From Selaginella moellendorffii (taxonomy: Eukaryota > Plantae > Lycopodiophyta): a DNA stretch of 64,000 nucleotides. Both the position numbers and the translations under genes were made by a program. This document shows, piece by piece, positions 1-64,000 of this stretch (positions within the stretch are counted from its first letter, which is position 1; each line of letters opens with the position of its first letter). Below the pieces are notes generated by a model that was given only the letters and a program-made list of their open reading frames with translations, made no database searches and had not been told where the DNA came from. The stretch is from positions 3,419,710 through 3,483,709 of the forward strand of contig NW_003314264.1 in NCBI RefSeq assembly GCF_000143415.4. Reading direction: 5' to 3'.

Positions 1-694
1 GGAGATGGAGCCGCAGGGATTCAAGCCGGAGCTCGTCACACTCGTCAACCTCCTCACCGCGAGCTGCTGCTTGGGCGATTTGAGCCGGGGGAAAGCAATG
101 CATTCCCGGATAATCGACGACAAGCTGGAGCTCACGCTCGTTGCCGAGAACGCCATCGTCAACATGTACGCCAAGTGTGGGAGCCTCGCGCAGGCGAAGC
201 TCGCGTTCGATGGGATGATCCACCCGAGGGACGTGATCAGCTGGAACGCGATCATAGCTGGGAATGCCGAGAACGGTGGCACCGAGACCTCGCTCCAGCT
301 CGCCAAGGACATGGTTCTCGACGGCGTGGCGCCCGACGCGACGACTTTCACCTGCGTGCTGCTGTGCTGCAGCCATGGAGGGCGGCTGGAGCAAGGTAGG
401 AGCTACTTCCTCTCCATGGTTTCGGATTTCCAGCTCTCACCATCGTCTGCGCATTACCAGAGCCTGATCGATCTGCTGGGACGGGCCGGGCGGCTCGAGG
501 AAGCGGAGGAGCTTATGAGCGTGATGCCATACCAGCCAGGAGTTGCGGGAGTGCGAGCTTACCTGGGGGCCTGCCGGACGCACTTTGACGAGGAGAGAGG
601 ATCGTCTGCTGGAGAGCTCGCCTGGGAGATGTACCCCGACGATCCCTCCAGCTACGTCCTCACGTCAAACATCGTTCGCAATACCGCGGTATGA
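1..694 (+). CDS. PLS-class PPR protein with E domain, 3' part only (begins before the window)
   Basis: NAIVNMYAKCGSL..AFDGM..RDVISWNAIIAG, CSHGG, HYQSLIDLLGRAGRLEEAEEL..MPYQP, YLGAC, SSYVLTSN are terminal PPR and E-domain motifs; stop at 692-694. Confidence 0.9.
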   Translation, partial: EMEPQGFKPELVTLVNLLTASCCLGDLSRGKAMHSRIIDDKLELTLVAENAIVNMYAKCGSLAQAKLAFDGMIHPRDVISWNAIIAGNAENGGTETSLQLAKDMVLDGVAPDATTFTCVLLCCSHGGRLEQGRSYFLSMVSDFQLSPSSAHYQSLIDLLGRAGRLEEAEELMSVMPYQPGVAGVRAYLGACRTHFDEERGSSAGELAWEMYPDDPSSYVLTSNIVRNTAV

Positions 695-769
695 TCCTCT
701 CAAAGATCTTTCTTTTCTTTTTTGATGGAAGTCTTTGCCTCAATCCTGGCAGAAGAAAAACTCTGGATA

Positions 770-1555
770 TCATCTCGAGAGCTCTTCCTGGTGGCGATGA
801 AAGTGGTCATCGACTATGGCATCAAGTAGCGGTTCCACAAGCCCTCCGGAATCGCTATCTAGCAAAGCGCCCATTGCCACAGACTTGTGGGGAGCCGTGT
901 CATACATCTCCTTGGCATGCGTTGCCCAGCCATGGCTAACCAGAGCTCCTATCCAAACAACGTACGCCGCATTCCCGTGGAGAGGCATCAGCCGAAACGC
1001 TTCGCTCGCTTCGTCCACAAGTCCATTGCGAGCGTAGCCACGCAGCAGCACTGTCCACAAGATCGAGTTTCGCTCACGGTTGCTGTCAAAGACCATCTTT
1101 GCCTGTTCCATGGCGCCCGCCTTCGCATAAGTATCAACCATAGCCGCCAACTTTGCAGTAGCGTGTGCCCGCGGTATGTTTTCCAGGACGCTAGTGTCCC
1201 ACTCGGGCATCTTGGCGAAAACGTTTCGAGCATCTTCGTCCTGCCCGGCTCTCGCCAGAGCCGCGAGGATCGTGTTCCAGGACACTACATCCCTCTTCCC
1301 TTCCATCCTCTCGAAGCAATCCATGGCTTCCGGGACGCGGCCACACTTGGAGTAGCAACTCAGGAGCGCGTTCCACGCGACAGTGTCGACTTCTCGCGAG
1401 GGGATCCGATCGAACGCCGCCTTTGCATCCTCGGGCTTGCACTGCTCCGCATAGCTTCCAATCATAGCTAATCCCTCTTCCTTGGTGTTCTTGAGCGAAA
1501 TATTTACGCCAGAGCCATAGAGAATTTTACTTACCAGATTCATTAGTTTATTCAT
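770..1555 (-). pseudogene. Truncated, internally deleted PPR paralog of the 22133-24799 gene
   Basis: AEQCKPEDAKAAFDRI..REVDTVAWNAL..MPEWDT is near-identical to the 22133-24799 protein; about 45 aa are missing after WDT; no homologous N-terminus and no E/DYW end. Confidence 0.75.
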
Positions 1556-1741
1556 GTAGATTCTTGCAACTTGCCTCGCCGCCCTGAGGTACGATCACGC
1601 TCAAACGACCTGGATTAATAGCAGTACGATCACGATTGCAATGAACGGCCTGGATTGATCGTAAGCGACTGACGGTGTAGATCAATTTCAATTCATCTTT
1701 CTCCTGCGCGGAGCCAAATTTCCTTTCTTTCTTCTACCGCC

Positions 1742-3817
1742 ATGGAAGTTGTGATCGAATTTGGGAAGCACAAGGGCCAGAAGCTTGGAGAAATTCCTCT
1801 TGGCTATCTTCGCTGGGTATCGACTAAAATGGCGAACGAGAAGATCGGGAAGATCGCAATGGAAGCTCCCCGGCAGCGGCAGATCTCGACCCCATCGCGG
1901 GTGCCAGTAGAGCAACAATCGCCAGCGCCAGGTGATCTCTTGATCTCGATCCCAGGTGATCAAGATCATGAAATCCAGCTGCGCCGCGGGCGTCATGTCC
2001 AAGAACGCACAGGGGTCGTCGAATTCGCGAGCGTGGATCTGTGCGTCTCTGCACTGCGAGGCTTCAGCGGCGGGATCGTCGAAGCCCGGGTTCTGGAGGA
2101 GCGCGTCATCTCCAGCGCTAGAGTGTTCGCAGCAAATCGCCGCTACTTGTCCAACCTCCTGCTGCTCGCCTATGGCAAATGCGGCGGGGGCGTGAGCGAC
2201 GCAGTCCGGATCTTCACGGCGATGAGCAGCAAGGATCACTACTCGTGGAACACCATGCTCAAGGTCTTTCTCGACAACCATCTCTGGCTGGAAGCGGAGA
2301 GGCTCTTCAACGAGATGGCACCTGGAGTGGCCAACTGCATCGCTTGCACCGCGATGATCTCTCTGTATTCTTCGCAGGGGAGAGTGGCGGACGCTTGCGC
2401 AGCCTTCGATCGCATTCTTTCGCCGGACACGACTGCATGGAACGCCTTGATGGCGTGCTTCATGAGGAACGAGGTCTCCACTGATGCCCTCACTGCGTGT
2501 TTCGAGCGAATTCCCCACAAGGATCAAGTATCATGGAACCTTCTCCTTGCAGGGCTGGGGAGAGCTGGGCATCTCGCATTCCAGAAGATGCCCGTGTGGG
2601 ATTTGGTTGCCCTCAACACTTTGGTCGAGAAGAGGGGAGCTGCCGGCGAGAGGGCGAGAGAAGAATCGTGTGATCTGCGTGCCAGCGAGAAGGACATCGT
2701 CTCCTGGGCTCTCCTCCTGCGCGAGTATGCCCACAATGGGCAGCTCGAGGAGCTCGGCACCTGCTTTTTCAAGATGCCGTGCCACAACGAGGTGGTGGCA
2801 ACGCTGGTGCCATCCGCCTTTGGCAAGCAGGGATACGTGGAAGCGGCAAAGGCCGTGTTTGATCGAGTGCAGGGCTTTGGATCGTGGACCGCGCTCGTCA
2901 CGGCAAATTCCCACGCTGGAGAGCTTGGCGAGGCGGAAAAGGTTTTCTACCTCATGCCAATGTGGGGCATAGAATCGTCTACTGCGATTATGTCCGTGTA
3001 TGCAAGAAACGATGTGGTGGACAAGTGCGACTGGGTGTTTTCCGATCTCATGCAACACCGTGACGCCACCACCTGGACCGTGCTCATTGCCGCATATGCT
3101 CACTCAGGATATTATGTCTGCGCGCGTTCCGTTTTGGAGAGGATGCCGATGGCGGAGCTCACGAGCTGGAATGCAATGCTCAACTCGGAAAGAGAGGATC
3201 ATCTAATGGAACTGTTCAACGAAATGCCGGAGCGCGACATAAACTCCTGGACTCTCATGGTGTCTGCATTTGCCAAGCGCAGGGACATGTCTACTGCGCT
3301 GAAGCTTCTGGATCTGTGCCCGGCGTGGGCAGCCAGCGTCTGGAACGCGGTGATTTCTGGATATGGACGCCATGCTTGCGTTGAAGAGGCAGTGGGGACG
3401 TTTTTCAAGATGCTACTTGACGGTGTGGAGCCCGATTCCGTCACCTTCGTCTGTCTGTTGGGAGCGATGAGCTTTGCTGGAGATCTGGAGAAGGTGAGGG
3501 CATGGTTCCTGGTTCTGCGGGACTTTGATATTGAAGAGGAGAGGAGGCACTACTACTGTGTGATTGGTGCGCTTGCTCGAGCAGGCAGGGTGAGCGAAGC
3601 TGAAGAACTCCAGGAAGCCATGCCCTTCACTGCCGATACGGGCACCATGTTTGCTCTACTAAATGCGAGCAAGCTCGAGGGTGACCGTAAGGGTGCTTCG
3701 AAGGCAGCTCGGAAAGTGATGAGCCTGAAGTCAAGTAACACTGAAGTTGTCATGGCCAACATCTTGCTCAGTCACGCCAACAAAGGGCGCGTGACGTTCA
3801 GTTTTCGTGCTGGATGA
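1742..3817 (+). CDS. PLS-class PPR protein with degenerate E domain and an N-terminal FGKHKG..YLRW (DUF3820/ExoX-C-like) module
   Basis: 691-aa intronless ORF; starts MEVVIEFGKHKGQKLGEIPLGYLRWV; PPR repeats (DHYSWNTMLKVF, DIVSWALLLREYAHNG); HYYCVIGALARAGRVSEAEEL..MPF; no DYW. Confidence 0.85.
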   Translation: MEVVIEFGKHKGQKLGEIPLGYLRWVSTKMANEKIGKIAMEAPRQRQISTPSRVPVEQQSPAPGDLLISIPGDQDHEIQLRRGRHVQERTGVVEFASVDLCVSALRGFSGGIVEARVLEERVISSARVFAANRRYLSNLLLLAYGKCGGGVSDAVRIFTAMSSKDHYSWNTMLKVFLDNHLWLEAERLFNEMAPGVANCIACTAMISLYSSQGRVADACAAFDRILSPDTTAWNALMACFMRNEVSTDALTACFERIPHKDQVSWNLLLAGLGRAGHLAFQKMPVWDLVALNTLVEKRGAAGERAREESCDLRASEKDIVSWALLLREYAHNGQLEELGTCFFKMPCHNEVVATLVPSAFGKQGYVEAAKAVFDRVQGFGSWTALVTANSHAGELGEAEKVFYLMPMWGIESSTAIMSVYARNDVVDKCDWVFSDLMQHRDATTWTVLIAAYAHSGYYVCARSVLERMPMAELTSWNAMLNSEREDHLMELFNEMPERDINSWTLMVSAFAKRRDMSTALKLLDLCPAWAASVWNAVISGYGRHACVEEAVGTFFKMLLDGVEPDSVTFVCLLGAMSFAGDLEKVRAWFLVLRDFDIEEERRHYYCVIGALARAGRVSEAEELQEAMPFTADTGTMFALLNASKLEGDRKGASKAARKVMSLKSSNTEVVMANILLSHANKGRVTFSFRAG

Positions 3818-4402
3818 TTAGGAGAGGCACTAAAAATTCTGATAAGTTGAGTATATGATGCAAATTTTGCGTGGTTGAGAGTGTCGGGAGTCAAAATTTT
3901 GCGAGGGTCCAGAGTCAAAAATGATGCTGCTGTGAAACTTGGGTTGCCACTCTTGGCTGTCTATTCCCTGCTGAGAATTGAGATGCTGATACCAATCTCA
4001 CTTTCGAAAGCTGTTGCAAAAATTGTGCAGCTTCGACCTGGCTGTGTCTTTGTGAAGAATGGAGCTAATCTGGAGTTAGGAGCTGGTTTCAAGCTACAAA
4101 ATGCTATCTCGGCTGTCAGGAAAGTCGTGGAAAAATTCGTTAAATGAGGCTGAGAACCTCGCCAACTTCGTAGAATATTATCCCGCATTACTAAAATGTT
4201 GCATACAACTTCTTGGAATAAGAAAAATAAAGAGATCAGTCGTATTTCCACCGGATGACGAGTTGCAAGACGTAAGTTCCGTCCTTGCGATTTGCAAGCA
4301 CTTGTCGAGCTTCTGCTGATGGCACCACTGGGATTCTTCTCAGGGAGTACAGGGAGATAGCTAGAACGCACTGCCTCTGACCAAGAACGCGAGAACCATG
4401 AT

Positions 4403-5440
4403 CTACCTCTTAACCCACTGAAATCCCTTGCGAGCCTTTGCTCGTCCCGGCTTCTTTCTCTCCACGATTCTTGGATCCCTGGTAAGATAGCCACCTGCGA
4501 TTGCCAGAAAGATCAAAACAATCGCAACTCAAAGCAAAAGATTTTTACCTCGTCGTAGGGGAAGCCGGAGAGACGGATCAAAAAGCTGGATTGCTCGGCT
4601 GATGCCATGCCTCACAGCCCCTGCCTGCCCTGAATTCCAAGAAGAGAAGCAAATCAGTTCTTGCGAAGAATGTGACACGAAGAAACCAAGAGAAAATCCA
4701 GACCTGAGAGACCACCACCTCTCACGAGTGCTTTCACGTCAAACTTTCCCAGCGTGTTCGTCACGCAGAATGGCTCCAGTATGTGGACGCGATGATCCAG
4801 CTGCCTGAAGTAGAGATCGTGGCTCATCTTGTTCACCATGATGTTGCCACTCCCCTCCGAGAGCCACACACTGGCCTGGCTCGTCTTCCTCCCGCCTCGA
4901 GCATACGATCGCCCTTGATCGTCCACCACTCTCACTCTCGAGTCGGCCAACTTCTTGAGTCTCTGCATCTCAGCCACTCGCCGCTTCTCCTTGAGGCGCA
5001 TCTTGATCTCGTCCGGTGACAGCTCCTCCAGGATCGGTCGCTGCTCGTCGGGGAAATCCTCCGACTTGAACCAGCTGCTTAGCTCCGCGTCGGTCAGAGA
5101 CAAAGCCCCAAAGAGCTCTCCAAATGTGGGCTCTTTCTTCCCTGCACGATTGCATCCACTATCGATAAGAAATTCGATTAAGACGAACAAAAGAGAAATT
5201 CGACTCCCCAGAAGAAAGAAGAACGCGAACCCTTTCTAGGCTAGGAGACTCACCTCGCTTGGATTCCTGGGCCCTCCGGATGGTGTCCGTCTTGACATCC
5301 TGGATGATATCATCCAGCATCTCAATCTGGGCGTCGCGCTCCTCTTTCCCAGCATTGGCATCACTAGGCCGATCGCAGAAGTGCCGACATCCGGAGGAAA
5401 GCCGCCAGCGTCCATGCCTCCTCAGTGCCAGTCGCAGCAT
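4403..5440 (-). CDS. RPS9: Mitochondrial-type ribosomal protein S9 (4 exons: 5440-5254, 5141-4704, 4629-4549, 4494-4403)
   Basis: [63 protein letters not shown]; GT-AG introns restore frame; Arg-rich presequence-like N-terminus. Confidence 0.93.
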
Positions 5441-5450
5441 TAAACCCTAG
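5441..5450. promoter_or_regulatory. Telo-box (AAACCCTAG) abutting the RPS9 start codon
   Basis: taaaccctag at 5441-5450; telo-boxes are typical of plant ribosomal-protein gene 5' regions. Confidence 0.55.
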
Positions 5451-5649
5451 AGTTGCCTCAACAATGTAAGCATCTATTAGTCGAGGTAAAAGAGCCCGAA
5501 AGCTCGTGCACAACCTCGCTTTTTGTAAATGCCTGTAGAGCAAGTAGAATCGGTTAAAGTTTTCTTTTTTCCTGCCAAAATTCCTGATTTTGTGAAAGTC
5601 TTGCGGAAGAACCCTTAAAAAGTTGACAAACGATGGGGTTAGAGCTTGC

Positions 5650-6212
5650 AAAATTATCCACCTTTAGAAAGGAAATGATTCGCCATCGAAGGCGAGCAAA
5701 ACGTCGACCTTCTGTCAGAGGGTACATCTTGCTCACAAGAACACTGGTTTTTTCGAATCATCTTCAAGCTGCTTGTTTTCAGTTGTTTAGGCTTTTCATC
5801 TTTGTCTTTTCATCCCGTGCCACTCATCAAGCATTCTTTATGGTGTGCTAAACAATTTCAGCTTCTTTGCTTCAGCGTTGGAAAAGCCAAACCACTGTTT
5901 CTTGGATTAACAGCAGCTATAAGATGAAATCCACCATGGATGTACTGCACGGTCTCAACTCGCATCTAGTCACACGAATATTATTGTCACCTAGAATGAG
6001 TTAAGCAACGGGTGGAGGAAATGTAACATTTTTCTTACCTCAAGGATAACGTCCGCAACCACCCCGTGTGCATTGGTAAGGATTCTCCTGTAAGAGATCG
6101 CAAATCCTGGAGAAGGAAAAAAGACAAAAAGAGTTCAACTCAGAAGAATCGAAGCAAGGTAGGGTTGGATATTATGAAAATCTTGACAACACTGCTGATT
6201 AAGTCCTAAGGT
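5650..6212 (-). pseudogene. Deletion-eroded inverted copy of the DEG10-like protease gene
   Basis: Reverse complement contains ordered blocks matching about 12935-13950: cagtgttgtcaagattttca, tccaggatttgcgatc..acaggagaatccttac, gtgcagtacatccatggtgga, gctgttaatccaagaaacagtgg, gtgagcaagatgtaccctctgac; intron remnants retained. Confidence 0.85.
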
Positions 6213-6449
6213 CCTCCAGAAAAATGTGGCAAATGAATTTTAAGAGATAAACTGGTATGCAACTGCAAATCTATATAAAACATTATATAAATTATTGACC
6301 ATATTAATTGATAAAAATGGCATAGTTATGGATTAAATAATCATAATAGAATAAATATTCTAATTATTGAAAAATAATTAAAAAATTTCATGATACCAAA
6401 TATAACAACGCTTTAAATATCACTTCTATTATAAACTATAAAAGGAAAA

Positions 6450-9400
6450 AAAATCAATTGATATTAATATATTGTATTCATAATTTATTAAGATGGTTTT
6501 TCATTAAAAAAACTAGGTCTAATACCATATACTATTATTAGTATAGTGGAATTTTAGTCTATATGAAAATGGTTTCAATCTAGACCATTTGTTCTTGTAT
6601 ATATTGTAAGGTTTTTGGGTTAATTATATATACACATTTTTTTATTTCATAGACTCACGTAAATGTTCTCTAAGGAGTGATTGGATTTATACTTTTTATT
6701 TAAATTTAACGTTGCATTCTCTAAATCTTTTTTTCTTTTGTAGTTTTCTCATTCCTTAATTTTTGTTTTTGTTTTAATTAAATTTATCTTCTTGATTGAG
6801 GCCTGTGAGTCTCAAAAGGTTAATTGTGTATCCAAAAGCTTTGTCATAGGTTTTAAAATTTTGTATCACTTGTTGATAATTTGTTGTTCTAGCATTTACA
6901 TTCTTAATATCACATTAAAAACAATTATACTTACTTTGTAAAGACTAATTCTGCAGTTACTATTTATGGCTGGTGGTGCTTTTAATCTTCATTCAACACT
7001 TACTATGATTCTTCTATTTTAGGCAGATATATAGATCATTATGTGATTAAGAATTTATTTAGGTTTTTATATTGGTGAAGATCCAACATAATGTTGTCTG
7101 GTATATGCATATATTAAGCTCATGATATGTTGTAGAAAGTAAAAACTTGTAGAAGTCTTTCTGTTAATCAAAAATCCAATTTAATATCATTCAGTAAATA
7201 TATATTATAAGTAGCCAAAGAGAACAACTAGAGAAACAATCTATAAAAGTTTAAATATAGAAGGAAAAAGGCCCATAAATAAAAATGCACCTTTTTTTCA
7301 AATTAATTAAGGGTATTGAGATATTTAGGGTTAAGTGTTCTCATACTAAGCTAGACAACCTTCTGAGAAGTCTAAATTTATAAACTTACATTTGATATTA
7401 AAGGGGTATCAAATGTAACTCTATTAATTTGCTAGGGGAATCACCATATATTGAGATTGACATTTAATGGTTTAATTTGGTCCTGCTAGGCTTGATTCGA
7501 GGGGTAAGGTGTAAAGAGAGTGTAACTCTCAACTTCCATTTATAAGAACGTGAATTTATTTACAAGGAAGTATAGTGGATTAAGCAATGAAAGAAAACAA
7601 CTCAAGAAGCAATTTATAAGTGTTCAAATATAAAGGGGAAATGACCTATGAACAAAAATTACACTTCCATTTCCAAGCTTATAATATGTTATAAAGGATG
7701 GTGAGAGTGTGAGACATAAACCCCCTAAATCCCAAAGTAGAACCAAAAAAGTGCAATATGATAGTGGTTAAAGTGGAAGTTTAATAAGTGTAACGTGTTT
7801 GGACTAAAAGTTTCAATTTGGAAAGTTAAGAGTGGGAGTAGAACCCCGAACAAAGTGCTTGAGGAATGAACACAAAACAATCAATGAATGAATCTCTAAA
7901 AAGGGACCCAAAATACCTAAGATGGATCTGAGATAAAGTTCAAGATATAGTTTGATATAGACCCAAGATGGAGTCTGAGATGAACCTAAAATGGAGTTCG
8001 AAATGGATTTGAGATGGACCCAAAATGGAGTTCGAGATGATATCTGAGATGGACTCAAAATGGAATTTGAGATAGAGTCCAATATAGACCCGAAATGGTA
8101 GACCCAAGATAGTAGACTTGAGATGGAGTCTAAAATGGACCCAAGATAGAGTTCGAGGTCGAGTTCGAGACTGAGATTAAGACCAAGTCTAAGTCCAAGT
8201 CTGAGTTTGAGTCCAATTCCAAGTCCGAGTCTGAGTTTAAGGGTGAAAGCACAAAGCAATCATATCCTAAACCTTAGGGGGTTTGGTGAGCTCTAAAAGT
8301 GTAATAGGGGGAGGACTTTAGTGGAATTAATTTGGTTAGGAAAAGCTAATATGACCAAGGAATGCTATACTTATGTGGTGGGTGATAAGATAACTATTGA
8401 GGAATTCAAAGTTAAAGTGAACACAGATAGACAAATAGGATAATTTGGTGAAATGTTCATTAGTTGCCCCGGGAGATCAAATAATCAATGCTCCCAATCC
8501 AAGTGTGGGTGGCACTACTTACTTGGATACCTGATATAGTTTATCAAAACCTCACCCTAACCACATGGTTAAGGCACCCAAAGCTAGAAGGTGGAAAGAG
8601 TACCCATAAGGCTTGTGTTGGGCTATAGTGTTTCCAGAATGTGAAAAAGAAGAAGAGTAGTCCTCTTATGTAGTGATCAAGGATATAGTCATGTGGTAAG
8701 AAAGCCCTAGAAATTAATAAGACTTAGTGGTTGGGCCTTCAAACCTTAACTTAATGGTAGTGTTAGCAAGTATGGTTATGAATAAAAAGGGATTTAGTGG
8801 GGATCAAAGACAAGATATTGGGGAAGAGTGTTCTTATATATTCGGGCATTCTAAGGATCTTAAAGTGTGGTCATGAGATGACCATTCATGGATGAATGGT
8901 TTAATTTGTGGGAGAGAAGACATATAAATGCTTACCTTTTGCACTTAGTCTAAGTGCTCCACATGTTTGATCCCAACAAACACCCAAATGCATCATTAAC
9001 ATATTAGTCTACCCATGAAATGAGAAAAAGGTGAATAGATATAGTTTAAATGTAACGGCATAAATACCATATACAGGACTAATATGTCCCCAAATCAGGA
9101 ATATAATTTACAAAGGTTGTTAATAAGACTCTTTCAAGTGTGTGGTTAAGTGACTAAAGTAAAATAAAAAATTTAATTATTTACAGAGAGTTAATTGTAA
9201 TTTCTTATTTGTTTGAGTTAGTAGCATTTGATTTGATAGAGCCTTTTATATAGTCAATTTCTAGTAATAAGTATATCATTATTGCTTTTAATTACTTGAG
9301 TTATCAAGTGAAATTTAGTGTTTTTACTAGTGCATCTACAATAACGATTAAATACTTCTTCCTTAATCAAATAGTGTTTTGATATCTTTGTTAAGAGTGA

Positions 9401-10260
9401 ATGCTTTCCAATAATAATCTTGCATTTATCATCCAGAAATGGATGGTTCAGGGGAATGGCTCTTTAGAACTTTCAAAACGATGATAGAAAAATATATGAA
9501 CTTTTAGCATTTAGATTGAGATGGTTATTTATTATATCTTTAATACATATATATCATATAGGTGTAAAATTCTATTAGTGTTTACCATATAAATTCTTAT
9601 ATAATCATGATTTATATTCCTATTGGAGTTAAGTTTACATTCACAATTATTATAAACTGTTGATAATAAGTTCTAGAGTTAATATTTAATAAACATTCTT
9701 CTATTAATTTAAGTGGAGTTTATTGAGCACTTAGGCCATGTACAAGTAAGACAACAATGGCACTATAACTCTCATCATCATTCATATATAAAGTATAAAG
9801 TGGATGACTTAGTATTAATTTATTTTCCCAATTATAGAAAAATATATGATTTATCTAAAAGGGTCTTTACCTACTGAAAGGGACTATATCAAGTGTTGTA
9901 GCATTTGGCTATAACTTTATGAAATTTAACACAACATTTAACAACTCAATTCTCCAAAAATTATGTATATGTTGCAATTCAAGTGTTTTGTATAAAGGGA
10001 TTAGAAACAAATTACACCACCTACAAATCTATTAGTGCCTTTTCTTAATGTTTTTTTAAATCCTAAACTTTCAATTAAATTAGTCTTAATTGATTTCTAT
10101 TCTTCAAAGAGGAAGGGATGATAATTGCTATTCTTCAAAGAAGAAGAGATGATATAAAGTTTATATATACAACTATGATGCTTTATACTATTATTAGTAT
10201 AGTGAGAATTTAGTTGGTTTCAAGTTGGACCATTTTTTATATAAGTTATGGTTTTGAATA
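6450..10260 (+). mobile_element. Highly decayed Ty3/gypsy-like retroelement relic (boundaries approximate)
   Basis: About 9200-9930 translates, with stops and frameshifts, to a degenerate integrase: FELVAFDLIEPF..NKYIIIAFNYLS..FFLNQIVF..MLSNNNLAF..KYKVDDLVLIYFP..KGLYQVL; 21-bp direct repeat at 6528 and 10184, with purine tracts (about 10107-10150) before the second copy. Confidence 0.65.
7905..8242. repeat. Degenerate tandem repeat (GAGATGGACCCAAAATGGAGTTC-like units grading into hexamers)
   Basis: Repeated gagatgg/acccaa/gagttc units, then agtcta/agtcca/agtctg hexamers. Confidence 0.75.
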
Positions 10261-10941
10261 TGCATATTTTTATATTTCATGCACTTTAATTTTTATATTA
10301 TTTTATAATTTAAAAATTCTTAAAAGTTTGGAATAATTTACATTATATTGAAAGAAAAAATATTATAAAATTAGGTTTTACATTCTATTAACTATTAAAT
10401 ATTATGGAAATAAAAATATAATTTTAAAAAAAATACCAATTCTTAATAATTTATTTTAGGTATTCCAATAATTGGTAATTTAAGAGAAACATTTTGTTCT
10501 TTTATATGATAAAAATGAGAAAATTTGCTCTTTTTAATGTAATTTTTTATGTTACAGTGTTTATAAAGCAATATGTTCAAAAATATCAAAAATAGTTTTT
10601 TCTCAGCAAATTGCTTAAAAAAAGTTATAGTATTGACATAGGTAATTTCATTATAAAATTCTTTGCCCCATTTTTATGATAGTTTTATTTGTCATGTATA
10701 TATAAATAAAAGAAAATAAATAATCTATATAATTTTTGGAAAGTTTTTATTATTATTGTAAAACCTATAAATTAGTTTAAAGCATTTCTAATTCAATAAA
10801 ATAATGCCCATCAAGGCTTTTAACTGGTTTGATGTTTGATGTTACTATTAATGTATGTATATTCTTTTAATTTTGGCTTAAAAATCTTATTAAAATAAAA
10901 TAAAAATTCTTATTAACAATTGATATCAAACAAAAATTCGT

Positions 10942-12630
10942 TTAACCAACGCAAAGATTTGAGAATACAACATACGAGGCAGGATTATCATCGTGCTCTT
11001 GTTCTAGTGAAACCCTTATCATCTCCCCTTGAACTCTACAAGCGCCAGCCACACTTCTCCAGCTCACAGCATCGGGCTCAAATGGCATGCCGTGGAAGAG
11101 CTCCTCGGCACGCTCCAGCTGCCCGGCCCGAGCCAGGACATCGATCACGATCATGTAGAGCTCGGGAGTGAGAAAGATTCCATCGTAGTCACTAGCTATG
11201 GTCGCAAAACAGTGACATGCTACTTCCACCATGCCTGCGTGACTACACGCACATAGAACACTGACAAAGGTCGAATCTATGGGAGAAATCCCGTCGAGGA
11301 TCATCAACGCAAACAGCCACAGCGTGTCGAGAGCTCCACCGCTTGCGGCATGAGCAGCGATCAGGGCATTCCACGAGACGGCATCACGATGGAGGTCGTG
11401 GACGAAGAAGAGATCTCTCGCCACCTCCAGCTTCCCACATTTCGCATACATATCAAGAACGGCGGTTCTCATCGACAGATCGGTGTCGAGTTTCTGTTCC
11501 ACGATCTCTTCGTGGATGATTCTTCCCACGGATAGCGATGGAATGCTCGCGCAGGAGTTGAGAGCTGCGAGAATCGCTATGTGGTCGATCCTAACACCCT
11601 CGAGATCCATCGCGAGAAACAGCCAGAGAGCTTGCTCGTGATGCCCGTTCCGGGCATAAGCGTGGATCATTGCAGTCCAGCCCACTGGATCATTGGATTG
11701 AAATGAGCAAAAGAACTCCCGCGCTTTCTCAAGATTTCCATTGTCGGAGTAGCCTCCCAGCATAACAGTGCACGAAACATCGTCTTGCTCGGGCATTCTA
11801 TCGAATATCCTCCTCGCCATAGCCACATTTCCGTTCCTGGCGTAGGCTTGGAGCATCCCAGTCCAGGACACGATATCTCTCCGCGGGATCTCATCGAACA
11901 GAGCTTTCGATTCCTCGATCCGGCCCTGGCGTCCCAGTTCCTGGAACAAATCCATCCATGCCAGTGCATCCCTTTGGGGGATTCTGCGGAAGAGCTCCTT
12001 CGCTTGCTCGAGCTTACCCTCTTTGGTCAACCCAGCCAGCACCGTGTTCCACGACACGAAATCTCGCCCTGCCATCTCGCCAAGCAGCAAATCCATTGCG
12101 ATCGAGGCGTGGCCGTGCTGCGCATACGCCGAGATAACAGTATTGAGCGAAATCACATCAGGTTTCTCGATCCTGGCGAAGATCTTTGCAGCGCTCTCGA
12201 CATGCCCTCGCTGGGCATACGCAGCGAGCATGATATTCCAAGAAACGTTGTCGCGATCCGGGATCTGGTCGAAGCAGTGCCTGGCTTGGACGAGATCGTT
12301 GCTTTGGACAAATGCCCGGATCATCGTGTTCCACGAAACCACATTTCGATGTGGCATTCGATCAAAGGCCTCCTCTCCTCTGCGACAGTGCCCTCTCTGG
12401 GCATTTGCCGTGACCATAATATTCCAGGAGTAAATATTTCGCTGGGAGATGCGATCGAAGGCGAGTCGAGCTTGATCCAGGCAGCCGCACTGCGCATACA
12501 TGGCGACGAGGAGATTCCCAATGAGAGTATTGCGATCGGCGCCATCTCTCTTAAGCTGCGAGTGGAGGCGCTTGCCCTCGAGCAATGCCCTGCTAGCAGC
12601 ATACTGGCGAACAAGAGAGGCGGCATTCAT
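10942..12630 (-). CDS. PLS-class PPR protein (tandem S-motif array, shortened E domain)
   Basis: 562-aa ORF; ~31-aa repeats (RNIYSWNIM, RNVVSWNTM, RDNVSWNIM, RDIVSWTGM); CACSHAG; IDVLARAGQLERAEEL..MPFEPD; ASYVVFSN. Confidence 0.9.
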   Translation of the reverse strand: MNAASLVRQYAASRALLEGKRLHSQLKRDGADRNTLIGNLLVAMYAQCGCLDQARLAFDRISQRNIYSWNIMVTANAQRGHCRRGEEAFDRMPHRNVVSWNTMIRAFVQSNDLVQARHCFDQIPDRDNVSWNIMLAAYAQRGHVESAAKIFARIEKPDVISLNTVISAYAQHGHASIAMDLLLGEMAGRDFVSWNTVLAGLTKEGKLEQAKELFRRIPQRDALAWMDLFQELGRQGRIEESKALFDEIPRRDIVSWTGMLQAYARNGNVAMARRIFDRMPEQDDVSCTVMLGGYSDNGNLEKAREFFCSFQSNDPVGWTAMIHAYARNGHHEQALWLFLAMDLEGVRIDHIAILAALNSCASIPSLSVGRIIHEEIVEQKLDTDLSMRTAVLDMYAKCGKLEVARDLFFVHDLHRDAVSWNALIAAHAASGGALDTLWLFALMILDGISPIDSTFVSVLCACSHAGMVEVACHCFATIASDYDGIFLTPELYMIVIDVLARAGQLERAEELFHGMPFEPDAVSWRSVAGACRVQGEMIRVSLEQEHDDNPASYVVFSNLCVG

Positions 12631-12682
12631 TAATCGCCATTAGGGTTTAGGGTTTATTCGATGGCGATCTAGCGAGATCACA
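12631..12682. promoter_or_regulatory. 52-bp divergent intergenic spacer with a double telo-box
   Basis: tagggtttagggttt at 12641-12655 between the PPR ATG (12630, -) and the protease ATG (12683, +). Confidence 0.6.
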
Positions 12683-14752
12683 ATGGCGCTGTTTAGATCG
12701 CTAGGTAGAGCCTCTCGGGCAGCTGCTGCGCGGTTGTCCAAAAACAGCGTTAGATCGTGTAGCTCCCAGGCTCCTCCCCGGATTTTAGGAAGTAGGAGAT
12801 TTTGCGATGCTCTGGGGCGGCCGAGCGGCAGCCGGCATTCGTGCCGGCATTTTTGTAGCGCGGTGCCGCCGATTTTTCTGGAGGACTTGGATGTTGAGAG
12901 GAGAGATCCCCAGGGTGGATTGGACGCTGCCCTCAACAGTGTCGTCAAGATTTTCACGGTGTCGAGCAGCCCGAACTACGTTTTGCCTTGGCAGAAGAAG
13001 CCTCTCCGCGAACTCACTGGCTCCGGTATGATTTTCTTCTTCTCTTTCGATTTTTCCTGGAGTGAACTCTTTCTTGCTTTTCCAGGATTTGCGATCGCTG
13101 ACAGGAGAATCCTTACGAATGCACACGTCGTCGCGGATCATAGCTATGTCATGGTCCGCAAGCATGGATCGGCCGTCAAGTTTCGTGCCAAAGTTCAAGC
13201 TGTTGGACACGAGTGTGATCTAGCGCTACTCCGGGTTGACGATGATGACTTTTGGGAAGGGATTGAGCCGCTTGAGCTGGGTGATATCCCATTCTTGCAA
13301 GACTCAGTCGCTACCGTGGGCTATCCTCAAGGTGAAAGAAAAGTTGTTTCTCTACCCGTGTTAGTTTAAGCTGACTCCTCCTTGCTTTCAGGTGGCGATA
13401 ATATTTGTGTGACTAGAGGCGTGGTTTCAAGAGTCGAGCCCGTGCAGTACATCCACGGTGGATCTCATCTGATAGCTATACAAATTGATGCTGCTGTTAA
13501 TCCAGGAAACAGTGGCGGTCCGGCTATGTATAATAATACAGTCGTTGGAGTTGTGTTCCAAAATCTTTCCAATGCTGAAAACGTTGGGTAAGGAAGCTGA
13601 AATTGTCTTTCTTCTTTGTCTCGAGCTTGTGCTTTTATACAGATATATTATTCCCGTGCCAGTCATCAAGCACTTTCTGAGCGATGTAGAAGAAAGGGGA
13701 CGATACATAGGCTTTTGCGGCTTAGGACTCGTGTGCCAATCAACTGAAAACAAGCAGCTGAGGGATCACTTGAAGATGGATTCGAAAAAAACCGGTGTGC
13801 TTGTGAGCAAGGTGTACCCTCTGACGGAGGTGAGCAACTACATCAAAAAGGACGACGTCTTGCTTGCCTTTGATGGTGTCCTTATCGCAAATGATGGCTC
13901 AGGTATGTTTCTGCGGCGTTTTTCCTTTCTAACGGTGAATCATTTTGCAGTTACTTTTCGAAACAGGGAGAGAATCTCTTTTGTGCACTTAGTGACCATG
14001 AAAAGAGAAGGCGAGTCCGCTGCTTTACGAGTTTTGAGAGATGGAAAGGAGATCAATTTTAACGTTAAGCTCGCTCCGGTATTATTCATTATTGGTATCA
14101 CTGCCGAGAACTAACGTTGTGTGTGTGCTCCTTTCAAGGTGAAACCTTTGGTACCAAATCACCAGTTCGAGCGCCTTCCAAGTTATTACATATTTGCCGG
14201 TCTGGTCTTTGTGCCACTTACATTACCATACTTGCACGAATATGGTGACGATTGGTACAACGCTTCACCCAGACGGCTTTGTGATCGGACCTTCTCCAAG
14301 ATGCCGAAAAAACCAGGAGAACAGTTCGTCATCATGTCACAAGTAAGCTACCAAAACTCTTATTGTTGACGATACAAAAAAACTCTGTTCATAGGTACTC
14401 ATCGATGACATCAATGCGGGGTACGAGAGGCTCGCTGAGCTCCAGGTACATTTCTGGATTCTAGTATGTTATGGAGACCATTTTGTTTATACAGGTGAAA
14501 CAAGTCAATGGCGAGAAGATTGTGAATCTTCAGCACCTCAGGCGCCTTGTCGAAGGGTGCAAAGAGCCTTACATTCGGTTTGATTTGGATGATGGACGGG
14601 TTATCGTGCTGAAGTATGAATCTGCGAAGGAGGCCTCGTTGCGCATTTTGCAGAACCATCGAATATCGTCAGCGGTGTCCACGGACCTCTTGGAAGCAGA
14701 TAAAGAGGAGGAATCAAGCGACGATGCTGAGAAGGAAGTAGGGACCTTGTGA
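12683..14752 (+). CDS. DEG10: Deg/HtrA serine protease, DEG10-like (multi-exon)
   Basis: [26 protein letters not shown] (His), GHECDLA (Asp), [15 protein letters not shown] (Ser), PDZ regions; short GT-AG introns; presequence-like N-terminus. Confidence 0.9.
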
Positions 14753-14988
14753 TAAGCGTCCTGCGTCTTGTCTTTTCGAGGTGCAGTGCACGATTTTTAT
14801 TTCTTGTCACAGTTCGATTCTTCCGCACTGCGAGGATTCGCAAGAGTTTGTCCAGTGGATTTCTCACAGGCTAAGCAGGAATTTTGCTGATCCCGTCCTG
14901 GTACGTCTTTGAACAAGGAATAAAGAAAATAAAAAACATTTAACTTCGCTTTTTCTACAGGAATTTACAAAAGTGTGTTCCACCACCT

Positions 14989-16227
14989 CTAAAAGAGGAT
15001 TCCGGCTGTGGCTGCTCCCCGGGGTATTGACGGAAGCTCGTCCTTTCGTCCTAGCCTGTGCACAACCTTCTGGTGAAACAGCTCTCCGTCCTCTCGGAGC
15101 TCCACCGGCAACCTCAGCGTTCTCTGGATCGTGTCCTGGACATCGGTGTAGTACCCGGCACAGTCCCTGTACATCTCGAAGATCATTCCCAGCTGCATGT
15201 CGTGCGAGACACATCCGGCGAAGAATGCCCCGATGCTCAGCAGCGAGGCCGGTATGGGATGAGAGTTCGCAAGGTTGGCGATCCCAGCGAGCAAAGCCAT
15301 GGCCGGACCAGCGATGGCGAGTCCCTTGTTCACGCTCAAGATGATCCGACACATCTTCAAGTAGTTCTCCACGTCCTTGTCCAGGAGGCTGGAGACGCGC
15401 AGCAAGTCCTCCTCGATCTTCCGGCTCCAGCCATTCGAACTGGACGTCTCGGAGGCGACGCGGATGATCGGGGCGGAGGGGTCGTAGCTTGTCCCGGAAG
15501 GTGAGGGGGAGATCTTCTCCGGGAACTTTGGAAGGCCGCCGGGGGTGAGGGGGAGGGGATAGGCCTGGTCCAGGGCGTGGAACTTCGAGATCCTGTCCTG
15601 GAAGAAGAGCCTCGAGTCCTCCCGGAGGGACGGGGAGATGGCCAGCGTGGAGTCGATCTCCTGGAAGAGGTTAGCGAACTGGCGTGCCGCGGTGCGCTGC
15701 TCCTCGGCGAGCTGCGATGGCTGGAACTTGTTCACGGCGGCCATGACGAGAGCTGCGAAGACGTCGAGGAGCCCCGCCGAGAGCGCCAGGCTGAGGCCGT
15801 GAATGGAAGATCCGTTTAGAGCGGAGAGGACGCCCGCGGTCACCGTTGCCAGGCGGAGGCTGCCTTGGAAGAGCTTGTTCCAGTCGTCTCGCTGCTGGGC
15901 GATGATGGAGTGCATCTCCTTGCGGTCAGAGATGGAGGCCTGGAGGATCCGGAGCTTGGCGAGAAGCTTCTGGTTCTCGAGCATCGCGGATTCGTCGAGC
16001 CAGCCCTTGAAGACGTCGGCTGCTGGCTGGACTCTCTCCACGGCGGGCGAGAGCTTCACTGCATTGATCTTTGAGGAGGAGCAAACTTGGGACGGACCCG
16101 TTGACACTGCTGACCGAGGAGGAGTTTTGATCCTTGAGAGTGGCGAAAAGCCATAGCTTTCTCCTCCTCCAACAGCCTTTATCCCCATGGCTTGGGCGCT
16201 GATGTTAATCTGCGAGGACATCGCCAT
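14989..16227 (-). CDS. At4g22030-like ('petal formation-expressed' family) protein
   Basis: ISDRKEMHSIIAQQRDDWNKL, VNKFQPSQLAEEQRTAARQF, ALDQAYPLPL, NGWS, QLGMIFEMYRDCAG, REDGELF; likely ATG at 16227; TATAAA on the minus strand near 16351. Confidence 0.8.
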   Translation of the reverse strand: MAMSSQINISAQAMGIKAVGGGESYGFSPLSRIKTPPRSAVSTGPSQVCSSSKINAVKLSPAVERVQPAADVFKGWLDESAMLENQKLLAKLRILQASISDRKEMHSIIAQQRDDWNKLFQGSLRLATVTAGVLSALNGSSIHGLSLALSAGLLDVFAALVMAAVNKFQPSQLAEEQRTAARQFANLFQEIDSTLAISPSLREDSRLFFQDRISKFHALDQAYPLPLTPGGLPKFPEKISPSPSGTSYDPSAPIIRVASETSSSNGWSRKIEEDLLRVSSLLDKDVENYLKMCRIILSVNKGLAIAGPAMALLAGIANLANSHPIPASLLSIGAFFAGCVSHDMQLGMIFEMYRDCAGYYTDVQDTIQRTLRLPVELREDGELFHQKVVHRLGRKDELPSIPRGAATAGILF

Positions 16228-16623
16228 AGCTCCAATGATTTGCAGCTCTTGTCGAGGTATCTTGCAGAGGTGGAAGACAGCCTGGTGTGAGAGCGAGAGA
16301 AAACGGATGAAATGAGATATATGTGCCCCTAGAACAAGGGGATAGCAGATTTTATAGTCCGGAATGGAAAGAGCCGGCAATCACGGCCGTGATTCCGGAA
16401 TGGAAGCTTGCACTCCCGCGTGGACTGGGAATAGTCTTGACCGGAACAAGCGATGGCGATAGTCAACAAGAAGACCAAGCAAAGTTTAAAGGTTGTAGTC
16501 AACAAAGCCAAAGACTAAGCACTTAGTAAAGCGTAAACAAGCGTCACTTTATTAGCCGTAGTTATCAACAAAGGCGAAGACTAAACAAGATTAGCAGTAG
16601 TAGGCTATACAGCATATCCTTTG

Positions 16624-16846
16624 GCGCGATTGACTTACAACGAAGGCGAAGACCAGGTAAAAGCAAGCTTCTCTTATTTATCCTTTCCCGCGCGATTGAC
16701 TTACAACGAAGGCGAAGACCAGGTAAAAGCAAGCTTCTCTTATTTATCCTTTCCCGCGCGATTGACTTACAACGAAGGCGAAGACCAGGTAAAAGCAAGC
16801 TTCTCTTATTAGTTTACAGTGTATCCTTTCCCGCGCGATTGACTTA
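16624..16846. repeat. 66-bp tandem repeat, 3 copies plus a partial
   Basis: Unit gcgcgattgacttacaacgaaggcgaagaccaggtaaaagcaagcttctcttatttatcctttccc starts at 16624, 16690 and 16756; the third copy has an ~11-bp insertion. Confidence 0.95.
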
Positions 16847-17483
16847 GAATTCCTCCACTTCCAAGGCATCCTTGAGAACTTCATACACCTCTCTGGGTCG
16901 CGACTTCTTCATCCCCACCGAGAAGTAGACCTTGTCGCCGGGATGATCCGTGGGGACGGAGATGGCGGCCACCTTGACCCAGATGAGAACTTTGGTCTTG
17001 ATGCCCTCCACGTCCACGAGCTTGCCGTGCTGGAGAGTGGCGGTGACTGTGGCGGCGTACCTCAGAATGGACGAGTCCCGGAAGCAGCACTCGCAGATCC
17101 ATGGGAGCATCACGGTGAGCTTGCCGGTGGCCTCGTCGAATTCGTAGTGCGTGGCGTTCTTGGGGAAGATCCCTCGCGGGAGATTGTAGCTGTGGAGGAG
17201 ATCGGGGAGAGGTGTTTGCATCCTTCCTGAGAGTGTGAGAAAATGGAATTTGTTACTGTGGGGAATGTGGATCGAACGGCACCTTTTAGGCGGTTGAAGA
17301 GAAGCTTGGCGCTCGTCTCTACGGTGGAAGATAGGGACTGTTGCAAGGGAGGTGTAAGGGAATCGAAAAAAAGACCTAGAATGCAGCAAACCATACATTG
17401 AAATCGTCGCCGATGGAGTTCATCTCCTTCTTTGCCCGCCGTGCCAGCAAGAAGCTACTCGCTTTGGAGAGTGCGCCCTCCAT
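16844..17483 (-). CDS. DUF538 protein, At5g01610-like (3 exons: 17483-17397, 17337-17283, 17226-16844)
   Basis: MEGALSKASSFLLARRAKKEMNSIGDDFN..MQTPLPDLLHSYNLPRGIFP..YEFDE..DSSILRY..DVEGIKTKVLIWVKV..GMKKSR. Confidence 0.85.
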
Positions 17484-17544
17484 CTCCCTCTGCCCAAAGA
17501 ACCCTAAAAAGCTTTGCCCTAAATGGTAAATTCAAACACTATAC

Positions 17545-18970
17545 TACCAATTTAATCTACATTGCTTAGAAACTTTAGCGTCTCTTTTGGAAGAGCTTGT
17601 GTGAACAAACCATTCCTCACCATTGTTGAAGTTGAACATTTCCGTGCCCAAGAGGAGGTTTGATCTGAAGCCTGCCAATCTCTTGCTTGCCTTGTCCTCT
17701 CCATAGGCCTTTGCAAACAAGGCGTGAACTTGGTCGAATTTGGCATCCAGATTTCTCATCCAGGCTTCACTGCAAAGTCCCAATAGTGTGAAGCGAGTCA
17801 ATATGTTTTCTAGATGGTTACCAAGATCTTCCTTGATGGGTTCCATTTACTCGCCAGTGATCGAGGATCACAAAATCGTCCTGGAAATATAATGGCAATG
17901 CGTCTGCCAGCATCCTGTTGCCCGCTGTCTAGAGATTTTTACAAGCAGCAGAGATTTATGTAGTAAACGAGCAAAGAAACAAAAGGCTTTTTGCGAGAAT
18001 TACCGTGCGGTATGCAAATAGCTTGTGGCAAGCATGTTCCACGAATAAGAGACCTCCTTCATTCATAAGATTGGAGACTATCTTCATAAACTTTTGATAG
18101 TTTGTCATGTGCTGCGCAAATTTTCAACAAGTTAGAACATCAATGATGGAAGATTTAATATTATGCCTCGAAAACGCCGATGCAGAAGATCCTGTCGAAA
18201 GTCTGCGTGATTTTGGTGCTTGTTATGTCGCAATCAATTGCCTCAACGTTTACCAGGCCTCTTTTTCTACGATACAAAGAAAAACGACGAGATCAACTGT
18301 GGCACCAGAAAAGAAAGAGGAGGAAACTGCTTGTTGAACCTGCATTCCTCTCGGATGTGCTCAGTTTGAACTCTCGAATCGGATATGGAAGTAATCTGGC
18401 AGGAAGGAAACCTTTGCGCGATATACAAAACCAGTCCGCCATAGCCAGATCCAAGATACGCTGCCCGCCCTCGATTCGTGCTCTGTCGCAGCACAGCTTA
18501 AACATGGCTTCCTCGGCTTGCTCGTCCGTGAACGAAGGATCCTCGTACAACAAGATCCTCGTACAACAAGCAGCTGATCATTCAGTTTTGAGCATTCTAA
18601 TTGTCATGAGATTTATGATCAAATCTTGGGTTCTTCTTACCTGTACTTGAGATGCTTTCTAAGAAGGAGTTTGAAGAAGTCAACATCATAGAGCTCGTCC
18701 CGGAAAGAGCCCCTTGCTTCCATGACGGGCATTTGCTTGGCATCTACAAAACAAGATGTGACAAATCGATTGATTCGACTAGAATGAGAGGGAGAACTTA
18801 CTCTGGACGAAATTAACAAGGCCCTGGAGCTGCTCTTCTGCAGAGAGTCCGTACAAGTAGCGGAGCTGCAATGCCACATCCTGGCGGATTAGCCTTCGCA
18901 CTAGAAAATCTGGCAGCTTTTGTAGGACTGGGTGCAACACCCCGACAGGCTCGAGCACCAGCGTTTCCAT
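17545..18970 (-). pseudogene. Coclaurine N-methyltransferase / CFA-synthase-like SAM methyltransferase, frameshifted
   Basis: LPDFLVRRLIR, FFKLLLRKHLKYS, AEEAMFKLCCDRARIEGGQRILDL, MFNFNNGEEWFV; 16-bp duplication (gatcctcgtacaacaa x2, about 18538-18569) and a frameshift inside the SAM-binding motif. Confidence 0.75.
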
Positions 18971-19399
18971 GATTCTCAATTCTCTCCGTTTGCTCTCCGC
19001 TTCAGTGGGCAATGCTGACGCTACTTGCGCAGCGTAGAAAATATAAACTATTTTAAAAATGTTTTGAAAACAAAAGGATTGGTAATGATTGAACCTAATA
19101 AGCTAATCCAATTGATGGCTCGTACGTACTTACAATTTTTCTTGCCTCCTGACATTGTTTTCTCTTATATGATGCCCATTATTTGCCAAAAAGGAAGCTT
19201 TTTCCTTTTTTTTTTGTCTTTCCTATCTTGAACCAATATATATACAGTCCACTTGTGCTGCATGGGACATGGATGCAATGCATGGTTCAACAAAAAGAAT
19301 AAGAAAAAGCTTTGATATATTTTATGAAGACCCACTAAGCATTAAATTTATTGGCTAATTCCTGATATAGGTGTTTTGAACATGGCTATAACAATTATT

Positions 19400-21050
19400 A
19401 TAATAAATCAAGATATATATAAAAAAAAGTTCAGCTTGTTAAGTATCGTACCAAACCTTATAAATTTGCAATCTAAATTGCCATAATACACAATACAATC
19501 CCTTCCACAGAGTAAAAATCCCTTCAAACAAATTATATATTGTAAGATTGGGAAAATGAATTAACATTATATCATCCATTTTATACTCTACAAGTGGATG
19601 ATAATAAAAATTGTAATGCCATTGTTGTCCCACTTGTACATAACCCAAATTTTCAACAACTCCATTTGAACCAATGGAAGAATACTCATTAAATAATGAT
19701 CCTAAAATTTTATTAACAACTCATAACATTTCAAATATAACCTCAAATGGTAATATCATACCATTTTTATATAGAAGTTTATATGGTGAAGCACCGATAT
19801 AATTCATGACAAACTATTATAAAATAAAATAAATATAAAATAGTATGAAACAAAGGGGAAAAACCTTAAAGCCATATTTAATATAATTGCACTGTAACTA
19901 ATTTGTATAAAGGAAGGTCAAATGTTTAATTCAACACCATCTATAACGATTGAAGCTCAAACTCAAGATCACATGTATGCACAATTAAGTCTGCACTATT
20001 CCACACACACATATATGTATGTATATATATGTATATGTATGTGTATGTATGTACATATGTATGTATATATGTATATATATACATGTATGTATATAGTTAT
20101 TGTTATTGCTACACATTGTTATTTACAATTGTATCATGTAGTAAAGTTGGTCTTCATTCTTTATAAGCCAAATAATAAAAAATAAACTCAAACCTATATC
20201 AACTAACATAGACAAAATAATATTGCTATAAAAATGAGATTGGGAAGTAAATATTAAATGAATTGGTGCTAAATGAACCCCTTGATAGTACTTCCAAAAA
20301 AGAGATAAAGGGATTACTAACTTATTCAAGCAATGATCTTCCACTACTCATAGAAATATTTATTTGTTAAGACCTTCCATCACAACAACACTAATGCCAT
20401 AGCCATAATTATATTTTCACCCTTGTCCTTTAACATGGGTAGCAATAGCATCAATCTCTATCAGAACATGAATATCTCCCATTAGGAGTAGAGTTGAAAT
20501 ATGTATAGCTATAAATGGGAAACATAATGTTTTATAGCATTATGTTAGTCAAATAATGCTATCAAGGGTAACTAGAGTAAGTGTACAAGTCTTATAAAAT
20601 TTTGATAAAACATTAGCCACAATATGCCTAATTTGATTTGCTTTAAAATATTTTGCTTCACACGAAGCAAGAAACTTTAGAAGTGAACACCAAATTACAT
20701 AATTAACTTAAACAACTTTTGACAAGGATTTTACAATTGTTAAAAAGGCATTGTCATAGTCATTAGCATATTTGAATGGGTGCTTAAAGATATACAATAA
20801 AAGACTCTAATTCACATAAATGGTTGCATTTATACCATTATATCATTGCAATGTTGTCAATTGAGAAACATGTGTAAACTTTGAATTTAGACTTCTTAAG
20901 AAATCATTTAGCTAATTTTTAACTCCAAATATCCTAAAACTCTTAATCAATTAAGAAAAAAATGTGATCTTTTATTTATGGGCCCTTTCCTTTTATATTT
21001 GAACCCTAATAAATCATTCTTTACTATCTGGGAAACTAGTGGGCATCATC
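19400..21050 (-). mobile_element. Second decayed gypsy-like relic related to the 6.5-10.2 kb one, in opposite orientation
   Basis: Reverse complement of 19440-19800 aligns with 9570-9930 (atgtacaagt..acaacaatggca..agtataaa.tggatga..attttcccaat); 20875-21030 aligns with the reverse complement of 7230-7385. Confidence 0.7.
20003..20095. repeat. Compound (CA)/(TA)/(TATG) microsatellite
   Basis: acacacacatatatgtatgtatatatatgtatatgtatgtgtatgtatgtac... Confidence 0.9.
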
Positions 21051-22132
21051 CCAAAAGTTATAGATGGTATTCATTATGAAATGATCAAACCAATTATATA
21101 TATCATTCTCAGAATTTTTATGGAAAAAATCTAGATGGATGCGAGGATTAGCAGCAAAGATAAAAAAGATGCACTATATGCCATGAAATCTACTACCAAT
21201 TAAGTTTGATTATTCAATTGCAACTATACAACATTGAATCATTGCACCAATTGTTACTCTAAAATCAAAGAAGAAGGATATGATTAGTATGCTACTTTAC
21301 TATGAAAATGAACAAAAAGAAAAAAAGTAAAAGAGAAGAAACAAATAGTCAAATCATATTTCAATTGCTATAAAAGTGATGTCTATGTGTATTCATTTGG
21401 ATGGCTTTTATAAGCTCTATCACATTATAATAAGAGCTGCCCCTTAACTCTAACAATATGAATGTATAGAATATTGAAATATGTATATTCAATTAGCCTT
21501 AAAACCCTAGAAGAGTATTATCATGTTAATAATAATATATTCTCACAGTTTGAATTTATAATAATATTTAACTGAAAAACCTAGAAATAATTATGAAATA
21601 AAACTAAAATAAAAAATAAAACAAAAAATATGTTATAAGTGTTGAATGAAAAGTCAATATAAACACCAACTAATAGTTTATATTCATTTATTTCATATTT
21701 TATCGTTTAATAATGAATTCAGATATAATAACTAAAAGTGGTAGGTAAATAAAAAATTGGGTTAGATGAATATATCTAATTGCAAATAGATAAGTATTTC
21801 GTATATAAAATCTATATATTATGTAATAATTTAAATAAATTTTATTATTATATTTTGTTTCTACTTGATCAAAGATATATAATATCCTCAAAAATACAAA
21901 AAAATTGCACTATAAATACTACAACAAACTGAGTAATTTTATAGAAGTCACAAATCAGGAAAAAAAAAAAAAGACTTAATAAGAACAAAATATTAGAGGA
22001 ATAGACATGGTTTATTTTGTAATGGACAAAAATATAATCTAATTTTGATTATTAAACTATCTTGTGTTGTTATATACTATCATATATTATTTTAATATAA
22101 CTGCATTTTTGTAAATATAAATATGAGTAAAG

Positions 22133-24799
22133 CTACCAAATGTTTTTGCAAGAGCAAACACCACCTACAAACCTGTGAATCCTGTTGGCATCCTTCACAA
22201 CAATCTCTCGTCCAACAACCTTGGACAAAAACTGGGTTGCGTCATGGCAGTCATAACACATTCTCAAATTCTTGGTCACCTCAACTTTGGTCCCAGGCTG
22301 CGTAGAAATGAAAGCGTAACCAAGCGCAAGCTTCTCACTGTGGCGGCACAGAAGCTCCTCTTTCGCTCTCTCCTCATCGCCGTCATCTCCCAGCATCGTC
22401 ACCACATTAGTATTTGGAACATAGCCAGCCTCTCTCATGAGTACTTCCAGCCTCGCAAGCTCCTTGTGAACGTTCTCGATTTGGGGATGCGAGGTATCCC
22501 CAACAACGAATCTATGAAGCTTGCCTCCGACCCTCACCCGGCTTACCCCTGGAATCCGCTTCACGTTTCTCGTCAACATCATCTCCTTGACAAGTTTTAC
22601 ATCGTCTTCGTTTCCATCCCCACTGCTAAGAGTGTTGGCCAACAAGACGTGAAGAGAACCGCTTCTTGAGTCCAATTCCAGTGCTTTCTCTACCATACGC
22701 TTTGCTCTATCGCAGTCATTGAAGCTCCTGCAAGCTCCCAGAAATGCGTGCCAAGCTACCTCGTCCGGAACGAAAGGCATGTCGAGGATCAAAGCTTCGG
22801 CTTTGTCCAAGTGTCTTGCTCGCCCAAAGAGATCTATCATGCAAGTGTAGTGCCTCTCTGTAGCTTCGATCGCGTAGTCTCCCACCATCAAATGAAAGCA
22901 GTCCCTCGCGTCCATCACCTTCGCGACATGGCTAAAACCATCCAGGAGGCAAACGAACGAGACCTCGTTTACCTCAATTCCTTCCATGGATATAAACCGA
23001 AGAAGCTCCATTGACTCCCAGACCTGACCGTTTCGCGAGTATCCCGCAAGCACTGAGTTGAGCATCTCGGCTTGCCAGCACGGAGCCAACACTAAAACCT
23101 CGCAAGCTTTGCTAATTTGCCCATGTCTGGCATATGCCGCAGCGAGCAAGGTCCACGATATCGAGTTCCTCTCCATCATCCCGTCGAAAGCTTTTTTGGA
23201 ATCCAGCGGCGTAGCGTGGCTGGCGTAGCATGAAAGCATGGCGTTCCATGAAACTGTGTTTGTTTTTGCCATCTTTCTTAGAACAAGCTCGGCCATCTCG
23301 ACTTCCCCGCTCGCCACATAGGCGGAAAGAAAAACCGTCCAGAGAACGACATCCCGCTGCTCAGCATAAAAGAATCTTTCTTTGATTATATTCATGCTAT
23401 CTCTTCCGGTGATCTCGACTATGCGCGTAGTACACGCCGTTGCATCCCATTGCGGCATCAAATAGAAGACCCTTTCCGCTTCAACAAAATCCCCAGCATT
23501 GGTATTTGCAGTGACGAGCAAAGTCCACATTGCTACACACCTCTTGGGGGCAATATCAAATGTTTCTTTGCACTCAATTGCGCAGCCATGCCTGGCCAAA
23601 GCTCCTAACAAAACAATGTACGCCACAGTGTCGTGTAGAGGCATCAACCAAAACGCTTTGCTCGTTTCGTCCACGAATCCATTGTGAGCGTATCCACGCA
23701 ACAGCACCGTCCACAAGATCAAATTCCACTCGAGGCTACTGTCAAAAACCACCTTTGCTTGTTCCATCTCGCCAGCCTTCCCATAAGCATCAACGATTGC
23801 CGCTAAGTTGGCGGTGTTTATCTGCGGCATTTTGTCCAAGACGCTGGCCGCAGCATTTGAATCCCCTGCTCTGGAGAAGGCATTGAGCAAGGAATTAAAC
23901 GAGACTATCGATCTGCCACCTTGCATGTCATCGAACTTTCTCTTGGCATCTGCGTCGTCGTGCGAAGGGCATGAGTTCCAAGAGACGGTGTCCCACTCGG
24001 GCATCTTGGCGAAAACGTTTCGGGCATCTTCGTCCTGCCCGGCTCTCGCCAGAGCCGCGAGGATCGTGTTCCAGGACACCATATCCCTCTTCCCTTCCAT
24101 CCTCTCGAAGCAATCCATGGCTTCTTGGACGCGGCCACACTTGGAGTAGCAACTCACGAGCGCGTTCCACGCGACAGTGTCGACTTCTCGCGAGGAGATC
24201 CGATCGAACGCCGCCTTTGCATCCTCGGGCTTGCACTGCTCGGCAAAGACCCCGATCATGGCCGTGCAAGAGATCTTGTTGGCCACCACCCCCTCGTCCT
24301 CCATCTCGCGGAAGAGCTCCTGGGCATCGCTCCACTTTCGATTGTCGAGAAAGACCTTGAGCATGGTGTTCCACGAGTAGTCGTCCCGGGAAGCCATGCT
24401 CGCGAACACTCTGTGAGCTTCGGCGACGCCCTGGCACCTCGCAAACATGAGGATGATGAGATTGGAGAGGTATCTCTTGTTGGCCGAGAACACGGTGCCA
24501 CTGGCGAGCACCCGGCGATGGAGAGCCTCGGCCTCACTCAGCCCACCACGAAAGCTTCTCAGCGTCGAGATACAATCCTCCGCTCGCGCGAACGCGGGCT
24601 CCCCGCGGACGACGTTGCGTGAACTTCCTCCGAGCTCGCGATCGCTAGGAGGAATGTTAGTAATTTCTTCTAGAACTTGCCGGGCCATCGCGCCGATCTT
24701 CTCGTCCTTCATCTTGTCACACATCCAGCGCAGGTAGCTTTCTGGTACTTCCAAGAGGGACTTACCCTTGTGCTTCCCGAACGGCAGGATCGTGTGCAT
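22133..24799 (-). CDS. PLS-E-DYW-type PPR protein with an N-terminal FGKHKG..YLRW (DUF3820/ExoX-C-like) module
   Basis: 888-aa intronless ORF; starts MHTILPFGKHKGKSLLEVPESYLRWM; PPR array; E domain; PGVS box, HRFVVGDTSHPQ, GYVP, HSEKLA, KNLRMCYDCH, terminal CSCKNIW. Confidence 0.92.
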   Translation of the reverse strand: MHTILPFGKHKGKSLLEVPESYLRWMCDKMKDEKIGAMARQVLEEITNIPPSDRELGGSSRNVVRGEPAFARAEDCISTLRSFRGGLSEAEALHRRVLASGTVFSANKRYLSNLIILMFARCQGVAEAHRVFASMASRDDYSWNTMLKVFLDNRKWSDAQELFREMEDEGVVANKISCTAMIGVFAEQCKPEDAKAAFDRISSREVDTVAWNALVSCYSKCGRVQEAMDCFERMEGKRDMVSWNTILAALARAGQDEDARNVFAKMPEWDTVSWNSCPSHDDADAKRKFDDMQGGRSIVSFNSLLNAFSRAGDSNAAASVLDKMPQINTANLAAIVDAYGKAGEMEQAKVVFDSSLEWNLILWTVLLRGYAHNGFVDETSKAFWLMPLHDTVAYIVLLGALARHGCAIECKETFDIAPKRCVAMWTLLVTANTNAGDFVEAERVFYLMPQWDATACTTRIVEITGRDSMNIIKERFFYAEQRDVVLWTVFLSAYVASGEVEMAELVLRKMAKTNTVSWNAMLSCYASHATPLDSKKAFDGMMERNSISWTLLAAAYARHGQISKACEVLVLAPCWQAEMLNSVLAGYSRNGQVWESMELLRFISMEGIEVNEVSFVCLLDGFSHVAKVMDARDCFHLMVGDYAIEATERHYTCMIDLFGRARHLDKAEALILDMPFVPDEVAWHAFLGACRSFNDCDRAKRMVEKALELDSRSGSLHVLLANTLSSGDGNEDDVKLVKEMMLTRNVKRIPGVSRVRVGGKLHRFVVGDTSHPQIENVHKELARLEVLMREAGYVPNTNVVTMLGDDGDEERAKEELLCRHSEKLALGYAFISTQPGTKVEVTKNLRMCYDCHDATQFLSKVVGREIVVKDANRIHRFVGGVCSCKNIW

Positions 24800-25055
24800 T
24801 CCTTCGCAGAGATCAAGGAAAAAATGAAACTATAGCCATCAAGAACCCTAAACTCTCGTTCCATTCAAACATTTCTTTCTAGAGGGGGATTCTTCCTTTT
24901 CTACTCTACTTGGATCGTTCTTGGCTGTGGTCTGGCAGGATCGTGTGCATTCCTTCGCAGAGATCAAGGAAAGAATGAAACTATCAAGAACCCTAAATTC
25001 TCGTTCCATCTTTCTACAGGCTTCTCTACTCTACTTGGATCGTTCTTGGCTGTGG
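24783..25055. repeat. Imperfect tandem duplication of the sHSP-stop to PPR-start junction
   Basis: 24783-24930 and 24934-25055 both read ggcaggatcgtgtgcattccttcgcagagatcaaggaa...ctactctacttggatcgttcttggctgtgg. Confidence 0.9.
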
Positions 25056-25475
25056 CTTGGCGACCTTTGGAACCGTGACAGTGAGAACCCCATTCTCCAC
25101 TTGGGCCTTGATCCCGTCCACATTGGCATTCTCCGGCAGCCGGAATTTCCTCATGAAGCTGCCATAGCTGCGCTCCACGCGGTGCCACTTGTCGGTCTTC
25201 TGGGCCTCGTGCATCTTCCTCTCGCCACTGATCTGGAGGGTGCGCCCGTGCTCCACCGTGATCTTCACGTCCTCCTTGCTCAGCCCTGGGAGATCGGCCT
25301 TGAAGACGTGGGCGTCGGGCGTCTCGAGCCAATCCACGCGGGTGTTGGCGGCGGCGCTCGCGTCCCTGGCGACCTGCTTGGAGGGCTCGTTGCCCCCGCC
25401 GGACAAGATGGACGAGAGCTCCGGGAAGGGATCGAAGACGCCGCCATTGTCATTGCCGTAGAAGAAGAGAGCCAT
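25026..25475 (-). CDS. Class I cytosolic small heat shock protein (HSP17/18 family)
   Basis: [68 protein letters not shown]. Confidence 0.95.
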
Positions 25476-25544
25476 TGCCTCACTCTGCTTAAAACCTAGG
25501 AAAAGGAATCGCTAGAGATGAGTTCCTGAACGAGCCCTGCCTCG

Positions 25545-25616
25545 TTTTATACCATCCAGCGCTGGCAATTCTGGTAGATTCTAGGAGATTCTAAAGAGAT
25601 CTAGAAGATTCGAAAG
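25545..25616 (-). promoter_or_regulatory. TATA box plus heat-shock element array of the sHSP gene
   Basis: TATAAAA on the minus strand at about 25545-25551; TTC units at 25569, 25579, 25589 and 25609 (10-bp phase) with GAA at 25604. Confidence 0.8.
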
Positions 25617-25978
25617 CATATGCCACCAACGGACCTCAAGATATTTAAAGTGTGGATGATGGCCCTCTCATAGAAATTCTGTTTAATGATGCCTCTTGGA
25701 TTTGTTCTTGAGTAGAAACACTCCTCTTTCTTATCTATATTCTCAAGAAAGATTGGAACAAGTGTTTCTTCCTGTAAGGAGTAACTTTTCACGAACTTTT
25801 CCTTTGTTCTTACTGTATTCTTTGGAGTGAGATCTATACTTTGCACGAGTCCATGTCATGTTTCCACCCAAACGAAGATCCATCCAGATGCCATGGATAT
25901 CCATTCAGGTGGAGTAGAAAGAAGCAAAATATTATATAATGTACAGACATACACAAGCACCTGGTAATATCATCTACC

Positions 25979-27434
25979 TTAGAGCAGCAATCCAGGAAGA
26001 GTCATCTCCTCGAAAACTTTTAACCGCCGCCCCGTCCAGCCTTGATCACACTCTTCGACGCTTTGCAGCTCGCGATCTCTTGCGGTGGTCTCCTCCAGAT
26101 CTCGCAGGAGAGCATCGTCTGCGCTGTCAAAGCTGCTAGCCAGGGACCGCCTCGCGGCAGCCGCCCTGTCGTCCTGAAGAAGAACATCTTTCCAGGTGAC
26201 CGATTGATCCAAAGCTTTCTTTGGCTTTTCCAAGCTGCTCGCGGGTGACTGCCGGGCGTAAGCTTTGTTTGTCCAATCGGAAGTGAGCGGCAACCGCGAC
26301 TCTTGCTCGCTGCTCGAGGGCGGGCTCCAAATTGTTTCATGTTGCTCGTTCTCGGTCTCATAACTCCTCTTTCTCGAGATCTTAGCTTCGGAGGTCTCGT
26401 TATCGTCTCCATCGTCGCTAAACCCGGAGGTTGCAGCCAGGATTTCCGGGAGGTGGTGTTTCAGCGAAGTTCTAGCCGGAGACGATAAGGGGTTCCACGA
26501 GCTCTCGTCTACATTGAGTTCCACGGAGGAAGTCGTGGCCTTGGCACTCTTCCTTTGTACGGACTTCATCTCTCTCAGCTCGACCAGCACCTCCTGGGCT
26601 CGCTCGTACGTCTTGCGTTGCGAGGGAGATGCATTCCAGGCCGGGGGAGCCACGCTCTCGAGTGTAACCCTTGCATCGTGAAGCTTCCCTTGCTTCTGGA
26701 AGCAAATCCCGAGGTTGCAGACTTTGTTGCTGTCTGGCTCTATCGAGAGAGCTTTCCTGGATAAGTGGTTTTGTTCCATAGTGAGCATCGAGGCAATGGG
26801 AAAGAATCGAAATACCTGTAGACAGCCTCGGCAGCAATATAGTTCGATTGCTGCATATAAGCCCATCCCAAGTTTCCCTGCAATTGAGATCTCAATAAGC
26901 TCTCAGACCTTCGATCTTAGAATAGAAAAGCGATCTTCTCACCAGCAAGCGAGACGCCTCTTGCTCGATCGATACTTGAAACTTGCGTCCCTGTGATCGA
27001 GCTGTTTTGGTTCGCTTCCCGTTAAAAGCGAGACCTTCATGGATAAGGTGGAGCTTCCGTTTTAACAGTGCTATTTGGTCGTCGAGGCGTCCACACCTCT
27101 GCGTCAAGGCAACACCGACACTTTAGTCAAAGAAAATAATTAAATAGCTCTAAACTCGTCGAGAAGCCTGGCTTTGCAGTCTTTCCTACCTTGTAGAGAT
27201 CCAAGAGCACATTATCCAAGGCTTCTTGTGCCTGATCCGTGCAACGATCACGCAGAGACTTGATCGCCTCAATCGCCTCCTCGGGCCTGTTCTGCTGTTT
27301 CATTACAATGGCCATGTCCTTGAGGGCGCTGTCCACACGATCTCCCGCATTGATAGCCGCCCAGAACAAAGCTATAGCTCGATCTGGATCCTTGTCGACA
27401 AGCTGCGATCAAGCAAGAGGAAGCTCAAGCTTTT

Positions 27435-27478
<44 letters not shown>

Positions 27479-27626
27479 AGAAGAGAAGAGAAAGAAAGAA
27501 AGCCACAACACTTACTTGGACGTGTTTGGCTTTGACATAAGGAGTGTCTCCCACGGGAATTTTGTGTAGAACATGAAAGCTCTCCTGGAAAGACGCCGAA
27601 TCCAAGTTGTAGCGATCAATCCACAT
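25979..27626 (-). CDS. TPR protein of the MS5/POLLENLESS3/SDI1 family (multi-exon)
   Basis: FHVLHKIPVGDTPYVKAKHVQ, FWAAINAGDRVDSALKDMAIVMKQ, LDNVLLDLYK, FNGKRTKTARSQGRKFQVS, GNLGWAYMQ, NKVCNLGIC, RRLKVFEEMT; start codon uncertain. Confidence 0.88.
27437..27500. repeat. (GA)n microsatellite in the first intron of the TPR gene
   Basis: Long gagaga run followed by gaaa units. Confidence 0.9.
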
Positions 27627-28211
27627 CCTTTGATCTTGCCTCCCTCTCAACAGCTCAAGCCAGGCGAGAATACGACCACGATGCGACTAAATCCTCCAAT
27701 GCATCATCACACTCGATTTGCCGCTCGCATTTCTCGATTTGCCGCCGCTTACCTCGCCCTTAAACCCTAATCTTCCACGCGAATATAAGGTCAAGGATCG
27801 ATGGATGTGTGTGTTGTGTGTGAGAGGGAGAGAGAAAGCTTTGCTACTCCCCTCCTCTACCGGTTTTGCCTCCATTTATATGTAATAATGTGGCCAATAT
27901 CATTGGGAGCTCCGTACACCCGAAGAGGAGTTGCACTTAGACGGAAGGAGGACTAGATACATCCAAAACGATGCACCCAGTCTTGAAGCGTCGATTCGCA
28001 GCAACGCGGCGACACGCGAAAGTCTAAGAAGCCAAAGCCCGGTCGCGCTCCGTCGTACATGTATATTCCAAATGGAGCACCACTGGCGGATATTACAAGG
28101 ATATCCCTTTATTTATTAAACCTGACTAGGTGCAATGCACAAGAAGAGGCATATTCGGTTTGGACTGCGGAGGCTTGGCCACGTAAAATTGTGTTTCTTT
28201 TTCGATATGCC

Positions 28212-30334
28212 TCACTCTTCCAGGCGTGGTTGGCAATGTATGAAGTGTTTCAAGTCCGCGTGGAAGTCTTCCAGGAACGCGTCAAGTGATTTGCCCTCCA
28301 TGGCGTTTAGCGCAGTAAATCGTTTCGTTAGATGCTCCAGAGGTGACGACTCGTACTGGGAATATCAAAAAGTTTGGTCTAACCGAGTATAAGCGAAAAA
28401 TTCGATATACCAACCTTGGCTTGCTGTGTTTTCTCGCACAGGAAGATTGCAAGCGTTGCGTCTGGCACCTATGAGAAATCACACTTGTAAGTTTCATGTC
28501 AAGGAAGAATGGAAAAGTTTGGAGTAGCTCTTACGAGTGCCTGGTTACGCAGGCATAGCCGTGCGCAGGCCGAGGCTGTTTTCATGAGACTCTCCAGCGT
28601 CGCCAAAGAGACTTCGTCGCTCTCGGAAGCTCTTCTCAGCAAGAGGTAGTATCCGCTTATCAGTTGCTGTGCTTCGTCAGCCATTGTCACGCTCTCGATG
28701 CTCGATGAGAGGCGGATGCGATGCCTGGCGGAGCCTCGGATTGCGGCACCTTCGCTGAAGTCCAGGATAAACTTCCGGATAGAATCTTCGCCGAGACTTT
28801 GCTCCTCGAACAGTGGAACAACGATGTCGAATTTGTTGAGGAGTTGGCGATGAAGCAGCTCTTTGCTTCCCTGTTTGAAGACTCCTCTCTCCCGGCGGGG
28901 ATTCCAAGTCGCGTGAACGCCCCAGACGGTTGAGGTGCAAGGCACAACGAGCTCTGGACAGTTCTTCATGGTGAGCACCTCTTTGTCCATGGCGTCGCAC
29001 AGTAGCTTTAACGCCTCTTTTGTAAGGAAGTCCTTGCAAACGTCGACGATGCAAACACCACCACTGCTCAAAGCTAAGCTCCCTGCGTGCAAGCTCCCGT
29101 GGTCAGCAGATCGACCGACTGTTGCTAGCAGCTGCTTCTTGTCACCGGAGTGATACACTGACCGTGTTGAGCATGCTGCCGCTGCTTTCAGCAAGGCCGT
29201 GATCGTTGACAGCGAACTCATGGCCGTGAAGAGTAAATGAATTCGCTTCCTGTTTGACTTCGTCTCTTGTAGCGTAGAAACCAGGCTGAGAATCACTGCC
29301 ACCCTCTGGTACTTGGTTGAAAACCTGAGGTATCCACACTCCTGGTCTCCATAGAACTGTTCTGTCAAGAGCTCCAGAGAAGCTGTGCTTTCTTTCTCTG
29401 ACCAAGGACTCAGGTCTCTGGGAACGAGCGTCAAGATATTGTTGGCCTCGATCTGAATTTCTCCAAACAAGTTGCTGCTCTTGGGCAATGAAGTCGGAAG
29501 AAAGCTCGTTGTGTAGACATGTCCCAGGACAGACACCGTGTCTCCGACATCGATCCTTTGAGTCAAATCGTCAAATAGATGAATTCGAGCAAGCGGCTGG
29601 TTTATCACGTTGCCTGTGGAAAGGCTGGGCGAAGGACCCAGAAGCACCTCCTAGAAAAACGTTCCAAGAGGTTCACAACACATAAACTTTATGAAAGAAA
29701 GAATTTGGATAGAAACCTGGTGACGAATGTATATAGCAGCCGACTCATCCTCATAGAATCCGGCAAAACAACAACGTGGGAGATGGATTTCTTCCTTGAG
29801 CTTGTGATAATCATCGTGGACGGAAGCGCAGCCCCTGCATTTAAATCTTCTCATGAATGGAGAGTATCCAGAAAAGTTACGTCAAGGAAAACGCTATGAA
29901 AAGCGAAGAGAGAAACACGCTGAGAAGGATATCTTACCGACGGTATGGACAGCATAGGCGACTCCAAAGACGTGAACGAGATTGCCATTGTCATCCATGC
30001 TACAATCCTTGCTCCTGAGGCGCTCCATTGGCGATACTTGAACCGGAGCGGAAGAAACCCTGATCCACAGCCGAGAACCGGACAGCTTGAAATCACGCTC
30101 TTCCCGATCGGAATCCACCCCCCGGAGCTCCTTCAGCCGCTCAAGCAGCGATATCGAGAGCTGTTGGGGCTGATTCAAGATCGCCATGCCGAGCTCCAAA
30201 TCCCAATTCAACGCCTCGGAAGCATCGATCGGCACCACAATGCAGTCATCGCCTTTCTTTACCTTTGCAATGGCGTCACCGAGAGATCCATCGCGCAGCA
30301 ACCACAGCAAAGCTCTGTCCGCCATCGTGGACAT
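28212..30334 (-). CDS. Divergent MCM-family protein with degenerate ATPase motifs (MCMDC2-like)
   Basis: FKCRGC..RCC zinc-finger-like region, LFDDL..VGDTVSVLG OB-fold region, IEANNI, AGSLALSSGGVCIVD, LLNKFDIV, EAQQLISGYYLLLR, TLESLMKTASACARLCLR, DATLAI; spliced end at TGA 28212-28214. Confidence 0.75.
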
Positions 30335-30396
30335 AGCTAGGGCTAGGAAAAAGCCCGCCAAAATTCAAATAACAAAACTAGCAAAAACTATTCTAC

Positions 30397-30469
30397 AGCC
30401 GCCCGTGGGGCTCGAACCCACGACCACAAGGTTAAGAGCCTTGCGCTCTACCGACTGAGCTAGGGCGGC
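30397..30469 (-). tRNA. tRNA-Lys(CTT)
   Basis: GCCGCCCTAGCTCAGTCGGTAGAGCGCAAGGCTCTTAACCTTGTGGTCGTGGGTTCGAGCCCCACGGGCGGC folds as a cloverleaf; T5 terminator downstream. Confidence 0.96.
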
Positions 30470-30553
30470 AATCGCGAAGACCCTTGGATGCCCATCTAAA
30501 GAAATCATTAACCTCAACTTACATAATTTCTAGATACTTAAGTAAAAGATGGA

Positions 30554-32908
30554 ATGTGTTTGCTCAAGCTCCGAGCAGCAATCGATGGATTGGAGAACAG
30601 GCAGCGAACAGTCTTTGATCTCACATCGCATTGCGCATCGCTCCTCCAGATCTGTCGCAACGCCAAGGCGGCGGCATCGGAAGGACAGCGCCTTCACGCA
30701 GTCCTTGCTCGCTATGGGGTCGATCGATCCACCTTCCTGGGCAATCTCATCGTCCAGATGTATGGCAACTCTAGGAACCTGGCGGAGGCGTGCGCGGCAT
30801 TCGCCCAAATCGCGCAGCGCAACGAGTTCTCGTGGAACTCGCTGCTGCTGGCATTTGTGCAGAGCGGGCGTCTGGACGATGCCATGAAATCGTTCGATCG
30901 GATGCCGCAGTGGGATGAAGTTTCATACAACACGATGGTTTCTGCGTACTGCCAGATCGGACACTTGCATCTCGCAAAGGAGATGTTCGATTCCATGTCC
31001 TGCCCAGGAGTTGTGACATGGACCACCATGCTCTCAGCATATGCCCAGAACGGGCATCTTGGCGAAGCAAGAGAGCTCTTCCTCGCCATGCCCGAGAAGA
31101 ACACCGTGACTTGGAACACCATGATCCAGGCCAATCTCCGCGAGGGATTCGTCGAAGATGCCTGGTGCCTCTTCTCGGTGATGCCCTCCCGGGACGTTGT
31201 CTCTTGGAACATCGTCGTCACTGGGCTCACCCAGATCGGCGAGCACGCCGACGCCCACCTCGTCCTCGCCAAGATCCCCGCTCGGAGCATCTTCACCTGG
31301 AACGCGATGCTGTGCGCCAGCGTACACGATGGGCACCTCTCCACCGCGAGGATAATCTTCCGCGAGATGCCCGAGAGGAACACGATCTCCTGGAACGCGA
31401 TCATCACTGGGCTCGCGCACAATGGCCAGCCGCAAGAGGCCCAGGCTGCGTTTGAGGAGATGGAGAAGAGGGACGTGATCTCCTGGACGTCGCTCGTCGC
31501 CGCCTACGCACAGATCGAGCGCCTGGATCGCGCGCGCGCGCTGTTTGATCGGATGCCCGAGCAGGACGTTGTGGCCGGGAATGCGCTGCTTATGGGATAC
31601 GGGCGAGCCCGGCTGGTAGGCGAGGCTTGGGAGATCTTTAGCGCCACCCCTGCTCGAGTGAGCCTCACTTGGAACCTCATGCTCCAGGCTATGGCGGACA
31701 GCCGCTGCCACTGCGAGGACGCGCGAGAGCTCTTCGAGAAGATGGCCCGGCACAACATCGTTTCATGGACAACAATGCTTAGCTGCTACGCAGAGGGCGG
31801 TCAGGATCAATCGGCCAAAGAGATCTTCGACGCGATGCCTCAGAGGAATCTGGTTTCATGGAGCGCCATGCTGCGTGGATTTATCCAGAATGGTCATCTT
31901 GACAATGCCGTGAGAATTTTCTACAAGTCTCCAGCGAGGGATCTAGTCGCGTGGACGCTTCTTGTGAGCGCTTTTGCGGAGCGAAACGAAGTAGAAAAGG
32001 CGAAAAGTTGGTTCAAAGATATGCCACAAAAGGATCTAATTGCCTGGACCGCGATGCTCACAGCATTTGCCGTGAATGGGGATTTGGATCGCGCCTGGAA
32101 TGTGTTCCACAGGCTTCCAGCGAGGAACACGGTCGCCTGGAACGCCATGATCGCGGCTTGCGGCCAGAACAACCAGGGATCACGGAGCTTGACACTGCTG
32201 GGCTTGATGGACGTGGAAGGGATCCATCCCAGCGCGACGACTTTCATCAGCGTGGCGGACGCTTGCACGAGCCTGACGGCGCTCAAGGAAGGCCGGCTTG
32301 TCCACCAGGAGATCACGCTCGCCAGCGGCGATCTCAGCTCCTCCGAGTCTCTCGGAATCGGCAACGCGCTGGTTAGCATGTATGGCAAGTGTGGCAAGCT
32401 CGACGAGGCGCGAGAGGTGTTCGCGGGGATGATCCAGAGGAGCGATATCACCTGGAACGCGATCATCGCCGCGCACACCCAGAACCACTGCAATCTCGGC
32501 GACGTCGCGGAGCTCCTGGAGTTGATGCTTCTCGACGGCGTGGCGGTGGACGAGATCACGTCCGTGAGCGTGCTCACCGTGTGTAGCCAGGCAGGGCTTC
32601 TCCTCCACGCCAGGGAGTTCTTCCACTCGATGAGCCGCGAGTTCTCCAGCGCTCCAGGGGCGGATCACTACGCTTGCATGATCGATCTCCTCGCGCGGGT
32701 TGGCGAGCTGGAGCAGTGCATGAAGCTGATCTGCGCCATGCCTTTCCAGGCGGATGGGATCTCGTGGATGAGCCTCCTGGGCGCTTGCAAGGGATTGGGC
32801 GATCTCGAGCGAGCATTAGTGGCGGCGGAGATGGCCGTGCGCTTGAATCCCGAGAACTCGGCGGCTTACATTCTCTTCTCCAACATTCTAGAGAAGGACA
32901 AAGGATGA
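30554..32908 (+). CDS. PLS-class PPR-E protein with a long tandem S-motif array
   Basis: 784-aa ORF; many 31-aa repeats (MPEKNTVTWNTM, MPERNTISWNAI, MPQRNLVSWSAM); HYACMIDLLARVG, WMSLLGAC, AAYILFSN. Confidence 0.92.
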   Translation: MCLLKLRAAIDGLENRQRTVFDLTSHCASLLQICRNAKAAASEGQRLHAVLARYGVDRSTFLGNLIVQMYGNSRNLAEACAAFAQIAQRNEFSWNSLLLAFVQSGRLDDAMKSFDRMPQWDEVSYNTMVSAYCQIGHLHLAKEMFDSMSCPGVVTWTTMLSAYAQNGHLGEARELFLAMPEKNTVTWNTMIQANLREGFVEDAWCLFSVMPSRDVVSWNIVVTGLTQIGEHADAHLVLAKIPARSIFTWNAMLCASVHDGHLSTARIIFREMPERNTISWNAIITGLAHNGQPQEAQAAFEEMEKRDVISWTSLVAAYAQIERLDRARALFDRMPEQDVVAGNALLMGYGRARLVGEAWEIFSATPARVSLTWNLMLQAMADSRCHCEDARELFEKMARHNIVSWTTMLSCYAEGGQDQSAKEIFDAMPQRNLVSWSAMLRGFIQNGHLDNAVRIFYKSPARDLVAWTLLVSAFAERNEVEKAKSWFKDMPQKDLIAWTAMLTAFAVNGDLDRAWNVFHRLPARNTVAWNAMIAACGQNNQGSRSLTLLGLMDVEGIHPSATTFISVADACTSLTALKEGRLVHQEITLASGDLSSSESLGIGNALVSMYGKCGKLDEAREVFAGMIQRSDITWNAIIAAHTQNHCNLGDVAELLELMLLDGVAVDEITSVSVLTVCSQAGLLLHAREFFHSMSREFSSAPGADHYACMIDLLARVGELEQCMKLICAMPFQADGISWMSLLGACKGLGDLERALVAAEMAVRLNPENSAAYILFSNILEKDKG

Positions 32909-32933
32909 TCCGCGATCGTGGGCGAGCGCGTTC

Positions 32934-34895
32934 ATGGATCGAAGCGATTGCATCCGGCTGCTCGAGTCGTGCAAGAGCCTATCGCTCGCGGAGACCGCCC
33001 ATCGGCGCGTCCGCGAGGTTTATCCCGCGATCCAGGACGATGCCTTCCTCTCCAACAAGATCGTCCAGATGTATGGCCGCTGCGGGAGCGTGGATCGCGC
33101 CAGGATCGCGTTCGAGAGGAGCCAGAACAAGGATCCGAGCTCCTGGGTGTTCATGCTTTGCGCGTACTCGCAAAACGGGCACCTGGACGATGCGAAAGAG
33201 ATCTTCGACCGGATGCCGGATAGGAATCAAGTGGCCTGGACCGCGATGCTTACGGGGTACGCGCGGGTCGGGGATTTGATCGAGGCCAAGCGCGTCTACG
33301 ATCGAATGCCGGAGTGGGACGTGGTTTCTTCCACCGCGATGCTCAGAGCGTATGCCCAGAATGGGCATATTGTCAATAGTGAGAAGCTCTTTAGCGAGAT
33401 GCCGGAGAAAAATCTTGTTTCGTGGAGTGTAATGCTGGATATGTTCTCACACAACAATGATCTTGCGAAGGCGAGACTTTGTTTTGACAATATGCCTGAG
33501 TGGGATGTTGTTTCCTCGACTACAATGCTTGCAGCATATGCCCAACACGGGCAATATTATAACGCTGAAGGGGTCTTTAACTACATGGAGCACTGGACTC
33601 TAGCTACTTGTTCCACGATGCTCGCAGTTTTTGCACAGAGTTTCCAGGTAGAAGAAGCTAGAAACTTGTTCTCGAGTTTGCCGCAAAGAGATTTCGCGTC
33701 GTGGATTGCTATGTTGAACTGCTATGCTCAAGTTGGTGATGTAGACCAAGCAAAGATTGTGTTTAATCAGATGCCCGAGTGGAATCTCGCCACCTTCACG
33801 GCAATGCTGAACGCGTTTGGAGCCAATGACAAAGTTGACGATGCGAAAGTCTTGTTTGATTCCACACCCGAGCTCGACATGGTACTTTGCACTGCCATGA
33901 TCGAAGCTTATGCCCAGGCCGGGCATACCGTTCTTGCAAAACACATATTTGAACAGATGACTCAGCATGACATTGTGTCATGGAACTCGATGCTATCAGC
34001 TTACGTTAACAAAGGTGGCAGCCTCAATGGTGCTAGGGACGTGTACACTCGGATGCCGTGCTGGAGCGTAGTCACCTGGAACTTAATGTTTGTGGCATAT
34101 ACCCAGGAAGGGCATCTGGAACTGGCAAGGCTCTTGTATGAGGAGATTCCAGTCCGAAACCTAGCATCTTCAACGATTATGCTCGAAGCGTACTCAAGAA
34201 ACGGCTACATTGAAGAGGCTAGTCAAATCTTTGCACAAATGCCTGTGCAAGATCTTGTTTCTTCCACAGTCTCTATCAATCTTTCTGCCCAGTGCAAGAA
34301 TTTGTATTTGGCGAGAGAGATCTTTGAGAAAATGCCGGAGCGCAACGTTGTCTCATGGACCGCACTCTTGAACGCTTACGTTTCAAACTCCCAATTGAAC
34401 TACGCGTTGTCTTTGTTTCATACTCTCCCTTCGCATACTGTTGTAACTTGGAACACCATTGTGGCAGCGTATGCCATGAACGGGCATTCCAGTACTGCGC
34501 TCTTTCTCTTCTACTCGATGAGGATGGCAAGCGAGGCTTCACCGGATGGAATCTCGCTCTTGTCCGTTCTGGTCGCTTGCAATCACACGGGAGACTCGGA
34601 GCTCGCAAGGTCTTTGTTCGTGTCAATGTCGCTGGACTCTGGGATTGGAGCTAGCAAAGAGCACTATGGCTGTATGGTTGATGTCCTGGGAAGAGCCGGT
34701 TACCTGGACGAGGCCGAAGATCTTGTGAACAACATGCCGTTCGAGCCCGATGTTCTAGAGTGGATGAGCTTGCTTGGAGCTTGTCGAGGCTATGGCGACG
34801 CTGCTAGAGGGACCAAGATTCTGGCCCGGATTGTGGCGCTGGATCCGAGAAACGTCGCGGCGTTCGTGTATCTCGCTAGAAAAATACAAAGTTGA
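32934..34895 (+). CDS. PLS-class PPR-E protein with a long tandem S-motif array
   Basis: 653-aa ORF; MPDRNQVAWTAM, MPEWDVVSSTAM repeats; HYGCMVDVLGRAGYLDEAEDL..MPFEPD..WMSLLGAC. Confidence 0.92.
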   Translation: MDRSDCIRLLESCKSLSLAETAHRRVREVYPAIQDDAFLSNKIVQMYGRCGSVDRARIAFERSQNKDPSSWVFMLCAYSQNGHLDDAKEIFDRMPDRNQVAWTAMLTGYARVGDLIEAKRVYDRMPEWDVVSSTAMLRAYAQNGHIVNSEKLFSEMPEKNLVSWSVMLDMFSHNNDLAKARLCFDNMPEWDVVSSTTMLAAYAQHGQYYNAEGVFNYMEHWTLATCSTMLAVFAQSFQVEEARNLFSSLPQRDFASWIAMLNCYAQVGDVDQAKIVFNQMPEWNLATFTAMLNAFGANDKVDDAKVLFDSTPELDMVLCTAMIEAYAQAGHTVLAKHIFEQMTQHDIVSWNSMLSAYVNKGGSLNGARDVYTRMPCWSVVTWNLMFVAYTQEGHLELARLLYEEIPVRNLASSTIMLEAYSRNGYIEEASQIFAQMPVQDLVSSTVSINLSAQCKNLYLAREIFEKMPERNVVSWTALLNAYVSNSQLNYALSLFHTLPSHTVVTWNTIVAAYAMNGHSSTALFLFYSMRMASEASPDGISLLSVLVACNHTGDSELARSLFVSMSLDSGIGASKEHYGCMVDVLGRAGYLDEAEDLVNNMPFEPDVLEWMSLLGACRGYGDAARGTKILARIVALDPRNVAAFVYLARKIQS

Positions 34896-34956
34896 TCCTG
34901 TATGAATATGAATCCGTGCCTTGTTATTGTATGGAGGAAAGAAAAACGAGCCTATC

Positions 34957-35993
34957 TTAGTGAGCTGCTTGTGCAGTTTGGACGCTGTTTCGCATCAAGC
35001 TGATGACAGCAGCTGGATCGGGAGCTCCAAAAACTGAGCTCCCAGCGACAATACAGTTGGCTCCGGCATCGGCAGCTTGCTGGATCGTCGAAGGGCCGAG
35101 ACCACCATCAACCTGTGCGCGGAAGATTTCAAGTAGGGAAAAAGAAAAACTGGTTTCTTGTACCTCGATGTCTAGTGAAGGATATCGAGATCGAAGAGCT
35201 TTCACCTGTGTAGAAAGAAGAGATTTACAAACGGGTTTCAGCACGAAAGATTGATTGTCACCTTGCTCATTGTCTCCGGCATGAACTTTTGACCTCCAAA
35301 GCCCGGCTCCACCGTCATGATCAGCACCAGATCAACATCCCCGCTATCCACCTGAAAGAATTGTTACACAAACTTTTCAAGTAGCTAAAAACTTACCAGA
35401 GGAAAAACTTCCTCCACGGGAGTTCCCGGCTTGAGGCAAACTCCGACTCTCATGCCGCTTTCCTTGACCTTCTTCGACACTCGGTCCCAGTTGTCTAAGA
35501 AGAAAAATCAAGCTTAAGTCATAAAAAGATAGCTGCAAGAGATGAAACCTCGAGAAGCTTCAATGTGGAAAGTAAAGCCTGACGCTCCGGCCTTGGCCAG
35601 AGGCTCCACATAGTCGAGTGGATTCGTGACCATGAGATGGCAATCCAAGTACGCACTGTACAAAAAGAAATAAAAAAATCCAGAGTCTCACTCGGCCTCT
35701 ACCTCGTGTGCTTCCTCAGCGATTGGATCACCGGAGCTCCAATCGTCAAATTTGGAACAAAATGCCTGTGGGATCACACAAGATCAGAGCTCTCCTAGGC
35801 CACATTTCTTACCCATCCTGCAAAACAACGCAATTCTCTCACTCGATCTCAAATGCGCTCGCTCGCAGCTGGGATCACATACCATAATGTCCATGTGTAG
35901 CCAATCCGCGCCGCAATCCAGCATGCGCTGCGCCTCAGCTGCGAGATTGGCGAAGTCGGAGGAGAGCATCGAAGGCGCGATCTTGGCGCTCAT
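34957..35993 (-). CDS. RPE: Ribulose-phosphate 3-epimerase, cytosolic type (multi-exon)
   Basis: [81 protein letters not shown]. Confidence 0.95.
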
Positions 35994-36090
35994 CTTGCAA
36001 ATTGATCACGCACTTCGCACCCTACAAGCCCTTAAATTTTTATCAAAGATTTCATAGAGAAAGGTTTAGCTCGCACGTTTGATACAAGGC

Positions 36091-36171
36091 GTTGACATGG
36101 CCGAGTTGGTCTAAGGCGCCAGATTAAGGTTCTGGTCCGCAAGGGCGTGGGTTCGAATCCCACTGTCAACA
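36091..36171 (+). tRNA. tRNA-Leu(AAG)
   Basis: GTTGACATGGCCGAGTTGGTCTAAGGCGCCAGATTAAGGTTCTGGTCCGCAAGGGCGTGGGTTCGAATCCCACTGTCAACA, with a long variable arm. Confidence 0.96.
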
Positions 36172-36305
36172 ATCCCATTTTATCCTTGTTTAGGCTAGTT
36201 TTCTTAATACTATACTTAAACCAGTGTTTTTTTCTAATCATATTATTATTTATTTTATTTCTACAAAAATAAACCAAACTTGATTAATAACATCTTATCC
36301 AAAAT

Positions 36306-37647
36306 CTAAGGCTGGGCACTAAGGCTAGGGAAAAATGAGTAGCTACACTCTACATCATCAAACCTTCCTTGGTTTTGCTCGTAGCATGGAGCAATCCACG
36401 AAGAATCAATCATGTCATACGCAAAAGGGTACAGTGTTCCAAAGGTGGCCTTCTTGTAGAAGCACGAGAACACCACCATATCCCCAGCTACCTCAAGCTT
36501 CCAATCGTGGTCCTCTTCCTCATGCATTGGCGAGCATGCCAAATCCCTCCACAGCACCCGCGACACAAGCACCCATCCCGCTAGCTCGTAATTTAACTCC
36601 CATATGGAAAATCCCAGCGAACGGTAAGTTGTAACGTCTTGCCAAAACACCAGCTGCGAGGCTAGATAATACTTCCCCTTGTACGTGAATACGAGTCGGC
36701 TTAGGGGCGTCCAACCTTCCCAATCACCTCCTCGATCGATCTCCGGATCAAGGTTTGCGATGGCCGCCCTGTCGTAGTGTGACCAGAGCCTGCTGCTAGG
36801 ATCATACGCGAGAATGAGATGAGCCACATGGTAAGTATAGATCGCATTGCCTCGAAGCGGTGATCCCTGCGATGTGTCGAAGGAGAAAGGCAGCCCACTC
36901 TCCCATATCCCTGCCTTGGAGTCGTACTGCATAGGATAGACGAGGTACATTTTCTCGTCCGAGAAGAATTTCATACCATTCTCGTCAGCTGGGCCAGCAT
37001 CACTATCCTTGGTGTAGAGCACCACAATCTGATACGACCCCTGATCTTGATCGTGTAGCATGGAGATCGTCAGGGAAGGAGGGGGCAATACGTCGCATTC
37101 CTCGATGGGTGGAGGAGGGAGCGTTCTCCAGGAATTGGTGATAGGGTTCCCCACGGCCAGCGCCAACGAGGATTCGTGCTCCATAAGCCTGCCACAGACC
37201 AGCCCATTTGAAGAACAAAGGCCCACGAAATGTGAGCCATGCGGTCCCATGGTCAAACAGCAGCTGGCTGGGCCGCCCTCTTTTGGACGCCACAGCTCGA
37301 CATGGTTCTGCAGCGTCATCCGGTAATCGTAGTAGTTATCGAAATCGCCACTGGCAAGGGAGAGGAAGAAAACTTGAAAGGAAAGGACTCAAGAATCTGC
37401 ATACTTATACGTACATGTCATCTGGCACCTCTGTTCTGACCCGGAGTGCACACCATAGTTGCCGTAGCGACGGGCTGGACGCATACACTGTGGTGAAGCG
37501 CCGCGAGAGCACCGCGCGGTACCATGACTTGCAGACGGCTCGCAGCCTGAAGAGATCTCGCAAGTTGTGCAAGAAGCTCAGGATGTAGAGCACCAAATCC
37601 TCTTCTTGCAAGCGCTCAAAAGCACCACAACAGCAACTCTGATCCAT
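36306..37647 (-). CDS. F-box protein with FBA/kelch-like C-terminus (one intron near 37350-37412)
   Basis: F-box LQEEDLVLYILSFL..LFRLRAVCKSW; CSSNGLVC, VGNPITNSWRTLPP, YDSKAGIW, ILAYDP. Confidence 0.82.
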
Positions 37648-37729
37648 TTTGACCGCAGAGAGGAAAATGGAATGGGATTGTTTATTTTAAAATATGACAG
37701 ATCTATTTGTGGCATTCTTGGTTGATAAG

Positions 37730-38030
37730 TTGAAGTTACAGGAGGTAACATTGTTCTTGATCCTCCACGGATATTGTGCAAGCTAATTCGAAAATGGGTC
37801 TGATTTGGGAGCAAGGAGGTGTGTTGAGTACATTCTCTGGATGGTACCGCGAGCTGGTGGTGCTTTAAGGGTGTTGTGATGGCTCCCATTCAATTGCAAT
37901 TGGCTCCCCTTCAGGTTGCCGAGCTAGGCTAGCCATTAGATGCTCAAGGCAGGCAGCTTGCCAAACGCGAGTTCCTGAGTAGTGCTGGAAACAAGAGAAC
38001 TTACAAGAATGGTGCTATAGTTTATTTTTC
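37730..38030 (-). pseudogene. Decayed paralog of the secreted peptide gene at 38912-39304
   Basis: Shares aagctgcctgc, cagctcgcgg and HPENVLNTPPC coding; flanks also match (37664-37722 vs 38831-38888; 38105-38158 vs 39353-39421); frameshifted. Confidence 0.7.
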
Positions 38031-38911
38031 ATACTACACACAGGTATATTCATAGTCCTATGCTTTTCAGTTGGGCATGACAGTAACTATAACACAATCA
38101 ACATGAAGAGTTTGCAGTATTTCTTTGCATTTTTCCTTCATGATACGAGCAGTGTTGATGTTATACAATCTTAAAAATATTCTAAGAATATTTCTTTCTA
38201 CCTTTCCATCTCACGTAAAAACTCAGCAAAATTTAAATAAATAATAGAAAGATCATTAAAACTACTTTTCATATAAAATATTTATAAAAATTAATAAATT
38301 TACTATTTTCAGAATAAAACTAATTATTAAATTTTATATTTTTGCCAAAAAATAGTTTCTTTTATTAAAAATTAAAAATTTTTGATCACTTTTGATCTGC
38401 ACAATCCTTGGCAACCATGATTCTAAATTACAGTTCACAAACAACCAACTTATCTTGTAGATTCAAAGCTTTTTCCCACATGCTTGCAAGATAATTGTGC
38501 ATCTAAAAATGGATTTAGTTACAAAAATAAAAAACTTTGCTTAAACCATTTTTACTTTTTTAACAATCTACGTTTTATTTTAGTTTTAATAAAAGAATAC
38601 TCTCGAATATCCTAGGAATATAATAGGATATGCCTAGAATCTATTAATTTACCGGAATTTGGGAGCCAAGCACTCCTTCTGGCTACAGCAATTGGGAAAA
38701 ACGGAGCTGGATTATGGACCGCTGGTTTGTGGATGAGCAACAGCCGCTCAAGCGATGGTAACGAGAAGATCTTGGACGGGATGGGCCCACGGCTCTAGGC
38801 GATTGTAAGCGTCTTGAGCTTACTCAAACAGAAAATGGAATGTGATTGTTTATTATGTTTGACAGATTTATTTGTGGGATTTTCGGTGTTTATACAGCAG
38901 CTCTAGTAGTA

Positions 38912-39304
38912 TTACACATAGCAGCAGCCGTTCTCCACCGATGGGCTATTTTTTATGGAGCGCACACTGAAACATTGACCACGATAGGCGAAACCAGCTC
39001 CTTTGCAGTTATGGAGGCTACTTCGATAGTGAGTCTGACTTTGCAAGCAGGGAGGTGTGTTGAGGACATTTTCGGGATGGCAACTTGCATACAGAGCTTC
39101 CCCGCGAGCTGATGGCGTCTTGGGAATGGCGTCAAGGCTCACATTTGTGTCCCTGTGAGGTTGATGAGCTGATGTTGCCTCTCCAGTGCTGTTGAGGCTA
39201 GCCGACTGCTGCCCAAGAGCAGGCAACTTAGGAAATTCGAGGTGAATAGTGGGAGAAACAAGTAGAGAAGTTGCAACAACAAGAAGAATAAGATATGCTG
39301 CCAT
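38912..39304 (-). CDS. Small secreted Cys-rich (defensin-like) precursor, 130 aa
   Basis: Hydrophobic N-terminus MAAYLILLVVATSLLVS, Cys-free middle, six Cys in the last ~56 aa including GQC and CC; TATAAA about 35 bp upstream. Confidence 0.6.
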   Translation of the reverse strand: MAAYLILLVVATSLLVSPTIHLEFPKLPALGQQSASLNSTGEATSAHQPHRDTNVSLDAIPKTPSARGEALYASCHPENVLNTPPCLQSQTHYRSSLHNCKGAGFAYRGQCFSVRSIKNSPSVENGCCYV

Positions 39305-41394
39305 TATTTATTTTTGATAGTAGACATTGGAGTCATATTTATAATGAACTATAAAGAGTTTGCAGTACATTCACAAGCTTTATTTCTTCACATTCTTTTT
39401 GCATGATATGAGAGGTGTTGACCAGTTGTTCTTATTGCTCCATAGGTTTTTTTGGCGAATTTGTATCATTCAGAAATCCCGCAAGTAAATGTAGATTAAA
39501 TCTTGGCAATAAGAGACAAGTTAAGCTTGGCTTGAAAACTTTTCTAGAAGTGGAGACATTGGCAGTTGATATGGATTGCCACCATCGCCTTGAGTGGCCT
39601 TGCAAGCACCCTCAAACGCTTTACTACAAATAGTCGCCCATTCCATCTTTGTCCATCAACAGCTTCGTCACTCCCCTGAACATCCCACCTCAAGAAAACT
39701 TCTTGATTGAGAGAAAAAGAAAGAAAGAATGGAAGGGCGAGTTTCTTTCGCTTGATCATGGCTTCCAAATCTGGCTGGCGCTAGAATGTTTTCCATGTTT
39801 AAAAGAGTAAACTTGGTATGGGTATCACGTCAGCAACAATGGACAGCCCCCGCAAACTTAGTAGATCTTGTCCCACTCATCATCATAAAACAGAAGAACT
39901 CGGAAGTCCGACGCTGCCACCATATCTCCCATTCGGGCAGTTCATCTTGAGCAGTGCTAGGAGCCATCTGTATCACTGTATAATCTGACTAACTCACCGG
40001 ACAGTCGTGGGATTTCATTTCAACGTGAAGCTGTGGTCTCATGTTCCAGTGCTTTTTTATCCTTCACATCTCCTGCAGAGACCACCTCCTAGACTCTGAA
40101 GATGGTTTCTCCAGATCATTATAAACTCGGCAGGAAGGTAGCAGCTTGAGAATTAGATCACCTTACCAAGCCTCTGGCGGAGGGCGATGTGGCAGTTCCT
40201 CGTCCCAGTCATGCTGGGCTGAAACCTTTGAGCTTCGTTCATACCTGAACCTGACATTGAGCTCCAGCTGCTTAAAATTTGGAAATGCGCATATCAAAAC
40301 TTATTGGATCAGCTGGTTTAGGATTGTAGGCAAAAACGTGACAAATGTTTATATGGGTTTAAGGATTTTGAACAATGTGTATTAGAATAGCAGTAGTGGA
40401 TATACCTAAAATATACTTAGAATTATGGGATATTCTAATCATCCTTCTATATTTAAAAGAGTAAGGGTGACATATTCAATCGAGATTCTTTTCGAGAGAT
40501 GAAGACACGTGGGAAAAACAGCTGATAAATCCAATTGCCAATTCTATATCTCCAAAGCTACACTTGTCTGAAATTGTATATCTTTGAATCTGCTGTCCTA
40601 TTCCAGCTTGAGTTACAGCTTTTGATTTATTCTCTAACCAGAAGATCCTTAAAAGCGCCGAGAATTGTGAATATGAAAGCAATGAGTGTTCCAATTCGAG
40701 TGTCATCCTGCACTCACACAGCAACAGATCTAATGTTCATCACATATCTTGGTTGGTTTGTGTGCTCAATGACACTGACTAACAGACCATTTCAGTATTT
40801 CCTTTAGCAGATCCCAAACTGCAATAGAAGCATTGCTACTGTAAGAACAAAAATATTATTTTCTCTTGTGTTTTAAAGTTACTGCTGAGGTCATGGGAGC
40901 AGCAGCGCCTACAATTTTCAGACTCAAAGTAGGAGCAAGTAACTGATTTTCCATTCTCGCCCTGTTTCTTCTTGTTTGTACTGTTTTCTAGAAGATTAAG
41001 TGAAACATTTTGTCAAGTATGCCTTGTAAACCTGATTGGAAGCTTTGCTCAAGATGAAAAAGAAAACACTCTCTGGCACTGTCCAGCTTCCAGTGGAACT
41101 GTGGAAATGGATCAAGTTTCTCTACTTCCTCATCTTATTGTGTCCCACTTATTGAATTGTGAGTGATTAGAAAGCTCTTTAAATTTATGATAACGAATTA
41201 AATATACAAAATTTTAGGAGACCACTACTTCACTTTGGTTCTTTGGAATGATCCTGGTGAAAAACTTTGAGGCTTACAAAAGTGAACACTCAGAAGCAAT
41301 CACATGTGGAAGCAGTGTTTTAAAACTGATTACATGGTCCTTGCATGTTTATGGTCTAGAAGTCTACCCCTTGTCCCACTTGTCCATTTTGATT

Positions 41395-42546
41395 CTTTGG
41401 AGGATGAGAGAATGTAGGAGCTGGAAGACTACGCTGTTCAAAAGGCCGAGGAGACCACGGCTGCCAATTACAAAGCTCTCAATCTTGCTCAATAGATCAC
41501 TTCCGTCATGCTTCATGAGCAGTGCTCATCAGATCTCGCACACTCACAATACTGTTGTAGACATTGATCACGAACTTAGCTGAGTCAATGACACTTTCTA
41601 TCTGATTTCTCTTACCCATCACTTTTGAAAGTTTCATTGGATTCCATGGTGAGAAACTGCTCGGTAGTCTTGGAGGCCTTTTTTTGAGGACCAGACTCAT
41701 AACATAGCAGGACCAATACTTTCTCTATGTGATTCATTCAAGAGAAAAACCTATCATATGGCGCAAAGATCCACTTTGGGATTGAACTGGAGTAACTCCA
41801 GAGGTGTGACTCATTACACAGCAGCCCTTGCTGACTCATTGTTCATTTCTGGGTCACATCATCTCCAAAGCCTCATCTTTTGTCACCCTATTTTTGGCGG
41901 CTATAACTTGGATATTGCTGGTTCCAGCAGAGACCTCTCTAGGAGTCGATAGTGTCTCCTAGATTTCCAATCCTTCTCCTGATGAGTAGCAAGCTTCCAG
42001 ATTGAATGAGCAGTAAAACTTGCTTAGAACTTTTTACCATTACTCAACCCTGAGATACTCTTTGATCCTGGGAGCTGCCTACTTCTTCCCCAAAGAAAAC
42101 AATGTTGTGAAAGTAGGGCTTTGCAAGGGAACTCTACTCTGGAAGCATTGAGAGGATAAAAACTAGCACCTCATGGCTACCTCTGCATAGTATCATTAGA
42201 TACCATGAATCTAAGCAGTAAGAAAGCTAGGAATGCAAGCTAGGAGCATGAATGTTGGGCTAAAGGACCTGTTTCAAATGGCAAGAGCATGAATGGATAT
42301 GTCAAGATTCGTGCTTGAGGTCGAGCACATGCCATGCGGTCATGTCCTCGGTGGGGCAGGACATGGCTACACTGTTGTCATTCATGCTTTTTTCTAACTG
42401 TTAAAAATGTTTTCTACACTAAGAAGCCTTTCTGTTGGCAGTATGGCACAGACCGATTGTGCTCCATAGAAGGTACAAGTCCTCCAAGGCTTCAAAGCTG
42501 CAATGCCTGCTTGGCTTCAATCAAAACTTGTCTGGGTAAGCTATGA
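41395..42546 (+). pseudogene. SNAP25/SNAP33-like SNARE pseudogene (3' limit uncertain)
   Basis: M*ELEDYAVQKAEETT..ALNLAQ*..VMLHEQ / QISHTHNTVVDIDHELS / GEKLLGSLGGLF, with stops and frameshifts. Confidence 0.72.
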
Positions 42547-43689
42547 CAATCTAAAAACGTTAAATCTATTAACCACTTAAGTAACACAAGTTCAGGAAAT
42601 ATTATTAGAACCTCAAAAATGAATAAATATTAATTTACAGAATCATTAAAGTATATTTTTATATCAGAAAACTAATTTACATTTACAGAGTTTTATATCT
42701 ACTTCCCATCAGAGCTGGGATCCCTGATTTTATTTTCTGCTGGAATCCCTGCTAATCTTTTTTCATTTATTTTTAAATGATTACAAATTAAAAGCAAATT
42801 AATTATTTGTAAACTTGATTTCTCTTATAAAAGGCTTTGTGATTATTATTACTCTTATAGATTTTATAAATGCTCATAATAAATCTTAGAAACATACAAT
42901 ACACACTAATTTATTCTATGTTGCACTATTAGCTATAAGTTTTCTATCCCAATAAAATGTTTTCAAATACTTATTTTGGTCCAGGGCAGCGGAGCTGGAT
43001 TCCCTGCTAGTATAAATATATTTATAATTTATAAACTTCCCTAAACATTTCCTAGTATATTTTAGTATCTGTGTGTTTATAAATTATGAACATGTTTATA
43101 ATTACAATAATTCAGCCTAAACTATTTGTAATCACAATTTTAGGGGAGGTACGGGAGGTGTATCTTGGGGTGGCCGGCCTGGTAAAAGTTTTTTAAAGTT
43201 TTAAATTTGCAAGCTTGCAAAATATATTTTAAAAAAAATATGTATGTTTAAATTGTTGTGACATATATGTGTGACTCACAAAATAATATTTTAAGCACAA
43301 TTTTTATCTTATGCATTGCCCACCACATATGCATGGTAAAGTTTAAATTAATACCACATATGCAATTTTATATAAATGGTTAACTTTATGTGTTTCTTAC
43401 TAACAATGCTCATTCTTTAGTTGTTTTTCCTTGCATTGTGTAAATTTTAACTCCATGTTGGTTTTTTTTTACATGTCAACAAGGTTTAGACCTAGGGCTT
43501 GTGGGCATGATATTTTTCAGCACATGAGCTAGATTTCTTAGCACATTTTGGATATTGTAAGTTAAGCTCACCATCACATTTCTTTGGTGAGAGTAATAAA
43601 AAACCCTTTACACAACAAACTATTACAATGTCAAAAACTTCAACACATAATTAAAAATGTGAGATTAAGAACACAAGAAATCCACTTAA

Positions 43690-44542
43690 GAACAGTAGTA
43701 CAAAACAATATTAAAACTGCTTTAAACCATGCAATACAAAGGCTAATGCCAAATTTTTGAAGTTATATGACTACTCTCAAGGTGTGTTCAAGTTTTATTG
43801 CTAGAGAAGAAAGCAAGGAGATGGATGGAAGTTTCATGAAACTAATAGCACTAGAGCAAGGTATGGATTTGCATTGCTAAATAGCTCAAAGCAACAAAAG
43901 TGGAAATAGGGATTCAAAGCTTGCAACAATGTTGGGGCTTGGTAATTGGGATGAAGAGCTTATATAGAGATTTATCACTGTGGATTGGAGAGCAACTAAG
44001 TCATAATAATGTGTCTAGTTGACTTTTATTGCAAAGTTGGAACTATGGTCTTGGCTCAACAAGTTTTTGACTCAATACCATCAAAAAATCTTATGACCTA
44101 GACAATACTTGTAGCTAGATATGGTCACCAAAGAAATGTTGCCTTCATATTTAACAACTTTCACATTATGTAAGATCCCAACCTTCATTATGATAACTTT
44201 ATATTCCTCTTGATTATCAACTCTTGTAGCCATGTGGGGCTTGTGAAACAAGGAAAGAAGTGTTTGTATGCAATAGAGATGAAATATAGGATTTTTTCTG
44301 GGCATGAGAACTACCATGGAGTGATTGATCTCTTGGGACAAGTAAACCAATTAGATGAGGCAATAATGGTGTTAGAATCTATGCTTCTAGAGTTGAGTTG
44401 TGTAACTTGGGTTACCACTCTCAGTGCATGTAAGAAGTGGAAAAATATATAGATTGGGAAGATTGTGTATGAGACTTTGGTGAAGATTGATAAGAGGAAT
44501 AAAGTTGTATATATGCTTATAGCTAATTTATATAAAAATTAA
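43690..44542 (+). pseudogene. AT-drifted PPR-E pseudogene
   Basis: NSCSHVGLVKQG..NYHGVIDLLGQVNQLDEA..WVTTLSACK..*..VYMLIANLY with internal stops; 5' limit approximate. Confidence 0.8.
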
Positions 44543-45116
44543 CATTTTCATGCTTTCTGAAAGAACAAAAGTTGGTGGCCGTAACAGAAAATGCACTAAT
44601 TAAGCACTTCATTGTAATGTGTGATGTTGTGATAAGACAAGAAGTTCCTATTCAATACCTCAATTTTAGTAATGGTGCTTTTCATCCCACTAATCCATAG
44701 ATCACTCATGAATTTCATCTTTAATGATATTGTAAAGGAAAAGAATAGTTCTTGAATATTTATCTCACATATATAAATTAGCACTGTATACTTGCTTGCG
44801 TAAAAACTGCATTACGTAATTGCTCATGTAAACATTCACTAGATTTTGTAGTGATATCATGTTATCTAGGATGACATGACATCAATTTTACAATCTAAGG
44901 TGTCATACCCATGCATATATGGTATACCCCATGTCATAATTATGTTTGGATTGCTTATATAGCAATCAAAAAGTGATTGTGTGCATAATATTTTTGCATG
45001 CAACTCAAAACATAAAAATAAATCTATACATGTATAAATATATAATACTCCCATGTGCAAGTTGCCATACCTAAATCACATTTTTAAAAGTATGAAATAG
45101 TAGATGGACTATGATT

Positions 45117-45402
45117 NNNNNNNNNNNNNNNNNNNNNNNNNNNNNNNNNNNNNNNNNNNNNNNNNNNNNNNNNNNNNNNNNNNNNNNNNNNNNNNNNNNN
45201 NNNNNNNNNNNNNNNNNNNNNNNNNNNNNNNNNNNNNNNNNNNNNNNNNNNNNNNNNNNNNNNNNNNNNNNNNNNNNNNNNNNNNNNNNNNNNNNNNNNN
45301 NNNNNNNNNNNNNNNNNNNNNNNNNNNNNNNNNNNNNNNNNNNNNNNNNNNNNNNNNNNNNNNNNNNNNNNNNNNNNNNNNNNNNNNNNNNNNNNNNNNN
45401 NN
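45117..45402. other. Assembly gap (N run)
   Basis: Run of n. Confidence 1.
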
Positions 45403-46283
45403 AACTATAAGGACAACACAATAATAGTTACCATAACTGTAGCACACGTTATCTCTCTCCCGTTAAGTCAACTGGAAAATGGGCAATTGCTTGATGAGAG
45501 AGCCCTTAGTGGCTATTTTATCCCTATTTATCCCCCAAGGTTCCAAGAATCCACGGTGCTAGTATATCTAAATCTCATCCCATAATCACATGCGCTACAA
45601 TAACTAAGTCACTTTATGGTCCAATCTAATAAGTCTTAGCAGTTTTTATTTCTTTCTTTGCCGTGCTATCTTCACTAGAGCATCCTCACCACAACTTCAT
45701 CTGAACACATTTAAATTTGAAACCAAACTCTAAATTTATTATACTATACAATGAATGCTAATACCCTATGAGCTTCTTTTGTTTAGCCCTTGCACCCTAA
45801 AATGGTGTCAAATGAAGTTTCAACATACCAATAACTTAATGTAAGAAGGTGAGTACTCTAGCATAAACTAACGCAGCCAGTGAGAACCAAATTAGTGTCT
45901 CAGCCATGATTTTGGCCACTATACATGTCAATTTAATAAAAAAACATCCTCTGTAAACCTGAAATAACTTTAAATTCCATATAGAAAACCACTTCATTTG
46001 AAAAGTTCCTAGCCAACACCAAAATTCAAGTTTGAAAACCATTAACAATTTCAAATTTGGGAAATCTAAAGTATATGCAGCTGGTTTTTATATATGGTTT
46101 TTCTAGTAAAAACCATGGTCACCAGCTCCCTGTGGGTGAACCCCAATGACACAGAGTACCTTTGTTGATCTTGAACTGTGGCTGTGTGAAGTGGTAGTCA
46201 GAACTGGAAAACTAGTGAACCAGTTTGCAAAGTGTGTTATCTAGTTTAGTATAAAATCTTGCAAGATCTATCTTGGCACAGGT

Positions 46284-46516
46284 TGTTATGATCCGGCGCA
46301 AAAAGACAAAGATTTCGTTGCCCTAGACTATGCTACGCCACCTCTTGAGGTTCCTCACCACCCAACCACCCCCGAGCTACCTCAAAAGCTCCACTGCGCC
46401 GCCGCTCCACTGTGAGCCCTAGGGTAGGTTAAGTCCCTTACCCTAACATGCCTTAATCTACCCTTGAGCCTCCCTTTGACCCACGTTGACCACGTAGTCA
46501 AAGCTGGCGCCTAACA
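46284..46516 (-). repeat. 3' LTR
   Basis: tgttatgatccggcgc...ggcgcctaaca; no difference from 50951-51183 seen by eye. Confidence 0.97.
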
Positions 46517-46590
46517 ATTCTTCCCCCCCAACAAAGTCCTTGTCCCAAGGACGAGTTGTACCGGTGATCACCCTTTCTGGGGAATCCTGC

Positions 46591-47790
46591 TCAAGCTCCT
46601 GGTCCATTTTCCACAGCCGTATACATCAAGGAGGCATTGGGCCCGTCACTCCGAGATAGTACACCTTTCAATTGGCTGACATAAAATACTGGATGAATTT
46701 TCACCCCAGCTGGCAGCCGCACCCGATAAGCCGCTTTACCAATGCGCTCCAGCACTTCATATGGACCAGCATATCGATGGGAGAGTTTATCACTCTTCCC
46801 TATCCGTAAAGGCACCAAGGTGTTCCGCCGCTCACTTGACGGAAAGATCACTCGCACGAAGACGAGATCACCCACCTTATATTCCCGGAATTGGCGATGC
46901 TCATGAGCAAACTTCTCCGCTCTATCCTGAGCTGCTTGCAAATTCCGTTTGCATACCACCAGAATCTCCTCAAGTTCTGTGGCCAGATCAGTTGCCTCGG
47001 AATCAAGCTTTTCTTGAACGTCCTTACTCAAATGCAATCCCAACTCCACCGCTGTTCGAGGATGCCTTCCAAACATCGCAAAGTAAGGACTTAGCTTGGT
47101 TCCACTGTGTTGGCTATTGTTGTAAGCAAATTGCACCAACGGAAGATATAGATCCCACTGTCCTTGCCTTTGACCAATGCTACAACGTAGCATATCCTCC
47201 ACCACCTGATTCACACGCTCAGTTTGCCCATCCGTCTGAGGATGATCTCCACTCGAGAGTTTCAAAGTCACTTGCATAGCCTTTGCAAAACTTTTCCAAA
47301 ATCCACTGGTGAACTTTGAATCTCGATCACTAATGATGTCCTCTGGCAAACCAAAATCAGGAAAAACCTTCTCCAAGTAAACCGCAGCCAAGTCTGAGGC
47401 AGTGACAGTCTTCCGAAGAGCCAACAACCGCACATACTTCGTCAACCGATCTACTATGACCCATACTTGCTCCTTTTGCCTCTGTGTTCGTGGCAAACAA
47501 GTGATGAAGTCCATAGAGATACTACACCAACGGCTCTGAGGAATAGGTAAAGGTTGCAAAAGTCCCCCCGGCTTCTCCCGTGGCACCTTAACCCGCTGAC
47601 AAAGCTCGCATGATTTACAATACTTGAGGATATCAGCCTTCATATTCCTCCAATAAAAGTTGCGCTTAATCAACTCATACGTCTTCTTCCCCCCAAAATG
47701 ACCGGCCTCTGGACGATCATGATAGTGGAATAAAACTTGAGTAATTAACGCATCCACCCGTGGCAAATAGACACGGCCATTGTAGTAGAG
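46591..47790 (-). CDS. Retrotransposon integrase part of pol
   Basis: YHD..AGHFG..CELCQ zinc finger, ISMDFI, ISDRD, HPQTDGQTERVNQ, RYAGPY, IHPVFYVSQLK. Confidence 0.92.
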   Translation of the reverse strand, partial: LYYNGRVYLPRVDALITQVLFHYHDRPEAGHFGGKKTYELIKRNFYWRNMKADILKYCKSCELCQRVKVPREKPGGLLQPLPIPQSRWCSISMDFITCLPRTQRQKEQVWVIVDRLTKYVRLLALRKTVTASDLAAVYLEKVFPDFGLPEDIISDRDSKFTSGFWKSFAKAMQVTLKLSSGDHPQTDGQTERVNQVVEDMLRCSIGQRQGQWDLYLPLVQFAYNNSQHSGTKLSPYFAMFGRHPRTAVELGLHLSKDVQEKLDSEATDLATELEEILVVCKRNLQAAQDRAEKFAHEHRQFREYKVGDLVFVRVIFPSSERRNTLVPLRIGKSDKLSHRYAGPYEVLERIGKAAYRVRLPAGVKIHPVFYVSQLKGVLSRSDGPNASLMYTAVENGPGA

Positions 47791-47819
47791 AATCCGGCGA
47801 AGGGTTCCTTGTCTACTGG

Positions 47820-47919
47820 NNNNNNNNNNNNNNNNNNNNNNNNNNNNNNNNNNNNNNNNNNNNNNNNNNNNNNNNNNNNNNNNNNNNNNNNNNNNNNNNN
47901 NNNNNNNNNNNNNNNNNNN
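47820..47919. other. Assembly gap (100 N) inside pol
   Basis: Run of n. Confidence 1.
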
Positions 47920-47951
47920 AAGGAAAAACCTCGCATACTAGCCGGGACCCG

Positions 47952-50927
47952 TCACACATTTGATTTTCCCGGACGATGCTCAATAGTGAAACTCCCCAAA
48001 CTCCATGAGTTTGACCATCCAACGAGCTTGCCTAGTGTCAACTCCTTCTGTGTGAAAAGATACACAAGTGGTTTGTGATCTGTCAACACCACGAACACTG
48101 CACCATAAAGATAGTGCCGCCATGTCCGCAAAGCATGAACAATAGAGAGTAACTCTTGCTCATATGTGGAATAGCGTTGCTCCGCGGAATTCAAAGTTCG
48201 ACTCTCATATGCAATAGGCTGTCCCTCTTGCATGAGAACTCCTCCCAGTGCATAACCACTCGCATCGCATGTCACCTCGTAAGGTTTCGATGGATCAGCA
48301 ATGCGAAGCACTGGAGCCTCGATCAACAATCGTTTCAGCGCCACAAAACTCTCCTCTTGTGGCGTCTTCCACTCGAATGGCACATTCTTGCGTAACAACC
48401 GCGTCAACGGAATAGCCACCTCTGCAAACTTATGCTGGAAACGTCGATAGTAACTAGCCATACCAAGAAAACTGCGCAACTCGGCCACTGTAGTCGGTGT
48501 AGGCCAGTTTTCCACCACAGCCACCTTCCTTGGATCCGTCTTGACACCCTTAGATGTCACAATATGGCCTAGATATTCCACCTCCGACTTTGCAAATTCA
48601 CATTTGCTCTTCTTCGCATAAAGTTTGCTGTCTCGAAGTAACAAAAGAACCTTGCGCAAATGCACCCTATGCTCCTCCATATTCTTGCTAAAAACAAGAA
48701 TATCATCCAAGAAAATCTCCACAAACTCATGAAGATAACGCCCAAATACCTCCGTCATCAACCGAGTAAATGTGGCCGGTGCATTCGTCAAACCAAACGG
48801 CATAACGGTAAACTCAAAATGTCCGAAGCTTGTGTTGAATGCCGTCTTGGAGATAGATGCATCATCCATTGCAATCTGATGATATCCACTCCTCAGATCA
48901 ATCTTGGTAAACACTCGTGTTTCACCAAGCTTGTCTAGGATATCATCCACACGTGGCATTGGCATCTTGTCCTTCACTGTCTTCTTGTTTAAAGCACGGT
49001 AGTCAATACACATCCGCATTGAACCGTCCTTCTTCTTCACAAGCAAGACCGGAGCACCAAATGGAGACTTACTTGGCTGAATAAATCCAAACTCAAGTAA
49101 CTCCTTGACTTGTCGCTGAACTTCTTGCTCCTCCGCATAACTTAACCGAAATGGACGCCGGTAAATTGGCCGCGTCCCCGGCTCCAATGTAATCCCATGC
49201 TCCACACCTCGTAATGGAGGCAATCCATGAGGAAGTTCAGATGGAAAAACATCAGAAAACTCATCAAGTACATCCCGTACTGCTGCTTCTCCCCCACACG
49301 TGCCTTGGTCCCCCAAGTCACGAACAAACAGCAAGTAACTTGAAAGTGCTTTTCCATTACGACAAGCCCGCTTCAAAGATGTAGCAGAGAGCATAACAAC
49401 TGGTGGTTGAACGCCCTCGCCAAACCACACATCTTTAACGCCACCATACTCCAGCGAGATACGCTTAATGCTCCACTTTATCTCTGGATCCACCTTCACC
49501 AACCATGGTATCCCAAGAATGAGATCCACACGATGGATATCCGCGAGATAAAAAGTCTCCACAAGTGTGGTTTTGCCAACCAACACTTCCAGCCCCTCGA
49601 CACAAGCATCGAAATGCTGAGCAGAGGTAGCTGCACCTTCCACTGTGTATGGAACAACTCCACGTGTGTTCAGGCGATGCTCCGCAACAAACTTTGCCGA
49701 AACAAAGTTGTCATCGCTCCCACTATCCAGTAAAATCCGCACTGGATCGCCACGGAACACGCCCTCCAGCATTAAAGCTGATTCACGCGTATCCTCAAGC
49801 TCCATCTTGTTCCACACACAGTTGAGTTGACGAGCAACGATCGAAAGTCTCTTCCTCCGACCGGAATGGTCGTTCTCGTCATCCTCACGCTGTAAAGCTT
49901 GCAACTTTTTAGTATCGGACTTACCGTGAGAAGAAGATTGGCCATTCTTCTTGTCCTGCTGCTTGTTCTTCAACTGCGGACAATCAGCCTTGTAGTGTCC
50001 AAGTTCGCCGCAATGATGACAACCCTGTCTATAATTCTTCACAAAGAACTTCTGCTTCTTGGACCCCTTTGCATCCGAGGTAGTCACCACCGACTTCAAC
50101 TTGTGATGCTTGTTCCCATCCTTGTGTCCACGGCGATCATCACGACGATTCTCGACAGAAGGACTCTGCGAACGCTTGCGAGACTTGTGCTTGTCATTAT
50201 CAAGTCGACGAGCCGCATCAAAGAGCTCCTCCAAACTCTTTGTAGGCTGAGAATGACGCAAGTGTTGCCGCATGCTCTCACTATGTAGGCCATCAATGAA
50301 GTAGGATTTGTTCTGATCTGGATCCTTCGTTGGAACACGACTAATCAAGCGAGTAAGCTTCTCAATATAATCCCCAAGCGTCATTTTCCCTTGCTGGAAA
50401 TGGCGAAGTTCTGTACGAGCATTCTCCACGTCGTAATGAGGGGCAAAACGTAAACGGAAAGCAGCTTCAAACTCATCCATGGTAGATACTGGTGATTTCT
50501 TATCCGCAACACGGGACTCCTCAAGCCAATTCCACCATCGAAGACCCGCATCACGCAAAACCATCGGAATAGCCACTAAAGCCTCTGCATCTGGAGTTCC
50601 TCTAGCAGCCAAAAACTTCTTCACATTGGCTAGCCAAGCAAGACACTCGTCCACACCACCATCACCGGAAAAGGTTGGAATCTTGAGTCGATCTACCAAA
50701 GAAGGCTTACTTGGAGCGCTACCCCGTCCAGCCTCGAGTGCCTCAACACGCCCACGCATGGTATCCATCATGCCATGCATCTCGTCTTGCATCTCTTGCT
50801 GATTTTTATTAAGGGCTCGCAGCTCATGAACCACATCTTGAATGGTCCAAATCTCTGCAGCTTCGTCGGCACCATCGTCGGCACCACCATCGATGATAGG
50901 ATTCCAGCGTTCAGCTTGGTCGGCCAT
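47952..50927 (-). CDS. Gag-Pol polyprotein (gag, zinc knuckle, protease, RT, RNase H)
   Basis: CHHCGELGHYKADC, LLDSGS, RMCIDYRALN, IDLRSGYHQI, MPFGLTNAPATF, FLDDIL, CDAS, YEQELL, TDHKPL. Confidence 0.95.
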   Translation of the reverse strand: MADQAERWNPIIDGGADDGADEAAEIWTIQDVVHELRALNKNQQEMQDEMHGMMDTMRGRVEALEAGRGSAPSKPSLVDRLKIPTFSGDGGVDECLAWLANVKKFLAARGTPDAEALVAIPMVLRDAGLRWWNWLEESRVADKKSPVSTMDEFEAAFRLRFAPHYDVENARTELRHFQQGKMTLGDYIEKLTRLISRVPTKDPDQNKSYFIDGLHSESMRQHLRHSQPTKSLEELFDAARRLDNDKHKSRKRSQSPSVENRRDDRRGHKDGNKHHKLKSVVTTSDAKGSKKQKFFVKNYRQGCHHCGELGHYKADCPQLKNKQQDKKNGQSSSHGKSDTKKLQALQREDDENDHSGRRKRLSIVARQLNCVWNKMELEDTRESALMLEGVFRGDPVRILLDSGSDDNFVSAKFVAEHRLNTRGVVPYTVEGAATSAQHFDACVEGLEVLVGKTTLVETFYLADIHRVDLILGIPWLVKVDPEIKWSIKRISLEYGGVKDVWFGEGVQPPVVMLSATSLKRACRNGKALSSYLLFVRDLGDQGTCGGEAAVRDVLDEFSDVFPSELPHGLPPLRGVEHGITLEPGTRPIYRRPFRLSYAEEQEVQRQVKELLEFGFIQPSKSPFGAPVLLVKKKDGSMRMCIDYRALNKKTVKDKMPMPRVDDILDKLGETRVFTKIDLRSGYHQIAMDDASISKTAFNTSFGHFEFTVMPFGLTNAPATFTRLMTEVFGRYLHEFVEIFLDDILVFSKNMEEHRVHLRKVLLLLRDSKLYAKKSKCEFAKSEVEYLGHIVTSKGVKTDPRKVAVVENWPTPTTVAELRSFLGMASYYRRFQHKFAEVAIPLTRLLRKNVPFEWKTPQEESFVALKRLLIEAPVLRIADPSKPYEVTCDASGYALGGVLMQEGQPIAYESRTLNSAEQRYSTYEQELLSIVHALRTWRHYLYGAVFVVLTDHKPLVYLFTQKELTLGKLVGWSNSWSLGSFTIEHRPGKSNV

Positions 50928-50950
50928 CGCAACCAATCCTCTGATACCAA

Positions 50951-51183
50951 TGTTATGATCCGGCGCAAAAAGACAAAGATTTCGTTGCCCTAGACTATGC
51001 TACGCCACCTCTTGAGGTTCCTCACCACCCAACCACCCCCGAGCTACCTCAAAAGCTCCACTGCGCCGCCGCTCCACTGTGAGCCCTAGGGTAGGTTAAG
51101 TCCCTTACCCTAACATGCCTTAATCTACCCTTGAGCCTCCCTTTGACCCACGTTGACCACGTAGTCAAAGCTGGCGCCTAACA
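50951..51183 (-). repeat. 5' LTR
   Basis: 233 bp, followed on the minus strand by the PBS. Confidence 0.97.
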
Positions 51184-51518
51184 CAGGTGCACTACACTAG
51201 AACACTCTAAGATGGCACAGTACGTCAGGTGTAAGTTCAAAGCCTAGGTGTTTTGTGGTGATCACATGATGAAGGGAATCTTGGGAAATGCTATCAAGTG
51301 TTTATCTTGTTAATAGAATTCCCATTGCTTAAATTATATTAATTATTATTGATTAACAGCAGAAAATCTCAACCGTTAGATCAAGGAATATCTTAGGATA
51401 TACCTAGTTGAAAATCTGGTTTGCATTAACAATTTGATAATTTTTGTATCCGCGAATTTTTATTTGTTGTTTCGAAAGCAAAAAAGTTAAATACTGATTG
51501 ATGAGTAGCTATATAATT

Positions 51519-54500
51519 CTATAGGGTGGTGGTGGTGTCCATAACGATCATCTCGCTCTCCAATCCACTCATATTGAAGTTGTGAGTCGACGAAGACAGA
51601 AGCCGCTCGTGATTGCTTGCCGACGTCTTGAGCAAAAGCTTCTCGTTGATCTGCCTGTTCTTCCTCCTCCCGCTGTTACAGCTCGACTCCTGGCCCATGT
51701 GGTCCTCCGACGACGACGAGCTCTTGCTGTTCTTGTGCGCAACCTCCTCGGGGACGTGCTTGATCTGCTCCAGCACCGCCACCACGTCCTTCATGCTCGG
51801 CCTTTCCACGGGCGACTCCTTCACGCACATTAGCGCGATCCCCAGGCACTGGAGCATCTCGTGGATGAAAGGATCGGGCATTCCTCGCAACCGTGAGTCG
51901 AGCGCCTCCACCCGGAGCTGGTGCTGCTGTTGCTGCTCCTCCTGCTGCCGCACCATCAGTCCGTGGACCCAATCGACGACGTTCTTGTCTTGCTCCAGTG
52001 CTCGGCGCCCGGTTAACATCTCGAGGAGGACAACGCCGTAGCTGTAGACGTCGCTCTTGGTCGTGATGTTTACCCGGCAGCTATACTCTGCAAGAAGCTT
52101 CTATTTAGAGCACGCCATTCACTGCAATAGGATGCAAAAAAGAAGCTCTAGACACTCTACACTCAAAAGCCGGCTAAAGGAAAGACTAGAGGTGTCCCAC
52201 TGTCCACCACCAACAGTGACAAAAGCTCACTCGTGAGAAAGAGAAGAGACATGTCCGTGGCAAGCAGAGAGTTCTTCCTCTCCACGCTCATCTCCTCATC
52301 AAATCATCACCAACATCGGCCCGAGACGAATAAGATCACACTTTTCTTCCCTGGCAGCAGGCACCACCAAGCTACGAAGCCATGATGGCAAACTCCGAAC
52401 AATCTCACGCTCGCACTCAAATGCCCACCTCATTTTAAATCACAAATGAAATCCCCGGTTGGGGCATCTATCCGCACGGCAGCTCTAACAACAAACACAA
52501 ACAAGAAAAAGGTGGCGGACATGAATTGGATCGCAAGCCAATGAAACCAAAATCACCACTCGCAACTCCACGACAAACAGCGCAAGGAAGCACACTCTCA
52601 TGGAAAAGCCACAAGCAAGCAAACCGGTATGTCCAAGCCGGGCATATGAAGCAAGAGAGAAAGATCGATGAACTTACCAGGAGCAATGTAGCCAGTGGTG
52701 CCCGGGATCTTCCCCGGGTACACGAAATCCTCCTCGGCGAGCACCTTGGCCAGCCCAAAATCCGCAATGTAAGGCTCCAGCGAGTCGCCCAGCAGGATAT
52801 TGTTGGCCTTGATGTCCCTGTGCAAGATTGGCGGGTTGCAATCGTGGTGGAGGTACGCGATCCCCTGCGCCGCGCCCAGCGCGATCTTGTACCGCAGCTC
52901 CCAGTCGAGGGAGCGCTTCTTGTCCGCGTCGTGGAGCAGCTCCTCGAGGTTGCCATTGCTCTTGAAATCGTAGAGCAGCAGCGCCGTCTTGGTGTTCGTG
53001 CAGTAGCCAATGAGCCGGACGATGTTCTTGTGCCGGACCTTGGATCCCAGCGTGTGGACCTCCGAGTTGAAGCTCGCGCGGTTGGCGCTGGCTCTCCTGC
53101 TGCTGCTGAAATCGATCTCCTTGATCGCGATCTCGTTCCCATCCGGCAGCTTCGCTTTAAACACCGATCCGGAGCTCCCTCTGCCGATTGGCACCGCATT
53201 GCCGAAGCTTTCCACCACGTCCGAGGCGGAGATGCTCGGGTTCCACTTCTGGTATGGCGTCATCTGCCACAGCCACGGGCTACCGCGGGCGGCACTGTCC
53301 GAGAAGCCGCGGCACCGGCGGTACAGAAGGACCGAGCCCAGCAGCACGACCAGCGCGGTACCGCCGAAGAGCAGCGCCACCACCACGGGGGGCCGCATGG
53401 ACCGCCGTACGGGCGACCCGGGGCCGTCCGTACCGCACTGTGGGCCGTCGAGCGTGCCGCGCGACACGCCCGACATGGCGCATAGCTGGCGGTTGCCCGC
53501 GAAAGAGACGGCCATGTTGCGGAAGGCATCGGTGGATGGGATGATGCCCGTGAAGGAGTTGTAGGAGACGTTGAGGAAGTTGAGGTTGGCGAGCTTGTCA
53601 AGGAGCTGGACGCCGCCAAAGAGATTGTTGTGCGCGAGATCGAGGCGGACGAGGTGCGTGAGATCGGCGAATCGCTCCGGGATGGATCCCGTGAGGGAAT
53701 TGGAGTGGAGGTCGAGCGCGATGGAGAGGCTGACCAGCCCACCCAGCGTCGCCGGGATCTCCCCGGACAGCCTGTTGTTGGCGAGCTCCAGCGAGAGGAG
53801 CTGCTTGCACAGGCCGAGATCGTCCGGGATCTTCCCCGTCAATCGATTGTTCGAGAGCTTGAGGTACTCGAGCGCTTGCATGTCGCCGATCTGCGGCGGG
53901 ATCTTTCCCTCGAGCTGGTTGGAGGAGGCGTCGAGCAGCTGGAGCGCCCGCAGCCGGCCCAGCGACGCGGGCACCGGGCCCGTGAGCTCGTTCTTCACCA
54001 GGATCAAGCTCTGCAGCGACATGAGGCTGCCAATCTCCTCGGGGATCTCCCCACTCAGCCCGTTCCCCTCGAGGTCGAGGAATGTGAGATTCCGGAGGCT
54101 CCCCAGGCTCCTGGGGATGCCGCCCACGAGGAGATTCTCCTTGACGCGCAGCCGGACGAGCACGGAGTCGGTGACGCCCACCTCGGGCAGCACCCCGGAC
54201 AGCCGGTTGTGGATGAGCAGCAGCCGCTCCAGCGATGGCAGCGAGAAGATCTTGGGCGGGATGGGCCCCGAGAGGCGATTGTAGGAGAGATCGAGCGTCT
54301 TGAGCTGGGAGCAATTGACGATGCTGTCCGGGATCGGGCCCTCGAGCTGGTTCTCCCAGCAAAAGAGGAGCTGGAGATTGGCGAGGCGGCCGATGGAGTC
54401 GGGCAGGGGGCCGGAGAGCCGGTTGGTGTCGAGCTCCAGCACCACGAGCTCCGTGCAGTCGCCAAACTCGGGCGGTATGCTGCCCGTGAGGTTGTTGATA

Positions 54501-55507
54501 CTCACCAGGAAGCTCTGGAGCGAGGAAAGCTGGCCGACCTCGGGCGGTATACCGCCCGACAGCGAGTTCGTGGAGAGGTCAATCTCGGTCAACATTTTGC
54601 AGCCGCCGATGGAGGGCGGTATGCCGCCGGTCAGCTCGTTCTGCCACAGGAGCAGCCGCCGGAGCTGCGTGAGTTGACCAAGGTTGACCGGGATGGTGCC
54701 CGTGAGCTTGTTCTGGAAGAGGTGGAGGTTTTGGAGCGCCGTGCATTCGCATAGCTCGTCGGGTATGGAGCCCGTGAGCGCCGCGCCGTAGAGGAGGAGC
54801 GACTCGAGGCTCTTGAGCCTGCCGAAAGTGGGAGGGATCGGGCCCGAGATGTTGGTCACGGCGAATCCAAACATGGTGAGGCTGGAGCAGTTCCCAATCT
54901 CGTGCGGGATCGGACCCGAAATCCCGGCATTGCCGCCGCCCCGGATGATCCTCAGCTTCTGAAGGTGGCCGATCTCAGGCGGGATGGTCCCGTTGAGGCG
55001 GTTGTCGAAGAGCTGGAGCGTGTCGAGGCTGGAGCAGCCTTTGATCGAAGGTGGGATCCGGCCGACGAGCTGGTTGGCCTGGAGGTTGAGGATCTGGAGG
55101 CGGGGGAGGTTGCCAATGGTGTCTGGGATCGCGCCACTGACTTCGTTGTTGGAGAGGTCGAGGAACTCGAGCTTGGAGCAGCGGCCGATCTCTGGCGGTA
55201 TCCTGCCAGTGAGATTGGTGGAGGAGAGATTGAGGGACTGGAGCTCGGTGAGGAGACCGAGCTCTCGCGGGAGCTGGCCGTGGAGGTAGTGCCCCGCAAG
55301 CGAGAGAGAGGTGACGCGGCCCGTGGTTGGCGAGCACGAGACACCGAGCCAGCTACACGGGCCCGAGGAAGAGTTCCAGCCCAGGGTGTTGTTGAATGTG
55401 TGGGCGAATGCGAGCAGGGCTTGGGCATCTTGAGACTCATCTTGCAGCTGCGCCACTGCTTGAAGAACGATCAAGGTGGCGAGGAGCAACACATGCCTCC
55501 TGGCCAT
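51519..55507 (-). CDS. LRR receptor-like kinase, subfamily XI, RGI/RGFR-like (exons 55507-52678 and 52087-51519)
   Basis: Signal peptide, PCSWLGVSC cap, more than 20 LRRs, TM segment, WQMTPYQK, IGRGSSG, AIKEI, HRDIKANNILL, ADFGLAK, GYIAP|EY, KSDVYSYGVVLLE. Confidence 0.93.
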
Positions 55508-55578
55508 GCTGCCCGAACTGATCAAATTTTGCTCCCTCACATTGTAGATGGCTCCGTAATCGCTGGAGCAAATTCACA

Positions 55579-55592
55579 CCCTCCTCCTCCTC

Positions 55593-55628
<36 letters not shown>

Positions 55629-55634
55629 GCTGCT
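55579..55634. repeat. (CCT)n(GCT)n trinucleotide repeat upstream of the RLK start
   Basis: cctcctcctcctcctcctgctgctgctgct... Confidence 0.85.
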
Positions 55635-57911
55635 ACTCCCAAGCCATAAAACCAAAAGAACGAGCTAACAACTCTTCGCTCTTGCTCTCCAAAGATGATG
55701 CTCAACCAAGTGGGACAAGGGACATAGAGAGCATAGAGGAGGAGGTGGAGCTGGGAAAGTATGACCTACAGCTTTGGTTGCTTGTGTGCTTCTTCTACCT
55801 GGGATTTAAAAAACAAAAGCCCTTTCTCATGTACTTTGCAGTGAGGATTGGATTGCTCCTGGCAGCTGCAGCTGCTGCTGCTACTCCTGCTACTCAATTG
55901 TCTCTCACTCACTCAACTCCTGCTCAGCCCCAGTTGTTTTTCTCTTCTTTTTCTGTGTTAATAGTGTTTCTCTCCCTCCTTTTCCTGTTTAACCTTTCTT
56001 TTTTGTATGCAATAAGTTGTGGCCATGCTTTTTTGAATCAGAATCAAGGGCAGTACAAGCCCCACTAGGTACCACCATCAACTCACAAAACCCCACCATC
56101 CACCAATGTTCCCCTCACAACAATATTAGCACTGCCCCTCTCAAATCCCTGAGATTTCTGCAGAGAGAAACGGTGGTGAAAGGTGAATGGGATACAGCCA
56201 TTTCAAGAAGGCAGAAAAACATCAGTTTCAGTTTTGTACTGCCAACCCACGTGATTGATTCAAATCCGCCGAATACACAAGCAATCACCATAGAGTTTCT
56301 CCCAGAAGGAAATAACGATACAACTCTCAGCAAAATCATCGTATTTTCCCTCTTGATAGATATGGGTTGACAACCTTTTCTCCCACTCCCAAATTCTTTA
56401 CAGATCACCCATATCATTCATATTCCAAATGCCTTTGCCTATTATCATCCGTTCATTCCAGTTTTAAAGCGAAAATGGGGGGGCGGCCCCGAGCTATCTT
56501 TATCTGGAGATCGTGGAATAAGCACAGTTTTCCAGCCCCACACTACACACTGCAATCACTTCGTAAACAGCAGCAATGCAATCCCCGGCAGGATCACACA
56601 CATCAATATCTTTTGAGGAAAAAGGAAAGAGGAAAACTTGAGTTTGATTGATTGATCCACTGAATTGAGATTGGGCTTGTTTTGGATCGACATAGGCTAG
56701 CTAGCCAGGAATCCATTCTCCTGGTCGGTAAAGAGACAAACTTCGTCTCCGGCCAGCAAACAAACCTAAGAAGCTCTCCTCCCTGTGTAAGTTCCGTTAG
56801 GAGGGTCAACGAGTATTTTAAGGATTTTTAAAGAGACTCGGTCGCATCAAGCACGAGCCTGGAGAAGAGAGCGATGAGATCAACTACGGCCACTTCCAAC
56901 ACCGGAATGAGGGTGACAGTTTTTGGGGGCATTTTCATTGCCTGCCACCTTTTCGAGTTTTGTATTGGCTTTGTTGGTTAAATGATGCATTTGCTCCCTT
57001 GATTAGCAATTTGCGTGATGTTGCGCGCTGGGATCTAAATCATGGGTTGGTATACTATACACATGTATGTATTAGCTTCACTTGGCCAATGCGGTGACCT
57101 TTGCAGGTATAATATATATAGTTTGTCTTGCTGTTTTGGTGATCAATCATGCTCAATCACAAAAGGACAGCCTCGTATGATGATGGAAGTATACAATCTA
57201 TATTCCCACTAGCATTAGGCTTCTAGTGCATTGGATTTGCTTGAGCACCAGAGAACACAAACAAGGACAGGGGATGGAAATCTAGTGCGTAATGCGTGAT
57301 GTCATGCTTAATTCGAGTTTTCATCTATCTATCTATACGATGTTTTGATATTCTCTCAATGGCCAACTTGAAGCATGAGACTGGATGTAAAATGCAAGGG
57401 TTTGTGTCATCTGTGACATGAGCATCTCGCACCAAGACGACATTTTTTTTAGTTTTTCGAGATAAAAGTTTAGTTTTTTGGCTGCCCACACCTGAGCATA
57501 ACGCATGCTCTACGCACCAGAAGTCAAGCACTGGAAATCGGGCAAATTGGAAGCACGCAAGCAACGCAAACCAGTGCTGGAAAACCATATGCACTGTCAT
57601 AGCTCCAAAAAATTGCCCACTTTTCTTTGTGTGTAGTGCTTGTGTTGTGCCCAAAGAAAGAGGTATCCGGATAGATGATTGAAGTGGCGGCCTGACATCC
57701 CAATCATAGCTCTCTCTCCCTCTTTTTTCCTTTTGGGTGTTCTTCCTTTCTCGTGGGGTTTGTTCTCGGCCAAGTGCCACAATGGGGCATCTCACATTTG
57801 CCCATCTCTCTTTAATCTGCCAAGGCAAAAGTACACCATGTGAAGTTGGCAGAGATAAGAAGGTTCTAGCATCCAAAAAAAGAAAAGAAAAAAGAGCAAG
57901 GGCGAAGAATT

Positions 57912-57984
57912 TGGAGATGCCGGGTATCGATCCCGGTGCCTCTTGCATGCTAAGCGAGCGCTCTACCATCTGAGCTACATCCCC
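57912..57984 (-). tRNA. tRNA-Ala(AGC)
   Basis: GGGGATGTAGCTCAGATGGTAGAGCGCTCGCTTAGCATGCAAGAGGCACCGGGATCGATACCCGGCATCTCCA; G3:U70 pair; one C:A mismatch in the anticodon stem. Confidence 0.94.
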
Positions 57985-58097
57985 GTGATCTCGTTCTCGA
58001 ATTCTTTGCGCGGGGAAAGAAGAAACCCGAAATCCTGGAGCCCTAATGCTGGCGCCCTCCATCGGTGGCGCCTTGGCGATTCGCGGCGGCCGGGGAG

Positions 58098-61000
58098 ATG
58101 CTCGTCTTTGGTGGATTGGCGCACGCGCCTTTGCAGCTCAGGTTGATTGTAGCAGTGATCCGTTCCCTTGTTTTTACTCATTTGCTTGTTTTCTAGAGCT
58201 TTGACGGCGTCCAATCTCTGCGGGAAGCATTTGCTATCCAGGATTCCCAGTATCCAGGGTCTGCAGCGTTGCAGGCTAGGGAAGAGAGAGAGGAGTCTCT
58301 CGACGATCGTTGCAGAGGTAATTGTAGGCGGTGAAGTGGATGGTAGCTTCAAGAAGAGCAGCAAGAAGAAAGTGAATGACAATGAGAAAAACGCGAATGG
58401 AGAAAATCTCTCGAAAGAGGAGGAGGAAGAGGCCTCGACCGCCGGACGAAGAAAACGGAATGCTGCTAAACTGGCAGGAACACCGGTTAGTGCAGAGCTA
58501 GAGCTAGGCAGTGGCTTAGCAAAAGGAAGGAAGCGCGTCACGAAAAAAATCCAGGAAGCAACTGCTTTGGGTGGCGAGGAGAAAAGCGTCGCAAAAACCA
58601 ACCTTTCGAAAGGGGAGGTGGAAGAGGCCTTGACATCCAGGAGCCCCGGACGAAGAAAAAGGAATGCTGCTAAACCGGAAGCTGGCACGGGTACACCGGT
58701 TAATGGAGAACTAGGCAGCGGCGTAGCAAAATCAAGGAAGCGTGTCACGGAAAAAATCCAGGAAACGACTGTGCAGGACAACGCTGCAAGAAAAGATGGC
58801 GAATCCAATCTATTAGAAGCAGAAGGCTCAACGATCAGGAAGCCTACCTCCAGGATAATGAGAAGTTTGTCTCGGGCAGCTGACGATGGTACCAGTTTTA
58901 GCAAAGAAGATTCCGGGGACACTCATGGAGATGAAAAGCCTGTTGCCAGAAGAAGGAAGCCATCTAGTGAAAGCTCCGAGACAACTAGAAAGCGAGGGAC
59001 GAAAAGGCACAAACTTGAAGGTGTCCAAATGGCCGAGGTGACGACGGAGGATGCCATTCTAATTTCCAGCAATGATAGTACGACGGATGATGCGATCCAT
59101 ATGGAGGGTTCTCGTTCGAGCTCGAGCTGCGATTCTTCCACTGCTCTACCTTTGGAGGAGGCAGCTGTGGACGCGTCTTTGACACGAAACAGCGGCCAGG
59201 AATCCAAAGGTACGGTGAAACAGGAACAAGTTTTAGTTGATGGGACCAATGGAACAGCTTTACAAGTTCCTTCCAGGTGCAGTGTTGAAGGTTCCAAGTG
59301 TCCGACCTTCGATCTTTCCCAGGCTATGGATTCAATGGCCACCGAAAGCTCCAAGCCAGAAAATCTCAGCAACGTGAAAGTAGAAACTTTTCCAGACGTG
59401 TGCTCTCAGTGGGACCAGGCGAATTCAGCTCGGCCTCTCTACTTGGAAATAGAGAAGAGGAGAGTAGAAGAGCAAGAAAGGCGTGCAAGCTCTCCGTCAC
59501 CTAGAAAGAAAAAGTTCAATCTCGTGTCCGAGGTCAGGTTTACGCTGGATACTTGCTCGAAGTTTGGAGACGTCAACGGAGCTCTGTCTGCTTACAGCTC
59601 AAACAGAGAAGCTGTGAAGTTCGACCTCTACAACTACAACGTGTTGCTGTATCTGTGTTCCTCCGCAGCATTGGGAGTTTTGGCACCGGGCAAGCAAAGC
59701 AGGCAAAGGCCTGATTTTTCAGATAATCAAGCTGAGAATGGACTGGAAGCTTACGCGGAAGATGAAGTGGAAGAAGATGGTGTTGTTCTGCGCGGCAACA
59801 TGGCTGGCCTGAGCGGAAGAAATCTAATGGGATTTACGAAGGAGATGATGGACGGGTTCCTGAGGAAAGGACTGGAAATCTTCGAGCAGATGCAAGCAGA
59901 GAATGTGGCACCAAATGAAGCAACTTTCACAGCTCTTGCAAGGCTTTCAGTAGCAAAACGTGACGGTGACTTGGCCTTTGAAATCGTGAAGGCGATGATA
60001 GCTGCAAAGATCCCACCCAAGCTCCGGTGTTATGGTCCTGCTTTGTACGTCTACTTCAAGCGGAACGACCCGGAAAAGGCTTTCGAAGTTTACAACCACA
60101 TGCTCGTTCATGGTGTTCAACCCGAGGAGGCGGAACTGGAAGTTCTTTTGCATCTCAGCTCGAAAGCCTGTCTTGGGGATCGAGTGTATTTACTCCTCCA
60201 TCACCTTCGAGAGACTGTCAGGGATGTCTCGCAGTCAACTGTCAGTGTCATCGAGCGATGGTTCAAGAGCGATTTCGCTGGTAGAGTTACAGGAAATTCT
60301 CTGCCGGGAGACTTTGACGTCAGATGCTCATCTCTTGCGAAAGGAGGGGGCTGGCATGGCTTGGGATGGCTGGGACAGGGAAGATGGAACGTTGGATATA
60401 CGTCGCTAACCGCAGAAGGCGTGTGCTGCCGCTGCAACGAACAAATGGTTACCATCGATATTACTCCTGAAGATACCGACGTTTTTGCCAAGTGCATTGC
60501 CTCCTTGGCGTTCAAAAGGGAGAGCAATAACAGTTTTGGTATTTTCAAGGTATGTGTGTTGCAAATATGAACCTTTTTCACGACTTGTCATTTTGCAGGA
60601 TTGGCTGGACAGGAATGGACCTTTCGAAACAGTCGTCGACGGAGCAAACGTGGGGTTCTACAACCAGAGATTCAACGGAGAGCTGAATTTTGCACAGGTG
60701 CTGCTAAGGTTGCGATTGGTCTTTCTTCAGTAAACTTACCATTTCTTGCAGCTGGAGACCGTAGTGGCAGATGTACAACGACGATCTGGCAAGTGGCCTC
60801 TTATCGTGCTGCACGTTGGAAGGACGATGAAAGGCTCGGGCAGATCGAGCTACGCTCAACAGTTACTGCGGCACTGGTCTAATGCAAAGGCCTTGTACAT
60901 AGCACCGGCGGGATCAAACGACGACTGGTAAGGTTCTTATCGATAGCTTTCTGCTGGTTACTGTTTTGGTTCCTAGGTACTGGCTGTATGCTGCTGTCAA

Positions 61001-61362
61001 GTGCAAGTCGCTGCTGGTTAGCAACGATGAAATGAGAGATCATATCTTCCAGCTGCTGGGAAGAGAATTTTTTCCCACTTGGAAAGAGCGGCACCAGGTA
61101 AGAAGTTTAGATTCGAGGTCCAATCTAAAGCTTGGAAAACTTTGCAGGTTCGGTTTCACGTTACAAAGCATGGTCCAGTGTTTCACATGCCACCGCCATA
61201 CTCAATTATCATCCAGGTAAGCGGGATATTTCTCTTTGGCCTACCAAGGAATTCCTTTTCGTGCAGGAAACCGAGAGGGGCTCGTGGCACATACCTGTAA
61301 GTGGTGGGGACGATATTTCATCTCCTCGGAAATGGCTTTGTGTTACGAGAGGCTCCACATAG
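58098..61362 (+). CDS. PRORP: Proteinaceous RNase P (PPR + NYN domains) with a long N-terminal extension
   Basis: LDTCSK.GD, YNVLLYLCS, PNEATFT, PKLRCYGPAL, GGGWHGLGWLG.G.W, CxxC, VVDGANVG, GSNDDWYWLYAA, VSNDEMRDH, WKERHQ, MPPPYS, WHIPV, WLC; exon 1 at 58098-58141 inferred from splice phase. Confidence 0.92.
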
Positions 61363-61648
61363 GCACAGGTTGAGTGTTCGATTCACTCACGTCCACTTTC
61401 GTTGTAGAAAATATCAACGTTAAGAGTTTCACGTCAGGCTACCTTTCCAAAAAAGTCGGAAGACAAACCGGTCTTATAACACACTTTTCTCGTGGTAAGA
61501 GACAGTGAATTTGGATCTGGAGCATTGCTGGTCCTGAATCTCTCCTTCTAGGTGTGGCCAACCGTGAGGATTTGGAGCGTGTGCTATGCTGCAACTTGGA
61601 TTTATCTCCTGTTCGTGGTAAAGATCTGAAACTCCAACTATAGGAACT

Positions 61649-64000
61649 ATGGGGGGAGGCGCAGGTAGCTCTGAATCCGAGCCCCTTGTAGCTCCACAAG
61701 TCGAGGCGGAAGGGGACGACCAGTCTCCAGTTGAGGAAGTAGCTCTTACAGTGGATACGCGGGATGACCCAACACTTCCGGTGGGAACGTTTCGGATGTG
61801 GTTCCTAGGACTTCTGTCGTGTATTCTGCTATCGTTCCTCAATCAGTTCTTCTCCTACCGAACAGAACCATTCATCATCGGCTTGATATCCGTGCAAATA
61901 GTCGCATTGCCGTTCGGGAGGTTCATGGCCAACGTTCTTCCCGAGAGAAGCTTTCGAGTTCCATTTACCAGTTCCAGCTTCAGTTTAAATCCGGGCCCGT
62001 TCAACGTCAAGGAGCACGTTTTGATCACCATATTCGCGAACGCGGGAAGCGGTTTCGGGAATGGAGGTGCCTATGCAATGGGAATTGTCAACATAACCAG
62101 AGCTTTCTACAAACGAAGCATGGGCTTTACTGCGGGACTTCTTCTCGTGATGACAACACAGGTTTGATACTTCGCTTTATACTTTTGAGATTGCATTAAA
62201 TCTAAGACTGTGTTTGCCAGGTTTTGGGATATGGTTGGGCTGGACTCATGAAGAAGCACCTAGTGGAGCCCGCTCATATGTGGTGGCCTGGAAACTTGGT
62301 TCAAGTTTCTCTCTTCAGGTAGAATCATACCACTTAATCCTGGCAAACATTCTTTTTTTCTCTTCCAGGACTTTGCACGAAGAAGATCAGCAGCAAAAAA
62401 AGGGCTTTTCTCGGAGCCAATTCTTTGCCATCGTCATGACGCTGAGTTTTTGCTACTACGTACTCCCAGGGTACATGTTTATGATGCTAACTTCCATGTC
62501 TTGGGTTTGCTGGATTTTTCCAAAGTCCGTGCTGGCTCAGCAACTCGGCTCGGGTTTAAAAGGTCTCGGCCTCGGCTCTTTCAGTCTAGACTGGGCGACT
62601 ATCTCAGCGTACCTCGGCAGCCCGCTGGTTACACCGTGGTTCGCGATTTGCAACGTTATCTTTGGCTATCTCGTCGTCATGTACATTGTCACGCCGGCCT
62701 GCTACTGGAGCAACATATACGACGCAAAGATCTATCCTTTGTTCTCGAGCTATCTCTTTACAAAAGATGGCCAGGTTTACGACGTGACCAGCGTCGTGGA
62801 CAAGAACTTTGATCTCGACTTGGAAGCTTATGCTCGCAAAGGCCCGGTTCACATGAGCACCTTCTTTGCCTTTTCATATGGGCTCGGGTTTGCCGCTGTA
62901 GCCTCTACACTGACTCATGTGGCTTGTTTCCATGGAAAGTAAGTCTCTTCTCTATGGCGTTTCGATGCTAAAGCTTTTGTTTTTCAGATACATTTGGGAG
63001 CGTAGCCGAGCTGCGCTAACTGAGAAGCCAGACATCCACACCCGACTCATGAGGAAGTACCCAGACGTTCCTCAGTGGTGGTTTCATACTCTTATGGTTA
63101 TCAGCATCGCCGCCTCAATCGCCACCTGCGCATACTACAAGGCAGAGCTTCAACTGCCATGGTGGGGTGTCTTGCTCGCTTGTGTTGTGGCTTCTTCGTT
63201 CACCCTGCCAATCGGAGTCATTACTGCAACTACAAACATCGTGAGTTAACTCTCGCTTCGTGTTTCTTCTTTCAACTTCTCTTGAATTGTCAACTTACAG
63301 ACCCCGGGACTCAATATCATCACAGAGTACCTCATGGGATATCTCCTTCCTGGCCAGCCCATGGCAAACGTTTGCTTCAAGACGTATGGCTACATAAGTA
63401 TGACACAGGCCATCTCATTCTTGCAAGACTTCAAACTCGGCCATTACATGAAAGTTCCACACCGCTCCATGTTCCACGTCCAAGTGAGTCACATAGCCAC
63501 AAGAGAAAGGATGATCTCAAAACAAGTTTTGTTCACTTGCAGTTCATTGGAACAATCGTCGCTGCGATCGTCAACATGTGTTGCGCGTGGTGGCTTCTTG
63601 GCTCCATCGAGAACATCTGTGACAAGTCTCTACTGCCTCCAAACAGCCCCTGGACCTGTCCCAGTGATAGAGTTTTCTTCGACGCATCCGTCATCTGGGG
63701 GCTCATTGGGCCAAAGAGGATGTTTGGCTCCCACGGCGAGTACAAGGAGCTCCAGTGGTTTTTCCTGGGTGGAGCTCTCGGCCCCGTGCTGGTCTGGCTG
63801 GCTTCCAGGACCTTCCCAAACGTGAAGTGGATTCCTCTCATCAATCTCCCGGTGATTCTCGGCGCCACGGCTTACATGCCCCCAGCAACGTCCGTCAACT
63901 ACATCTCCTGGAGCATCGTCGGCATCATCTTCAACTACTTCATCTTCCGGTACCACAAGGGATGGTGGCAGCGGTACAACTACGTCTTCTCGGCGGCCAT
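61649..64000 (+). CDS. Oligopeptide transporter (OPT family, OPT4-like), runs off the window
   Basis: [66 protein letters not shown]. Confidence 0.95.

What the first reader, a model, noticed from the sequence alone, without database searches (positions are those of the whole stretch)
1742..3817. A second, diverged PPR keeps the same N-terminal module: a conserved family with DYW and DYW-less members
Seen: MEVVIEFGKHKGQKLGEIPLGYLRWVSTKMANEKIG aligns with MHTILPFGKHKGKSLLEVPESYLRWMCDKMKDEKIG. FGKHKG, P, YLRW, KM and EKIG are kept, while the following linker is unalignable and of different length and the PPR motifs have diverged substantially. This copy stops after a degenerate E domain. Inference: motif retention against a diverged linker suggests purifying selection on the module rather than a one-off fusion. 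An E-type plus DYW-type pair recalls trans-complementing editor pairs, and the shared module could be their docking domain.
Basis: partly seen in the sequence, partly recalled or inferred. Interest (0 to 1): 0.75.

Follow-up and report, generated by a model that had tools for sequence, protein, structure and literature searches.

The report
Truncated, decaying paralogue of DUF3820-PPR editor
A spikemoss gene really does share a small bacterial/phage-type front module with a neighbouring RNA-editing enzyme gene, but it has lost its catalytic end and is broken on the plant's other chromosome copy, so it looks like a fading duplicate and not a working partner.

Summary
Window 1742-3817(+) is an intact 691-aa ORF in Selaginella moellendorffii (gene A). 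It is 36% identical over its whole length to the 888-aa PPR-DYW gene at 22133-24799(-) (gene B). Both begin with the same ~36-aa FGKHKG..YLRW..EKIG module, which matches Pfam PF12843 QSregVF_b/DUF3820 and PF20600 ExoX-like_C.

Synonymous sites between A and B are saturated. The module is still 56% identical, the same as the first PPR motifs (54%). The linker is 33% identical over 27 alignable residues and differs in length by 33 aa. So the module was kept by selection after an old duplication of one already-fused gene.

The partner-pair reading is not supported:
- A has no E2, E+ or DYW, and no remnant downstream.
- A lacks about two PPR motifs and parts of two more.
- On the syntenic second haplotype of the same assembly, A has a +1 frameshift at codon 3 that leaves the module core without an ATG. 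It also has a 23-bp deletion that ends the frame 11 codons later, and a further 1-bp deletion.
- B, and a third family member with two modules, are intact on both haplotypes.

A is most likely a dispensable, decaying paralogue. This scan had already noted the DUF3820-PPR-DYW architecture, at gene B and on other pieces of this genome. I could not test for copies in other species, for expression or for binding.

The parts
1742..3817 (+). Gene A: intact 691-aa ORF with a DUF3820-like module, a linker, a PPR tract and a degenerate E1-like end. It has no E2, E+ or DYW.
   Evidence: ORF. Pfam finds PPR families plus a weak PF12843 hit and no E_motif or DYW. It is annotated in NCBI as a 691-aa protein on GL377568.1.
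1742..1849 (+). N-terminal module (aa 1-36), FGKHKG..YLRW..KM..EKIG
   Evidence: 56% identical to B's module, with pN 0.31 against pS 0.74. PF12843 scores 22.2 bits and PF20600 20.5 bits on the isolated piece. AF2 of aa 1-50 gives pLDDT 74, a short hairpin plus two helices.
1850..2029 (+). S/P/Q/R-rich linker (aa 37-96), poorly alignable to B and 33 aa longer
   Evidence: Only 27 of 60 residues align, at 33% identity, with dN 0.81.
2030..3637 (+). PPR tract of mostly 31-aa motifs. Relative to B it has a 58-aa gap (about two motifs) and two 5-aa gaps inside motifs.
   Evidence: Alignments. Pfam PPR scores 151.7 bits in A against 233.2 bits in B.
3638..3817 (+). Degenerate E1-like end and stop codon. 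The alignment to B stops at B residue 726.
   Evidence: Pfam E_motif gives no hit. tblastn with B residues 700-888 finds nothing downstream of A.
22133..24799 (-). Gene B: 888-aa DUF3820-PPR-E-DYW paralogue, intact on both haplotypes
   Evidence: Pfam finds PF12843, PPR, E_motif and DYW_deaminase. The second-haplotype copy is also 888 aa with no indels and omega 0.26.
24692..24799 (-). Gene B N-terminal module (aa 1-36)
   Evidence: PF12843 scores 34.6 bits on the isolated piece. Alignment A1.
770..1555 (-). Truncated B-like PPR fragment lying head-to-head with gene A. It has no module and no C-terminus.
   Evidence: BLASTP gives 60% identity to B residues 180-440 with a 47-aa gap. At the DNA level, 275 bp are 94.9% identical to B and 332 bp are 76% identical.

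Best explanation
Gene A is an old, C-terminally truncated paralogue of the neighbouring DUF3820-PPR-DYW gene B. Both descend from a single ancestral gene that already carried the N-terminal DUF3820/QSregVF_b module. After the duplication the module stayed under purifying selection, as strongly as the first PPR motifs, while the linker drifted. Gene A later lost its E2/E+/DYW deaminase end and about two PPR motifs. It is now dispensable. In the sequenced plant it is an intact ORF on one haplotype and a disrupted gene on the other. So it is best read as a decaying duplicate, or at most a non-catalytic RNA-binding remnant, and not as an E-type specificity factor that docks onto B. Shown: the paralogy, the module identity, the regional conservation pattern, the loss of DYW and the lesions on the second haplotype. 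Inferred: dispensability or decay, and the module's role as an accessory adaptor.
For: - A and B are 36% identical over all of A, including the module.
- By region, the module is 56% identical and aa 97-290 are 54%. The linker is 33% over 27 of 60 residues, and the rest is 33-37%. pS is 0.6-0.76 throughout, so the duplication is old and there has been no recent conversion.
- Pfam finds no E_motif or DYW in A, and there is no DYW remnant downstream.
- The window is GL377568.1. The syntenic copy on GL377582.1 of the same assembly is 95.8% identical over 6 kb.
- In that copy A has a +1 T at codon 3, +9 bp at aa 484, -23 bp at aa 601-608 and -1 bp at aa 683.
- There the module frame has no upstream ATG, so the first ATG is M30, after YLRW. 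The frame stops 11 codons after the 23-bp deletion.
- B has no indels between the haplotypes. P0072 and P0222 are both 751 aa.
- Allelic omega is 0.47 for A (1.25 in aa 601-691) and 0.26 for B.
- Polarising the allelic amino-acid differences against B shows no asymmetry, 6 versus 4.
Against: - The window allele is a clean 691-codon ORF.
- Allelic omega of 0.47 is below 1 (binomial p = 0.011) and not significantly different from B's (Fisher p = 0.30). Some constraint may therefore persist on this allele.
- The single-base insertion at codon 3 of the other haplotype could be an assembly error, although the 23-bp deletion could not.
- No expression data were available.
- The 58-aa gap is in phase with the repeats, so it could be a functional change in array length.
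Confidence: 0.6

Rival explanations
1. A is a functional DYW-less PPR protein on this haplotype. It would be an RNA binder or stabiliser, or a specificity factor that uses some deaminase in trans. The broken copy on the other haplotype would then be a null allele tolerated in the heterozygote.
For: The window allele is an intact 691-aa ORF. Allelic omega is 0.47, significantly below 1. The module has no non-synonymous allelic change. The large gap relative to B is in phase with the 31-aa repeats.
Against: Three frame-breaking lesions have accumulated on the other haplotype, while B and P0072 have none. Two motifs carry 5-aa internal deletions. No E_motif is detectable. The derived amino-acid changes are not concentrated on the broken allele, 6 versus 4.
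Confidence: 0.3
2. A (E-type) and B (DYW-type) form a trans-complementing editing pair, and the shared DUF3820 module is their docking domain.
For: Both proteins carry the same conserved module and lie 18 kb apart. In other proteins the module often occurs in tandem copies, which is compatible with an interaction unit.
Against: Known trans-complemented factors keep E1/E2(/E+) and borrow a short DYW protein such as DYW1, DYW2 or MEF8 (my knowledge of the Arabidopsis literature). A has no detectable E motif and stops in early E2. B has a full PPR array of its own. The module core is frame-shifted out on A's second allele. No interaction test was possible.
Confidence: 0.05
3. The resemblance of the two N-termini is due to recent gene conversion or to chance, not to selection.
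For: Gene conversion does occur in this neighbourhood. The fragment at 770-1555 has a 275-bp block that is 94.9% identical to B, next to a 76% block.
Against: Synonymous sites within the module are saturated (pS 0.74) while pN is 0.31. blastn finds no A-B nucleotide match in the module. Chance is excluded by E = 1.2e-12 and by the Pfam hits.
Confidence: 0.02

Closest known systems
PLS-class PPR-DYW organellar C-to-U RNA editing factors (RefSeq names B 'At4g02750' by similarity)
   Same: Gene B has PPR repeats, an E motif and a complete DYW deaminase domain. Gene A shares the PPR tract and the start of the E region by descent.
   Different: Both begin with a DUF3820/QSregVF_b module where a targeting peptide is expected. 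A has lost E2, E+ and DYW and is broken on one haplotype.
E/E+ PPR proteins complemented in trans by short DYW proteins (CRR4/DYW1, DYW2, MEF8 in Arabidopsis; my knowledge)
   Same: A DYW-less PPR protein and a DYW-bearing one occur in the same genome.
   Different: A lacks recognisable E1/E2/E+ motifs. B is a full-length editor and not a short DYW donor. The system is described in angiosperms. No interaction evidence exists here.
Pfam PF12843 QSregVF_b (DUF3820) / PF20600 ExoX-like C-terminal domain
   Same: The FGK[HY]KG...P..YL.W core followed by a helix is present. Hits are at or above threshold. The profile built from A and B finds 1761 library proteins at E <= 0.001.
   Different: Of the 20 best-scoring hits I scanned with Pfam, the ones with other recognisable domains were an RNase_T exonuclease and SF2/SNF2 helicases, usually with tandem module copies. 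A small stand-alone homologue sits in a phage-like replication module. In S. moellendorffii the module sits at the N-terminus of PPR proteins. Its function is unknown. ExoX residues 1-167, without this domain, retain activity (PMC3753628).
S. moellendorffii PPR-DYW with two N-terminal DUF3820 modules (P0072 = XP_024516766.1)
   Same: The same module, 55.6 bits to the A/B profile for its second copy, sits in front of a tract of 31-aa PPR motifs.
   Different: It has two modules and an intact DYW, and it is intact on both haplotypes. It is not specifically closer to A or B than ordinary PPR-DYW proteins are.

Membership tests
PPR-DYW RNA editing factor | Tandem PPR motifs | tested here: met
   PF01535 scores 151.7 bits and PF13041 131.7 bits in A.
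PPR-DYW RNA editing factor | E1/E2 motifs after the PPR tract | tested here: not met
   PF20431 E_motif does not hit A at E <= 0.1, although B hits at 8.6e-11. A's ORF stops at the position of B residue ~726, in early E2.
PPR-DYW RNA editing factor | C-terminal DYW cytidine deaminase domain | tested here: not met
   PF14432 is absent from A and present in B. tblastn with B residues 700-888 finds only B in the window.
DUF3820 / QSregVF_b (PF12843) | Score at or above the Pfam gathering threshold (22 bits) | tested here: inconclusive
   A scores 22.2 bits as an isolated 53-aa piece but 17.2 bits in the full protein. B scores 34.6 and 28.2 bits.
DUF3820 / QSregVF_b (PF12843) | Conserved FGKxKG ... 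P..YL.W core | tested here: met
   G8, K9, G12 and Y22 are invariant or nearly invariant across the 29 aligned modules, and all four are present in A.
Trans-complementing E-type / DYW-type editing pair | The E-type member retains E1/E2(/E+) motifs that recruit the deaminase | tested here: not met
   A has no E_motif hit and is truncated in E2.
Trans-complementing E-type / DYW-type editing pair | The DYW donor is a short protein with few PPR motifs | tested here: not met
   B is 888 aa with a full PPR array and its own E motif.
Trans-complementing E-type / DYW-type editing pair | Physical interaction and a shared editing site | not testable with these tools
   No multimer prediction, interaction data or editing data were available.

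The most novel reading that the evidence does not exclude
The DUF3820 module is a homotypic or heterotypic docking unit that assembles PPR editing factors. On this reading the DYW-less gene A, on the haplotype where it is intact, still guides editing by borrowing the deaminase of B or of another module-bearing PPR-DYW protein. That would be a lycophyte-specific way of building editosomes.
Probability: 0.05. Interest if true: 0.8.

Novelty: new variant of a known kind. Interest (0 to 1): 0.35.

Why it matters
The useful result is indirect. An old paralogue pair kept the DUF3820 module as well as it kept its best-conserved PPR motifs, which argues that this bacterial/phage-type add-on does something in Selaginella PPR-DYW proteins. 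I found no paper that mentions DUF3820 together with pentatricopeptide proteins, nor in a 2026 kingdom-wide survey of editing factors. Gene A itself is probably a gene caught in the act of being lost. It is a natural heterozygous null allele, which could be used to test whether the gene is dispensable. It gives no support to a new trans-acting editing mechanism.

Tried and rejected
- Word-index searches restricted to the module found only the queries themselves (B residues 1-45; P0072 residues 1-110). Copies in other species could therefore not be tested. A blank here is not evidence of absence.
- The full HMMER search with the two-sequence module profile gave 1761 hits. The 150 listed are dominated by proteins with several tandem modules, and only one PPR protein (P0072) is visible.
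- There is no solved structure by sequence (best E = 0.68) or by Foldseek with the AF2 model of A residues 1-50 (best E = 2.2).
- My recollection that the ExoX C-terminal domain binds MutL was not borne out. The ExoX structure paper I read never mentions MutL. It says only that the 1-167 truncation keeps activity.
- Pairwise dN/dS between A and B is unreliable because dS is saturated, so I used pN/pS and identity by region instead.
- Polarising the allelic differences with B gave only 10 informative sites and no asymmetry.
- P0005, the RefSeq model of the second allele, was not on record for a contig look-up. The older JGI model P0071 gave the locus.
- I did not fold full-length A, because AF2 would model a PPR solenoid confidently whether or not the gene is functional.

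Full report
**Where and what**

The window is scaffold GL377568.1 of the Selaginella moellendorffii assembly GCA_000143415.2. The finding's coordinates, 1742-3817(+), are one uninterrupted 691-codon ORF, called gene A here. The peptide it was compared with is the N-terminus of an 888-aa ORF at 22133-24799(-), called gene B.

**Checking the observation**

They share FGKHKG, L15, E17, P19, YLRW, KM and EKIG.
- Within the window each module finds only the other (tblastn E = 1.2e-12). All other hits have E > 0.1.
- Pfam places both modules in PF12843 (QSregVF_b, formerly DUF3820) and PF20600 (ExoX-like C-terminal). For PF12843, B scores 34.6 bits. A scores 22.2 bits as an isolated piece, just at the 22-bit cutoff, and 17.2 bits within the whole protein.
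- In an alignment with 27 small stand-alone homologues, A keeps the invariant or nearly invariant G8, K9, G12 and Y22.
- An AF2 model of A residues 1-50 has moderate confidence (pLDDT 74). It shows a short hairpin followed by two helices.
- BLASTP aligns A to B over all of A (36% identity, E = 5e-134), starting at residue 1 of both. These are paralogues that inherited the fusion, not two independent fusions.
- A's alignment stops at B residue 726, in the early E2 region. A has no Pfam E_motif or DYW hit, whereas B has both. No DYW-like sequence lies downstream of A.

**Conservation by region**

I aligned A and B and split the codon alignment into regions.

| Region of A | Identity | Rates |
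|---|---|---|
| Module, aa 1-36 | 56% | pN 0.31, pS 0.74 |
| Linker, aa 37-96 | 33% over 27 of 60 residues; 33 aa longer in A | dN 0.81 |
| aa 97-290 | 54% | dN 0.43-0.44 |
| Remainder | 33-37% | dN 0.66-0.82 |

Synonymous sites are saturated everywhere, including inside the module, and blastn finds no A-B nucleotide match in the module. The shared residues are therefore not the product of recent gene conversion. The duplication is old, and the module was kept by selection about as well as the best-conserved PPR motifs. The module is not uniquely conserved, though, and the sample is only 36 codons.

**Is gene A a working gene?**

The same assembly holds a second, syntenic copy of the whole region on GL377582.1. 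It has the same gene order, is 95.8% identical over 6 kb, and differs by a roughly 4.7-kb AT-rich indel further along. This is the other haplotype of the sequenced plant.

Gene B is 888 aa on both haplotypes. It has no indels and an allelic dN/dS of 0.26 (22 non-synonymous and 23 synonymous changes).

Gene A's second allele carries four indels:
- An extra T in codon 3 (ATGGAAGTTTGTG against ATGGAAGTTGTG).
- A 9-bp in-frame insertion at aa 484.
- A 23-bp deletion at aa 601-608.
- A 1-bp deletion at aa 683.

After the first insertion, the ATG frame stops within about 30 codons. The frame that encodes the module has no ATG between an upstream stop and the module. The first ATG in that frame is M30, after FGKHKG..YLRW, and that is where the JGI model EFJ27301 starts. 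After the 23-bp deletion the frame ends 11 codons later. This is why RefSeq models only 424 aa there.

Allelic dN/dS for A is 0.47 (30 non-synonymous and 19 synonymous changes), rising to 1.25 in aa 601-691. It is below 1 (binomial p = 0.011) and not significantly different from B's (Fisher p = 0.30). Polarising the 30 amino-acid differences against B gives 6 sites where the window allele looks ancestral and 4 where the broken allele does. So there is no sign that only the broken allele is drifting.

Relative to B, A also lacks 58 aa (about two motifs, in phase with the repeats) and has 5-aa gaps inside two further motifs.

Taken together, A is dispensable at least in the heterozygote. It is most simply read as a paralogue on its way out. 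Residual function of the intact allele cannot be excluded.

**The family**

A HMMER search of 1.84 billion representative proteins with the two-module profile gave 1761 hits at E <= 0.001.

- The best hit is another S. moellendorffii PPR-DYW protein, P0072 (XP_024516766.1, 751 aa). It has two N-terminal modules and is 751 aa on both haplotypes. Its second module shares the plant-type KM..E..G helix with A and B.
- Of the 20 other listed hits that I scanned with Pfam, some carry an RNase_T exonuclease or SF2/SNF2 helicase domains. The rest show only the module, usually in two to eight copies.
- One close stand-alone homologue lies in a phage-like replication module, next to AAA_24, DUF5906 and ERCC4 genes.

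The module is thus an accessory unit of nucleic-acid enzymes whose function is unknown. E. coli ExoX without it (residues 1-167) keeps its activity (PMC3753628). There is no solved relative by sequence or by Foldseek.

A family of DUF3820-PPR proteins therefore exists in this genome. Its only DYW-less member seen here is the truncated gene A.

I could not find members in other species. The two word-index searches on the module returned only the queries, which says little either way.

**The partner-pair idea**

From what I know of the Arabidopsis literature, factors complemented in trans keep their E1/E2(/E+) motifs and borrow a short DYW protein (DYW1, DYW2 or MEF8). Gene A has no detectable E motif. 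Gene B is a full-length editor with its own PPR array. The module core is frame-shifted out on one of A's two alleles. Nothing measured here points to docking, and no interaction test was possible. I give this reading about 5%.

**Novelty**

No paper in the searchable library mentions DUF3820 together with pentatricopeptide. A 2026 kingdom-wide survey of editing-factor domain fusions does not mention QSregVF or ExoX. This scan had already recorded the architecture at gene B of this window and at two-module genes on other pieces of this genome.

What this report adds:
- Long-term conservation of the module across an old duplication.
- The demonstration that the 'second member' is a truncated gene that is broken on one haplotype.

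Interest is modest. Gene A is an ordinary case of gene decay inside an unusual and still unexplained architecture.

Noticed in passing
window 770-1555 (-): A third, truncated B-like PPR fragment lies head-to-head with gene A. It is a mosaic. A 275-bp block (window 1194-1468) is 94.9% identical to gene B, and the adjoining 332 bp are only 76% identical. This suggests gene conversion from B or a composite origin. On the other haplotype it is annotated as a 183-aa gene.
   Followed up: partly
window 24785-25000 (-), just upstream of gene B's ATG: The 3' end of the upstream HSP20-type gene, the short spacer and the first 17-18 bases of gene B (ATGCACACGATCCTGCC) are repeated. The repeat period is about 170 bp, so a second MHTILP start lies upstream.
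   Followed up: no
window ~6000-10900: An AT-rich stretch (GC 0.29-0.37) lies between the ribosomal protein S9 gene and the next PPR gene. From the gene coordinates, that interval is about 4.7 kb shorter on the second haplotype. This is probably a haplotype-specific insertion such as a transposable element.
   Followed up: no
window 46591-50936 (-): Two long ORFs show retrotransposon-type motifs when read by eye: a gag-like CCHC zinc knuckle, reverse-transcriptase and integrase-like stretches. This looks like an LTR-retrotransposon polyprotein broken into two ORFs. I ran no family scan on them.
   Followed up: no
window 5-694, 10942-12630, 30554-32908, 32934-34895: At least four further PPR ORFs with the same 31-aa motif style end after an E-like region without a DYW domain. 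DYW-less PPR genes are therefore not rare in this neighbourhood.
   Followed up: no

What the first reader, a model, noticed from the sequence alone, without database searches (positions are those of the whole stretch)
22133..24799. PPR-DYW deaminase whose N-terminus is a bacterial/phage-type FGKHKG..YLRW module instead of a transit peptide
Seen: the ORF begins MHTILPFGKHKGKSLLEVPESYLRWMCDKMKDEKIG and runs uninterrupted through a PLS PPR array, an E domain and a DYW-type domain with HSE and CxxC zinc ligands intact (ends NIW). Established knowledge: the PFGK(H/Y)KG-x6-P-x2-YLxW pattern characterises the small DUF3820/QSregVF_b and ExoX C-terminal module, known mainly from bacteria and phages, alone or attached to DNA-processing enzymes. 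PLS-DYW proteins are normally organelle-imported C-to-U editors with an N-terminal targeting peptide. Inference: a folded, charged module at residue 5 leaves no room for a presequence, so this may be a cytosolic/nuclear editor or a PPR with an extra nucleic-acid or protein-docking domain. I do not know a description of this architecture, but I could not search.
Basis: partly seen in the sequence, partly recalled or inferred. Interest (0 to 1): 0.88.

Follow-up and report, generated by a model that had tools for sequence, protein, structure and literature searches.

The report
Spikemoss RNA editor with bacterial-type add-on
A spikemoss (Selaginella moellendorffii) gene for an otherwise ordinary organelle-type RNA editing enzyme (PPR-DYW) really does begin with a small folded module otherwise seen mostly in bacteria and phages, and it belongs to a small family of such genes, but what the module does and where the protein works remain untested.

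Summary
Window 22133-24799 (minus strand) is one uninterrupted 888-codon ORF. It encodes an N-terminal QSregVF_b/DUF3820 module (aa 1-47; Pfam 33.5 bits against a cut-off of 22), a roughly 25-residue disordered linker, about 19 PPR motifs, E1/E2, and an intact DYW deaminase ending in NIW.

The genome is Selaginella moellendorffii. Both haplotypes keep the 888-aa ORF. RNA contigs cover the gene without splice joints, and an in-frame stop lies 10 codons upstream of the ATG.

The fusion is a family trait. A DYW-less paralogue in this window (1742-3817) and a third locus with two tandem modules (XP_024516766.1) share it. On a tree built without the module they group together, which fits one old acquisition. 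This scan had already noted both relatives (s1-344466, s1-334588).

The predicted module fold matches E. coli YpeB and the ExoX C-terminus. No solved structure exists. Elsewhere the module is attached to exonucleases, SNF2 helicases and an Mgm101 homologue.

The inference "no transit peptide, hence cytosolic" is not supported. Neighbouring PPR ORFs also lack visible presequences, and localisation could not be tested. The most likely reading is a sequence-specific C-to-U editor with an accessory docking or nucleic-acid-contact module.

I found no paper describing this architecture, although RefSeq models already carry it. I rate it a new variant of a known kind, of moderate interest.

The parts
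22133..24799 (-). Whole intronless ORF (888 codons plus stop) of the module-PPR-E-DYW gene
   Evidence: both haplotypes keep an intact 888-aa ORF; RNA contigs cover about 22062-24812
24659..24799 (-). N-terminal QSregVF_b/DUF3820 module, aa 1-47 (beta bridge, then helices 20-29 and 33-47)
   Evidence: Pfam 33.5 bits against cut-off 22; AF2 pLDDT about 90 for aa 1-40; fold match to YpeB and the ExoX C-terminus
24581..24658 (-). Linker, aa 48-73, predicted disordered and not conserved between paralogues
   Evidence: pLDDT 37-57 for aa 50-70; no conservation in the alignment with the paralogue
22763..24580 (-). PPR tract, aa 74-679: about 19 motifs, mostly 31-aa S-type, one degenerate 27-aa motif (aa 271-297), terminal P2-L2-S2
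22559..22762 (-). E1/E2 motifs, aa 680-747
   Evidence: Pfam E_motif 42.4 bits; helices 680-743
22136..22558 (-). DYW cytidine deaminase domain, aa 748-888, with PG box, HSE, CxDCH and CSC kept; C-terminal NIW
   Evidence: Pfam 1.7e-31; aligned to 9kfx (2e-48) and 7o4e (1.3e-29)
24783..25061 (-). Tandem duplication of about 151 bp, specific to this haplotype, covering the sHSP 3' end, the spacer and the first 17 nt of the PPR CDS
   Evidence: absent from the other haplotype; an RNA contig of run X1 skips exactly 151 nt
24906..24950 (-). Upstream copy of the start codon opening a 14-codon uORF (MHTILPDHSQERSK*), present only in the duplicated haplotype
   Evidence: read
25026..25475 (-). Upstream same-strand small heat-shock protein gene (HSP20). 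Its stop is 226 nt before the PPR ATG here and 107 nt before it in the other haplotype.
1742..3817 (+). Paralogue (691 aa) with the same N-terminal module (aa 1-47 = 1742-1882), a PPR tract and no DYW domain
   Evidence: present in RNA runs

Best explanation
This is a genuine, expressed, intronless nuclear gene of Selaginella moellendorffii. It encodes a PPR-E1-E2-DYW protein, the kind of enzyme that binds one RNA sequence through its PPR tract and deaminates a nearby cytidine to uridine. Its N-terminus carries one folded DUF3820/QSregVF_b module of about 47 residues (YpeB / ExoX C-terminal type), tethered by a disordered linker of about 25 residues. Shown here: the architecture, its expression as RNA, intact catalytic motifs, and conservation of the module in at least three diverged paralogous loci that group together on a tree. 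One of those loci has two modules and one has no DYW domain. Inferred: the PPR tract and DYW domain do the usual sequence-specific C-to-U editing. The module, placed at the end of the protein that faces the 5' side of the bound RNA, would act as an accessory element that contacts nucleic acid or docks a partner protein. This would mirror what it presumably does on the exonucleases, SNF2 helicases and Mgm101 homologue to which it is attached elsewhere. The compartment is not determined. An organelle remains the default because every characterised plant PPR-DYW editor works there.
For: The ORF and domains are real. The organism and allele are identified: the other haplotype, XP_002971768.2, is 98% identical over 888 aa and has one conservative change in the module. 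RNA contigs from four runs in four studies cover 22062-24812 at depth 9-16, the flanks 21900-22028 and 25512-25750 have zero depth, and no splice joint enters the 5' end. Run X6 has zero depth at 24867-25124 while the PPR is covered up to 24809. PPR depth stays at 9-16 while sHSP depth ranges from 13 to 647. Both point to a separate transcription start close to the ATG. An in-frame stop lies 10 codons upstream. The paralogues share 45% identity in the module against 35% overall, and the identical positions are the family's near-invariant ones: F7, G8, K9, G12, P19, Y22, W25. The third locus, P0121, has two modules. A tree built without the module, linker and DYW puts the five module-bearing rows on one side of a branch (SH-aLRT 87) inside a Selaginella-only group (98). 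AF2 gives a confident module, a disordered linker and a PPR solenoid. The fold matches YpeB, ExoX 170-218 and Dictyostelium Mgm101 homologue 330-375. Elsewhere the module is fused to RNase_T exonucleases, SNF2/Helicase_C, SAP, a Pol III epsilon-like protein and NUMOD4.
Against: No function is known for the module in any organism. ExoX truncated to residues 1-167, which lacks it, retains exonuclease activity (PMC3753628), and there is no solved structure. The accessory docking or nucleic-acid-contact role is therefore guilt by association. The N-terminal 40 residues hold 5 acidic residues and are predicted folded, which is unlike a classical transit peptide, so organellar location is not assured. 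The ATG is only 107 nt (226 nt in this haplotype) after the stop of a strongly expressed sHSP gene, and one RNA contig bridges both genes, so the real transcript structure and translation efficiency are not settled. Logan contigs show presence, not absence, and a rare spliced isoform could be missed. The tree samples only about 14 Selaginella PPRs out of thousands.
Confidence: 0.6

Rival explanations
1. Non-organellar editor. The module replaced the targeting peptide, so this subfamily acts on cytosolic or nuclear RNA, or even on DNA-associated substrates.
For: The module begins at residue 2-11 in all three loci. The first 40 residues are folded and hold 4-5 acidic residues. No upstream exon appears in RNA contigs and there is an in-frame stop upstream. 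The module's usual partners are DNA enzymes.
Against: Other PPR ORFs in the same window also lack any visible presequence, so the absence is uninformative in this genome. The module occurs in a protein named as a mitochondrial Mgm101 homologue. No localisation predictor or experiment was available. To my knowledge (memory), no nucleo-cytosolic DYW editing is known in land plants.
Confidence: 0.15
2. Heat-coupled or bicistronic expression. The PPR is mainly made from read-through of the upstream sHSP transcript, so the editor is heat-induced. In this haplotype the duplicated junction adds a decoy uORF that damps translation.
For: The sHSP stop is only 107 nt (226 nt here) upstream on the same strand. 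A 1071-nt RNA contig in X1 runs from the PPR CDS into the sHSP CDS, and X5 shows unbroken depth across the spacer. The uORF can be read.
Against: PPR depth is flat (9-16) while sHSP depth varies about 50-fold between runs. X6 covers the PPR 5' end but has zero depth at 24867-25124. Overlapping UTRs alone would give a bridging contig. The paralogue at 1742 has no sHSP upstream, and P0121 follows a different gene. Downstream ORFs of bicistronic mRNAs are rarely translated in plants (general knowledge).
Confidence: 0.15
3. The module is a neutral passenger or is not translated: translation starts at a later Met, or the gene is decaying.
For: The PPR tract has one degenerate 27-aa motif and two low-confidence stretches. 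The old JGI model omitted the N-terminus. The function of the module is unknown.
Against: The module is better conserved than the rest of the protein across paralogues at 35% identity, and it is conserved at the family's invariant positions. The next Met after the module is M118, inside the PPR tract. Both haplotypes are intact, with 3 synonymous changes to 1 non-synonymous change in the module. One paralogue even duplicated the module.
Confidence: 0.07
4. Assembly or annotation artefact, or bacterial contamination joined to a plant gene.
For: The module's nearest single-domain relatives are metagenomic, phage or bacterial.
Against: The same junction is present in two haplotype scaffolds, in RNA contigs of four independent studies, and in two further paralogous loci.
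Confidence: 0.01

Closest known systems
Canonical plant PPR-E-DYW C-to-U RNA editing factors (solved DYW domains: OTP86/At3g63370, PDB 7o4e; synthetic PPR-DYW, 9kfx)
   Same: It has a PPR tract with terminal P2-L2-S2, E1/E2, and a DYW deaminase domain with the PG box, HSE, CxDCH and CSC retained. The matches are 2e-48 to 9kfx and 1.3e-29 to 7o4e. It is an intronless gene in a lineage with massive PPR expansion (PMC13386178).
   Different: It carries a folded DUF3820 module at the extreme N-terminus where a targeting peptide is normally expected. The tract is mostly 31-aa S-type motifs. The C-terminal tripeptide is NIW, not DYW.
DUF3820 / QSregVF_b proteins (E. coli YpeB) and the ExoX C-terminal module (PF12843, PF20600)
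   Same: It has the FGKHKG...P..YL.W motif, a profile match above the PF12843 cut-off, and a predicted fold that superposes on YpeB (TM 0.68, 40% identity) and on ExoX 170-218.
   Different: Those are small stand-alone bacterial or phage proteins, or C-terminal tails and arrays on DNA enzymes. Here a single copy sits N-terminal to an RNA-binding, RNA-editing protein in a land plant. PF20600 is below its cut-off for this protein.
PPR proteins with accessory catalytic or binding domains (PPR-SMR; PRORP = PPR + NYN)
   Same: The logic is the same: a PPR RNA-recognition tract combined with an unrelated add-on domain. A PRORP-like ORF lies in this very window (58168-60567).
   Different: In those proteins the add-on is C-terminal and catalytic, and its role is known (general knowledge). 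Here it is N-terminal, tiny, of unknown function, and additional to the DYW catalytic domain.
Eukaryotic proteins that carry the same module (Dictyostelium Mgm101 homologue; fungal 4-module protein from Elasticomyces; SNF2+SAP helicase)
   Same: The same module is appended to nucleic-acid-handling proteins in eukaryotes.
   Different: Their partners are DNA enzymes, the module is C-terminal or in arrays, and none is a PPR or a deaminase.

Membership tests
PLS-class PPR-DYW RNA editing factor | Tandem PPR motifs ending in P2-L2-S2 | tested here: met
   Pfam PPR 233 bits with 11 stretches; about 19 helix pairs at aa 73-679 in the AF2 model; motif parse gives 35/36/32-aa terminal motifs
PLS-class PPR-DYW RNA editing factor | E1/E2 motifs between the PPR tract and DYW | tested here: met
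   PF20431 E_motif 42.4 bits against cut-off 27.3, aa 693-755
PLS-class PPR-DYW RNA editing factor | DYW deaminase domain with zinc-binding HxE and CxxCH and a second CSC site | tested here: met
   PF14432 E 1.7e-31; HSEK, CYDCH and CSC align with 9kfx and 7o4e
PLS-class PPR-DYW RNA editing factor | C-terminal D-Y-W tripeptide | tested here: not met
   The protein ends NIW, so only the W is kept. Paralogue P0121 ends DFW. I recall that variants of the tripeptide occur in active editors, but this was not tested here.
PLS-class PPR-DYW RNA editing factor | N-terminal organelle targeting peptide / organellar location | not testable with these tools
   No predictor or localisation data were available. 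The N-terminus is a folded module with 5 acidic residues in the first 40. Neighbouring PPR ORFs also lack a visible presequence.
PLS-class PPR-DYW RNA editing factor | Site-specific C-to-U editing activity | not testable with these tools
   The PPR code could be read, but no Selaginella organelle sequence or assay was available.
QSregVF_b / DUF3820 (PF12843) | Profile match above the curated gathering score | tested here: met
   28.2 bits in the whole protein and 33.5 bits for aa 1-70, against cut-off 22
QSregVF_b / DUF3820 (PF12843) | Conserved F-G-K-x-K-G ... P-x-x-Y-L-x-W signature | tested here: met
   G8 and Y22 are invariant, and F7, K9, G12, P19 and W25 are at least 90% conserved, in a 90-sequence alignment
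QSregVF_b / DUF3820 (PF12843) | Fold shared with named members (YpeB, ExoX C-terminus) | tested here: met
   Model against model only: YpeB TM 0.68, rmsd 1.5, 40% identity, probability 1.00; ExoX 170-218 probability 0.95. No experimental structure exists.
ExoX-like_C (PF20600) | Profile match above the curated gathering score | tested here: not met
   20.8 bits against cut-off 26.5 for this protein. Paralogue P0121 passes at 38.2 bits. The two Pfam families overlap on the same module.

The most novel reading that the evidence does not exclude
The module gives a DYW deaminase a second address. It would tether a subfamily of Selaginella editors to a partner outside the classical organellar editing setting, for example cytosolic or nuclear RNA, or the organellar nucleoid and DNA-processing machinery. 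It would do this through the same unknown interaction that recruits exonucleases, SNF2 helicases and Mgm101 in bacteria, phages and protists. That would be both the first functional handle on DUF3820 and a new mode of targeting for plant RNA editing.
Probability: 0.12. Interest if true: 0.85.

Novelty: new variant of a known kind. Interest (0 to 1): 0.55.

Why it matters
PPR-DYW proteins are the self-contained C-to-U editors of plant organelles and are being engineered as programmable RNA base editors. Almost all known diversity lies in the PPR tract and the C-terminal E/DYW part, so an N-terminal folded add-on that has been kept for a long time in a subfamily is unusual. Selaginella has extreme editing, with thousands of sites (my recollection), and has no MORF helpers (stated in PMC13386178). 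An alternative accessory element in this lineage is therefore plausible and testable. For the bacterial and phage field, DUF3820/YpeB/ExoX-C is a widespread module with no known function or structure. A eukaryotic fusion to an RNA enzyme with a predictable RNA target offers a tractable system for finding out what the module binds.

Tried and rejected
- Word-indexed protein searches restricted to the N-terminal region found only the query (aa 1-80 of this protein; aa 1-110 of P0121). The tool is too insensitive for a 40-residue module at a database size of 5.8 billion, so these blanks say nothing about other species.
- A sequence search of PDB with the module profile gave no credible hit. Foldseek against PDB gave nothing below E 1.
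- Literature searches found nothing relevant. 'DUF3820' plus 'pentatricopeptide' gave 0 papers. 'DUF3820' alone gave 4 irrelevant papers. 'QSregVF'/'PPR' and 'quorum-sensing-regulated virulence factor'/'plant' were uninformative. The 2026 kingdom-wide survey of editing factors does not mention the module, and its supplements are not held.
- I recalled that the ExoX C-terminus binds MutL. The papers I could read did not support this, so I dropped it.
- I considered that contigs ending at 24809/24812 mark the transcription start. I rejected this for X5, because that is exactly where a 31-mer de Bruijn graph must branch at the 151-bp repeat. The X6 gap at 24867-25124 is the better, though still weak, evidence for a nearby start.
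- I considered stop-codon read-through from the sHSP. Several stops lie between the two ORFs, so I rejected it.
- I looked for DYW remnants downstream of the DYW-less paralogue and found none.
- I could not retrieve the two AFDB cluster hits that I believe are plant proteins (A2XCA8, A9NZD5; organism masked). Whether the module came from an endogenous plant gene or by horizontal transfer is therefore unresolved.
Full report
OBSERVATION

Pfam finds PPR repeats (233 bits, 11 stretches), the E motif (aa 693-755, 42.4 bits against cut-off 27.3) and a full DYW_deaminase domain (aa 792-888, E 1.7e-31). At aa 2-41 it finds QSregVF_b PF12843, at 28.2 bits in the whole protein and 33.5 bits (E 3.9e-8) when aa 1-70 are scanned alone. 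The curated cut-off is 22. The related ExoX-like_C model stays below its cut-off, at 20.8 against 26.5. The C-terminal 144 residues align end to end with the solved synthetic PPR-DYW (9kfx, 2e-48) and with OTP86 (7o4e, 1.3e-29), and HSE, CxDCH and CSC are all kept.

ORGANISM AND GENE MODEL

The closest database entries are Selaginella moellendorffii. SELMODRAFT_79750 is an old, truncated model of this same gene, with artificial gaps and no N-terminus. The other haplotype encodes XP_002971768.2, also 888 aa, which is 98% identical and has a single A37T change in the module.

The reading frame is closed by a stop 10 codons upstream of the ATG. RNA-derived contigs from four runs of four different studies cover about 22062 to 24812. 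The flanks at 21900-22028 and 25512-25750 have zero depth, so the signal is RNA and not contaminating DNA. The only joint reported is a 151-nt skip. That skip is not an intron. It removes one copy of a tandem duplication that the other haplotype lacks.

Contigs that stop at 24809/24812 in X5 do so exactly where a 31-mer graph must branch at that repeat, so they do not mark a transcription start. Two other observations point to a separate start close to the ATG rather than obligatory read-through from the upstream sHSP. Run X6 covers the PPR 5' end but has zero depth over 24867-25124. PPR depth stays at 9-16 while sHSP depth ranges from 13 to 647. These are contig data, which show presence and not absence, so a rare spliced form cannot be excluded.

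A FAMILY, NOT A ONE-OFF

A second PPR ORF 20 kb away (1742-3817, plus strand, 691 aa) starts MEVVIEFGKHKGQKLGEIPLGYLRWVSTKMANEKIG. It is 35% identical to the first over its whole length and 45% identical in the module, while the linker is not conserved. It has no DYW domain and there is no remnant of one downstream. It is present in RNA runs.

I built an HMM from the two modules and searched 1.84 billion representative proteins. This gave 1722 hits. The top hit is a third S. moellendorffii gene, XP_024516766.1, a 751-aa PPR-E-DYW protein with two tandem modules at aa 8-38 and 64-103. It is encoded without an intron, 106 nt after another PPR-DYW gene.

I then built a maximum-likelihood tree from the PPR/E part only, with the module, linker and DYW removed. 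The five module-bearing rows (three loci plus two alleles) fall on one side of a branch (SH-aLRT 87) inside a Selaginella-only group (98), with terminal branches of about one substitution per site. This fits one old acquisition followed by retention. The positions identical between paralogues are the near-invariant positions of the whole DUF3820 family: F7, G8, K9, G12, P19, Y22 and W25. Between the two haplotypes the module has three synonymous changes and one non-synonymous change. The module is therefore translated and under constraint. The caveat is that only about 14 of the several thousand Selaginella PPRs were sampled.

WHAT THE MODULE IS

With a 90-sequence alignment, AlphaFold2 predicts aa 1-47 confidently (pLDDT about 90). 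The fold is a short beta bridge around the FGKHKG loop followed by two helices, at 20-29 and 33-47.

In the full-length model the module is followed by a low-confidence linker (aa 50-70, pLDDT 37-57). After that come a PPR superhelix from aa 73 to 743 and a well-formed DYW domain. Weak spots lie at aa 270-294, a degenerate 27-residue motif, and at aa 455-480.

No solved structure resembles the module, by sequence or by fold. Among predicted structures, the best matches are:
- E. coli YpeB (40% identity, TM 0.68, rmsd 1.5)
- the C-terminal 50 residues of exonuclease X
- the C-terminus of a Dictyostelium protein named as an Mgm101 mitochondrial genome maintenance homologue

AFDB clusters add DUF3820 proteins and fusions to a Pol III epsilon-like protein, SAP and NUMOD4 domains. 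ESM Atlas neighbours are phage and bacterial QSregVF_b clusters. Among the long hits of the HMM search, the module occurs in arrays of 2 to 8 copies and on RNase_T exonucleases, SNF2/Helicase_C proteins and a fungal protein. The closest single-module relatives, up to about 59% identical over 39 residues by my count on the sequences, are unnamed metagenomic proteins.

The module's function is unknown everywhere. ExoX truncated to residues 1-167, which lacks it, still has activity (PMC3753628).

HOW IT MOST LIKELY WORKS

What is shown is an intact, expressed PPR-E-DYW protein with a conserved, flexibly tethered N-terminal DUF3820 module.

What is inferred is the rest. From established knowledge of PPR-DYW proteins, the PPR tract reads one RNA sequence. 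The fifth and last residues of motifs 2-19 give approximately U, Y, G, U, U, Y, Y, ?, G, ?, G, G, A, Y, ?, Y, ?, G. The DYW domain then deaminates a C a few nucleotides downstream.

From its position at the 5'-facing end, its basic GKHKGK loop with conserved aromatic residues, and its recurrent attachment to nucleic-acid enzymes, I infer that the module is an accessory contact. It may contact nucleic acid directly or dock a partner protein. I put about 0.6 on this overall picture. Confidence is much higher, about 0.9, that the fused protein is real.

THE TRANSIT-PEPTIDE INFERENCE

It is true that the first 40 residues are folded and hold five acidic residues, and that no upstream exon is seen.

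However, three other PPR ORFs in this window also begin almost directly in their first PPR motif, so a missing visible presequence is not distinctive in this genome. The module is also found in a protein named as a mitochondrial factor. No localisation tool was available. A cytosolic or nuclear location therefore remains a minority possibility, at about 0.15, and is not a conclusion.

COMPARISON WITH WHAT IS KNOWN, AND NOVELTY

The protein meets every sequence-level criterion of a PPR-DYW editing factor except the terminal DYW tripeptide, which is NIW here. It meets the profile, motif and predicted-fold criteria of PF12843, but not the gathering score of PF20600.

The architecture exists in RefSeq models and in precomputed Pfam tables, and the scan's first-stage readers had flagged the two relatives (s1-344466, s1-334588). 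I found no paper that describes it. 'DUF3820' plus 'pentatricopeptide' gave no papers, and the 2026 kingdom-wide survey of editing factors does not mention it.

I rate it a new variant of a known kind. It is of moderate interest to PPR and RNA-editing specialists, and to anyone trying to assign a function to DUF3820.

LIMITS

- I could not search other lycophyte, fern or hornwort genomes for the fusion. The word-indexed searches were blank for technical reasons.
- I could not retrieve two AFDB hits that I believe, from their accession ranges only, to be rice and spruce proteins. The source of the module, an endogenous plant gene or horizontal transfer, is therefore open.
- I could not predict targets, because no Selaginella organelle sequence was available.

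Noticed in passing
window 24783-25061 (minus-strand gene junction): This haplotype carries a tandem duplication of about 151 bp covering the sHSP 3' end, the spacer and the first 17 nt of the PPR CDS. The other haplotype (L001) has a single copy with a 107-nt spacer. The upstream copy opens a 14-codon uORF (24950-24906, MHTILPDHSQERSK*). Both forms are seen in RNA contigs: X5 carries the duplicated form and X1 the single-copy form.
   Followed up: partly
window 25026-25475 (-), with a TATA-like 'tataaaa' near 25545: An HSP20-family small heat-shock gene lies directly upstream on the same strand. Its RNA depth ranges from 13 to 647 between runs while the PPR stays at 9-16. Whether the two genes share transcripts was not resolved.
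   Followed up: partly
L002 1587-2894 and 3001-5256 (GL377644.1): The two-module paralogue XP_024516766.1 starts 106 nt after the stop of another, shorter PPR-DYW gene (435 aa, ending ENNW) on the same strand. This mirrors the very short upstream spacer of the window gene.
   Followed up: no
window 22133-24799 compared with P0002 (SELMODRAFT_79750) and P0273 (SELMODRAFT_95554): The original JGI models of this gene and its allele (661 and 708 aa) are truncated at the N-terminus. The 661-aa model also has internal pieces removed, so surveys based on those models would miss the module.
   Followed up: partly
window 271-297 aa region = about 23909-23989 (-): One PPR motif is shortened to 27 residues (TVSWNSCPSHDDADAKRKFDDMQGGRS) and has low model confidence (pLDDT 42-59). 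It may form a gap or kink in the RNA-binding surface.
   Followed up: no
window 58168-60567 (+): This 800-aa ORF has a strong match to the PPR region of PRORP (PF17177, 217 bits) and is possibly a proteinaceous RNase P gene.
   Followed up: no
window 47955-50936 (-) and 52601-55540 (-): The first is a Ty3/gypsy-type retrotransposon polyprotein ORF (gag, protease, RT, RNase H). The second is an LRR receptor-like kinase ORF.
   Followed up: no
window 5-694, 10945-12630, 30554-32905, 32934-34892: These are four further PPR ORFs without DYW domains; only one DYW domain exists in the whole window. The three whose N-termini were read (10945-12630, 30554-32905, 32934-34892) start within 0 to about 22 residues of the first PPR motif, with no obvious targeting peptide.
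   Followed up: partly
window 22169-24737, RNA against reference: There are many single-base differences between the RNA contigs and the window (up to 18 per 911 nt). They match the other haplotype or strain variation rather than any editing pattern. This was not analysed further.
   Followed up: no
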